Of a DNA stretch of 64,000 nt, positions 1-64,000 are shown one piece after another. Made by a program: the position numbers and the translations under genes. The stretch covers positions 41,850,001-41,914,000 of the forward strand of contig OZ024755.1 in assembly GCA_964016885.1 (NCBI GenBank), read 5' to 3'. This DNA comes from Eledone cirrhosa. Its lineage: Eukaryota. A model generated the notes under the pieces. It made no database searches. It saw only the letters and a program-made list of their open reading frames with translations, and had not been told where the DNA came from. Numbering within the stretch: the first letter of the stretch is position 1; the number at the start of each line of letters is the position of its first letter.

Positions 1-3000
1 TAGACACTAAAGTCCATCCCTCGATCCGGCCCGCCGCTGCCCCCGAACAGCTGTGCGAAGTGTCGCTGAAAAGCTTCACACATTTGCCCGGGATCGAGTA
101 GCATGCGCCCGTCGTGGTCCACCAAAGACCGGATCATGGCTTTGTTGCCACGACGCGCCTCCGCCACTAGGGCCCATTGAACGGCTTTCGTCCCCTCGTG
201 TCTGAGAGCACGCACCCTAACTCTGACAACGCAGCCTTCGTGCTTTGCATTGAAGAATTGGTCAAGGGCCAATTTCGCCGCAAGTACGTCGGTCGCGATG
301 CCTTTGCTAAGCGCCTCGTCTAATTTTCTAACTAATTCTCCCTCTGCTCTATTTTTCTCTATTGCTAAAGCCTTACTAAACCTAATGGACTCTATTCTAA
401 TTGCTCTTTTCAGAGCAAACCACCACTTGTTGTTGACGATGGCCCCCGTCAACGCCCGCTTAACTAGTTCGTTAATCCGGTCTCTGTAGGCCTTGCGCGC
501 TAGTAAGGGCGCGTTTAGCTTCCAGTAACCGAGTCCTCGTCTATGAAGCCTATCTAAGTCAAGCACACAGATCACGAATTTGTGGTCCGTGTAGCTGACT
601 ATCTTGAATTGTGGACAGCCTATGCTAGACCTATCTATTTCGCTACAAAATACTCTATCTAGATATGATCTGGATGACCATATGCGATTTGTCCAAGTCC
701 ACATTGGCACATTCGGGAAATCCAATCGGTACCTGTCAGACAGTTCAAAACGCCTGAGCATGTTGGTGAGACTCTTGCACCCTCCTCCCCTATCCGCTAA
801 TCCCACACAGTCCCAGCGTGCATTAAAGATCCTGTTCCAGTCGCCCACTAACACTAAAGAGCGGGACGTTCCAAGAAAGGTCTCCAGACGCCGGAAGAAA
901 TCAGGCTGCCCTACTCCTGTCGGGACATAGATGGCCACTAGCCTGAAAGCTTGCCCGTCTCTGCTGGTCACGTCCAGCACCACGAACTTACTTTCTGGGT
1001 CCAGGAAGATGGCCCGTATGGCGAGATCCAGACCTCTCCGAAAAAGCACAGCAACTCCTCTCCCCGATCTCGGACGGCTGGGAGATGCGTACACATCCTA
1101 GCTGCCGAAGATAGGTGCGAAGGCCCGTGCTTCGGAGATACTGGTCTCGCTGATGGCCACTACATCTATGTTTAGTGATCTGAGGTCGTTGAGCAGGTGG
1201 CCCTGCTTCCATGACGACTCCAAGCCAAGCGCATTTATGCTGCCTATTCTGAGTGAGGTCATGTTGAAATGGAGTGGAAAAGATGGGAAAGACCACTTAC
1301 CTTACTTCTCGTAGAGGAAGGATGGTTTCTCCATCCTTTTCACTGCTTGTGGCCTCCTCAGGGAGGATGCCCTTATAAATCCTCCTGGAGAGTGCTTGTC
1401 GGAAGTCTCCGATGTCTTTGGGGAATCTTTGTTTTAGTGTCATGTACGTTTTCTGTGTGATGCGAGTGATTTGTGTGTGTGGAGGTGGTGTGAATTTTTG
1501 GGTTGTTGTGTAGTCTTTTTCTGTTATGCTGGTGTTGTGTTGGATGTAGTATAATAATTGGTTGTTGTTCAAATTTAATGCTGTGTAGTGTGTACCGTTT
1601 TGGTTGTTTTGTTTTGTTTGTGTTTGTTGTGGGTTTGTTTCTGTTTCGCTTTTTGGTGACTTTTGTGATGTAGGTGATGGTGGTGTTGGGGTTAATGATG
1701 GTGATGGTGTTGATGTTTGGGGTGATGGGGTTGGTGATGCTGGTGTGGATGGTGGCATATCTGTCCTAACTTTTTTGTTTGATTGTTTATTTGTTTCCCT
1801 CTGTATTTTGTTTTTGGAGGGGGAAGGAAGAGAATTTTTTCTTTTTTGGTTTCTTTTTTTTCTTTTTTCCTGATACCATTTCCCACTCCTCGTAGTCACA
1901 ATCTGTCTCCAGTTGTGATAGGCCGGGGAGTGGAAAATCCTCCACAGGCGTTAGTTTTGGTTGTGGCGTGGTGGATGGTGTAGGCGCTGGTGCTAGTTCT
2001 GGCGCGTTGGGTGGTGTTGGTTTTTCTACTGTTGCTGGGGTTGTTGCTGTTACAGTTTATTCTGTTGTTGCTGCTACAGTTGTTGCTGCCATCTCTGCTG
2101 CTGGTGGTGTTGATGGTTGAGTCACTGGGGTAGGTAGGAGAGGTGGCCTCAACCTTTTAGCCTGAGGGCAGAAAGCCCTTAGGTGGGTTCCTTCACCACA
2201 AACGACACACCTAGGCCTTCTGCCCTCGACAATTACGGTGAGGTGGCTGCCGTCCAGTGAGGTTTATTACCTCTGGGATCTCCTCAATTCTTTTTTGGTC
2301 CGCTTGGATCAGGAGCTCCATCCCAGATTCGGACCAGTTCTCCTGCTTTTCTTTCGCTATTTCGATTATCTTGGTGTTGGCTTCGATGCCGGCGAGGACG
2401 GCAGCTATTAGCCAGGGAATTTCGATGGCCGGTGGAACGTGGGTCACCCTGATCTTTACGAGTCTCTGGCCACAATAGCTTGAGACGAGTGTGAAGTCGT
2501 CACTTCTTAATGGGGCCATGGAGTGTTCTCTAGCCTCCTCTGGTGTTTCAAAGAACACGTCCACGGTTCCATACTTCTGCCCACGTCTGATGTGGATTTT
2601 TCTTGCCCACACATGTCCCAAAGCTTTTTGGATTTGGGACTCGGATGCCCGTTCCACTCGGCGCGATTTTATATTAATTGTTCGATAAGACACGGTGCAT
2701 AGGCGCCGATGTTCCATTTTATCAGGTGGGGGTTGGGGGTGAGGATGACCCTGTACCCATCTTTCTTTACCATTTTTTTGGCTTCTTGTAATTCCTCCTG
2801 AGTTACCTGAAATGCTTCGCAGTTTTGCTACTCTGGCAAAACTCAGGGTGGTTTTCTTAATGTCATTGTTGCTGTTGTTATCGTTATTTTTGTTATTATT
2901 AATTTTAGTTTCAGTTGTGGTGGTTGTGGTGGCGTCAGTGGTCGGTGTGGAAGAGTTCATTTTGGTTGAATTCATTTCGATATCACGAGTTAATTTATTT

Positions 3001-3430
3001 TTTTCTTTTGTTTCTGTTGTCGCGGTGGTGGTGGTGGCGGCTTTAACACCTGCAGTCATTGGTAATGACGGGAAATGAATGTCTGCCTGAGACAAATTTA
3101 AAATATTGCTACTGCTTATATTTTTAGTGTTGGCAAACGTAGTAATATTTACAATGGTGGTGTCGGTGTGAGGTGTTAGTTTGTGAGGAAGGAGTGACAC
3201 TGAGTTATCCATTTATTTTTCAAAGAAAAATTTTTGTTTGATAATTATAAAAGTTTAAATTTTGTGCACAAGGCCCCAATCTTTTTGGGTGTCCTTTTCA
3301 AATAACAATGTATGTGTACTTATATACAGTTAACAATAACAACATTTTCATGAATGGCAATTTTAAACAACTGAAAATAACAAACCTTTGCGGAGCTCAG
3401 ATTGATACGATTTACTACGTAGGTCGCCAA
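1..3430 (-). mobile_element. L1/Tx1-type non-LTR retrotransposon, 5' portion (5' UTR, ORF1, APE endonuclease start of ORF2); degenerate, runs off the window start
   Basis: Minus-strand ORF1 pieces (3212-2211, 1899-1297) with a CX2CX4HX4C zinc knuckle (CVVCGEGTHLRAFC, ~2165-2210). ORF2 starts MTSLRIGSINA at ~1262 with APE-like motifs (DVVAISET, GVAVLF) and contains an internal TAG. Clearly homologous to the copy at 28040-31690. The 5' end abuts a (TAA)n tract at ~3430. Confidence 0.85.
1297..3212 (-). pseudogene. Tx1-type LINE ORF1 (RRM-like region plus CCHC zinc knuckle), frameshifted
   Basis: ORF track 2211..3212 and 1297..1899; the zinc knuckle lies in a shifted frame just after 2211. Confidence 0.7.
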
Positions 3431-4394
3431 TAATAATAATAATAATATGAAGAAGAAGACGCATGTGGTGGATAGAAGGTCATGAAATCGCTCCCGTAAG
3501 TTTTTGATTTTTAACATATTTAAAACAATTGTGATATAACAATTCTTAGTACAAATGATACATAAAGCACCAGACTCTACTCTCAGAAAATTCGGATCCA
3601 TAATATCCTGTTATATCGCTCAAATATTCAATTTTGTATTATAAATTTTATATTCAAAAAAAGAAAATGGTTATAAATGGAAGAAAAAACCCCTCTGTCT
3701 ACACTATATAGAACAGCCAAATAACAGCAAGTTCACCAACACCACAAACTAGATACACCACCTATCCCATCACCCCTCTGTGTACACTAAATACAACAGC
3801 CAGATAACGGCAATTTCACCACCACCACCACCACCACCACCAATCCCAGCATAATAATAATAATTACTATTATTATTGTCTCAAGTTTTCACAAAATGTT
3901 TAATTCCAATATTAAGAAAATATGTCAACACATATATTAAACATACGCGACAAACCACATAGATACACAGATCAAACAAACTACAGTCTATTCAACAAAA
4001 CTCAGTAACGACAACGCCATCGCTATAGTCACCGCCGCCACCACTCCTTTATTGCTACCACCACTATTCCCCATTACCTTCTGTTAACTTAAGAAAGGGG
4101 AAGGTGGCGGTATCACTAGACAAGGGAGAGGCTAGTAAAAGATATAAATAGATTGACTTAGTGACCCGGCCACCGGCCAAACGTCAACGACGATGGCACT
4201 GCTGGCTCCCCCCTTCCCCACCAACAATAGAAAAAGCCCCAGCACCACCACCGACATAGCCAACAACAATAACAGGCAACCTCAGCAAAAAGTATATTAT
4301 ATTATTAATAATTTCATTCTTAAGCCAACGCAATACTCACATTAAGGAACCACTCATGATAATAACAATTTAAAAAAAGAAAAAAAAAAGAAAA

Positions 4395-7300
4395 CCCCGT
4401 GACCAAGAAATACCGGGATGGCGGCCGGCGAGAAATAGCCATGTCTCTAGGGGAGGACGACCCCTCTAGTCTTGGTTGACACTCGTCCTAGAAGTGGTAA
4501 CACGAAATGATTACCCCTTGGCGGATAAGGATAAAACGCGACAAAATAAAGTAAATGTCAAATGATAAAATCTCATACCGGATCGGCCGTCACCCGGGTC
4601 AAAAAGGGCCGCGTCCCTCAGAGAGGAACCAGACTGGGGTCGAAAAATCAGCTAATGGTTCAAACCTTCCCATCACTTCGGAGCTGGAGACCTCCCATAA
4701 CCGGAATACTCCTACTGTTGGCCCTCCATGCTCACCACCAAGAAATCCAAAGAAAAAGAGAGAAAAATGGTCAAGGGAAGATAATAAAGAAGTCCTTGAG
4801 GCTTTCTACACTGCCATGTACTACCCATCAAATAGATCGAATACAGAACAGACATATATCAACTGGAAAAAAAACATCCCGAAAACAGAGGCTATATTGT
4901 CAATAACAAACTAGCCAATATACGAAGAAATATTGTAAAAAAAAAGTTACTAACTGATATAGAAATTGATCAGATCAAGCTAGTAGCACAAAGTCAGCGA
5001 AGGGAAAATGAAACATGTGTCAGTGAAAACGAGGTAAATTGTAACACTTCGAATCCCAGGGTTGGGGCGGAATCACTGACAACAGAACAAATTAAAGAAA
5101 GGATCGAAAAAGTGGAGGGAGTGCATGCTCAAGATGAAACTCAAAATGAAAACAATGAGATCGTAAATGATAAAGAAATGAATGAGAATGAACTTGCCAA
5201 CTTGAAGGATGAAATTATGATAGAATGGATGAAAATGAAAGAATCTGACATGGGGGAACGAGACACCCTCCCTAAGATCCAGAACTCCAAAAGATAATAC
5301 ACAAGACTAACATAATTCTCAAAAACATTATCATCACAAACAAACTAAACATTACTGATTTAAATCATCTCTATTGTGCATCGGCTAAAGTCACCACTCA
5401 CTTATGTGGAGTGAAAATGAAAAAACAAAGGAATTCCCACAAGAAATCTACTTGGCAAGAGAACATCAATCGCCAAATAAACCTTCTCCGATCTGACATA
5501 GAAATTTTAACAAACTATAAAGTAGGTGAACATGTTAAACAAACTAAACTTAGAAAATTGAAAAGAAAGTACAGTATAAAATCAACAAGTGACATAGACA
5601 TGCTGATAGAAATAATCAAGCAAAAAGTGTCGGCCAAAGCTGCTCGTATAAGGCGCTTTTAAAAACGATCTAGATTCTATAAGAACAATAATATGTTCAA
5701 AAACAACCAAAGAAACTTCTACAGAAAAATTGGTAAGTCAACAATAACTGCTAAATCAATACCACCCAAGGAGGAAGTGCAAGAATTCTGGGAAAAGATC
5801 TGGGCCGAAGAAAAAATTCATAATATACATGCCCCATGGATAAACAGACAAATGAAAGATACAGCTCACCTTGAGGAACAAATATGGGAAAATATAACAG
5901 TTGAACAGTTGCGTTTGGCTCTAAGAAAAACCAGCAAATGGAAATCCCCAGCAAAAGACAAAATACAAAATGTTTGGATAAATGCCTTCACAGAGTCTCA
6001 TGAGTTGTTAGTCAAACTTTACAATGAAATAGTTAAGGAGCCAGAAAAGATACCATCATGGCTAGTTAACGGCCTTACATTCCTGCTTCCGAAGAATGAT
6101 GAGACAAACAATCACCAAAATTACAGACCGATAACTTGCTTGACCACAATGTATAAAATGTTAACATCAGTCCTAACTGAATATACATATGACCACCTGA
6201 TAACAAATGACCTATTTCCCATTGAGCAGAAAGGGTGTAAACGAGGCTCATATGGCTGTAAGGATCAGCTTTTGGTTAACAAAATGATACTGGAAGATTG
6301 TCATAATAGACACAAAAATCTATCAATCGCTTGGATAGATTATAAAAAAGCATTCGATAGTTTGCCACACAGTTGGATTGAAAAATGTTTAGAGATTTTC
6401 AAAATATCTCCCGTTGTCAGGAGGTTTTTGTCATTCAGTATGAAGACATGGAAAACGACACTCCTTTTGATTAGTGAAACAAAATCACTGGAAGCTGGAG
6501 AAGTTAATATTAATTGTGGAATTTTTCAGGGTGACTCTTTATCACCGCTTTTATTCTGCATCGCACTTATACCATTAAGTAAAATGCTCAATGAAACAAA
6601 ACATGGATATAAAGTATATGACAAAACCATTAATCACTTGTTCTACATGGATGACCTGAAACTTTTTGCAAAAAAAGATGAACAATTGCAAGGGCTATTA
6701 TCCACTGTGGAGCAGTTCAGTGATGACATTAAAATGGAGTTTGGACTAGATAAATGCGCCAAAGCAACGTTCACCAGAGGAAAGCTGCTGAAAAGTTCAG
6801 ACATTAATCTTGATCGAAGGAATGTGATAAGAGAACTTGATCAAGAGGAAACTTACAAATATCTAGGTGTTTGTGAAGGAGACGGAATCAAGCACTCGAC
6901 AATGAGGGAAAGGATAAGGAAGGAATGTTACCGCAGAGTAAGAGCAATCTTAAGAACGGAATTGAATGCAAGGAATAGGATCGATGCTATAAACACGTTT
7001 GCCATACGAGTAGTAATCTACAGTTACAATGTCATCAACTGGTCAAGCACAGAGATCCGTAGGCTCGATACAAAAATTCGAAAATTCTTAACCATGCACA
7101 GAATGCATCACCCTAAGGCAGATACAGATAGAATATATCTCCCTAGGAAAGAAGGAGGTCGTGGGTTAATCCAGTTAGACATTGCGTTGAAAACTGCAAC
7201 AATTGGATTATCTACATATCTAAGGGAATCACATGATTGGATGATCAAACTCGTTTTGAAACACGAAAGCATCAAAAGATCATACTCCATTACAAAAGAT

Positions 7301-8325
7301 GCACAAAGATACAGTAATGGACTACACATTTCAGAAGTCCCATTTACTGCTGAAATGGAAAACACAGAAAAAGCAAAGCAGGTAAAAGTAACTGCAAAGA
7401 AAGAACTGCTACGAAACTGGCAAGAAAAGCCTCTGTATGGAAAATACCCAGAACGAGCTAACAATCCTGATGTTGACAAAACTTTAACCCATCAGTGGTT
7501 GGCATCCTCTGCACTGAAATCGGAGACTGAAGGACTGATTATATCAGCACAAGATCAGTGTCTGCCAACAAAAAATTACCAAGCCAACATAATAAAAAAT
7601 GGATGCAGCCCATTATGCCGTGTATGTAAAAAACAACCAGAGACCATTGACCATATAATTTCAATGTGCAGTCCTATAGCTCCAACCGAATACCTAAACA
7701 GGCATGACAGAGCTGCACAATACATACATTGGATAATGTGTAAGCATTTTGACCTGCCCATCAAAAGAATTGGTGAGAGCATCAACCACCTCCCATACTT
7801 GAAAAAGATCACATCTCAATCTTGTGGAACTTTAGCATCCAAACAGACCGAAAAATAGATGCAAATAGACCTGATATAATACTGAAGGACTTTAAAAAGA
7901 GGGTATGCCTGCTAATTAATATGTCCGTTCCAATAGACAAGAATGTATCTATAAAACCATTTGAAAAATTGAGCAAGTATAAGGACCTGGAGATAGAAAT
8001 TGGAAAAATGTAGAAATTGAGAACTAAAACAATACCAGTGGTTGTAGGCGCTCTGGGAATGATACCTAAGGGGTCTAATGATTACTTATCGCAAATCCCA
8101 GGAAACCCACGTATAGGAGAAATACAAAAGATAGTACTAATGGGAATTGCCCATATACTAAGGAAGATTCTGTTAATATAAGTACATCACAAGTCTAAAC
8201 ACCTAAAGATGCATGTGTGAGTATGTATGTTCTTTCTTGAACATGGCGGACCTTGTTGTCTCTTGAGGTCACTGGTTGTGACTTGGTGATAACTCGTATG
8301 AACATAAAGCAAGATAAATGCAGCT

Positions 8326-8361
<36 letters not shown>
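4395..8361 (+). mobile_element. Dong/R4-clade non-LTR retrotransposon (single ORF: RT, CCHC, restriction-like endonuclease), near full length, degenerate, (TAA)n tail
   Basis: ORF 5693..7858 has RT motifs (YRPITCL, QKGC, WIDYKKAFDS, GIFQGDSLSP, YMDDLK, YKYLG) and a zinc finger CRVC..TIDHIISMC. RLE motifs RPDII..KYKDL are in 7822..8013. N-terminal pieces start at 4555. TAA repeat at 8327-8361. Confidence 0.9.
4555..8181 (+). pseudogene. Dong/R4 RT-RLE polyprotein, broken by stops and frameshifts (largest piece 5693-7858, 721 aa)
   Basis: Collinear ORF fragments 4555-4914, 5112-5297, 5411-5662, 5693-7858, 7822-8013, then a tail ending ..GIAHILRKILLI*. Confidence 0.85.
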
Positions 8362-8367
<6 letters not shown>

Positions 8368-8870
8368 GGTTTGGACATCAACCAAAAGCTGTCATGGAAA
8401 AGGGCAACATATGCCGCTTATGGGATATGCCTGTGATAACCGGCCGAGAAATCATCATAACAGATATCATCATAAAAAAACAAAACAGATTGGACATATA
8501 GCCTTATAGATATTTCTATACCAGCTGACAAGAATACATCTATAAAAACAATGGAAAAACTGTCAAAATACAAAGACCTGGAAATAGAGATCAACAGCAT
8601 ATGGAGGATGACGACAAACACTGTCCCTGTGGTAATAGGAGCATTAGGATTAATACCCAAATCCTCAGACCTGCACCTTAGCGTCCTTCCCTGCAAGGTC
8701 AGCAAATATGAGCTACAGAAGATTGGGCTACTAGCAACAGCACACATTCTCAGACAAGTTCTCTCTCTACAATGAAAACATCTATTGCCCTAGATTTAAG
8801 GCCTGAACCCAGCAACAGAGAAACAGAACTGAGCTAAACGAAATAACACAGTAATAATAATAATAATAAT
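8362..8870 (+). mobile_element. 5'-truncated second Dong/R4-type LINE (RLE domain plus 3' UTR) inserted in the TAA tail of the first
   Basis: ORF 8551..8775 EKLSKYKDLEIEINSIWRMTTNTVPVVIGALGLIPK..LQKIGLLATAHILRQVL; own (TAA)n tail at 8852-8870. Confidence 0.85.
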
Positions 8871-11800
8871 TGTTTGTAAGTTTCCACTCGCAATCATTGC
8901 CAGGTGAAACGTGTTAACTGGCTTTAGATCAGTCCCTGATCTCAGATTCTCCATATATCGCACAGGATTCCGGAAGTGTTAGTCCGCGTAGACATATGGG
9001 TACTGCCTATGACAGGCTTTTGATGAAAGTTGTAAGGTGTTTAGGACCGTGTCCAGTGACCCACTGACAATTGGCACAACTTCTGTCTTACTGTGGTGTC
9101 AGTAAGGTGTTTAGGGACCGTGTCCAGTGACCCACTGACAATTAGCACAACTTCTGTCTTACTGTGGTGTCAGTAAGGTGTTTAGGGACCGTGTCCAGTG
9201 ACCCACTGACAATTGGCACAACTTCTGTCTTACTGTGGTGTCAGTAATATATTTAGGGACCGTGTCCAGTGACCCACTGACAATTGGCACAACTTCTGTC
9301 TTACTGTGGTAAGGTGTTTAGGACCGTGTCCAGTGACCCACTGACAATTAGCACAACTTCTGTCTTACTGTGGTGTCAGTAATGTATTTAGGGACCGTGT
9401 CCAGTGACCCACTGACAATTGGCACAACTTCTGTCTTACTGTGGTAAGGTGTTTAGGGACCGTGTCCAGTGACCCACTGACAATTAGCACAACTTCTGTC
9501 TTACTGTGGTGTCAGTAATGTATTTAGGGACCGTGTCCAGTGACCCACTGACAATTGGCACAACTTCTGTCTTACTGTGGTGTCAGCAAGGTGTTTAGGA
9601 CCGTGTCCAGTGACCCACTGACAATTAGCACAACTTCTGTCTTACTGTGGTGTCAGTAAGGTGTTTAGGACCGTGTCCAGTGACCCACTGACAATTAGCA
9701 CAACTTCTGTCTTACTGTGGTGTCAGTAAGGTGTTTAGGGACCGTGTCCAGTGACCCACTGACAATTGGCACAACTTCTGTCTTACTGTGGTGTCAGTAA
9801 GGTGTTTAGGGACCGTGTCCAGTGACCCACTGACAATTAGCACAACTTCTGTCTTACTGTGGTGTCAGTAAGGTGTTTAGGACCGTGTCCAGTGACCCAC
9901 TGACAATTGGCACAACTTCTGTCTTACTGTGGTGTCAGTAAGGTGTTTAGGGACCGTGTCCAGTGACCCACTGACAATTAGCACAACTTCTGTCTTACTG
10001 TGGTGTCAGTAAGGTGTTTAGGGACCGTGTCCAGTGACCCACTGACAATTAGCACAACTTCTGTCTTACTGTGGTGTCAGTAAGGTGTTTAGGGACCGTG
10101 TCCAGTGACCCACTGACAATTAGCACAACTTCTGTCTTACTGTGGTGTCAGTAAGGTGTTTAGGACCGTGTCCAGTGACCCACTGACAATTAGCACAACT
10201 TCTGTCTTACTGTGGTGTCAGTAAGGTGTTTAGGGACCGTGTCCAGTGACCCACTAACAATTAGCACAACTTCTGTCTTACTGTGGTGTCAGTAAGGTGT
10301 TTAGGGACCGTGTCCAGTGACCCACTGACAATTGGCACAACTTCTGTCTTACTGTGGTAAGGTGTTTAGGGACCGTGTCCAGTGACCCACTGACAATTGG
10401 CACAACTTCTGTCTTACTGTGGTGTCAGTAAGGTGTTTAGGGACCGTGTCCAGTGACCCACTGACAATTAGCACAACTTCTGTCATACTGTGGTGTCAGT
10501 AAGGTGTTTAGGGACCGTGTCCAGTGACCCACTGACAATTGGCACAACTTCTGTCTTAATGTGGTAAGGTGTTTAGGGACCGTGTCCAGTGACCCACTGA
10601 CAATTAGCACAACTTCTGTCTTACTGTGGTGTCAGTAAGGTGTTTAGGGACCGTGTCCAGTGACCCACTGACAATTGGCACAACTTCTGTCTTACTGTGG
10701 TGTCAGTAAGGTGTTTAGGACCGTGTCCAGTGACCCACTGACAATTGGCACAACTTCTGTCTTACTGTGGTAAGGTGTTTAGGGACCGTGTCCAGTGACC
10801 CACTGACAATTAGCACAACTTCTGTCTTACTGTGGTGTCAGTAAGGTGTTTAGGACCGTGTCCAGTGACCCACTGACAATTGGCACAACTTCTGTCTTAC
10901 TGTGGTAAGGTGTTTAGGGACCGTGTCCAGTGACCCACTGACAATTGGCACAACTTCTGTCTTACTGTGGTAAGGTGTTTAGGGACCGTGTCCAGTGACC
11001 CACTGACAATTAGCACAACTTCTGTCTTACTGTGGTGTCAGTAAGGTGTTTAGGACCGTGTCCAGTGACCCACTGACAATTGGCACAACTTCTGTCTTAC
11101 TGTGGTGTCAGTAAGGTGTTTAGGGACCGTGTCCAGTGACCCACTGACAATTGGCACAACTTCTGTCATACTGTGGTGTCAGTAAGGTGTTTAGGGACCG
11201 TGTCCAGTGATCCACTGACAATTGGCACAACTTCTGTCTTACTGTGGTGTCAGTAAGGTGTTTAGGACCGTGTCCAGTGACCCACTGACAATTGGCACAA
11301 CTTCTGTCTTACTGTGGTAAGGTGTTTAGGGACCGTGTCCAGTGACCCACTGACAATTGGCACAACTTCTGTCTTACTGTGGTAAGGTGTTTAGGGACCG
11401 TGTCCAGTGACCCACTGACAATTAGCACAACTTCTGTCTTACTGTGGTGTCAGTAAGGTGTTTAGGACCGTGTCCAGTGACCCACTGACAATTGGCACAA
11501 CTTCTGTCTTACTGTGGTGTCAGTAAGGTGTTTAGGGACCGTGTCCAGTGACCCACTGACAATTGGCACAACTTCTGTCTTACTGTGGTGTCAGTAAGGT
11601 GTTTAGGACCGTGTCCAGTGACCCACTGACAATTGGCACAACTTCTGTCTTACTGTGGTAAGGTGTTTAGGGACCGTGTCCAGTGACCCACTGACAATTG
11701 GCACAACTTCTGTCTTACTGTGGTAAGGTGTTTAGGGACCGTGTCCAGTGACCCACTGACAATTAGCACAACTTCTGTCTTACTGTGGTGTCAGTAAGGT

Positions 11801-14800
11801 GTTTAGGACCGTGTCCAGTGACCCACTGACAATTGGCACAACTTCTGTCTTACTGTGGTGTCAGTAAGGTGTTTAGGGACCGTGTCCAGTGACCCACTGA
11901 CAATTGGCACAACTTTTGTCTTACTGTGGTGTCAGTAAGGTGTTTAGGGACCGTGTCCAGTGACCCACTGACAATTGGCACAACTTCTGTCTTACTGTGG
12001 TAAGGTGTTTAGGGACCGTGTCAAGTGACCCACTGACAATTAGCACAACTTCTGTCTTACTGTGGTGTCAGTAAGGTGTTTAGGACCGTGTCCAGTGACC
12101 CACTGACAATTAGCACAACTTCTGTCTTACTGTGGTAAGGTGTTTAGGGACCGTGTCCAGTGACCCACTGACAATTAGCACAACTTCTGTCTTACTGTGG
12201 TGTCAGTAAGGTGTTTAGGACCGTGTCCAGTGACCCACTGACAATTGGCACAACTTCTGTCTTACTGTGGTGTCAGTAAGGTGTTTAGGGACCGTGTCCA
12301 GTGACCCACTGACAATTGGCATAACTTCTGTCTTACTGTGGTAAGGTGTTTAGGGACCGTGTCCAGTGACCCACTGACAATTAGCACAACTTCTGTCTTA
12401 CTGTGGTAAGGTGTTTAGGGACCGTGTCCAGTGACCCACTGACAATTAGCACAACTTCTGTCTTACTGTGGTGTCAGTAAGGTGTTTAGGACCGTGTCTA
12501 GTGACCCACTGACAATTGGCACAACTTCTGTCTTACTGTGGTGTCAGTAAGGTGTTTAGGGACCGTGTCCAGTGACCCACTGACAATTGGCACAACTTCT
12601 GTCTTACTGTGGTAAGGTATTTAGGGACCGTGTCCAGTGACCCACTGACAATTAGCACAACTTCTGTCTTACTGTGGTGTCAGTAAGGTGTTTAGGACCG
12701 TGTCCAGTGACCCACTGACAATTGGCACAACTTCTGTCTTACTGTGGTAAGGTGTTTAGGGACCGTGTCCAGTGACCCACTGACAATTGGCACAACTTCT
12801 GTCTTACTGTGGTAAGGTGTTTAGGGACCGTGTCCAGTGACCCACTGACAATTGGCACAACTTCTGTCTTACTGTGGTGTCAGTAAGGTGTTTAGGGACC
12901 GTGTCCAGTGACCCACTGACAATTGGCACAACTTCTGTCTTACTGTGGTAAGGTGTTTAGGGACCGTGTCCAGTGACCCACTGACAATTGGCACAACTTC
13001 TGTCTTACTGTGGTGTCAGTAAGGTGTTTAGGACCGTGTCCAGTGACCCACTGACAATTGGCACAACTTCTGTCTTACTGTGGTGTCAGTAAGGTGTTTA
13101 GGGACCGTGTCCAGTGACCCACTGACAATTGGCACAACTTCTGTCTTACTGTGGTAAGGTGTCTAGGGACCGTGTCCAGTGACCCACTGACAATTGGCAC
13201 AACTTCTGTCTTACTGTGGTGTCAGTAAGGTGTTTAGGACCGTGTCCAGTGACCCACTGACAATTGGCACAACTTCTGTCTTACTGTGGTAAGGTGTTTA
13301 GGGACCGTGTCCAGTGACCCACTGACAATTAGCACAACTTCTGTCTTACTGTGGTAAGGTGTTTAGGGACCATGTCCAGTGACCCACTGACAATTAGCAC
13401 AACTTCTGTCTTACTGTGGTGTCAGTAAGGTGTTTAGGACCGTGTCCAGTGACCCACTGACAATTGGCACAACTTCTGTCTTACTGTGGTAAGGTGTTTA
13501 GGGACCGTGTCCAGTGACCCACTGACAATTGGCACAACTTCTGTCTTACTGTGGTAAGGTGTTTAGGGACCGTGTCCAGTGACCCACTGACAATTAGCAC
13601 AACTTCTGTCTTACTGTGGTGTCAGTAAGGTGTTTAGGGACCGTGTCCAGTGACCCACTGACAATTGGCACAACTTCTGTCTTACTGTGGTGTCAGTAAG
13701 GTGTTTAGGGACCGTGTCCAGTGACCCACTGACAATTAGCACAACTTCTGTCTTACTGTGGTAAGGTGTTTAGGGACCGTGTCCAGTGACCCACTGACAA
13801 TTAGCACAACTTCTGTCTTACTGTGGTGTCAGTAAGGTGTTTAGGGACCGTGTCCAGTGACCCACTGACAATTGGCACAACTTCTGTCTTACTGTGGTGT
13901 CAGTAAGGTGTTTAGGGACCGTGTCCAGTGACCCACTGACAATTGGCACAACTTCTGTCTTACTGTGGTAAGGTGTTTAGGGACCGTGTCCAGTGACCCA
14001 CTGACAATTAGCACAACTTCTGTCTTACTGTGGTAAGGTGTTTAGGGACCGTGTCCAGTGACCCACTGACAATTAGCACAACTTCTGTCTTACTGTGGTG
14101 TCAGTAAGGTGTTTAGGACCGTGTCCAGTGACCCACTGACAATTGGCACAACTTCTGTCTTACTGTGGTAAGGTGTTTAGGGACCGTGTCCAGTGACCCA
14201 CTGACAATTAGCACAACTTCTGTCTTACTGTGGTAAGGTGTTTAGGGACCGTGTCCAGTGACCCACTGACAATTAGCACAACTTCTGTCTTACTGTGGTG
14301 TCAGTAAGGTATCTAGGACCGTGTCCAGTGACCCACTGACAATTGGCACAACTTCTGTCTTACTGTGGTATCAGGAAGGTGTTTAGGGACCGTGTCCAGT
14401 GACCCACTGACAATTCGCACAACTTCTGTCTTACTGTGGTGTCAGTAAGGTGTTTAGGGACCGTGTCCAGTGACTCACTGACAATTGGCACAACTTCTGT
14501 CTTACTGTGGTGTCAGTAAGGTGTTTAGGGACCGTGTCCAGTGACCCACTGACAATTGGCACAACTTCTGTCTTACTGTGGTGTCAGTAAGGTGTTTAGG
14601 GACCGTGTCCAGTGACCCACTGACAATTGGCACAACTTCTGTCTTACTGTGGTAAGGTGTTTAGGGACCGTGTCCAGTGACCCACTGACAATTAGCACAA
14701 CTTCTGTCTTACTGTGGTGTCAATAAGGTGTTTAGGGACCGTGTCCAGTGACCCACTGACAATTAGCACAACTTCTGTCTTACTGTGGTGTCAGTAAGGT

Positions 14801-17800
14801 GTTTAGGGACCGTGTCCAGTGACCCACTGACAATTGGCACAACTTCTGTCTTACTGTGGTAAGGTGTTTAGGGACCGTGTCCAGTGACCCACTGACAATT
14901 AGCACAACTTCTGTCTTACTGTGGTGTCAGTAAGGTGTTTAGGACCGTGTCCAGTGACCCACTGACAATTGGCACAACTTCTGTCTTACTGTGGTAAGGT
15001 GTTTAGGGACCGTGTCCAGTGACCCACTGACAATTAGCACAACTTCTGTCTTACTGTGGTAAGGTGTTTAGGGACCGTGTCCAGTGACCCACTGACAATT
15101 AGCACAACTTCTGTCTTACTGTGGTGTCAGTAAGGTGTTTAGGACCGTGTCCAGTGACCCACTGACAATTGGCACATCTTCTGTCTTACTGTGGTGTCAG
15201 TAAGGTGTTTAGGACCGTGTCCAGTGACCCACTGACAATTGGCACAACTTCTGTCTTACTGTGGTAAGGTGTTTAGGGACCGTGTCCAGTGACCCACTGA
15301 CAATTGGCACAACTTCTGTCTTACTGTGGTGTCAGTAAGGTGTTTAGGGACCGTGTCCAGTGACCCACTGACAATTGGCACAACTTCTGTCTTACTGTGG
15401 TAAGGTGTTTAGGGACCGTGTCCAGTGACCCACTGACAATTAGCACAACTACTGTCTTACTGTGGTGTCAGTAAGGTGTTTAGGGACCGCGTCCAGTGAC
15501 CCACTGACAATTGGCACAACTTCTGTCTTACTGTGGTGTCAGTAAGGTGTTTAGGGACCGTGTCCAGTGACCCACTGACAATTAGCACAACTTCTGTCTT
15601 ACTGTGGTGTCAGTAAGGTGTTTAGGACCGTGTCCAGTGACCCACTGACAATTAGCACAACTTCTGTCTTACTGTGGTGTCATTAAGGTGTTTAGGACCG
15701 TGTCCAGTGACCCACTGACAATTGGCACAACTTCTGTCTTACTGTGGTAAGGTGTTTAGGGACCGTGTCCAGTGACCCACTGACAATTAGCACAACTTCT
15801 GTCATAATGTGGTAAGGTGTTTAGGGACCGTGTCCAGTGACCCACTGACAATTAGCACAACTTCTGTCATACTGTGGTAAGGTGTTTAGGACCGTGTCCA
15901 GTGACCCACTGACAATTGGCACAACTTCTGTCTTACTGTGGTGTCAGTAAGGTGTTTAGGGACCGCGTCCAGTGACCCACTGACAATTGGCACAACTTCT
16001 GTCTTACTGTGGTAAGGTGTTTAGGGACCGTGTCCAGTGACCCACTGACAATTAGCACAACTTCTGTCTTACTGTGGTGTCAGTAAGGTGTTTAGGGACC
16101 GTGTCCAGTGACCCACTGACAATTGGCACAACTTCTGTCTTACTGTGGTGTCAGTAAGGTGTTTAGGGACCGTGTCCAGTGACCCACTGACAATTAGCAC
16201 AACTTCTGTCTTACTGTGGTGTCAGTAAGGTGTTTAGGGACCGTGTCCAGTGACCCACTGACAATTGGCACAACTTCTGTCTTACTGTGGTGTCAGTAAG
16301 GTGTTTAGGGACCGTGTCCAGTGACCCACTGACAATTGGCACAACTTCTGTCTTACTGTGGTGTCAGCAAGGTGTTTAGGACCGTGTCCAGTGACCCACT
16401 GACAATTGGCACAACTTCTGTCTTACTGTGCTAAGGTGTTTAGGGACCGTGTCCAGTGACCCACTGACAATTGGCACAACTTGTGTCATACTGTGGTGTC
16501 AGTAAGGTGTTTAGGGACCGTGTCCAGTGACCCACTGACAATTGGCACAACTTCTGTCTTACTGTGGTAAGTTGTTTAGGGACCGTGTCCAGTGACCCAC
16601 TGACAATTAGCACAACTTCTGTCTTACTGTGGTAAGGTGTTTAGGGACTGTGTCCAGTGACCCACTGACAATTAGCACAACTTCTGTCTTACTGTGGTGT
16701 CAGTAAGGTGTTTAGGACCGTGTTCAGTGACCCACTGACAATTGGCACAACTTCTGTCTTACTGTGGTGTCAGTAAGGTGTTTAGGGACCGTGTCCAGTG
16801 ACCCACTGACAATTGGCACAACTTCTGTCTTACTGTGGTGTCAGTAAGGTGTTTAGGGACCGTGTCCAGTGACCCACTGACAATTGGCACAACTTCTGTC
16901 TTACTGTGGTAAGGTGTTTAGGGACCGTGTCCAGTGACCCACTGACAATTAGCACAACTTCTGTCTTACTGTGGTAAGGTGTTTAGGGACCGTGTCCAGT
17001 GACCCACTGACAATTAGCACAACTTCTGTCTTACTGTGGTGTCAGTAAGGTGTTTAGGACCGTGTACAGTGACCCACTGACAATTGGCACAACTTCTGTC
17101 TTACTGTGGTAAGGTGTTTAGGGACCGTGTCCAGTGACCCACTGACAATTGGCACAACTTCTGTCTTACTGTGGTGTCAGTAAGGTGTTTAGGGACCGTG
17201 TCCAGTGACCCACTGACAATTGGCACAACTTCTGTCTTACTATGGTGTCAGTAAGGTGTTTAGGACCGTGTCCAGTGACCCACTGACAATTGGCACAACT
17301 TCTGTCTTACTGTGGAAAGGTGTTTAGGGACCGTGTCCAGTGACCCACTGACAATTAGCACAACTTCTGTCTTACTGTGGTAAGGTGTTTAGGGACCGTG
17401 TCCAGTGACCCACTGACAATTAGCACAACTTCTGTCTTACTGTGGTGTCAGTAAGGTGTTTAGGGACCGTGTCCAGTGACCCACTGACAATTAGCACAAC
17501 TTCTGTCTTACTGTGATAAGGTGTTTAGGGACCGTGTCCAGTGACCCACTGACAATTAGCACAACTTCTGTCTTACTGTGGTGTCAGTAAGGTGTTTAGG
17601 GACCGTGTCCAGTGACCCACTGACAATTGGCACAACTTCTGTCTTACTGTGGTGTCAGTAAGGTGTTTAGGGACCCTGTCCAGTGACCCACTGACAATTA
17701 GCACAACTTCAGTCTTACTGTGGTGTCAGTAAGGTGTTTAGGGACCGTGTCCAGTGACCCACTGACAATTGGCACAACTTCTGTCTTACTGTGGTAAGGT

Positions 17801-20800
17801 GTTTAGGACCGTGTCCAGTGACCCACTGACAATTAGCATAACTTCTGTCTTACTGTGGTGTCAGTAAGGTGTTTAGGACCGTGTCCAGTGACCCACTGAC
17901 AATTGGCACAACTTCTGTCTTACTGTGGTGTCAGTAAGGTGTTTAGGGACCGTGTCCAGTGACCCACTGACAATTGGCACAACTTCTGTCTTACTGTGGT
18001 GTCAGTAAGGTGTTTAGGGACCGTGTCCAGTGACCCACTGACAATTGGCACAACTTCTGTCTTACTGTGGTAAGGTGTTTAGGGACCGTGTCCAGTGACC
18101 CACTGACATTTGGCACAACTTCTGTCTTACTGTGGTGTCAGTAAGGTGTTTAGGGACCGTGTCCAGTGACCCACTGACAATTAGCACAACTTCTGTCTTA
18201 CTGTGGTGTCAGTAAGGTGTTTAGGACCGTGTCCAGTGACCCACTGACAATTGGCACAACTTCTGTCTTACTGTGGTAAGGTGTTTAGGGACCGTGTCCA
18301 GTGACCCACTGACAATTAGCACAACTTCTGTCTTACTGTGGTGTCAGTAAGGTGTTTAGGACCGTGTCCAGTGACCCACTGACAATTGGCACAACTTCTG
18401 TCTTACTGTGGTGTCAGTAAGGTGTTTAGGGACCGTGTCCAGTGACCCACTGACAATTGGCACAACTTCTGTCTTACTGTGGTGTCAGTAAGGTGTTTAG
18501 GGACCGTGTCCAGTGACCCACTGACAATTGGCACAACTTCTGTCTTACTGTGGTAAGGTGTTTAGGGACCGTGTCCAGTGACCCACTGACATTTGGCACA
18601 ACTTCTGTCTTACTGTGGTGTCAGTAAGGTGTTTAGGGACCGTGTCCAGTGACCCACTGACAATTAGCACAACTTCTGTCTTACTGTGGTGTCAGTAAGG
18701 TGTTTAGGACCGTGTCCAGTGACCCACTGACAATTGGCACAACTTCTGTCTTACTGTGGTAAGGTGTTTAGGGACCGTGTCCAGTGACCCACTGACAATT
18801 AGCACAACTTCTGTCTTACTGTGGTGTCAGTAAGGTGTTTAGGACCGTGTCCAGTGACCCACTGACAATTGGCACAACTTCTGTCTTACTGTGGTAAGGT
18901 GTTTAGGGACCGTGTCCAGTGACCCACTGACAATTAGCACAACTTCTGTCTTACTGTGGTGTCAGTAAGGTGTTTAGGAACCGTGTCCAGTGACCCACTG
19001 ACAATTGGCACAACTTCTGTCTTACTGTGGTGTCAGTAAGGTGTTTAGGACCGTGTCCAGTGACCCACTGACAATTGGCACAACTTCTGTCTTACTGTGG
19101 TGTCAGTAAGGTGTTTAGGGACCGTGTCCAGTGACCCACTGACAATTGGCACAACTTCTGTCTTACTGTGGTAAGGTGTTTAGGGACCGTGTCCAGTGAC
19201 CCACTGACAATTGGCACAACTTCTGTCTTACTGTGGTAAGGTGTTTAGGGACCGTGTCCAGTGACCCACTGACAATTAGCACAACTTCTGTCTTACTGTG
19301 GTAAGGTGTTTAGGGACCGTGTCCAGTGACCCACTGACAATTAGCACAACTTCTGTCTTACTGTGGTGTCAGTAAGGTGTTTAGGACCGTGTCCAGTGAC
19401 CCACTGACAATTGGCACAACTTCTGTCTTACTGTGGTAAGGTGTTTAGGGACCGTGTCCAGTGACCCACTGACAATTAGCACAACTTCTGTCTTACTGTG
19501 GTGTCAGTAAGGTGTTTAGGACCGTGTCCAGTGACCCACTGACAATTGGCACAACTTCTGTCTTACTGTGGTAAGGTGTTTAGGGACCGTGTCCAGTGAC
19601 CCACTGACAATTAGCACAACTTCTGTCTTACTGTGGTGTCAGTAAGGTGTTTAGGACCGTGTCCAGTGACCCACTGACAATTAGCACAACTTCTGTCTTA
19701 CTGTGGTGTCAGTAAGGTGTTTAGGACCGTGTCCAGTGACCCACTGACAATTGGCACAACTTCTGTCTTACTGTGGTAAGGTGTTTAGGGACCGTGTCCA
19801 GTGACCCACTGACAATTAGCACAACTTCTGTCATACTGTGGTGTCAGTAAGGTGTTTAGGACCGTGTCCAGTGACCCACTGACAATTAGCACAACTTCTG
19901 TCTTACTGTGGTGTCAGTAAGGTGTTTAGGACCGTGTCCAGTGACCCACTGACAATTAGCACAACTTCTGTCTTACTGTGGTAAGGTGTTTAGGGACCGT
20001 GTCCAGTGACCCACTGACAATTAGCACAACTTCTGTCTTACTGTGGTGTCAGTAATGTATTTAGGGACCGTGTCCAGTGACCCACTGACAATTGGCACAA
20101 CTTCTGTCTTACTGTGGTAAGGTGTTTAGGGACCGTGTCCAGTGACCCACTGACAATTAGCACAACTTCTGTCTTACTGTGGTAAGGTGTTTAGGGACCG
20201 TGGCCAGTGACCCACTGACAATTAGCACAACTTCTGTCTTACTGTGGTAAGGTGTTTAGGGACCGTGTCCAGTGACCCACTGACAATTGGCACAACTTCT
20301 GTCTTACTGTGGTGTCAGTAAGGTGTTTAGGGACCGTGTCCAGTGACCCACTGACACTTGGCACAACTTCTGTCTTACTGTGGTAAGGTGTTTAGGGACC
20401 GTGGCCAGTGACCCACTGACAATTAGCACAACTTCTGTCTTACTGTGGTGTCAGTAAGGTGTTTAGGACCGTGTCCAGTGACCCACTGACAATTGGCACA
20501 ACTTCTGTCTTACTGTGGTGTCAGTAAGGTGTTTAGGGACCGTGTCCAGTGACCCACTGACAATTGGCACAACTTCTGTCTTACTGTGGTAAGGTGTTTA
20601 GGGACCGTGTCCAGTGACCCACTGACAATTAGCACAACTTCTGTCTTACTGTGGTAAGGTGTTTAGGGACCGTGTCCAGTGACCCACTGACAATTAGCAC
20701 AACTTCTGTCTTACTGTGGTAAGGTGTTTAGGGACCGTGTCCAGTGACCCACTGACAATTAGCACAACTTCTGTCTTACTGTGGTGTCAGTAAGGTGTTT

Positions 20801-23800
20801 AGGACCGTGTCCAGTGACCCACTGACAATTAGCACAACTTCTGTCATACTGTGGTGTCAGTAAGGTGTTTAGGACCGTGTCCAGTGACCCACTGACAATT
20901 GGCACAACTTCTGTCTTACTGTGGTGTCAGTAAGGTGTTTAGGGACCGTGTCCAGTGACCCACTGACAATTGGCACAACTTCTGTCTTACTGTGGTGTCA
21001 GTAAGGTGTTTAGGACCGTGTCCAGTGACCCACTGACAATTAGCACAACTTCTGTCATACTGTGGTGTCAGTAATGTATTTAGGGACCGTGTCCAGTGAC
21101 CCACTGACAATTGGCACAACTTCTGTCTTACTGTGGTGCAGTAAGGTGTTTAGGGACCGTGTCCAGTGACCCACTGACAATTGGCACAACTTCTGTCTTA
21201 CTGTGGTAAGGTGTTTAGGGACCGTGTCCAGTGACCCACTGACAATTGGCACAACTTCTGTCTTACTGTGGTAAGGTGTTTAGGGACCGTGTCCAGTGAC
21301 CCACTGACAATTAGCACAACTCCTGTCTTACTGTGGTGTTAGTAACGTGTTTAGGGACCGTGTCCAGTGACCCACTGACAATTAGCACAATTTCTGTCTT
21401 ACTGTGGTGTCAGTAAGGTGTTTAGGGACCGTGTCCAGTGACCCACTGACAATTAGCACAACTTCTGTCTTACTGTGGTAAGGTGTTTAGGGACCGTGTC
21501 CAGTGACCCACTGACAATTAGCACAACTTCTGTCTTACTGTGGTGTCAGTAAGGTGTTTAGGACCGTGTCCAGTGACCCACTGACAATTGGCACAACTTC
21601 TGTCTTACTGTGGTGTCAGTAAGGTGTTTAGGGACCGTGTCCAGTGACCCACTGACAATTAGCACAACTTCTGTCTTACTGTGGTGTCAGTAAGGTGTTT
21701 AGGGACCGTGTCCAGTGACCCACTGACAATTAGCACAACTCCTGTCTTACTGTGGTGTCAGTAAGGTGTTTAGGGACCGTGTCCAGTGACCCACTGACAA
21801 TTAGCACAACTTCTGTCTTACTGTGGTGTCAGTAAGGTGTTTAGGGACAGTGTCCAGTGACCCACTGACAATTAGCACAACTTCTGTCTTACTGTGGTAA
21901 GGTGTTTAGGGACCGTGTCCAGTGACCCACTGACAATTAGCACAACTCCTGGCTTACTGTGGTGTCAGTAAGGTGTTTAGGGACCGTGTCCAGTGACCCA
22001 CTGACAATTGGCACAACTTCTGTCTTACTGTGGTGTCAGTAAGGTGTTTAGGGACCGTGTCCAGTGACCCACTGACAATTAGCACAACTTCTGTCTTACT
22101 GTGGTGTCCGTAAGGTGTTTAGGACCGTGTCCAGTGACCCACTGACAATTAGCACAATTTCTGTCATACTGTGGTGTCAGTAAGGTGTTTAGGACCGTGT
22201 CCAGTGACCCACTGACAATTAGCACAACTTCTGTCATACTGTGGTGTCAGTAAGGTGTTTAGGACCGTGTCCAGTGACCCACTAACAATTAGCACAACTT
22301 CTGTCTTACTGTGGTGTCAGTAAGGTGTTTAGGACCGTGTCCAGTGACCCACTAACAATTAGCACAACTTCTGTCTTACTGTGGTGTCAGTAAGGCGTTT
22401 AGGGACCGTGTCCAGTGACCCACTGACAATTAGCACAATTTCTGTCATACTGTGGTGTCAGTAAGGTGTTTAGGACCGTGTCCAGTGACCCTTTAACAAT
22501 TAGCACAACTTCTGTCTTACTGTGGTGTCAGTAAGGTGTTTAGGACCGTGTCCAGTGACCCACTAACAATTAGCACAACTTCTGTCTTACTGTGGTGTCA
22601 GTAAGGTGTTTAGGGACCGTGTCCAGTGACCCACTGACAATTAGCACAATTTCTGTCATACTGTGGTGTCAGTAAGGTGTTTAGGACCGTGTCCAGTGAC
22701 CCACTAACAATTAGCACAACTTCTGTCTTACTGTGGTGTCAGTAAGGTGTTTAGGACCGTGTCCAGTGACCCACTAACAATTAGCACAACTTCTGTCTTA
22801 CTGTGGTGTCAGTAAGGTGTTTAGGGACCGTGTCCAGTGACCCACTGACAATTAGCACAATTTCTGTCTTACTGTGGTGTCAGTAAGGTGTTTAGGACCG
22901 TGTCCAGTGACCCACTGACAATTAGCACAACTTCTGTCTTACTGTGGTGTCAGTAAGGTGTTTAGGGACCGTGTCCAGTGACCCACTGACAATTAGCACA
23001 ATTTCTGTCTTACTGTGGTGTCAGTAAGGTGTTTAGGACCGTGTCCAGTGACCCACTGACAATTAGCACAACTTCTGTCTTACTGTGGTGTCAGTAATGT
23101 ATTTAGGGACCGTGTCCAGTGACCCACTGACAATTAGCACAACTTCTGTCTTACTGTGGTGTCAGTAAGGTGTTTAGGGACCGTGTCCAGTGACCCACTA
23201 ACAATTAGCACAACTTCTGTCTTACTGTGGTGTCAGTAAGGTGTTTAGGACCGTGTCCAGTGACCCACTGACAATTAGCACAACTTCTGTCTTACTGTGG
23301 TGTCAGTAAGGTGTTTAGGACCGTGTCCAGTGACCCACTGACAATTAGCACAACTTCTGTCTTACTGTGGTAAGGTGTTTAGGACCGTGTCCAGTGACCC
23401 ACTGACAATTGGCACAACTTCTGTCTTACTGTGGTGTCAGTAAGATGTTTAGGACCGTGTCCAGTGACCCACTGACAATTAGCACAATTTCTGTCTTACT
23501 GTGGTGTCAGTAAGGTGTTTAGGACCGTGTCCAGTGACCCACTAACAATTAGCACAACTTCTGTCTTACTGTGGTAAGGTGTTTAGGGACCGTGTCCAGT
23601 GACCCACTGACAATTGGCACAATTTCTGTCATACTGTGGTGTCAGTAAGGTGTTTAGGGACCGTGTCCAGTGACCCACTGACAATTGGCACAACTTCTGT
23701 CTTACTGTGGTAAGGTGTTTAGGGACCGTGTCCAGTGACCCACAGACAATTGGCACAATTTCTGTCATACTGTGGTGTCAGTAAGGTGTTTAGGACCGTG

Positions 23801-26800
23801 TCCAGTGACCCACTAACAATTAGCACAACTTCTGTCTTACTGTGGTGTCAGTAAGGTGTGTAGGACCGTGTCCAGTGACCCACTGACAATTAGCACAACT
23901 TCTGTCTTACTGTGGTGTCAGTAAGGTGTTTAGGACCGTGTCCAGTGACCCACTAACAATTAGCACAACTTCTGTCTTACTGTGGTGTCAGTAAGTTGTT
24001 TAGGACCGTGTCCAGTGACCCACTGACAATTAGCACAACTTCTGTCTTACTGTGGTGTCAGTAAGGTGTTTAGGACCGTGTCCAGTGACCCACTGACAAT
24101 TAGCACAACTTCTGTCTTACTGTGGTGTCAGTAAGGTGTTTAGGACCGTGTCCAGTGACCCACTGACAATTAGCACAACTTCTGTCTTACTGTGGTGTCA
24201 GTAAGGTGTTTAGGACCGTGTCCAGTGACCCACTAACAATTAGCACAACTTCTGTCTTACTGTGGTGTCAGTAAGGTGTTTAGGACCGTGTCCAGTGACC
24301 CACTGACAATTAGCACAACTTCTGTCTTACTGTGGTAAGGTGTTTAGGGACCGTGTCCAGTGACCCACTGACAATTAGCACAACTCCTGTCTTACTGTGG
24401 TGTCAGTAAGGTGTTTAGGGACCGTGTCCAGTGACCCACTGACAATTAGCACAACTTCTGTCATACTGTGGTGTCAGTAAGGTGTTTAGGGACCGTGTCC
24501 AGTGACCCACTGACAATTAGCACAACTTCTGTCTTACTGTGGTGTCAGTAAGGTGTTTAGGACCGTGTCCAGTGACCCACTGACAATTGGAACAACTTCT
24601 GTCTTACTGTGGTAAGGTGTTTAGGGACCGTGTCCAGTGACCCACTGACAATTAGCACAACTTCTGTCATAATGTGGTGTCAGTAAGGTGTTTAGGGACC
24701 GTGTCCAGTGACCCACTGACAATTGGCACAACTTCTGTCTTACTGTGGTGTCAGTAATGTATTTAGGGACCGTGTCCAGTGACCCACTGACAATTAGCAC
24801 AACTTCTGTCTTACTGTGGTGTCAGTAAGGTGTTTAGGACCGTGTCCAGTGACCCACTGACAATTCGCACAACTTCTGTCTTACTGTGGTAAGGTGTTTA
24901 GGGACCGTGTCCAGTGACCCACTGACAATTAGCACAACTTCTGTCATACTGTGGTGTCAGTAAGGTGTTTAGGGACCGTGTCCAGTGACCCACTGACAAT
25001 TAGCACAACTTCTGTCTTACTGTGGTGTCAGTAAGGTGTTTAGGACCGTGTCCAGTGACCCACTGACAATTAGCACAACTTCTGTCTTACTGTGGTGTCA
25101 GTAAGGTGTTTAGGACCGTGTCCAGTGACCCACTGACAATTGGCACAACTTCTGTCTTACTGTGGTGTCAGTAAGGTGTTTAGGACCGTGTCCAGTGACC
25201 CACTAACAATTAGCACAACTTCTGTCTTACTGTGGTGTCAGTAAGGTGTTTAGGACCGTGTCCAGTGACCCACTAACAATTAGCACAACTTCTGTCTTAC
25301 TGTGGTGTCAGTAAGGTGTTTAGGACCGTGTCCAGTGACCCACTGACAATTAGCACAACTTCTGTCTTACTGTGGTGTCAGTAAGGTGTTTAGGACCGTG
25401 TCCAGTGACCCACTGACAATTAGCACAACTTCTGTCTTACTGTGGTAAGGTGTTTAGGGACCGTGTCCAGTGACCCACTGACAATTAGCACAACTTCTGT
25501 CTTACTGTGGTGTCAGTAAGGTGTTTAGGACCGTGTCCAGTGACCCACTGACAATTAGCACAACTTCTGTCTTACTGTGGTGTCAGTAAGGTGTTTAGGA
25601 CCGTGTCCAGTGACCCACTGACAATTGGCACAACTTCTGTCTTACTGTGGTGTCAGTAAGGTGTTTAGGACCGTGTCCAGTGACCCACTAACAATTAGCA
25701 CAACTTCTGTCTTACTGTGGTGTCAGTAAGGTGTTTAGGACCGTGTCCAGTGACCCACTGACAATTAGCACAACTTCTGTCTTACTGTGGTGTCAGTAAG
25801 GTGTTTAGGACCGTGTCCAGTGACCCACTGACAATTGGCACAACTTCTGTCTTACTGTGGTGTCAGTAAGGTGTTTAGGACCGTGTCCAGTGACCCACTA
25901 ACAATTAGCACAACTTCTGTCTTACTGTGGTGTCAGTAAGGTGTTTAGGACCGTGTTCAGTGACCCACTGACAATTAGCACAACTTCTGTCTTACTGTGG
26001 TGTCAGTAAGGTGTTTAGGACCGTGTCCAGTGACCCACTGACAATTGGCACAACTTCTGTCAGTATGTGGTAAGGTGTTTAGGGACCGTGTCCAGTGACC
26101 CACTGACAATTGGCACAATTTCTGTCTTACTGTGGTTTCAGTAAGGTGTTTAGGGACCGTGTCCAGTGACCCACTGACAATTGGCACAACTTCTGTCTTA
26201 CTGGGGTAAGGTGTTTAGGGACCGTGTCCAGTGACCCACTGACAATTGGCACAACTTCTGTCTTACTGTGGTGTCAGTAAGGTGTTTAGGACCGTGTCCA
26301 GTGACCCACTGACAATTAGCACAACTTCTGTCTTACTGTGGTGTCAGTAAGGTGTTTAGGACCGTGTCCAGTGACCCACTGACAATTGGCACAACTTCTG
26401 TCAGTATGTGGTAAGGTGTTTAGGGACCGTGTCCAGTGACCCACTGACAATTGGCACAACTTCTGTCTTACTGTGGTGTCAGTAAGGTGTTTAGGGACCG
26501 TGTCCAGTGACCTACTGACAATTGGCACAACTTCTGTCTTACTGTGGTAAGGTGTTTAGGGACCGTGTCCAGTGACCCACTGACAATTGGCACAACTTCT
26601 GTCTTACTGTGGTGTCAGTAAGGTGTTTAGGACCGTGTCCAGTGACCCACTGACAATTAGCACAACTTCTGTCTTACTGTGGTGTCAGTAAGGTGTTTAG
26701 GACCGTGTCCAGTGACCCACTGACAATTGGCACAACTTCTGTCAGTATGTGGTAAGGTGTTTAGGGACCGTGTCCAGTGACCCACTGACAATTGGCACAA

Positions 26801-27010
26801 CTTCTGTCTTACTGTGGTGTCAGTAAGGTGTTTAGGACCGTGTCCAGTGACCCACTGACAATTAGCACAACTTCTGTCTTACTGTGGTAAGGTGTTTAGG
26901 ACCGTGTCCAGTGACCCACTGACAATTAGCACAACTTCTGTCAGTATGTGGTGCTCAATTCTCATAGCACATACGAGGTCTGCATATTTATTAATCCTTT
27001 CCATTTCCTT
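8871..27010 (-). mobile_element. Third RLE-LINE 3' fragment in the opposite orientation, split by the satellite that expanded from inside it
   Basis: The minus strand from ~27009 reads MPEKEMERINKYADLVCAMRIEHHILTEVVLIVSGSLDTV, matching the RLE K..KY.DL...VP.V.G.LG region. The left flank continues PKHLTTFIKSL and, in another frame, TSGILCDIWRI*, then a short UTR. Confidence 0.7.
9032..26952. repeat. ~18 kb tandem satellite, unit 64/65/70/71 bp (aaggtgtttag(g)gaccgtgtccagtgacccactgacaatt(g/a)gcacaacttctgtcttactgtggt(gtcagt)), roughly 260 copies
   Basis: Period read directly (9041 to 9111 = 70 bp). Variants differ by a 6-bp indel (gtcagt), gg versus ggg, and aattgg versus aattag. Copy number estimated from length. 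Confidence 0.98.
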
Positions 27011-27325
27011 TTCAGGCATAATAATAATTGTTTCTACTTTTGGCACAAGGCCAGCAATTATCGCAGTGTATTACTGGTACTTTATTTCAGCCATAATAAT
27101 AATAATAATAGTTTCTGAGTTAGGTACAAGGTCAACAATTTTGGGGGGAGGGGAAGGTCGATTAAATCGATCCCAGTACGTTACTGGTGCTTTATTTTAT
27201 CGACCCCGTAAGGAGGAAAGACAAAGCTAACCTCGGCGGGACTGGAATTCAGGATGTAAAGTGCCAGAACAAATACCGCAAGCCATTTTATCATATACAC
27301 TAACGTTTCTAGCAATTCAGCGCCA
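27011..27325 (-). mobile_element. tRNA-derived SINE fragments (a short 3' end plus one longer diverged copy)
   Basis: Matches the recurrent consensus tgtttctacttttggcacaaggccagcaatt..tactggtactttattttatcgaccccgtaagg..aacctcggcggga seen at 38961, 42364 and 50350. Confidence 0.75.
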
Positions 27326-27380
27326 GATGGAATATAAGCTTAAAGTTTTCAAGAAACATAATAAAGAAGTTTATACACAC

Positions 27381-27534
27381 CAGCTTTTAGAATCGGCATT
27401 TTCCTGGTAAAGATTATACGAAACCAGCCTGGTTCTTTTGAGTAGGAAACTCTCCCACCACAGAAGAAAACTTTGTGTTCGAAAAATGTTTTAAAAAGTT
27501 CCATTTCACACTCGAAAGTGTTTTCTTTCATAAA
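27381..27534 (-). CDS. ACCS: ACC-synthase-like aminotransferase, exon 6 of those seen: FMKENTFECEMELFKTFFEHKVFFCGGRVSYSKEPGWFRIIFTRKMPILKA
   Basis: tttcAG acceptor, phase 0, 154 nt, GTgtgt donor; contains the conserved EPGWFR motif. The donor is less certain because the frame also stays open to a TGA at 27349. Confidence 0.85.
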
Positions 27535-28107
27535 CTGAAACAAATGAAAAAATGTGTAACGATATATCTCTTTTTTATGTGCGAAACAAAAATATATATA
27601 ATTGATTTACATTACATTTATAATGAAAAGAAAGAAAGGGAAAAACATGGACTTTAGGATTTATTCTGATCAAGAAATACAGGGTAATCCTTCCAGTAGT
27701 TAAATTAATTTCAAGAGAACATATTTATGAAGACAGAAATAATATCGCATGGCATTGATATTCTCAAATCATTTAGTAGTCGCCCAAGCTGAAATGAAAT
27801 TATTTATGAAGGTCGACTGAAAATTCATAGGCTGACTATGAAAGAGTGATGTTAGGGTTGTGAAATCTTGCATATATTAATTTCAGCTCTTCTATTCTTC
27901 CGTGACACTAGAGTCCTTACTATTTCCTCCCTTTTCCGTTTATTTCTTCTTTTTTCTTTATATTTTCCTATTTTACATTCCATTCTTTCTTCTCAATCTA
28001 AATTTCAGGGTGAAGCAAACACATCGGGTGAAGTAGGGTGAAGCAAACAAACGCAAACAAAACAAAGCAACCAAAACGATACACACTACACAGCATTAAA
28101 TTTGAAC

Positions 28108-28276
28108 GGTGAATTGGCAGTATCGGTAGAGGGTTGGACGCTATGCTTTCTAGCATAGTTACGTCCCTTTACAGTCTGAGTTCAAATCCCGCCGAGGTTA
28201 ACTTTGCCTTTCATCCTTGCGGGGTCGATAAAATAAAGTACCAGTAATGTACTGGGTAATTGCTAAAGTAGAAACA
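28108..28276 (+). mobile_element. tRNA-SINE inserted in the Tx1 LINE, with a 13-bp TSD ATTAAATTTGAAC
   Basis: TSD copies at 28095-28107 and 28277-28289. The homologous LINE copy near 1565 is uninterrupted. B-box-like gagttcaaatccc. Confidence 0.9.
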
Positions 28277-29148
28277 ATTAAATTTGAACAACAACCAATT
28301 ATTACACTACATCCAACACAACACCAGCATCACAGAAAAAGACTACATAACATCCCAAAATTCACACCACCTCCACACATACAAATCACTCGCATCACAC
28401 AGAAAACGTACACGACACTAAAATTAAAATTCCCCATGGACAACGGAAACTTCCGACAAACACTCTCCAGGAGGATTTATAAGGACAACATTCCGGAGGA
28501 GGCCACAGGAGGCAGTGAGAAGGATGGAGAAACCGTCCTTCCTCTACGAGAAGTAAGGTAAGTGGTCTTTCCCATCTTTTTCCACTCCTTTTGAACATGA
28601 CCTCACTCAGAATAAGCAGCATAAATGCGCATGGCCTGAGGTCGTCATGGAAGCAGGGCCATCTGCTCAACGACCTCAGGTCACTAAACCTAGATGTGGT
28701 CGCCATCAGCGAGACCAGAATCTCCTTCGTACTGATCTTCGGCGGCTATCATGTGTACGCATCTCCCAGCCGTCCTGGATCGGGGGGAGGAGTTGCTGTG
28801 CTTTTTCGGAGAGGTTTGGATCTCGCCAAGCGGGCCATCTTCCTGGACCCAGAAGGTAAGTTGGTGGTGCTGGACGTGACCAGCGGAGACGGGCAAGCTT
28901 TCAGGCTAGAGGCTTTAGCAATATAGAAAAATAGAGCAGAGGGAGAACTAGTTAGAAAATTAGACGAGGCGCTTAGTAAAGGCATCGCGACTGACGTACT
29001 TGCGGCGAAATTGGCCCTTGACCAATTCTTCAATGCAAAGCACCAAGGCTGACCTAGGGTGCGTGCTCTCAGACACTAGGGGACGAAAGCCGTTCAATGG
29101 GCCCGAGTCGCGGAGGCGCGTCGTGGCAACAAAGCCACGATCCGGTCT

Positions 29149-31428
29149 TTGGTGGACCACGACGGGCACATGCTACTCGATCCCGGGAAAATGTGTGAAG
29201 TTTTTCAGCGACACTTCGCTCAGCTGTTCGGGGGCAGCGGCGGGCCGGATCAAGGGATGGACTTTAGTGCCTACCTCGACGGACTGCCGCGGCTCTCGGC
29301 CACTGAGGCGGAGTGTTGCGAAAAGCCGATAACAGCCGCTGAAGTACGAGAGCCAATGACTGGCTGCACAAGGGGTAAATCGCCTGGCTTGGATGGTCTG
29401 CCCTATGAACTTTACGTACAGATGCCAGACTTCTTCAGAGGCTTCTTGGCGGACGTCTACTGCAACTGGAAACAGAACGGGAGAATTTCCAGCTCTGTGA
29501 GCCGAGAAGCGGTGGCACTGCTGAGAAAGGATCCGAACAAGGGGGATAATATAGATGATTTCAGGCCCATAACTCTGCTAAACACAGAGTTTAAGATTTT
29601 GGCCAAGGTGCCAGCAAAGAGGTTGGCGCTTGTCGTTGGTGGTCTGGTGGGAGAGGCGCAGACATGCGCCATTCCAGATAGATCCATCCACGACAACCTC
29701 CACCTCATGCGATACATCGTAGAGAGGGTAGCTAGGGAACCTGGCACGAGTGGGTCCTTGATCAACTTAGATCCGTCGAAAGCTTTCGATAGGGTCGACC
29801 ATCGTTACCTAGCGGCAAACCTGAGGGCGGCTGGCTTTGGGCCCGTCTTCAGAGGCTGGATCGCTGCCATGCACAGCGACATCTGCTCTGTGGTGAGAGT
29901 GAACGGTCACCTTTCGGAACCGTTCAACATAATGCGCTCGGTCTCCCAAGGATATCCCCTCTCGTCCCTCTTGTACGTATTGACTCTCGAGCCATTACTG
30001 CACAAACTGGAGACGTTGAGGGGGATCCCGCGCGAACTAGGATGCGGAAGATCCGTGTCCGCATATGCCGACGATGTCACCGTAGTGGTGTCGAACGCCA
30101 AATACATCGAGGCGATCGGCACTACACTAAGAGAATACGAAGCGGTGACAGGAGCAATGATCAACCAGGAAAAGTCAGTGGACCTGCAGCTCGGCACCTG
30201 GAGAGGCAGGTCCATGCCGTCCAACAGCGTCGTCGGGCGCTGGACGGACGGACCGGTTAAATTGCTAGGGGTCTGGTTCGGTCCGGACCTCCAGACGGAC
30301 AAAAACTGGGACGAGGTGACGAGCAGGGTGGCTTCTCTCACCCAGAAATGGGCGGAGAGGAAGCTATCCCTGAAAGGTCGAGCGGAGGTGGATAGCGCAT
30401 ACATCGCGTCCGTCGTCTACTACCGCCTGACCGTCGTACCTTGTCCTAAGCCTCACCTGACTGCGCTGGAGCGTTTGCTCTTTCGCTTTTTGTGGAAGGG
30501 ACGCGCTCCAATGGTCAAGCGGTCCATCTGCTGTCAACACCCTCTACGTGGAGGGCTGGGCATGCCGTGACTGATGATGCGCAGACACGCGCTCAGGCTA
30601 CGACATCTCCACCTCTTCCTCAACGGTGATCAGGTGTGGTTGCCGTTTGCTAGACGGGTCTTTCCCCAGCTCGTCTCCTTGACGGAGCTGCAGTCCTGGG
30701 TCAAGCGAAGACCGAGAGGGTGCGCTTGGAGACTGGAATGTTTTCAGGCGCTCACAGCCCTCGACCAGTCGGGCAATGTGATCGGTGGAAACTCCACCTT
30801 GGCGTTCTATAGAGGATTAGTGGAGGGGAAGAGCGACGACGTACTTGGAGAAACTCTAGGCGTCGACGAAAATCAACTAGCCAATATCTTCGGAAGAACT
30901 TTCGGGCCGGGGCCTATGGACAATTTCCAGAAATCCCTGGCCTGGCAGTGCTACCGAGGAGCTTTGCCAGTTCGGGATAAACTCTACAGGCATGGAGGTG
31001 CCGTCAGCCTGGCATGTCCGAGATGCACGCAGGGCGACGAAACCGTCCTGTACGCACTCGTCCAGTGTCCGAGCATTGCTGACTTCTGGGTTTATGTCGA
31101 ACACCTGCTGTCGCGTATAGGACGGATCCAGCTATCAGCTGAGTCCATCGTGAGGATTGCCCCGCCCTCTTCCTTTAGCCGGGAAGGGCAGGCAGTTTTT
31201 ATCTCTCTGGTGGCCATGGCGAAAGAGATAGTATGGTGGACACGTTTGAAAGGGCTGAAGACGAGCACTCACCTCTTCAGTGATGCCTTGATTAACTTTT
31301 TCAAATTTTATTTGAAAAGGAAAATCAGGGTAGAGAGGGAAGTGCTCTCTTCCCAGCATTTTGTTGAAAGATGGGTGAGAGAGGCAAGAATGGCCCGAGT
31401 GAACTTTGAGTATGTGTCTGTAAATTAA
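29149..31428 (+). pseudogene. Tx1-type LINE ORF2 reverse transcriptase, interrupted by a TGA at 30568-30570
   Basis: Two ORFs in the same frame separated by a single stop; canonical RT motifs. Confidence 0.88.
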
Positions 31429-31773
31429 AGGTGGAAAACTGGGAGAGGGCACTTGCCCTTGTGGTCAGGGTCACTGTGGCTTTTTAATGGGCTTTCTCCA
31501 CGAATGTCCCTCGGAAGTCTCCCCCCTATTGGGGAATTTTTTCATTGTTCTATTACATCCTCTGTTTCTTGTTTTTTTTACACGCAGAAATGCCCGTTTG
31601 TACCGTCCTGTATTGTCCTGTACTGTCCTTAATGTCTACTTTGTGTAAACCCTTGTGGTTAATAAAGAAAGCATTATTATTATTATTATTGGTTGAGGTC
31701 AATTAACATGCTTCCCCTAGCAACCAATTGGTAGAAAAACCTTACAAAAGGAAACAAATATTACATATCTCAC

Positions 31774-31916
31774 CTTACTGAAGTTAGCCCAAATAAAGAA
31801 TCCTCCACTGGAGCGGTAAACTGTAACTCCTTTAGATTCCAGGCGACTAACAGCCAGTTCATAAGTTTCGTACATTCGGTGTTTTAGTGTTGGAAAATAT
31901 ATATTCTTAAACCAGT
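31774..31916 (-). CDS. ACCS: ACCS-like exon 5: (D)WFKNIYFPTLKHRMYETYELAVSRLESKGVTVYRSSGGFFIWANFSK
   Basis: ttttcAG acceptor, 143 nt (phase 1 to 0), GTgag donor; GGFFIWAN resembles the AGxFxWxD motif of ACC synthases. Confidence 0.9.
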
Positions 31917-31974
31917 CTGAAAATCATGTATTAAGAAGGTAGGATTCGGTGATATAAGTCATTAAAGCATCGAG

Positions 31975-32262
31975 TTAAAACGGTTTACGGTATTTGTTCT
32001 GCTTCACTGCACTCTGAGTTCAAATCCCACCGAGATAAATTTACGTTGTGTCCTTGAACAAGACACTTTATTTTACGTTGCTCCAGTTCACTCAGCTGTA
32101 GAAATGAGTTGCAACGTCACTGGTGCTACCTTTCTATTGGATAACATCGGTGCATGGCAGACTGTTGGTCTTCGACACACAAATTTGCCCGGACATGTGC
32201 CTCAGAGGGGAACTTTCCAGGTGCAAATCGCATGGCCATTCGTGACCTAAGGGGGCCTTTAC
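31975..32262 (+). mobile_element. SINE-like element of a second family (tRNA-like head, gtgtccttgaacaagacacttta central domain)
   Basis: gagttcaaatccc B-box followed by a conserved-looking central domain; ends at a (TA)n tract. Confidence 0.55.
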
Positions 32263-32312
<50 letters not shown>

Positions 32313-32395
32313 CAAATCAGGCCGATCAGTCACTGTATATTTTAGAAAATAACATATATTTTCACTAGCTCTGACAGTTGGCAGGTGAACAGTGA

Positions 32396-32441
32396 GCTGT
32401 ACTGATGAAGGGTAATACCCAGAAGCATTAGTGTCTGCAGT
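32396..32441 (+). ncRNA. Degenerate type-I hammerhead ribozyme motif
   Basis: gctgta-CTGATGA-agggt aat accca-GAAG-cat ta gt-GTC-tgcagt. Stem I is 6 bp and stems II and III are present, but GAAA is mutated to GAAG and the stem II closing pair is A.A. Confidence 0.55.
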
Positions 32442-32579
32442 TCTGTTTGCATGCCAACACAAGAGCAAGAATGAAGGGTTCATTCTACTGAGATGGCTTT
32501 ACAAATGAGGCTTGTTTGCATAATTGCAAACGAATCGAATATTATTATTAGTATTCGAAAAACTCAGATTACATTTATA

Positions 32580-32584
32580 TATGT

Positions 32585-32631
<47 letters not shown>

Positions 32632-32866
32632 CGTGTGTGCGTGCGCGCGTGTGTGTATGTGTGTCTATGTGAGTATGTATGTGTATGTATGTGTGTGTGT
32701 ATGTGTGCATGTGAGCGCGCGCGTGTGTGCGTGTGTGTGCGCGCGTGTGTGTGTATGTGTGTATGTGGGTGTGTGTATGTATGTGTGTGTGTGTATGTGT
32801 GTGTGTTTATGTGTGTGTGTATGTATGTATGTGTGTATGTGTGCGCGCCTGTGTGTGTGTGTGTGT
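32580..32866. repeat. Compound (TG)n/(TGTA)/(CG) microsatellite
   Basis: Direct reading. Confidence 0.95.
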
Positions 32867-33431
32867 GACCCTCAACTGCTCCAACTTGAACCAATCTAAG
32901 CTACACCAAACACTGAAGCAAACAGAATTCATAGACCTAGGCTCAGCTTTACAACCTCAGTAGATACATATGAAACTGTGATAGACTTAAAGTAAAACCG
33001 ATCTCGCCCTTCAAAGGGCCTTCATAACCAGCCTACAGCAATTACTGGTACAGCGAACGTCATCAAGCTGCAATCGTCACGTGGTTTTTACGTGTTTTTA
33101 CGAGGGAAGCGTTTCACTACCTGTATCCCTTTTCCTGGCTTCTGAGACTGATAAGAGAGAAGAGGCTGTCCCCAAACCGGACGTCCGAATGTTTCAAACA
33201 GAACGGACTCTGTTAAAAACATCCAAAGACCAGATGGTGATGGCGTTAAACCAAATGGACATTGATAAAGAGGGAGGGGGTCAGAGGTCAGGTGGTTGTG
33301 TTAAACAGAATGGACACTGCTATAAACACCCAAGGGCTAAGAGATGACATTAAACCGGGAAAGAATTATGTATACTAAGATTATAACCTCGTATATATTA
33401 CAAACTTTAAATATTGTCACTTGACACTTAC

Positions 33432-33573
33432 CAATATCTTCAATGAAACCGGTTAGTAAACGTTGAACTAACATGGATACTGCCGAATAGAAAGACACTT
33501 TACGCATGAAACTCAGCAGTTTGTCATTTTCACTGTACAGTATCCCACAGCGAAATCCGGACAGAGCAAAATC
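33432..33573 (-). CDS. ACCS: ACCS-like exon 4: DFALSGFRCGILYSENDKLLSFMRKVSFYSAVSMLVQRLLTGFIEDI
   Basis: tttgtAG acceptor, 142 nt, GTaag donor; completes the PLP-lysine motif SK|DFALSGFRCG. Confidence 0.95.
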
Positions 33574-33609
33574 CTACAAAAGAATGTTTATCAATAAGTT
33601 AGAAAGTGT

Positions 33610-33918
33610 TAACATGTTTTATCAAGGCTTAACAAGGTTTATCGAGTTTTAACAAGTTTTAAGGTTTAACAAGGTTTAATAAGGTTTATCGAGTTTTAAC
33701 AACTTTTAAGGTTTAATAAGGTTTAACAGAGTTTATCAAGGATGAACAAGTTTTAAGGTTTATCAAGGTTTAACAAGGTTTATCGAGTTTTAACAAGTTT
33801 TAAGGTTTATGGAGGTTTAACAAGATTTATCGAATTTTAACAAGTTTTAAGGTTTATCAAGGTTTAACAAGTTTAACAAGGATTAACAGAGTTTATCAAG
33901 GATTAACAAAGTTTATGA
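33610..33918. repeat. Degenerate minisatellite built from aaggtttaac/aaggtttatc/gagttttaac units
   Basis: Direct reading. Confidence 0.85.
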
Positions 33919-34319
33919 AGACGCTATGAAATGGGATCAAACTCAGGACCTAATGATTGTGGGGTGAACCCCTGAACTAATCGCCTCTGCCTTTGTCCAG
34001 ATCACCAGCTCTATAGTTCCTTTCTATTAGAATCAAGAACCATCCCTGTCGTCAGCAATCTTTACAATATACACAAGTATTTCACAAGGAGTCAAACAAA
34101 AGACCATCTAAGAGGTCTCTGGAGCTGCTAGAAATAGCAAGCATGTCTCCCTTAAATCATATTGTATCGTCTTAACTGTATACATTAAATGATGCAGGTC
34201 TACATGGCCTTAACAAGAGGATCAACTTTAGAATGATGTGTGTTTTAAGACTAAACCAGGTTTTATCAGAGGTTAACGGCAAATGGTTATTGATTGAACT
34301 GATTGATTTGGGAGTTCAT

Positions 34320-35420
34320 GTATATAACAGTGTATATAACAGGGTATATAACAACAGGGTATATAACAACAGGGTATATAACAGCAGGGTATATAACAAC
34401 AGTGTATATAACAATGTATACAACAACAGTGTATACAACAACAGTGTATATAACAACAGTGTATATAACAATGTATATAACAACAGTGTATATAACAACA
34501 ACAGTGTATATAACAGTATATATAACAGTGTATATAACAACAGGGTATATAACAACAGGGTGTATAATAACAGGGTATATAACAACAGGGTATATAACAA
34601 CAGGGTATATAACAACAGTGTATATAACAGCAGTGTATATAACAACAGAGTGTATAATAACAGGGTATTTAACAACAGGGTATATAACAGTGTATATAAC
34701 ACCAGTGTATATAACAACAGGTATATAACAACAGTGTATATAACAACAGTGTATATAACAACAGCGTGTATAACAACAGTGTATATAACAACAGAGTGTA
34801 TAATAACAGGGTATTTAACAACAGTGTATTTAAAAACAGTGTATATAACAACAGTGTATATAACAACAGGGTATATAACAACAGTGTATATAACAGTGCA
34901 TATAACAGTGTATATAACAGTGTATATAACAACAGTGTATATAACAGTATATATAACAGTGTATATAACAACAGGGTATATAACAACAGTGTATATAACA
35001 GTGCATATAACAGTGTATATAACAGTGTATATAACAACAGTGTATATAACAGTATATATAACAGTGTATATAACAACAGGGTATAAAACAACAATGTATA
35101 TAACAGTGCATATAACAGTGTATATAACAGTGTATATAACAGTATATATAACAGTGTATATAACAACAGGGTATATAACAACAGTGTATATAACAGTGTA
35201 TATAACAACGTGGTATATAACAACAGTGTATATAACAACAGTGTATATAACAACAGTGTGTATAACAACAGGGTATATAACAACAGTGTATATAACAGTG
35301 TATATAACAACATGGTATATAACAACAGTGTATATAACAACAGTGTATATAACAACAGTGTGTATAACAACAGGGTATATAACAACAGGGTATAATACAA
35401 CAGGGTATAACAAGAGGGTA
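34320..35420. repeat. 12/15-bp minisatellite (gtgtatataac(aac)a)
   Basis: Direct reading; it produces the spurious YNNSV/YITTV/LLYT ORFs. Confidence 0.95.
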
Positions 35421-35431
35421 TATATTCTTAC

Positions 35432-35564
35432 CTTACTGAACCCCCACAAGACATGGGTCTTTGTGGGTTGTAAAATGTTCGTAGACAAAACACTGATTGG
35501 TTGTTTATCGGTTCCAAATATCGATAAGCCATAGATCTCATCAAATATGACATGGAGGTCAAAA
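35432..35564 (-). CDS. ACCS: ACCS-like exon 3: (S)FDLHVIFDEIYGLSIFGTDKQPISVLSTNILQPTKTHVLWGFSK
   Basis: ttgtAG acceptor, 133 nt (phase 2 to 0), GTaag donor; carries the DEIY motif and the PLP-binding Lys (GFSK). Confidence 0.95.
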
Positions 35565-35814
35565 CTACAACATTGATCACAGATTAGAGACAATTATATA
35601 TCGTTTGATTTACAACAGATTATTGATTTAAGAGAATTTCGATCGTGTTACACCCCAGGGGAGGGGGGCAGGTCAGGGGCACGTTCTTGGGAATGTCCAT
35701 CTTCACCTCGATCACAGTACGGGGAAACAACTTCTCTATCCTGTCCCCCGGGGCCACAGGGCAGCTAGCGTGTGGGACCCCATTTGCTTATAATAGTGAG
35801 ATGTAAGGAGGACT

Positions 35815-37023
35815 GGAGAGACGTAGGCGGTGACAGTGGGGGACTGGTTCCTTTGTGTCCCTACCTGGTGTATATGTGAGGTGGGGAGGGTGGGAGAGAC
35901 GGAGGCGGTGACAGTGGGGGGTTGGTTCCTCTGTGTCCCTACCTGGTGTATATGTGAGGTGGGGAGGGTGGGAGAGACGGAGGCGGTGACAGTGGGGGGC
36001 TGGTTCCTTTGTGTCCCTACCTGGTGTATATGTGAGGTGGGGAGGGTGGGAGAGACGGAGGCGGTGACAGTGGGGGGCTGGTTCCTCTGTGTCCCTACTT
36101 GGTGTATATGAGTGGTGGGGAGGGTGGGAGAGACGGAGGCGGTGACAGTGGGGGGCTGGTTCCTTTGTGTCCCGACCTGGTGTATATGAGTGGTGGGGAG
36201 GGTGGGAGAGACGGAGGTGGTGACAGTGGGGGGTTGGTTCCTCTGTGTCCCTACCTGGTGTATATGTGAGGTGGGGAGGGTGGGAGAGACGGAGGCGGTG
36301 ACAGTGGGGCGCTTGTTCCTCTGTGTCCCTACCTGGTGTATATGTGAGGTGAGGTGGGTGGGAGAGACGGAGGCAGTGACAGTGGGGGGGGGGTGTTCCT
36401 CTGTGTCCCTACCTGGTGTATATATGTGGTGGGGAGGGTGGGAGAGACGGAGGCAGTGACAGTGGGGGGTTGGTTCCTCTGTGTCCCTACCTGGTGTATA
36501 TATGTGGTGGGGAGGGTGGGAGAGACGGAGGCAGTGACAGTGGGGGGGGGTCCTCTGTGTCCCTACCTGGTGTATATATGTGGTGGGGAGGGTGGGAGAG
36601 ACGGAGGCAGTGACAGTGGGGGGGGGGGGTCCTCTGTGTCCCTACCTGGTGTATATATGTGGTGGGGAGGGTGGGAGAGACGGAGGCAGTGACAGTGGGG
36701 GGGGGGGGTCCTCTGTGTCCCTACCTGGTGTATATATGTGGTGGGGAGGGTGGGAGAGACGGAGGCAGTGACAGTGGGGGGGGTCCTCTGTGTCCCTACC
36801 TGGTGTATATATGTGGTGGGAAGGGTGGGAGAGACGGAGGCAGTGACAGTGGGGGGGGGTCCTCTGTGTCCCTACCTGGTGTATATATGTGGTGGGGAGG
36901 GTGGGAGAGACGGAGGCAGTGACAGTGGGGGGGGGGGGGGGTCCTCTGTGTCCCTACCTGGTGTATATATGTGGTGGGGAGGGTGGGAGAGACGGAGGCA
37001 GTGACAGTGGGGGGTTCCTCTGT
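35815..37023. repeat. ~78-bp G-rich VNTR, about 15 copies, with G-run length variants
   Basis: gtgacagtggg at 35830 and 35908 (period 78); each unit contains ggggagggtggg and G-runs of up to ~16 nt. Confidence 0.95.
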
Positions 37024-37120
37024 ATCGTACATACCTATTAATTTTATTTATTCTAAGTCTTTATAATTAACACCAATATCATTGGTTTCATTTCTAATCC
37101 GGTCGCAATTTTACACTTTT

Positions 37121-37592
<472 letters not shown>

Positions 37593-37800
37593 AGTTTAAT
37601 AAATAAACAGAGAACAAAAAACAGAAAAACGAAGAGGCAGTACAAATGATATTAGTATTAGTTGTATATAGTGTATATATAACTATAAATACTATTATTA
37701 TATATATATATATACGTGTGTATAATGGTAGCTATGGTGCTTCCATAGGCGGTATGCCAAAATTAGCACTCAATATTCATACAGAGCAGAGTGTGGATAG

Positions 37801-38235
<435 letters not shown>

Positions 38236-38255
38236 TTATATATATATACATACAC

Positions 38256-38317
<62 letters not shown>

Positions 38318-38960
38318 TGAGGAAACGACTCTAACCGTGACTAACCCAACTGAAAAGTTTCGTGAAATAGTCTTTTTAAGACTATATAGTGCATTTGTAG
38401 ATTTTTCCAAATTGACGGAGAAGTATTTACTCTTAATTTTATTTTGAGTTAAGACTCTTTTGGTTTTTCCCCGGATTACACAAAATCTGTGGATAAAATT
38501 TCTGGTCTTGACTTGTTTTGAATTGGGATTAAATTATTTTCCCATATCTTACGTTAAATATTTTTCATCTTGACGTAATAGTCACTTATATGTCTGAATT
38601 ACTGTTGGCTTCTTGCTTACATTAATTTCTCTATTTTCATTTATATATTTATACTCGGAATTTAATAATCAAAACTATGTTCAAATCATTTTATTGCTGA
38701 CAATCGTTTCTTCCAAACTTTCGTTTGGAATCCTCGGAGCACTAGCAAGGTTTGGACATATAATTAACTTCCTATTCAACTGAACAATCATATAGATACA
38801 TGGATATTAATGTTATCATCAACAGCTTCGTATTTACAGAGTGGAATGGATGTGACAGAGATTACAAGAAAATTGTATAATAATTAAAGCGGCGCAGAGT
38901 GGAATGCATGTGACAGAGATTACAAGAGAATAGTATAATAATTAAAGCAGTATAGATAAT

Positions 38961-39141
38961 TGTTTCTACTTTTGGCACAAGGCCAGCAATTACCCAGTGC
39001 ATTACTGGTACTTTATTTTATCGACCCCGTAAGGATGAAAGGCAAAGTCAACCTCGGCGGGATTTGAACTCTGATCATAAAGGGACGTAACTATGCTGGA
39101 AAGCATGGCGTCCGACCCTCTACCGATACTGCCAACCCACC
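38961..39141 (-). mobile_element. tRNA-SINE, apparently full length, with a 14-bp TSD GCAGTATAGATAAT
   Basis: TSD copies at 38947-38960 and 39142-39155; A-box-like tggcagtatcgg and B-box gagttcaaatccc on the minus strand. Confidence 0.9.
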
Positions 39142-39440
39142 GCAGTATAGATAATGCAAATGCGTTAGGCATATACAGGACAGTTAGGTAGGAAAACTGT
39201 CCTGTATATGCCTAACGCATTTGCACTGTCTATACTGCTTTAATTATTATACTATTCTCTTGTAATCTCTGTTACATGCATTCCACTCTGCGCCTCTTTA
39301 ATTATTATACAATTTTCTTGTAATCTCTGTCACATCCATTCCACTCTGTAAATACGAAACTGTTGATGACAACATTAATATCCATGTATCTATATGATTA
39401 TTCAGTTGAATAGGAAGTTAATTATATGTCCAAGCCTTGC

Positions 39441-39493
39441 TAGTGCTCCGAGGATTCCAAACGAAAGTTTGGAAGAAACGATTGTCAGCAATA
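39441..39493 (+). ncRNA. Hammerhead-like motif (U4C variant), mirrored on the minus strand at 38692-38744
   Basis: tgct-CCGAGGA-ttccaaac gaaa gtttggaa-GAAAC gatt GTC-agca: perfect 8-bp stem II, minimal helix III, GUC cleavage triplet. Confidence 0.65.
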
Positions 39494-39551
39494 AAATGAT
39501 TTGAACATAGTTTTGATTATTGTGTAATTTATATATATATATATATATACA

Positions 39552-40336
39552 CAATTAAGTTTAAAAATGTACATCTACATATGTATACTGAAATACTAGT
39601 ATGCATATGAATACACACACGTATACATATGTAGATGTACCAAGTTTTTTCACTGGTCACTTTACTGTGAGTGTCCAGCTATTCTGTATGTAAACACACA
39701 GACAAACCGGTTTTTAGAGTCATACTGGTTTTTGAGGAAACACCTTTCCTCTATTCTCCAGAAAGCCAGACAAGGAATATTGAACTAGTTTCGTTGTTGT
39801 TACAACTCATCAGCAATATTTACCTATCTCCCGGCCTTTCTGGAGAATCGTAAAAGCACATATCGTTATATGCTTTTTCTATGAAAATTAGTAGTGGGCA
39901 GACTAATTTGCATAGAGTGTGAGTACGTACCGGTTCAACGGAGACGATAAAAACAAATAACGAAACGAAATTAAATTTCGTTTCGTTTGTAACTCACTTT
40001 TGTTTGACTGACGCTTAAACAATTAAGTTAAAAAATGTACATCCACATATGTATACTGAAATACTAGTATGCATATGAATACACACACGTATACATATGT
40101 AGATGTACCAAGTTTTTTCACTGGTCACTTTACTGTGAGTGTCCAGCTATTCTGTATGTAAACACACAGACAAACCGGTTTTTAGAGTCATACTGGTTTT
40201 TGAGGAAACACCTTTCCTCTATTCTCCAGAAAGCCAGACCATATGTAGATGTACATTTTTTAACTTAATTGTTTAAGCGTCAGTCATACAAAAGTGAGTT
40301 ACAAACGAAACGAAATTTAATTTCGTTTCGTTATTT

Positions 40337-40340
<4 letters not shown>
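39552..40340. repeat. Compound direct and inverted duplication: ~220-bp direct repeat (39552-39770 / 40019-40238) and ~100-bp inverted repeat (39951-40051 / 40240-40340)
   Basis: Direct sequence comparison. Confidence 0.85.
39776..39820 (-). ncRNA. Minimal type-I hammerhead ribozyme, intact core
   Basis: Minus strand aatattg-CTGATGA-gttgt aaca acaac-GAAA-c ta g-TT-caatatt: 7-bp stem I, 5-bp stem II closed by G-C, palindromic ACTAGT helix III, GUU cleavage triplet. Confidence 0.85.
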
Positions 40341-40401
<61 letters not shown>

Positions 40402-40404
<3 letters not shown>

Positions 40405-40575
40405 CGTGTAAAATTCGCGAGATCCATGGACGAGTTCTCTCCACCGGTCTCTGTCCCTCATTATCGCTGCCATGTCCTGCGTCTCCAACAGACCAGTGTC
40501 TGTCCTTAGGGCCCCAACATACGTTAACCTTGGTCTTCCTCTTCCAGTGTGTCCAGTGTGCTCTATGTAGGCTAC
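40402..40575 (-). mobile_element. RTE-type LINE 3'-terminal fragment
   Basis: Translates GRGRPRLTYVGALRTDTG..MRDRDRWRELV, typical of the RTE C-terminus (GRP..W/Y...DR..WR). Confidence 0.7.
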
Positions 40576-40589
40576 TGAGCTTATTAGTA

Positions 40590-40783
40590 ATGTAATAAAC
40601 AACATAAAATAATTATTTCATTTACCAGTGGTTTCTTGAAGGCAGATATTATATCTGTCTTTTATTAAATATTTAATAAAAACACCATGTTATTTATTCA
40701 TTCTGACGACTGAAGACAGATATAATATCTACCTTCAAGGAACCACTGGCAAATGAAATAATTATCTTATGTTGTTTATTACA

Positions 40784-40784
<1 letters not shown>
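40590..40784. repeat. 72-bp inverted repeat containing a decayed hammerhead (40697-40757, +)
   Basis: 40590-40661 versus 40713-40784. The plus strand reads ttcatt-CTGACGA-stem-GGAAC cactg GCA-aatgaa; the other arm keeps GAAAC and GTA. Confidence 0.75.
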
Positions 40785-40858
<74 letters not shown>

Positions 40859-40920
40859 TAAAATAACAGATTAAAGTTTAAGCAAAGAATCGGTGCTTTC
40901 ACCCTTAACGGGATCTTCTG

Positions 40921-41015
<95 letters not shown>

Positions 41016-41504
41016 CGCGTGTGTGTATAAATATACATTAACTTATTGTAAATGCTGTAGAGAGGTTGTGAGGGGAGCCAGGATGAGGAAACAGGACACC
41101 ATGTGATACACAGGACACCATGTGATACACAGGACACCATGTGATTCCCTAGCTATTACTGCTATGCTAAATCTATCAGAGAGAGAATCGTATTTTCTCA
41201 CTTTGTAATCTTCATTAACGTAAATTATTAAAAGAAATATATCAGAAATAATAATTCAGAATTCATCATCATCCTCGTTTAACGTCCATTGTCCACACTA
41301 GCATGGGTTAGACGGGTTATCCCATTTGAGGTAGGTTGGGTCAGGTGACAGTGTCTGGCAGATATAAGACTGTCTCTGGCTAGGCCTCTACGGCTAGATA
41401 CCATTCCTAATACCAACAACTTTTCAAAATAGATCCAAACACATCTTTTAAACTTCGACGAAGAAACATTGAATTACAGGTTTATTTATTGGTTAGGTTA
41501 GGTT

Positions 41505-42325
41505 AGTATATATTAACTATAATATATGTTAACTATAGAATATGTTAACTATAATATATGTTAACTATAACATGTTAACTATAATATATGTTAATTATAA
41601 TATATGTTAACTATAATATGTTAACTATGATATATGTTAACTATAACATATGTTAACTATAACATATGTTAACTATAATATATGTTAACTATAACATATG
41701 TTAACTATAATATATGTTAACTATGATATATGTTAACTATAATATGTTAACTATAGAATATGTTAACTATAATATATGCTAATTATAATATATGTTAACT
41801 CTAATATATGTTAATTATAATATATGTTAACTATAGAATATGTTAACTATAGAATATGTTAACTATAACATATGTTAAGTTAGTAATATACTAAAAGTTA
41901 GGTTAGTATAGTACGTATAAACTATAGAATGTTAACTATAGAATATGTTAATTATAATATATGTTAACTATAATATATGTTAACTTTAATATATGTTAAC
42001 TATAATATATGTTAACTATAGAATATGTTAACTATAACATATGTTAAGTCAGTAATATAGTAAAGGTTAGGTTAGTATAGTACATATAAACTATAAAATG
42101 TTAACTATAGAATATGTTAACTATAATATATGTTAACTATAACATATGTTAAGTTAGTAATATAGTATAGGTTAGGTTAGTATAGTATATATTAACTATA
42201 GAATATGTTAACTATAATATATGTTAACTATACTATATGTTAACTATAGTATATGTTAAGTATAATATATGTTAACTATAGAATATGTTAACTATAGAAT
42301 ATGTCAAGTTAGTAATATAATATAT
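41505..42325. repeat. 16-bp minisatellite (tatgttaactataata) with interspersed ggttaggttag blocks
   Basis: Direct reading. Confidence 0.92.
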
Positions 42326-42362
42326 TGTGAAATATTTCAAGAAATCTAATGAACTCCAAGAA

Positions 42363-42495
42363 ATAATTGTTTCTACTTTTGGCACAAGGCCAGCAATTAC
42401 CCCAGTACGTTACTGGTACATTATTTTATCGATTCCGTAAGGATGAAATGCAAAGTTAACCTCGGCGGGATTTGAACTCACATCATAAAGGGCCG
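42363..42495 (-). mobile_element. 5'-truncated tRNA-SINE
   Basis: Same family as 38961-39141. Confidence 0.8.
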
Positions 42496-42753
42496 TATGG
42501 AAAGTAGAATCACGCGGAATTCAACAATTCAAAACAATTTCTATTTTAACCTCATATTTCCCTCATATTTCATGTTCTATTGACCCCAATATATCCCGAA
42601 ATATCAGGTAAAACAATATATCCCGAAATCTCAGGTAAAATGAGATTACCCGAAATCTCAGGTAAAACTGTAAAATATTGTCACACTTTTAACTCATTTA
42701 TTTCAAATTAGCTTTCTTCTTGATTTCCTAAAACAGTTTTAACTTTAACTTAC

Positions 42754-42854
42754 CTTTTGGCAAATTGTAAAATAATTTCAATTTCATTGTTGGGCAGCAA
42801 CCGTCCAGTTGGGTTGTTGGGGTTGATAACTATTATACCCTTAATTGTGTAACC
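42754..42854 (-). CDS. ACCS: ACCS-like exon 2: GYTIKGIIVINPNNPTGRLLPNNEIEIILQFAK
   Basis: cttcAG acceptor, 101 nt (phase 0 to 2), GTaag donor; carries the aminotransferase class I NPxNPTG motif. Confidence 0.95.
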
Positions 42855-43009
42855 CTGAAGTTTAAAGTGATTGAAAATAGATTATTAACGATAAATATTG
42901 TATTATTTCGTGCAATTGATTTTATGAACGAATCTAAATTGAAACAAATCTTACCTTAAACATCTCATATATGCTGTGCTCTTGTATAAATATCTATTTA
43001 ATTAATTAG

Positions 43010-43067
<58 letters not shown>

Positions 43068-43068
<1 letters not shown>

Positions 43069-44218
43069 TAGCAGTGTATCCCGGCGCTGCACGGATAAGA
43101 ACATTGGTAATAGCACCTCCAATGAGAAACGTTTGTTTGTGAGTGCCTGTTAAAAACTCACAGAAATATATCGACAGGAAACTTGTTATATTTTGAGAAA
43201 ATTAAGAAGTTGAAAGTACAGTTTAGCTGTCTACGTGCATTGTTCATAGAAATATTGTTGAGCCCCTTCTTTTCATACTCCTCTGTTTTGGCCTTTTGGA
43301 GTAAATGTGAAAGAGAAAGTCACAGGTTAAGTTGGCAGAAGCTTCCAGTGCAATAGCAGTAAGGCGTAGGCTACTTACCTCAAGAGTTCATTCGCACTCT
43401 TTCCACTAAGTTACTCTTTCTCTCTATCCCTCTCGTTGCAGTCCCTTGCGAATTTCTTGCGAAGGCCTGGTGTAGATTTGCACCCGATCCATCTACCCGA
43501 TGCACATGTCCGCTTTTTACGGCTTTTGGAGGAAGAAGTGACCAGCAGTACGTTGTTCGGTATTATTACGAAAAGGTGTAGCAGAGAATCCCGCGTGAAC
43601 TAACAGCTCGGGAGGAAACTGCTCACCTCGAAGATTCATTTGCCATCGTTCTTGTCAATGCTCTGTTTAGTTGGTATTTGTTGGTCTACAGTTAGATGAA
43701 TGGCGCACAAAGGGTTAATGTTTATTGGCAAAAAGTGGCAACTGGGTGGCTTGCCTCGCTTATATTATATATTAAAATAACAGATTAAAGTTTAAGCAAA
43801 GAATCGCTGCTTTCACCCTTAACGGGATTTTCTGAAACTAAAAAAATCAATCTGTGAACGCAGAAGTAAATATTTCGAAAAACGTTGCAACCGAAAGAAA
43901 ACAGGAAGACGATACTTTGGTTCGTGAACGGAAAATAGCGAACATAATACGTCATCAATGTTCGTCACAATGTCGTAATGCAGACAGTCAGGCTTACAGA
44001 CAGATATTATAAGGGCGCGACGGTGTTGGATAACCGGCGCCTAACACCCCTTTAACAACAGAAAATTGAAAAATAAAAGCTGCAGTTGATATCTTTAGAC
44101 CGCAAGGAATATATAAATGCAAGTTTGAAGTCAATCGGAGAAGAAATGTGGATTTGTATAGACTTTGTAAAAATGAGGACACATACAAACACAGACAACT
44201 ACAGTTTTATATATATAT
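43068..44218 (-). mobile_element. Non-autonomous Helitron-like element inserted in (TA)n
   Basis: The minus-strand 3' end has an imperfect hairpin (tatccgtgcagcgccgggata) then CTAG at 43068-43071. The 5' end, tatataaaactgtagttgtctgtgtttgt, resembles Helitron 5' termini. Confidence 0.6.
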
Positions 44219-44255
44219 ATAAGGATTATGAGTTCATGCAATTGACTTATGTTTC

Positions 44256-44327
<72 letters not shown>

Positions 44328-44340
44328 AATAATAACAGGT

Positions 44341-44636
44341 AGACATCATAAAAAGGTAATTTATTCCGAGTGTTTACAAATGTTTCAACAGTAGTTATAC
44401 AGCCTAGTCATGCTATGTGCAATTGATAATTAATAATTATTTGATTGCAGAAACTCAATTTTCAAATGCTGCGACTACCATTCTGCTCTGAGGAAATGGT
44501 AGTCGCAGCATTTGAAAATTGAGTTTCTGCAATCAAATAATTATTAATTATCAATTGCACATAGCATGACTAGGCTGTATAACTACTGTTGAAACATTTG
44601 TAAACACTCGGAATAAATTACCTTTTTATGATGTCT
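44341..44636. repeat. Apparently perfect palindrome (142-bp arms, 12-nt loop) whose loop and right arm form a hammerhead core
   Basis: 44341-44482 is the reverse complement of 44495-44636. CTGAGGA at 44488-44494; stem II aatggtagt/actactgtt; GAAAC attt GTA at 44591-44602. Confidence 0.9.
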
Positions 44637-44819
44637 GGATTGGCACTATCGGTAGAGGGTCGGACGCCATGCTTTCCAGCATAGTTACGTCCCTTTACGA
44701 TCTGAGTTCAAATCCCGCCGAGGTTGACTTTGCCTTTCATCCTTACGGGGTCGATAAAATAAAGTACCAGTAATGCACTGGGTAATTGCTGGCCTTGTGC
44801 CTAAAGTAGAAACAATTAT
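44637..44819 (+). mobile_element. tRNA-SINE, near full length
   Basis: tggcactatcggtagag..gagttcaaatcccgccgagg..gccttgtgcctaaagtagaaacaatta. Confidence 0.88.
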
Positions 44820-45097
44820 TCATTCTTTATCTACACTCCGGAATACAGAAGGATCAGAAACTGAATTTTTCCGACTATTCTTCCATAACTCGTTGAGTAA
44901 CCCCTCGCCGTACGTCAACTCTATCTAGTGTAGTAATTAACCATTACTGCATTCAGGATAACCCTAAGCATTTCTTGCATAACCTAATATATATATATAT
45001 ATAATTAAAAATTGAACAACACAGTATATAACTACTCCATTACCAAAGGTTTCAGGACCCTAGACAATATTAATATACGCCTCGTTCATCAGACATG

Positions 45098-45169
<72 letters not shown>

Positions 45170-45235
45170 CTTGACAAATATATACCTTAAATATCTGATA
45201 TACATTATGCTCTTATATATCTATCTAATTACGTG

Positions 45236-45290
<55 letters not shown>

Positions 45291-48200
45291 CTAGACCACC
45301 CGTGACCCGTTGGGTCATGTTCACTTAAAAATAATTTTTAAATAATTAAAATATACACAAAATGTATATTATGTAAAATGACATTGGAAAGCCAATATAT
45401 ATATACGTGTATGTGTGTGTGTGTATGTACGTGTATATATATATGTGTGTTTGTGTGTGTGAGTGTCTGTGGCCTATATACACTGGTCCAAGTGTAAAAC
45501 TTTGACACATCGGCATAATACAATGTTTTTGCAAACGGATCGCGATCGCAAAGATCCATGAACTCAGTCGGAGTCGTCTTAGCCATGTTATTGTTTACTT
45601 TAACAGCAGCATTGACCCGAAAGAAGATTTGATTTTCCTCAGGTAGATGAACTTGAAGGCGAACTACGGCCGGTTCTCTCTCATGAATTGGAAATCCAAG
45701 TACCAAGGCAACAGCTTCTGAAGGACCGATATATCTTCCTGTTAAATACTGTATTATCTCATCTTCCCTGTTCACTCCAAACATTGCCTGATCACTGCCC
45801 TTCATGATGTATTTGATAACGTATTTGATCGATTTCATAGAAGAGCACATCTCTGCGTTTAGGTGGCAGTTGAACAGTTTTAATAGTTTCATATTGTAGG
45901 GAACCACCCATTCCGAAGTTATATTTCAGCTTCCCCTTCCTTCTTGGTGTCCCTCAAATACTCCCATTCCTGGAGACCATCTTCTCTACACAAGGTAAGA
46001 GTCCTCTCCACACAATGTATATTCACTGAAAGGCTTAAGGTACCGCTTACTGCACGTTCCATCTTTCCAACACGGCGAATTGTTAGAGCAATTCGGACCG
46101 TGGATCATGTGCTTCAGCACCAATTCATGGCCCTCTGGATCTTTGTTTGGATCTGGTATTTCGGCTTGAACAAATTTACCATATTCCTGCAGTCTGGGCT
46201 TGGAGGCTTCTTTGAGCCATAGCAAACAGTTCACATGAGGAAGACCTCGCTTTTGACATTCGACTGTCAGCACGTAAGCAATGCACGTGCCAAATAGGCG
46301 ATCTACTCCAGTAAGATACTTTCTTAACAGTTTCCGCTTCAGGTCAAATACTCAGTCAATTATATCTGGCCTGTCATGTGGCTTCTGATTCAGGAATAGG
46401 TTTTGCCGGATTTCGGGCCAGTTTGGATTGCATGTCATTGTGATGAAGAACGAAGGATTGCCGTACTTCCGTATGTACACCATGGCATCCTAGCATCGCT
46501 CCATCATATATCTCGGTCCACCGACAAATGTGGAAGAGAGTATGATTCGCCTGCCAATATTGCAAAAATCGTCATCATCATTCAATGCGTCAGTAAGGCC
46601 CTTGTATGTTGTAGATCGCAATGATGTTTGATTCATTCGGATGTATTGCAGTCTATCTCCTTCAATCTTCGCAGCCATGTCAACCAAATATTGCTGAAAT
46701 AAACGATCGCCTCTGAGAAGTTGGTTGAATTTATTCTCATGGTTCATTATTCGATAGGCATAGTAGCGCATTGGCGTGAACTACTTGTTGTTGCTCTTTA
46801 ACAGCTCATGATGCCATCCGTCATCGCCAAAAGGAAAAAATAGAACATACTGCAAACTGTCATAAGACCGATGGGACTGAGATTATTTGCAATTGTCCGC
46901 CTTTTTCTTTTAACACTATGTGCCGTGTTTTTGCTTGAAGTTCGGTGCTGTTTTGTATAATAACGGCAACTTCGTTTGCAGTTTGTGCATTGAATCTTCT
47001 CTCATGTTCCATTGCTGGTCTCCTATCAGGATCAATAATAATCGAAGCTTCAGGAATATTTTTAATTTGTTCTTTTGCCATTCGAAATGAAGCAACGTAG
47101 GGTTATATTGTCTGAGTATTATTTCCAATAATTCAACTATGTCGCAATGAATGCCATCGTTATGGAGTATCCTGATCCTCAAATCAACACTATCCTGAGG
47201 ATCTTAAAAGTAAATTTGAAGAAATTGCGGTTGTTCGTTGGGATTAGGGGTTAAGGAACTGATGTAATGGTGAATTTGACCATGAATAACGATAGAAGGA
47301 TTCCATCCACTCCTTGAGGAACGAACTTCTTCGGCCCCAAAAGATGTCATTTGGAACAGGCAGTTATATTGTCTGAGGTTCTTCCTGAACTCGTTTGCCC
47401 TAGGTTGATCAGTACTAAATAAACTGTGAAGTTCCTGGGGTAAAGGCTGCAGATTCCCAACCTGACTTTTCCATTCATACAGCAAAAGTTAGCAGTTTCA
47501 CCATGAAAAAGCATTGCATGACAACAGACACAGATCTTATTCATCTGTCCAACATCAGCAGAGAGGTCACGTCGTTGAACTGTCCTTGCTCTATCCCTAA
47601 TGGTTTGTTGGCAAAGACGTTCAGTTCTCCGAGCGTCCGATTCATGATTTCTCGTGCTTCTGTCTCTTTCCCTTTGTTCCGCCAGATGCTCAGCTCTCCG
47701 ACCATCCGATGCATGATCTCTCCTGCTTCTGTCTCTTTCCCTCTGTTCCGCCAGACGCTCAGCCCTTGCTTTATCAGTCTCATCGATCCTTCTATTCGCA
47801 TGCCTGTCCCGAGCTTGTTGGCGTTGACCACTTTCTTGCTCACCATCTTCGGCTCTTCTTAGCCGTGCTTTCTTTCCACTATCGATAGACCAACCAGATG
47901 TTTTCTTTCTTCCTCGTCGAGGCATTATTTAAGAATAGAAAATCGTATTCACCTTAGAAAAAATTCCTATTACCTCAACAAATATTTTTTTTAAATCATC
48001 ATTTAGAAATATTTCTAAATAATGAAAATATTGTCTGTTTAAACAACTCGTATTTTTCAAATCATATTCACTTAAAAAATACTTATTAATAATTAAAATA
48101 TTCTGTTTAAAGAAAGCTGAAATATATATACTCAATGTACAAATAATTTGTATTTTTTAAGTCATTTTCACTTAAGAATATTTTTTAAATATGCCAAGAA

Positions 48201-49382
48201 ATATTTTTTCCATCGTATTCACTTGAAAATAATTTAAAAAAAATGAAGATATTGTCTATGTAAATAAAGCTATTTGTGAAATCAAATTCACTTTAAAATA
48301 TTTCTAAATAATTGAAATATTCTTTTTAACAAAAGCAAAAATATAAAACACCTACTGTTTAACACCAACTGGTATTTTTCAGTCATATTCACTTAATGCT
48401 TTTCTGATAATTAAAATATCGTCTGTTTAAAGAAAGCTCGAATATAGATACTTGAAGTACAAACAACTTGTAGTTTTGAAATCATATTCACTGAGAAATC
48501 ACTGAAAAATCTTTTTTTTAATAATTATTAAAAATATTTCTCGAATGATGAAAATAGTTTATGACGATTTACGTCAAACCTATTTTATCCCCATTTCAGG
48601 GTTATGTCACTTACAGGGCTATTTCTCCATTATGCACCGTTTTGGATATTTATGAAGGTATCCTACACACACACATATATATATATATGTCTCTAACTTA
48701 AGTACACACTTGTCTCTAAGTACGTAAACACATGCACTGGCACACACACACATACAGATACACACGGTGGCAGTAGAACTGTGAAAGAGGGAGAAAGAAA
48801 TGACGTTATGGATAGGGGGAGAGTTAGAATAAATAAAAGTTAAGGACGCTGTCTCTTTCCCTATCTGTCATCCCCCTCTCTTTCTCTCATCTCTTTATTC
48901 TCTCTCTCATCCCCTCACTCTTTCTCTCTCACCCCCTCTCTGACTCTCTTACCTACAGAATGGACAACTAAAAAATAAATGGATTATTTCTTTCGATATT
49001 CATTATAAAATAAGATAAATTGAATTTAGATGAATTCCTTGCTATTTTTTGAAAATTGAAAATATTGTCCATGTCCGATTTACGCAAAACTTGTTTTATT
49101 CAGAGTATTTTCTCATTATGCAATGTTTTGGCTATTTACGAAGTTTTGCAGGGTTATGTTAATTTCGGGGTATTTTCCCAGTATGCACCGTTATGGCTAT
49201 TTACGAAGGTACCTCCAAAACCCGCGAATCTCGGAAACCAGGGGTCCGATTTTCGCGAAACTTGTTTTATTCAATTTGTATTTCCATTTCAGAGGCAACT
49301 TGCTTTCAAAGTATTTACCCATTATGCGCCCTTTTGGCTGTATTACATAACAGACAAGCAAGCACGCAAGATCAGAGTTTAC
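45291..49382 (-). mobile_element. Helitron with a degenerate Rep (HUH) coding region and no helicase; intact 3' hairpin and CTAG
   Basis: Minus-strand ORF fragments 47925 to 45480 include CCMNGKV, FRKNLRQYNCLFQMTSFG, LFQQYLVD, ILSSTFVGGPRYM, ECQKRGLPHVN and KYVIKYIMKG. 3' end is tgacccaacgggtca..CTAG (45291-45294). The 5' boundary is approximate. Confidence 0.9.
45480..47925 (-). pseudogene. Helitron RepHel N-terminal and Rep domain, frameshifted, truncated before the PIF1 helicase
   Basis: Collinear ORF track fragments 47347-47925, 47204-47485, 46860-47182, 46490-46771, 45986-46273, 45338-45907. Confidence 0.88.
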
Positions 49383-49461
49383 CAGCAAGTACCCAGTACA
49401 TTACTGGTACTTGATTTTATCGAAACATAAGTCAATTGCATGAACTCGTAATCCTTTATTT

Positions 49462-49517
49462 ACTGCTATATATATTTCGATGATAGCCATTGAATGGCTA
49501 TGACCTCATCAGGCAGT
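49462..49517 (-). ncRNA. Minimal type-I hammerhead ribozyme, intact core
   Basis: Minus strand actgc-CTGATGA-ggt c atagccat tca atggctat c atc-GAAA-t atat a-TA-gcagt: 5-bp stem I, long stem II closed by G-C, 2-bp helix III with a palindromic loop, AUA cleavage triplet. Confidence 0.82.
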
Positions 49518-49576
49518 TAGTCAGTTCTTAGATATGCCAGCTCTGTGTTTTTGGTGTTGATGGTTTCAGAGCCTTG

Positions 49577-49647
<71 letters not shown>

Positions 49648-50067
49648 GTGACACACCCACATATATATATATATTACGTAACATATATAGCTATTTTCTG
49701 TAAAAAGTTAATTGAGTGGAAACAAAACATGTCCATATATTATGGTTCCAAGACTTAAAATCTATTGAAAAGAGGTACTTGTACTTGTACATATTAACAT
49801 GAACTAGAGAGAGATAAAAACATGAAAGTTATTTGTACTTCCTTCCTTTCCCTCAATAAACAGAGCAATGTTATCAATGTGAAATATGTGCTTGGTTTTG
49901 TTGAGGATTTCCCGCTTTGGCAGCTATCAACTTTATTATAAATTTCAATTATATTTTTCCACATTTTGAAATAGAAACTTGTAAAGTTCAGGAATGAAGG
50001 TCTAATTCTCTACTTGTATTTGAAAATTAAGAATTGATATGAAGTAACAACATCTTTAGAACAACAC

Positions 50068-50530
50068 TAATTGTTTCTACTTTTGGCACAAGGCCAGCAT
50101 TTATCCCAGTGTATTACTGGTGCTTTATTTTATCGACACCGTAAGAGGGTTAGACGCCATGCTTTGCAGCAAAGAGTTACGGCCCTTTACGGTCTGAGTT
50201 CAAATCCCACCAAGGTTAACTTTGTCTTTCATCCTTACGGGGTCGATAAAATAAAGTACCAGTAATGTGCTGGATAATTGCTGGCCTTGTGCCAAAAGTA
50301 GAAACAATTATTATTATTGCTGCATTACTATTTTGATACAGTATATATAATTGTTTATACTTTTTGGCACAAGGCTAGCAATTACCCAGTGTATTACTGC
50401 TACTTTATTTTATCGACCCCGTAATGATGAAAGGGAAAGTTAACCTCGGCGGGATTTGAACTCAGAATAGCAAGGACCGTAACTCTATGCGTTAAAGCAT
50501 GGCGTCCGACCCTCTACCGATACTGCCAAT
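50068..50530. mobile_element. SINE cluster: inverted 3' fragment fused to a + copy (50068-50312), followed by a - copy (50348-50530)
   Basis: Same SINE consensus in alternating orientation. Confidence 0.85.
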
Positions 50531-50760
50531 ATAATAAACAACGAGTATGTTATCTATTTGGCACCAATTTAAAGAAATATGCATCGAAAACGTGTTTCTA
50601 TCTATTAATCTAACAATGTATCTGAACTACGATGCTTCTAACAGAATATATCTGTCCTAACTGCTTATTCAAATAGAAATAATCATATAAACACATTTAG
50701 TTTCTAATTAGATTCATTTTTATTTAATACAACATCCATTTTAAAACAATTTAATCTCAC

Positions 50761-50835
50761 CTTTTCTTTGGCTTTTAAATAGGCAGCTTCAAGCTTTTTA
50801 TAAGTAACAATGTATTCAATTTCACCATTAGGACC
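50761..50835 (-). CDS. ACCS: ACCS-like exon 1 of those seen: GPNGEIEYIVTYKKLEAAYLKAKEK
   Basis: ctaaAG acceptor, 75 nt (phase 0-0), GTgag donor; LEAAY..AK matches the helix that precedes V/IKG..NPxNP in ACC synthases. Confidence 0.85.
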
Positions 50836-51011
50836 CTTTAGAAACGAGAAATATATAGCATATATATACATATATATATATGAAGTAATAATGTCAGAAA
50901 AAAATATAAAATACTGTTTATCACTTGAAAAGAAAATCTTATATTTCAAGTGATAAGCAGTGTTTTAACAATTACAATTATTAATATATTATTCTGCACA
51001 CTATCGACGAC

Positions 51012-51200
<189 letters not shown>

Positions 51201-51599
51201 TATTTATGTTCATACACAGAACTACCCAATGTTTCAAGGTCCAGAAAACACGTCCAGAAAACAAGAGACATCAAAATAGTGGCCGTTCTTCGGGCTCTTA
51301 CACGAGTTTATAAGATACCACTAAAAATATATTTTACTAAGATCGCGTGTTTACAAAATAAAACGTAATAAAACTAAGGGAAATAACTGCAAGATGTAAA
51401 AATTAAATATGCAATCAACCAAGTGTTTGAGTTCGTATACTATAGCAGAAGTAATTATTAAGTGGTGGAATGTAATATAGAGACAGTAAAGTGTATGTAT
51501 TGTGTAAGTGCGGAAAGAGAAAGAGAAAGAAAAGATATAACGGAAGTATATAATCATATTAAGTTGGTTGAAAATCAGTTGAATTTGTTGAGTATTTCC

Positions 51600-52200
51600 A
51601 CTTAGCAAGCAACTGTTTTGAGATGAAAGCATCGCTAAAATATTTCGCTCTTTGAAATCAAATAAATATTGTTCGGAGACAACAAAACTTGTAATATCCT
51701 AGATTTCTCACTCAGACAGAGATCACATTTCTTGGTACCGTTGGTGTAAGGCCTGGAATGTCAGACACCTTCCATGATATCTTATGTGGAACTCCTTTCT
51801 CCTTTAATTACCAAAACTTTTTTTGCCAGGGTTGTACTGCTTCTCATATCAGGATTCCTGAAGGAGTGATGTATGAAAAAACGTTGTTTAAAGCAATCTT
51901 GTATCATGCCGACGTATCTTTCGCTAACTTCAGAGTTTTCTGTGGTGTTGTATGTAATCTCTGCTTCAAACACAGCAGATTTGATATTACATTCCTGTTG
52001 GGGAGAGCAGTTCTCTTTAATGCTACAAAAGCAAAGTAAATTTACGTCGGGTATATCGTTTGCAGTAATTTTTGATCTCATTGACGCTCCTCATTAATAG
52101 GATAGCTTGACGGTGTTACGATTGAATATTTTACCGTATCTACGTTGTGGGGGGAATGTCTACCTAATAAATCTAAAAAACTGTGAGCGACCGGAATAAG
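51600..52200 (-). mobile_element. Penelope-like element relic (RT C-terminal linker plus GIY-YIG endonuclease)
   Basis: Minus strand KIFNRNTVKLSY, CFCSIKENC..C...AVFEAEI..YVG..FKQRF..H.SFRN..TTLAK, PYTNGTKKCDLCLSEK. Confidence 0.8.
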
Positions 52201-52444
52201 TCGGATGTTCTGGAAGGAAAACACATATGAGGATAAAATTATCTATACGAACCATTTCTCTGATTGGTACATCGCAGGTTTGGACTCGGGCAAAGTCGAG
52301 AATGTCGTTTTTTATTCTGGAATAATATGGAGTAAGACAAAGGAAATAATCTAGAAGAAATAGAAAATGAGATTTCATTTGAAATAGGAATGTGTTTTAT
52401 AGATAGCAAAAGTATTGCCACACAGAACAGTTATTGTTACAATT

Positions 52445-55400
52445 TACAACAGTCAATCTGACAGGTGTAATACACCTTACAGCAGTCTGACAGGTGTAAT
52501 ATACCTTACAAGAATCTGACAGGTGTAATATACCTTACAACAGTCTGACAGGTGTAATATATCGTATAACAGACTGACAGGTGTAATATATCTTACAACA
52601 GTCAATATCACAGGTGTAATGTATCTTACAACAGTCTGACAAGTGTAATATACCTTACAACAGTCTGACAGGTGTAATATATCTTACAACAGTCAATATC
52701 ACAGGTTTAATATATTTTACAACAGTCTGACAGGTGTAATATATCTTACAACAGTCTGACAGGTGTAATATACCTTACAACAGTCTGACAGGTGTAATAT
52801 ATCTTAGAACAGTCTGACAGGTTTAATATACCTTACAACAGTCTGACAGGTGTAATATACCTTACAACAGTCTGACAGGTGTAATATAACTTACAACAGT
52901 CTGACAGGTGTCATATACCTTACAACAGTCTGAGAGGTGTAATATACCTTACAACAGTCTGACAGGTGTCATATACCTTACAACAGTCTGACAGGTGTAA
53001 TATACCTTACAACAGTCTGACAGGTGTAATATACCTTACAACAGTCTGACAGGTGTAATATACCTTACAACATTCTGACAGGTGTAAAATACCTTACAAC
53101 AGTCTGACAGGTGTAATATACCTTACAACATTCTGACAGGTGTAAAATACCTTACAACAGTCTGACAGGTGTAATATACCTTACAACAGTCTGACAGGTG
53201 TAATATACCTTACAACAGTCTGACAGGTGTAATATACCTTACAGCAGTCTGACAGGTTTAATATACCTTACAACAGTCTGACAGGTGTAATATATCTTAC
53301 AACAGTCTGACAGGTGTAATATACCTTACAACAGTCTGACAGGTGTAATATACCTTACAACAGTCTGACAGGTGTAATATATCTTACAACAGTCTGACAG
53401 GTGTAATATACCTTACAACAGTCTGACAGGTGTAATATACCTTACAACAGTCTGACAGGTGTAATATATCTTACAACAGTCTGACAGGTGTAATATACCT
53501 TACAACAGTCTGACAGGTGTAATATACCTTACAACAGTCTGACAGGTGTAATATATCTTACAACAGTCTGACAGGTGTAATATACCTTACAACAGTCTGA
53601 CAGGTGTAATATACCTTACAACAGTCTGACAGGTGTAATATATCTTACAACAGTCTGACAGGTGTAATATACCTTACAACAGTCTGACAGGTGTAATATA
53701 CCTTACAACAGTCTGACAGGTGTAATATATCTTACAACAGTCTGACAGGTGTAATATACCTTACAACAGTCTGACAGGTGTAATATACCTTACAACAGTC
53801 TGACAGGTGTAATATATCTTACAACAGTCTGACAGGTGTAATATACCTTACAACAGTCTGACAGGTGTAATATACCTTACAACAGTCTGACAGGTGTAAT
53901 ATACCTTACAACAGTCTGACAGGTGTAATATACCTTACAGCAGTCTGACAGGTGTAATATACCTTACAGCAGTCTGACAGGTGTAATATACCTTACAACA
54001 GTCTGACAGGTGTAATATACCTTACAACAGTCTGACAGGTGTCAGATACCTTACAACAGTCTGACAGGTGTAATATACCTTACAACAGTCTGACAGGTGT
54101 AATATATCTTACAACAGTCTGACAGCTGTAATATACCTTACAACAGTCTGACAGGTGTAATATACCTTACAACAGTCTGACAGGTGTAATATACCTTACA
54201 ACAGTCTGACAGGTGTAATATATCTTACAACAGTCTGACAGGTGTAATATATCTTACAACAGTCTGACAGGTGTAATATACCTTACAACAGTCTGACAGG
54301 TGTAATATACCTTACAACAGTCTGACAGGTGTAATATAACTTACAACAGTCTGACAGGTGTAATATACCTTACACCAGTCTGACAGGTGTAATATAGCTT
54401 ACAGCAGTCTGACAGGTGTAATATACCTTACAACAGTCTGACAGGTGTAGTATACCTTACAACAGTCTGACAGGTGTAATATACCTTACAACAGTCTGAC
54501 AGGTGTAATATACCTTACAACAGTCTGACAGGTGTAATATACCTTACACCAGTCTGACAGGTGTAGTATACCTTACAACAGTCTGACAGGTGTCATATAC
54601 CTTACAACAGTCTGACAGGTGTAATATATCTTACAACAGTCTGACAGGTGTAATATACCTTACAACAGTCTGACAGATGTAATATATCTTACAACAGTCT
54701 GAGAGGTGTAATATACCTTACAACAGTCTGACAGGTGTAATATATCTTACAACAGTCTGACAGGTGTAATATACCTTACAACAGTCTGACAGGTGTAATA
54801 TACCTTACAACAGTCTGACAGGTGTAATATATCTTACAACAGTCTGACAGGTGTAATATACCTTACACCAGTCTGACAGGTGTAATATACCTTACAGCAG
54901 TCTGACAGGTGTAATATACCTTACAACAGTCTGACAGGTGTAATATACCTTACAACAGTCTGAGAGGTGTAATATACCTTACAACAGTCTGACAGGTGTA
55001 ATATACCTTACAGCAGTCTGACAGGTGTAATATACCTTACAACAGTCTGACAGGTGTAATATACCTTACAACAGTCTGACAGGTGTAATATATCTTACAA
55101 CAGTCTGACAGGTGTCATATACCTTACAGCAGTCTGACAGGTGTAATATACCTTACAGCAGTCTGACAGGTGTAATATACCTTACAACAGTCTGACAGGT
55201 GTAATATACCTTACAACAGTCTGAGAGGTGTAATATACCTTACAACAGTCTGACAGGTGTAATATACCTTACAGCAGTCTGACAGGTGTCATATACCTTA
55301 CAACAGTCTGAGAGGTGTAATATAACTTACAACAGTCTGACAGGTGTCATATACCTTACAACAGTCTGAGAGGTGTAATATACCTTACAACAGTCTGAGA

Positions 55401-58400
55401 GGTGTAATATATCTTACAACAGTCTGACAGGTGTAATATACCTTACAACAGTCTGACAGGTGTAATATATCTTACAACAGTCTGACAGGTGTCATATACC
55501 TTACAGCAGTCTGACAGGTGTAATATATCTTACAACAGTCAATATCACAGGTTTAATATATCTTACAACAGTCTGACAGGTGTAATATATCTTAGAACAG
55601 TCTGACAGGTGTAATATACCTTACAACAGTCTGACAGGTGTAATATACCTTACAACAGTCTGACAGGTGTAATATACCTTACAACAGTCTGACAGGTGTA
55701 ATATACCTTACAACAGTCTGACAGGTGTAATATATCTTACAACAGTCTGACAGGTGTAATATACCTTACAACAGTCTGACAGGTGTCATATACCTTACAA
55801 CAGTCTGACAGGTGTCAGATACCTTACAACAGTCTGAGAGGTGTAATATACCTTACAACAGTCTGACAGGTGTAATATATCTTACAACAGTCTGACAGGT
55901 GTAATATACCTTACAACAGTCTGACAGGTGTCATATACCTTACAACAGTCTGAGAGGTGTAATATACCTTACAACAGTCTGACAGGTGTAATATACCTTA
56001 CAACAGTCTGAGAGGTGTAATATACCTTACAACAGTCTGACAGGTGTAATATACCTTACAACAGTCTGAGAGGTGTAATATACCTTACAACAGTCTGACA
56101 GGTGTCATATACCTTACAACAGTCTGACAGGTGTAATATACCTTACAACAGTCTGACAGGTGTCATATACCTTACAGCAGTCTGACAGGTGTAATATACC
56201 TTACAACAGTCTGACAGGTGTAATATACCTTACAACAGTCTGACAGGTGTAATATATCTTACAACAGTCTGAGAGGTGTAATATACCTTACAGCAGTCTG
56301 ACAGGTGTAATATACCTTACAACAGTCTGACAGGTGTAATATACCTTACAACAGTCTGACAGGTGTAATATATCTTACAACAGTCTGACAGGTGTAATAT
56401 ATCTTACAACAGTCTGAGAGGTGTAATATACCTTACAACAGTCTGACAGGTGTAATATATCTTACAACAGTCTGACAGGTGTAATATACCTTACAACAGT
56501 CTGAGAGGTGTAATATACCTTACAACAGTCTGACAGGTGTAATATACCTTACAACAGTCTGAGAGGTGTAATATACCTTACAACAGTCTGACAGGTGTAG
56601 TATATCTTACAACAGTCTGAGAGGTGTAATATACCTTACAGCAGTCTGAGAGGTGTAATATACCTTACAACAGTCTGACAGGTGTAATATACCTTACAAC
56701 AGTCTGAGAGGTGTAATATACCTTACAACAGTCTGACAGGTGTAATATACCTTACAGCAGTCTGAGAGGTGTAATATACCTTACAACAGTCTGAGAGGTG
56801 TAATATACCTTACAACAGTCTGAGAGGTGTAATATACCTTACAACAGTCTGACAGGTGTAATATACCTTACAACAGTCTGACAGGTGTAATATACCTTAC
56901 AACAGTCTGACAGGTGTAATATACCTTACAACAGTCTGACAGGTGTAATATATCTTACAACAGTCTGACAGGTGTAATATACCTTACAACAGTCTGACAG
57001 GTGTAATATATCTTACAACAGTCTGACAGGTGTCATATACCTTACAACAGTCTGACAGGTGTAATATACCTTACAACAGTCTGACAGGTGTCATATACCT
57101 TACAACAGTCTGACAGGTGTAATATACCTTACAACAGTCTGACAGGTGTAATATACCTTACAGCAGTCTGACAGGTGTAATATACCTTACAACAGTCTGA
57201 CAGGTGTAATATATCTTACAACAGTCTGACAGGTGTCATATACCTTAGAACAGTCTGACAGGTGTAATATATCTTACAACAGTCTGACAGGTGTCATATA
57301 CCTTAGAACAGTCTGACAGGTGTCATATACCTTAGAACAGTCTGACAGGTGTAATATACCTTAGAACAGTCTGACAGGTGTCATATACCTTAGAACAGTC
57401 TGACAGGTGTAATATACCTTAGAACAGTCTGACAGGTGTCATATACCTTAGAACAGTCTGACAGGTGTCAAATACCTTAGAACACTCTGACAGGTGTCAT
57501 ATACCTTAGAACAGTCTGACAGGTGTCATATACCTTAGAACAGTCTGACAGGTGTAATATACCTTACAGCAGTCTGACAGGTGTAATATACCTTACAACA
57601 GTCTGACAGGTGTCATATACCTTACAACAGTCTGACAGGTGTAACATACCTTACAACAGTCTGACAGGTGTCATATATCTTACAACAGTCTGACAGGTGT
57701 AATATACCTTACAACAGTCTGACAGGTGTAATATACCTTACAACAGTCTGACAGGTGTAATATACCTTACAGCAGTCTGAGAGGTGTAATATACCTTACA
57801 ACAGTCTGACAGGTGTCATATACCTTACAACAGTCTGACAGGTGTAATATACCTTACAACAGTCTGACAGGTGTAATATACCTTACAACAGTCTGACAGG
57901 TGTAATATACCTTACAGCAGTCTGAGAGGTGTAATATACCTTACAACAGTCTGACAGGTGTAATATACCTTACAACAGTCTGACAGGTGTAATATACCTT
58001 ACAGCAGTCTGAGAGGTGTAATATACCTTACAACAGTCTGACAGGTGTAATATACCTTACAACAGTCTGACAGGTGTCATATACCTTACAACAGTCTGAC
58101 AGGTGTAATATACCTTACAATAGTCTGACAGGTGTAATATATCTTACAACAGCCTGACAGGTGTCATATACCTTACAACAGTCTGACAGGTGTAATATAC
58201 CTTACAGCAGTCTGACAGGTGTAATATACCTTACAACAGTCTGACAGGTGTAATATATCTTACAACAGTCTGACAGGTGTCATATATCTTACAACAGTCT
58301 GACAGGTGTAATATACCTTACAACAGTCTGACAGGTGTCATATATCTTACAACAGTCTGACAGGTGTAATATACCTTACAACAGTCTGAGAGGTGTAATA

Positions 58401-61400
58401 TACCTTACAACAGTCTGCCAGGTGTAATATACATTACAACAGTCTGACAGGTGTAATATACCTTACAACAGTCTGACAGGTGTAGTATACCTTACAGCAG
58501 TCTGACAGGTGTAATATACCTTACAACAGTCTGACAGGTGTCATATACCTTACAACAGTCTGACAGGTGTAATATACCTTACAACAGTCTGACAGGTGTA
58601 ATATACCTTACAACAGTCTGAGAGGTGTAATATACCTTACAACAGTCTGACAGGTGTAATATACCTTACAACAGTCTGACAGGTGTAATATACCTTACAA
58701 CAGTCTGACAGGTGTAATATATCTTACAACAGTCTGACAGGTGTAATATACCTTACAACAGTCTGACAGGTGTAATATACCTTACAACAGTCTGACAGGT
58801 GTAATATACCTTACAACAGTCTGAGAGGTGTAATATACCTTACAACAGTCTGACAGGTGTAATATACCTTACAACAGTCTGACAGGTGTAATATACCTTA
58901 CAACAGTCTGACAGGTGTAATATACCTTACAACAGTCTGACAGGTGTAATATACCTTACAACAGTCTGACAGGTGTCATATACCTTACAACAGTCTGACA
59001 GGTATAGTATATCTTACAACAGTCTGACAGGTGTAATATACCTTACAACAGTCTGAGAGGTGTAATATACCTTACAACAGTCTGACAGGTGTAATATACT
59101 TTACAACAGTCTGACAGGTGTAATATACCTTACAACAGTCTGACAGGTGTAATATACCTTACAACAGTCTGACAGGTGTAATATATCTTACAACAGTCTG
59201 ACAGTTGTAATATACCTTACAGCAGTCTGACAGGTGTAATATACCTTACAACAGTCTGACAGGTGTCATATACCTTACAACAGTCTGACAGGTGTAATAT
59301 ACCTTACAAAAGTCTGACAGGTGTAATATATCTTACAACAGTCTGACAGGTGTCAGATAACTTACAACAGTCTGACAGGTGTAATATACCTTACAGCAGT
59401 CTGACAGGAGTAATATACCTTACAACAGTCTGACAGGTGTAATATACCTTACAACAGTCTGACAGGTGTCATATACCTTACAACAGTCTGACAGGTGTAA
59501 TATATCTTACAACAGTCTGACAGGTGTAATATATCTTACAACAGTCTGACAGGTGTAATATACCTTACAACAGTCTGAGAGGTGTAATATACCTTACAAC
59601 AGTCTGACAGGTGTAATATACCTTACAACAGTCTGACAGGTGTAATATACCTTACAACAGTCTGAGAGGTGTAATATACCTTACAACAGTCTGACAGGTG
59701 TAATATACCTTACAACAGTCTGACAGGTGTAATATACCTTACAACAGTCTGACAGGTGTAATATATCTTACAACAGTCTGACAGGTGTAATATACCTTAC
59801 AACAGTCTGACAGGTGTAATATACCTTACAACAGTCTGACAGGTGTAATATACCTTACAACACTCTGAGAGGTGTAATATACCTTACAACAGTCTGACAG
59901 GTGTAATATACCTTACAACAGTCTGACAGGTGTAATATACCTTACAACAGTCTGACAGGTGTAATATACCTTACAACAGTCTGACAGGTGTAATATACCT
60001 TACAACAGTCTGACAGGTGTCATATACCTTACAACAGTCTGACAGGTGTAGTATATCTTACAACAGTCTGACAGGTGTAATACCTTACAACAGTCTGAGA
60101 GGTGTAATATACCTTACAACAGTCTGACAGGTGTAATATACTTTACAACAGTCTGACAGGTGTAATATACCTTACAACAGTCTGACAGGTGTAATATACC
60201 TTACAACAGTCTGACAGGTGTAATATACCTTACAACAGTCTGACAGGTGTAATATACCTTACAACAGTCTGACAGGTGTAATATATCTTACAACAGTCTG
60301 ACAGGTGTAATATACCTTACAACAGTCTGACAGGTGTAATATATCTTACAACAGTCTGACAGGTGTCATATACCTTACAACAGTCTGACAGGTGTAATAT
60401 ACCTTACAACAGTCTGACAGGTGTCATATACCTTACAACAGTCTGACAGGTGTAATATACCTTACAACAGTCTGACAGGTGTAATATACCTTACAGCAGT
60501 CTGACAGGTGTAATATACCTTACAACAGTCTGACAGGTGTAATATATCTTACAACAGTCTGACAGGTGTCATATACCTTAGAACAGTCTGACAGGTGTAA
60601 TATATCTTACAACAGTCTGACAGGTGTCATATACCTTAGAACAGTCTGACAGGTGTCATATACCTTAGAACAGTCTGACAGGTGTAATATACCTTAGAAC
60701 AGTCTGACAGGTGTCATATACCTTAGAACAGTCTGACAGGTGTAATATACCTTAGAACAGTCTGACAGGTGTCATATACCTTAGAACAGTCTGACAGGTG
60801 TCAAATACCTTAGAACACTCTGACAGGTGTCATATACCTTAGAACAGTCTGACAGGTGTCATATACCTTAGAACAGTCTGACAGGTGTAATATACCTTAC
60901 AGCAGTCTGACAGGTGTAATATACCTTACAACAGTCTGACAGGTGTAATATACCTTACAACAGTCTGAGAGGTGTAATATACCTTACAACAGTCTGACAG
61001 GTGTAATATACCTTACAACAGTCTGACAGGTGTCATATATCTTACAACAGTCTGACAGGTGTAATATACCTTACAACAGTCTGACAGGTGTAATATACCT
61101 TACAACAGTCTGACAGGTGTAATATACCTTACAGCAGTCTGAGAGGTGTAATATACCTTAGAACACTCTGACAGGTGTCATATACCTTAGAACAGTCTGA
61201 CAGGTGTCATATACCTTAGAACAGTCTGACAGGTGTAATATACCTTACAGCAGTCTGACAGGTGTAATATACCTTACAACAGTCTGACAGGTGTAATATA
61301 CCTTACAACAGTCTGAGAGGTGTAATATACCTTACAACAGTCTGACAGGTGTAATATACCTTACAGCAGTCTGAGAGGTGTAATATACCTTACAACAGTC

Positions 61401-64000
61401 TGAGAGGTGTAATATACCTTACAACAGTCTGACAGGTGTCATATACCTTACAACAGTCTGACAGGTGTAATATACCTTACAACAGTCTGACAGGTGTAAT
61501 ATACCTTACAACAGTCTGACAGGTGTAATATACCTTACAACAGTCTGACAGGTGTCATATACCTTACAACAGTCTGACAGGTGTAATATACCTTACAACA
61601 GTCTGACAGGTGTAATATATCTTACAACAGTCTGACAGGTGTCATATATCTTACAACAGTCTGACAGGTGTAATATACCTTACAACAGTCTGACAGGTGT
61701 CATATATCTTACAACAGTCTGACAGGTGTAATATACCTTACAACAGTCTGAGAGGTGTAATATACCTTACAACAGTCTGCCAGGTGTAATATACATTACA
61801 ACAGTCTGACAGGTGTAATATACCTTACAACAGTCTGACAGGTGTAGTATACCTTACAGCAGTCTGACAGGTGTAATATACCTTACAACAGTCTGACAGG
61901 TGTCATATACCTTACAACAGTCTGACAGGTGTAATATACCTTACAACAGTCTGACAGGTGTAATATACCTTACAACAGTCTGAGAGGTGTAATATACCTT
62001 ACAACAGTCTGACAGGTGTAATATACCTTACAACAGTCTGACAGGTGTAATATACCTTACAACAGTCTGACAGGTGTAATATATCTTACAACAGTCTGAC
62101 AGGTGTAATATACCTTACAACAGTCTGACAGGTGTAATATACCTTACAACAGTCTGACAGGTGTAATATACCTTACAACAGTCTGAGAGGTGTAATATAC
62201 CTTACAACAGTCTGACAGGTGTAATATACCTTACAACAGTCTGACAGGTGTAATATACCTTACAACAGTCTGACAGGTGTAATATACCTTACAACAGTCT
62301 GACAGGTGTAATATACCTTACAACAGTCTGACAGGTGTCATATACCTTACAACAGTCTGACAGGTATAGTATATCTTACAACAGTCTGACAGGTGTAATA
62401 TACCTTACAACAGTCTGAGAGGTGTAATATACCTTACAACAGTCTGACAGGTGTAATATACTTTACAACAGTCTGACAGGTGTAATATACCTTACAACAG
62501 TCTGACAGGTGTAATATACCTTACAACAGTCTGACAGGTGTAATATATCTTACAACAGTCTGACAGTTGTAATATACCTTACAGCAGTCTGACAGGTGTA
62601 ATATACCTTACAACAGTCTGACAGGTGTCATATACCTTACAACAGTCTGACAGGTGTAATATACCTTACAAAAGTCTGACAGGTGTAATATATCTTACAA
62701 CAGTCTGACAGGTGTCAGATAACTTACAACAGTCTGACAGGTGTAATATACCTTACAGCAGTCTGACAGGAGTAATATACCTTACAACAGTCTGACAGGT
62801 GTAATATACCTTACAACAGTCTGACAGGTGTCATATACCTTACAACAGTCTGACAGGTGTAATATATCTTACAACAGTCTGACAGGTGTAATATATCTTA
62901 CAACAGTCTGACAGGTGTAATATACCTTACAACAGTCTGAGAGGTGTAATATACCTTACAACAGTCTGACAGGTGTAATATACCTTACAACAGTCTGACA
63001 GGTGTAATATACCTTACAACAGTCTGAGAGGTGTAATATACCTTACAACAGTCTGACAGGTGTAATATACCTTACAACAGTCTGACAGGTGTAATATACC
63101 TTACAACAGTCTGACAGGTGTAATATATCTTACAACAGTCTGACAGGTGTAATATACCTTACAACAGTCTGACAGGTGTAATATACCTTACAACAGTCTG
63201 ACAGGTGTAATATACCTTACAACACTCTGAGAGGTGTAATATACCTTACAACAGTCTGACAGGTGTAATATACCTTACAACAGTCTGACAGGTGTAATAT
63301 ACCTTACAACAGTCTGACAGGTGTAATATACCTTACAACAGTCTGACAGGTGTAATATACCTTACAACAGTCTGACAGGTGTCATATACCTTACAACAGT
63401 CTGACAGGTGTAGTATATCTTACAACAGTCTGACAGGTGTAATACCTTACAACAGTCTGAGAGGTGTAATATACCTTACAACAGTCTGACAGGTGTAATA
63501 TACTTTACAACAGTCTGACAGGTGTAATATACCTTACAACAGTCTGACAGGTGTAATATACCTTACAACAGTCTGACAGGTGTAATATATCTTACAACAG
63601 TCTGACAGGTGTAATATACCTTACAGCAGTCTGACAGATGTAATATACCTTACAACAGTCTGACAGGTGTCATATACCTTACAACAGTCTGACAGGTGTA
63701 ATATACCTTACAACAGTCTGACAGATGTAATATATCTTACAACAGTCTGACAGGTGTCAGATAACTTACAACAGTCTGACAGGTGTAATATACCTTACAG
63801 CAGTCTGACAGGTGTAATATACCTTACAGCAGTCTGAGAGGTGTAATATACCTTACAACAGTCTGACAGGTGTCATATACCTTACAACAGTCTGACAGGT
63901 GTAATATACCTTACAACAGTCTGACAGGTGTAATATACCTTACAACAGTCTGACAGGTGTAATATACCTTACAGCAGTCTGAGAGGTGTAATATACCTTA
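52445..64000. repeat. 29-bp satellite (acagtctgacaggtgtaatataccttaca), >11.5 kb, ~400 copies, runs off the window end
   Basis: Period read directly; point variants (gag/gac, gtc/gta, tatc/tacc, ttag/ttac, cagc/caac). Confidence 0.98.

What the first reader, a model, noticed from the sequence alone, without database searches (positions are those of the whole stretch)
39776..39820. Intact 45-nt minimal hammerhead on the sense strand of the ACCS pre-mRNA
All conserved core nucleotides are present (CUGAUGA, G-C closing pair, GAAA, GUU). Helix III is the palindrome ACUAGU with only a 2-nt loop. By analogy with newt and PLE hammerheads, it should cleave efficiently only as a dimer. It would be transcribed as part of the intron between exons 2 and 3, so it could cut the intron co-transcriptionally (inference).
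Basis: partly seen in the sequence, partly recalled or inferred. Interest (0 to 1): 0.75.

Follow-up and report, generated by a model that had tools for sequence, protein, structure and literature searches.

The report
Lone retrozyme hammerhead in octopod intron
This is an intact self-cutting RNA motif (hammerhead) belonging to a 467-base repeat with over 6,000 near-identical units in the genome; the repeat is likely spread by Penelope-type jumping-gene enzymes, and this lone copy in an intron is predicted to cut the host RNA poorly.

Summary
The hammerhead is real: minus strand, 39820-39776, same strand as an ACC-synthase-like gene, predicted cut between 39783 and 39782. It is not a solitary gene element. 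It is one unit of a 464-468-bp non-coding tandem repeat with 6,113 matching cores genome-wide, a non-LTR retrozyme. Helix II covaries: 5,142 copies have U-A, 967 have A-U, 4 are mismatched. A sister family covaries in helices I and II and keeps the loops, so this is a canonical type I motif, not a minimal one. Insertions carry Penelope marks: (TA)n targets, two fixed 3' ends, and an inverted arm; 31 of 34 two-armed insertions use one end of each kind. The window copy (39548-40344) holds one hammerhead only, so it has no partner in cis. Folding energies favour a dimer, which predicts weak cleavage here. The intron follows the eighth matched coding exon, not exon 2. Two other sense-strand hammerhead-like motifs lie in other introns of this gene. 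No RNA data were available. The scan already noted such retrozyme families in this genome (e1-8803865 probably this one). Verdict: new member of a known kind; a host role is unlikely.

The parts
39776..39820 (-). Type I hammerhead core: helix I (6 bp plus a terminal A-U), CUGAUGA, helix II (4 bp, 6-nt loop), GAAA, palindromic helix III; predicted cut 39783/39782
   Evidence: Sequence, folds, Rfam HH9 37 bits, E 1.6e-07
39753..39848 (-). Extended stem carrying the hammerhead, with the conserved helix I internal loop (GGUA / UCC)
   Evidence: Fold z -5.37; loop invariant and flanking pairs covarying between two families
39548..40015 (-). One full 468-bp retrozyme unit; its 3' end (site A, about 39548-39553) abuts a TA run
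   Evidence: Direct repeat spacing 468; 94-99% identical tandem units elsewhere
40016..40239 (-). Partial upstream unit, 5'-truncated 11 nt downstream of the position of its cut site; no hammerhead
   Evidence: 224-nt repeat, 99% identical; unit position 245 against cut site 234
40240..40344 (+). Inverted short arm ending at the second fixed 3' end (site B, unit position about 69), followed by (TA)n
   Evidence: 105-nt inverted repeat, 97%; end classes
40340..40401 (.). (TA)n target microsatellite on the right; a shorter TA run at about 39538-39549 on the left
42754..42863 (-). Host ACC-synthase-like coding exon upstream of the intron (8th matched exon)
   Evidence: tblastn to P0001, 83%; Pfam Aminotran_1_2, E 1e-05; GT donor
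35432..35564 (-). Host coding exon downstream of the intron (9th matched exon)
   Evidence: tblastn to P0001, 87%; homolog search; AG acceptor

Best explanation
The motif is the hammerhead of a young, non-coding 464-468-bp tandem repeat (a non-LTR retrozyme) with more than 6,000 units in this genome; a 1.5-unit copy with one hammerhead was likely inserted by a Penelope-type enzyme into a (TA)n run of the host intron, where it is predicted to cut only weakly. Shown: repeat membership, copy number, covariation, tandem and two-armed layout, two fixed 3' ends, TA targets, a single hammerhead here. Inferred cycle: arrays are transcribed; neighbouring hammerheads pair their ACUAGU palindromes and swap helix I strands, which cuts out unit-length RNA; monomers or multimers may be circularised by a host ligase; a Penelope-type RT/GIY-YIG protein nicks both strands of a TA run and primes one cDNA at site A and the other at site B; the two cDNAs join head to head. 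The ribozyme is likely kept by selection on the element, not on the host gene.
For: 5,096 exact 37-nt cores, control 0; 6,113 cores with the helix II pair free: 5,142 U-A, 967 A-U, 4 mismatched. Tandem arrays with up to 32 hammerheads in the stretches fetched. 83 of 86 arm 3' ends in 52 insertions fall at site A or B; 31 of 34 two-armed insertions have one of each, none has two alike; TA runs follow these ends. This is the layout described for Penelope-like elements (partial tandem, inverted 5'-truncated copy, tail on one end, microsatellite bias; 10.1101/2021.04.23.441226, passages) and matches two adjacent internal RT start sites (PMC11167929, parts 1-2 of 4). Of 51 positions where 2 or more of 44 loci deviate, 3 lie in the 45-nt motif, all keep pairing, none is in the 13 core bases. 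Sister family: 9 of 20 pairs change on both sides, 94.3% of cells paired. Dimer favoured in cis and in trans (-73.6 against -74.8 resting and -56.8 for two active monomers). The axolotl motif with the same helix III build cut 6% in an hour as a monomer and much more as a dimer (PMC7229834 section 15). In one two-armed insertion all 17 full units are identical and share a private A>G cluster (L067/L068), as repeated copying of one template would give.
Against: Neither cleavage nor transcription was shown. No autonomous element sharing the unit's sequence was found; one Penelope-like family was tested (33 loci). Counting all alleles, the motif is no more conserved than the rest of the unit (16 per 45 nt against 146 per 418). 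Covariation rests on few events: one subfamily swap and one split between two families; pairs-with-change was matched by 106 of 500 shuffles. The energies omit tertiary contacts, and newt monomers do cleave when helix I has its internally looped extension (PMC6155905 section 6), which this motif has. Identical units could also come from DNA-level homogenisation; several arrays are heterogeneous or show period-2/3 variants, and the window's two partial copies differ at a site that varies in the family, so a monomer circle was not the template everywhere. Only 1 of 9 predicted Xenopus retrozyme dimers cleaved in vitro (10.64898/2026.07.22.740005 part 3).
Confidence: 0.82

Rival explanations
1. 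The lone copy is a competent monomer thanks to loop 1-loop 2 contacts, and it cuts a real fraction of host pre-mRNA before the 7.2-kb intron is spliced, lowering or altering the host transcript.
For: Sense orientation, intact core, helices I and II form in context (pair probabilities 0.88-0.99 for the inner pairs); conserved loops; newt monomers cleave with an extended helix I (PMC6155905 section 6); 4.2 kb of intron remain downstream.
Against: In the model the core CUG pairs with the helix III UAG (0.92, 0.92, 0.72) and the 15.1-16.1 pair has probability 0.0; active monomer costs +7.6 kcal/mol; the closest tested analogue gave 6% per hour; the gene already carries two other sense-strand motifs and has 12 intact matched exons.
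Confidence: 0.12
2. The motif is a domesticated intronic ribozyme serving the host gene, like the amniote RECK/HH9 ribozymes.
For: Best Rfam match is HH9; such domestication from retroelements is described (PMC6155905 passages).
Against: The copy is 94-99% identical to thousands of dispersed units over its whole length and keeps fresh insertion junctions, so it is recent; HH9 score is below gathering.
Confidence: 0.03
3. The repeat spreads as DNA (satellite, MITE-like or Helitron-like), and the hammerhead is a relic of an ancestral pseudo-LTR.
For: Outer inverted ends in TA runs resemble a MITE; some arrays are perfectly homogeneous; no RNA evidence was obtained.
Against: The two outer ends are different fixed sites, not one terminal inverted repeat; inner junctions vary freely; a compensatory helix II swap spread to 967 copies with only 4 intermediates.
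Confidence: 0.05

Closest known systems
Metazoan non-LTR retrozymes (coral, mussel, axolotl, newt satellite 2; PMC7229834; vertebrate survey 10.64898/2026.07.22.740005)
   Same: Non-coding low-GC tandem unit (35% GC) with one canonical type I hammerhead per unit, thousands of copies, many lone copies, intronic copies common (42-44% of Xenopus copies overlap introns).
   Different: Unit of 464-468 bp, just above the 150-450 bp quoted in PMC7229834; helix III is of the weak amphibian kind although the host is an invertebrate; insertions are two-armed with two fixed 3' ends, which the parts of those papers read here do not describe; RNA not shown.
Axolotl HHR_Amex1 / newt satellite 2 hammerhead (PMC7229834 section 15; PMC6155905 section 6)
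   Same: Six-base palindromic helix III (one pair plus tetraloop), looped extension of helix I, predicted dimer gain.
   Different: Different sequence family; activity not measured here.
Penelope-like element pseudo-LTRs and min-HHRs (PMC4209133, PMC11167929, 10.1101/2021.04.23.441226)
   Same: Partial tandem, inverted 5'-truncated arm, tail on one end only, AT-rich or microsatellite targets, type I hammerhead.
   Different: No RT-endonuclease ORF; hammerhead has canonical helix sizes and conserved loops; distance between the two ends about 70 nt against a 30-40 bp tail.
Amniote intronic hammerheads (Rfam HH9, RECK; PMC6155905)
   Same: Type I architecture, sense-strand intronic position.
   Different: Those are conserved at fixed loci; this is a recent copy of a high-copy mobile repeat.

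Membership tests
Canonical metazoan type I hammerhead | Conserved core (CUGANGA, GAA, A15.1-U16.1, H17) | tested here: met
   Sequence; HH9 alignment
Canonical metazoan type I hammerhead | Helix I 6 bp, helix II 4 bp, helix III 1-2 bp with small palindromic loop (definition in PMC4209133 part 1) | tested here: met
   Folds; pair counts; 5,142 / 967 / 4 helix II counts
Canonical metazoan type I hammerhead | Conserved loop 1 and loop 2 bases that make tertiary contacts | tested here: inconclusive
   Loop bases stay constant between two families while stems change (9 rows); the contact itself cannot be computed here
Canonical metazoan type I hammerhead | Site-specific self-cleavage | not testable with these tools
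   No assay; no raw RNA reads offered
Rfam hammerhead families | Score at or above the gathering threshold | tested here: not met
   0 matches at gathering; HH9 37 of 52 bits
PLE min-HHR | No helix III or tertiary loops; longer helix II, shorter helix I (PMC4209133 part 1; PMC6155905 passage) | tested here: not met
   Helix II 4 bp, helix I 6 bp, looped extension present
Non-LTR retrozyme | Short tandem repeats with a type I hammerhead in each unit | tested here: met
   Arrays at 464-468 bp spacing; 31 of 52 insertions hold 2 or more hammerheads
Non-LTR retrozyme | Non-coding, GC below 50% | tested here: met
   35% GC; frames of at most 66 aa within the unit; no ORF joined to the arrays in 21 loci
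Non-LTR retrozyme | 'Active' copy: two consecutive units with complete hammerheads (10.64898/2026.07.22.740005) | tested here: not met
   This insertion has one hammerhead; the family has many that qualify
Non-LTR retrozyme | Expressed as unit-length linear and circular RNA | not testable with these tools
   Only contig runs of unknown kind were listed
Penelope-mobilised element | Partial tandem plus inverted 5'-truncated arm, tail on one end, microsatellite target | tested here: met
   31 of 34 two-armed insertions with one A and one B end; TA flanks
Penelope-mobilised element | Homology to the pseudo-LTR of an autonomous element in the same genome | tested here: inconclusive
   One young Penelope-like family tested: only short TA-rich matches next to its ORF; 150 of 48,250 candidates were scored
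Domesticated intronic hammerhead (RECK/HH9 type) | Conserved at the orthologous intron across species | not testable with these tools
   No related genomes are held

The most novel reading that the evidence does not exclude
Lone intronic copies like this one are silent alone but are switched on in trans: abundant retrozyme RNA pairs with them through the ACUAGU palindrome and helix I swap and cuts host pre-mRNAs, so one small RNA family could tune splicing of many octopod genes. The trans dimer fold is about as stable as the resting state in the model, and 21 of 52 sampled insertions carry a single hammerhead.
Probability: 0.07. Interest if true: 0.75.

Novelty: new member of a known kind. Interest (0 to 1): 0.3.

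Why it matters
For this locus, little: a recent mobile-element copy in an intron. For the family, it adds genomic evidence that animal retrozymes are copied by Penelope-type enzymes (two fixed priming sites, one per DNA strand), a link that PMC7229834 and the 2026 preprint propose from co-occurrence and homology. It also defines an exact template (sites A and B) for an in vitro test. Three searches (retrozyme/hammerhead/octopus, any 2 terms, 20 of 97 listed; cephalopod + hammerhead ribozyme; octopus + Penelope + ribozyme) listed no paper describing a cephalopod retrozyme; supplements were not read and subscription journals are not covered. This scan has reported the same kind of family in this genome many times.

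Tried and rejected
Expression: no RNA holder listed among 6 runs; contigs cannot show ends or strand; no evidence either way. Presence of this insertion in another sample: no listed contig of X1-X3 (one sample) or X5 bridges the junction 40239/40240; a hole proves nothing. Cut-RNA signature: 9 of 75 usable 5' truncation points fall 1-26 nt downstream of the cut site, against 0 in the 38 nt before and 1 in the 40 nt after (binomial p 4e-05 in a window partly chosen afterwards; 11 of 86 points dropped: 10 query-edge artefacts, 1 fetch edge). But other 26-nt bins hold 7-8 points and RT stalling in the same stem would look alike, so it is suggestive only. Editing scars: A>G at 34 sites against T>C at 22 on the sense strand, no excess among singletons (12 against 11); weak. 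Autonomous partner: none found in one Penelope-like family; its GIY-YIG Pfam match is weak (E 0.092) and its 'Neptune-like' label is recalled, not tested. Partner in cis: the other two sense-strand motifs in the gene have different helix I strands, so they should not form the swapped dimer. Plus-strand reading of the 45-mer: no ribozyme. Rfam miRNA and sRNA matches near the motif are far below gathering. An internal promoter was not tested. The original newt monomer paper was not held; a review's account was used.

Full report
Observation. Rfam gives no match at gathering score in the window but Hammerhead_HH9 is the best match locally, 37 bits against 52, E 1.6e-07. The 45-mer alone is not unusually stable (z -1.58); the 101-nt stem that carries it is (z -5.37, 0 of 200 shuffles).

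Host gene. Minus-strand exons match an octopus protein named ACC synthase by its source (P0001, 86% over 83% of one exon, 1 hit among 3 candidates) and Pfam Aminotran_1_2. Twelve exons map over the window and the 50 kb beyond it. The hammerhead is in the 7.2-kb intron 42753-35565 (GT..AG), after the eighth matched exon, 2.9 kb from the donor. 'Exons 2 and 3' is wrong even by counting inside the window.

What it belongs to. The motif sits in a 468-bp direct repeat with a 105-bp inverted arm, between TA runs. A genome search returned 42 matches, 41 at 99-100% identity, many at 464-468 bp spacing. Exact counts: 5,096 copies of a 37-nt core, control 0; 7,755 with helix II left free. The unit is 35% GC and non-coding. 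This fits the non-LTR retrozymes of PMC7229834 (passages, section 15 and part 4 of 6 read) and 10.64898/2026.07.22.740005 (parts 1-3 of 5 read).

Covariation. At the second pair of helix II, 5,142 copies have U-A, 967 have A-U and 4 of 6,113 are mismatched. This is one swap spread by a subfamily, not many events. Among 172 full units from 44 loci, 51 positions deviate in 2 or more loci; 3 are in the motif and all keep pairing; none is in the core. Counting all alleles the motif is no more conserved than the rest (16/45 against 146/418), as expected if most are mutations after insertion. A sister family (one tandem pair 434 bp apart), about 70-75% alike in patches, shares the core, the ACUAGU palindrome, loop 2 and the helix I internal loop while its stems differ: 9 of 20 pairs change on both sides, 94.3% of cells pair, slid controls 30-50% (9 rows, in effect two families; its helix II closing pair is a mismatch). 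By the definition in PMC4209133 (part 1 of 4) this is a canonical type I motif, not a min-HHR.

How it moves. I analysed 52 insertions: 20 best hits, the first exact matches along contig C1, a few subfamily loci and the window. 83 of 86 arm 3' ends fall at two fixed sites about 70 nt apart; 31 of 34 two-armed insertions have one of each and none has two alike; the inner junctions vary; TA runs follow the fixed ends. Penelope-like elements show this layout (10.1101/2021.04.23.441226, passages), and the anole element starts reverse transcription at two adjacent internal sites on both target strands (PMC11167929, parts 1-2 of 4). A young 927-aa Penelope-like ORF exists in the genome and its copies also end at two sites in TA runs, but it shares no real sequence with the unit, so the driver is not identified. 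Template: in L067/L068 all 17 full units of both arms are identical with a private A>G cluster; other arrays show period-2 or period-3 variants; the window's two partial copies differ at a family-variable site. Circles of one or several units, or linear multimers, all remain possible. The window's main arm stops 11 nt downstream of the cut-site position; 9 of 75 truncation points do likewise, which is suggestive only.

Would it cut the host RNA? This insertion has one hammerhead, as do 21 of 52 sampled. In the folding model helices I and II form, but the core CUG pairs with helix III and the 15.1-16.1 pair has probability 0.0. The active monomer costs +7.6 kcal/mol; a real tandem dimer costs +3.4 against +15.2 for two monomers; a trans dimer is -73.6 against -74.8 resting (concentration and tertiary contacts ignored). 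The axolotl motif with the same helix III cut 6% in an hour alone. Against this, newt monomers cleave when helix I is extended by an internal loop (PMC6155905 section 6), as here. Two more sense-strand hammerhead-like motifs lie in other introns of the gene, from other repeat families, with non-matching helix I. Weak cutting that the host tolerates is the likeliest state. No RNA data were available.

Novelty and score. A new member of a known kind. Three literature searches listed no cephalopod retrozyme paper (supplements unread). The scan's earlier notes report such families in this genome; a look-up by sequence found none. I had the repeat, the fixed ends and the two-armed layout before reading those notes; the editing and one-template tests followed their lead. 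Interest 0.3; the trans-activation reading has probability 0.07.

Noticed in passing
window 49462-49517 (-): Second hammerhead-like motif on the sense strand, in the intron before: helix I 5 bp, long helix II, palindromic AT helix III; a degenerate relative occurs in L122, so it is another repeat family.
   Followed up: partly
L074 about 4865-4965 (-), window-equivalent 98925: Third sense-strand hammerhead in an upstream intron of the same gene, from the sister family.
   Followed up: partly
L076-L085: Sister retrozyme family with the same palindrome and loops, a mismatched helix II base and more diverged copies (about 88-95% alike); probably older.
   Followed up: partly
L063, L069, L086, L087; G000:C1:81847174-81879052: Arrays whose variants repeat every 2-3 units or irregularly, hinting at multimeric templates; in L069/L070 the period-3 A/G pattern is on one arm only.
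   Followed up: partly
L120 2980-5763 (-); L090-L119: Young Penelope-like family with an open 927-aa frame, about 100 copies identical over the endonuclease region among 150 scored, inverted flanks and two 3' ends in (TA)n; no hammerhead found near it by my descriptor.
   Followed up: partly
L040 about 3480-4560 (-): A different tandem unit of about 640 bp with a hammerhead-like core and a palindromic helix III, also ending in (TA)n, beside an array of this family.
   Followed up: no
window 38664-39521: 293-bp perfect-like inverted repeat arms (98%) around a common dispersed repeat, next to the retrozyme; MITE-like.
   Followed up: no
window 28519-31428 (+): LINE-like retrotransposon (RT domain, E 5e-26) antisense in the last mapped intron of the host gene.
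   Followed up: no
window 45338-47928 (-): Broken ORF pieces that look like a Helitron Rep/helicase (recalled motifs; Pfam gave no clear match for the one piece tested).
   Followed up: no
window 9032-26942 and 52457-64000: Large satellites: 71-bp unit (261 copies) downstream of the gene and 29-bp unit (398 copies) inside an upstream intron.
   Followed up: no
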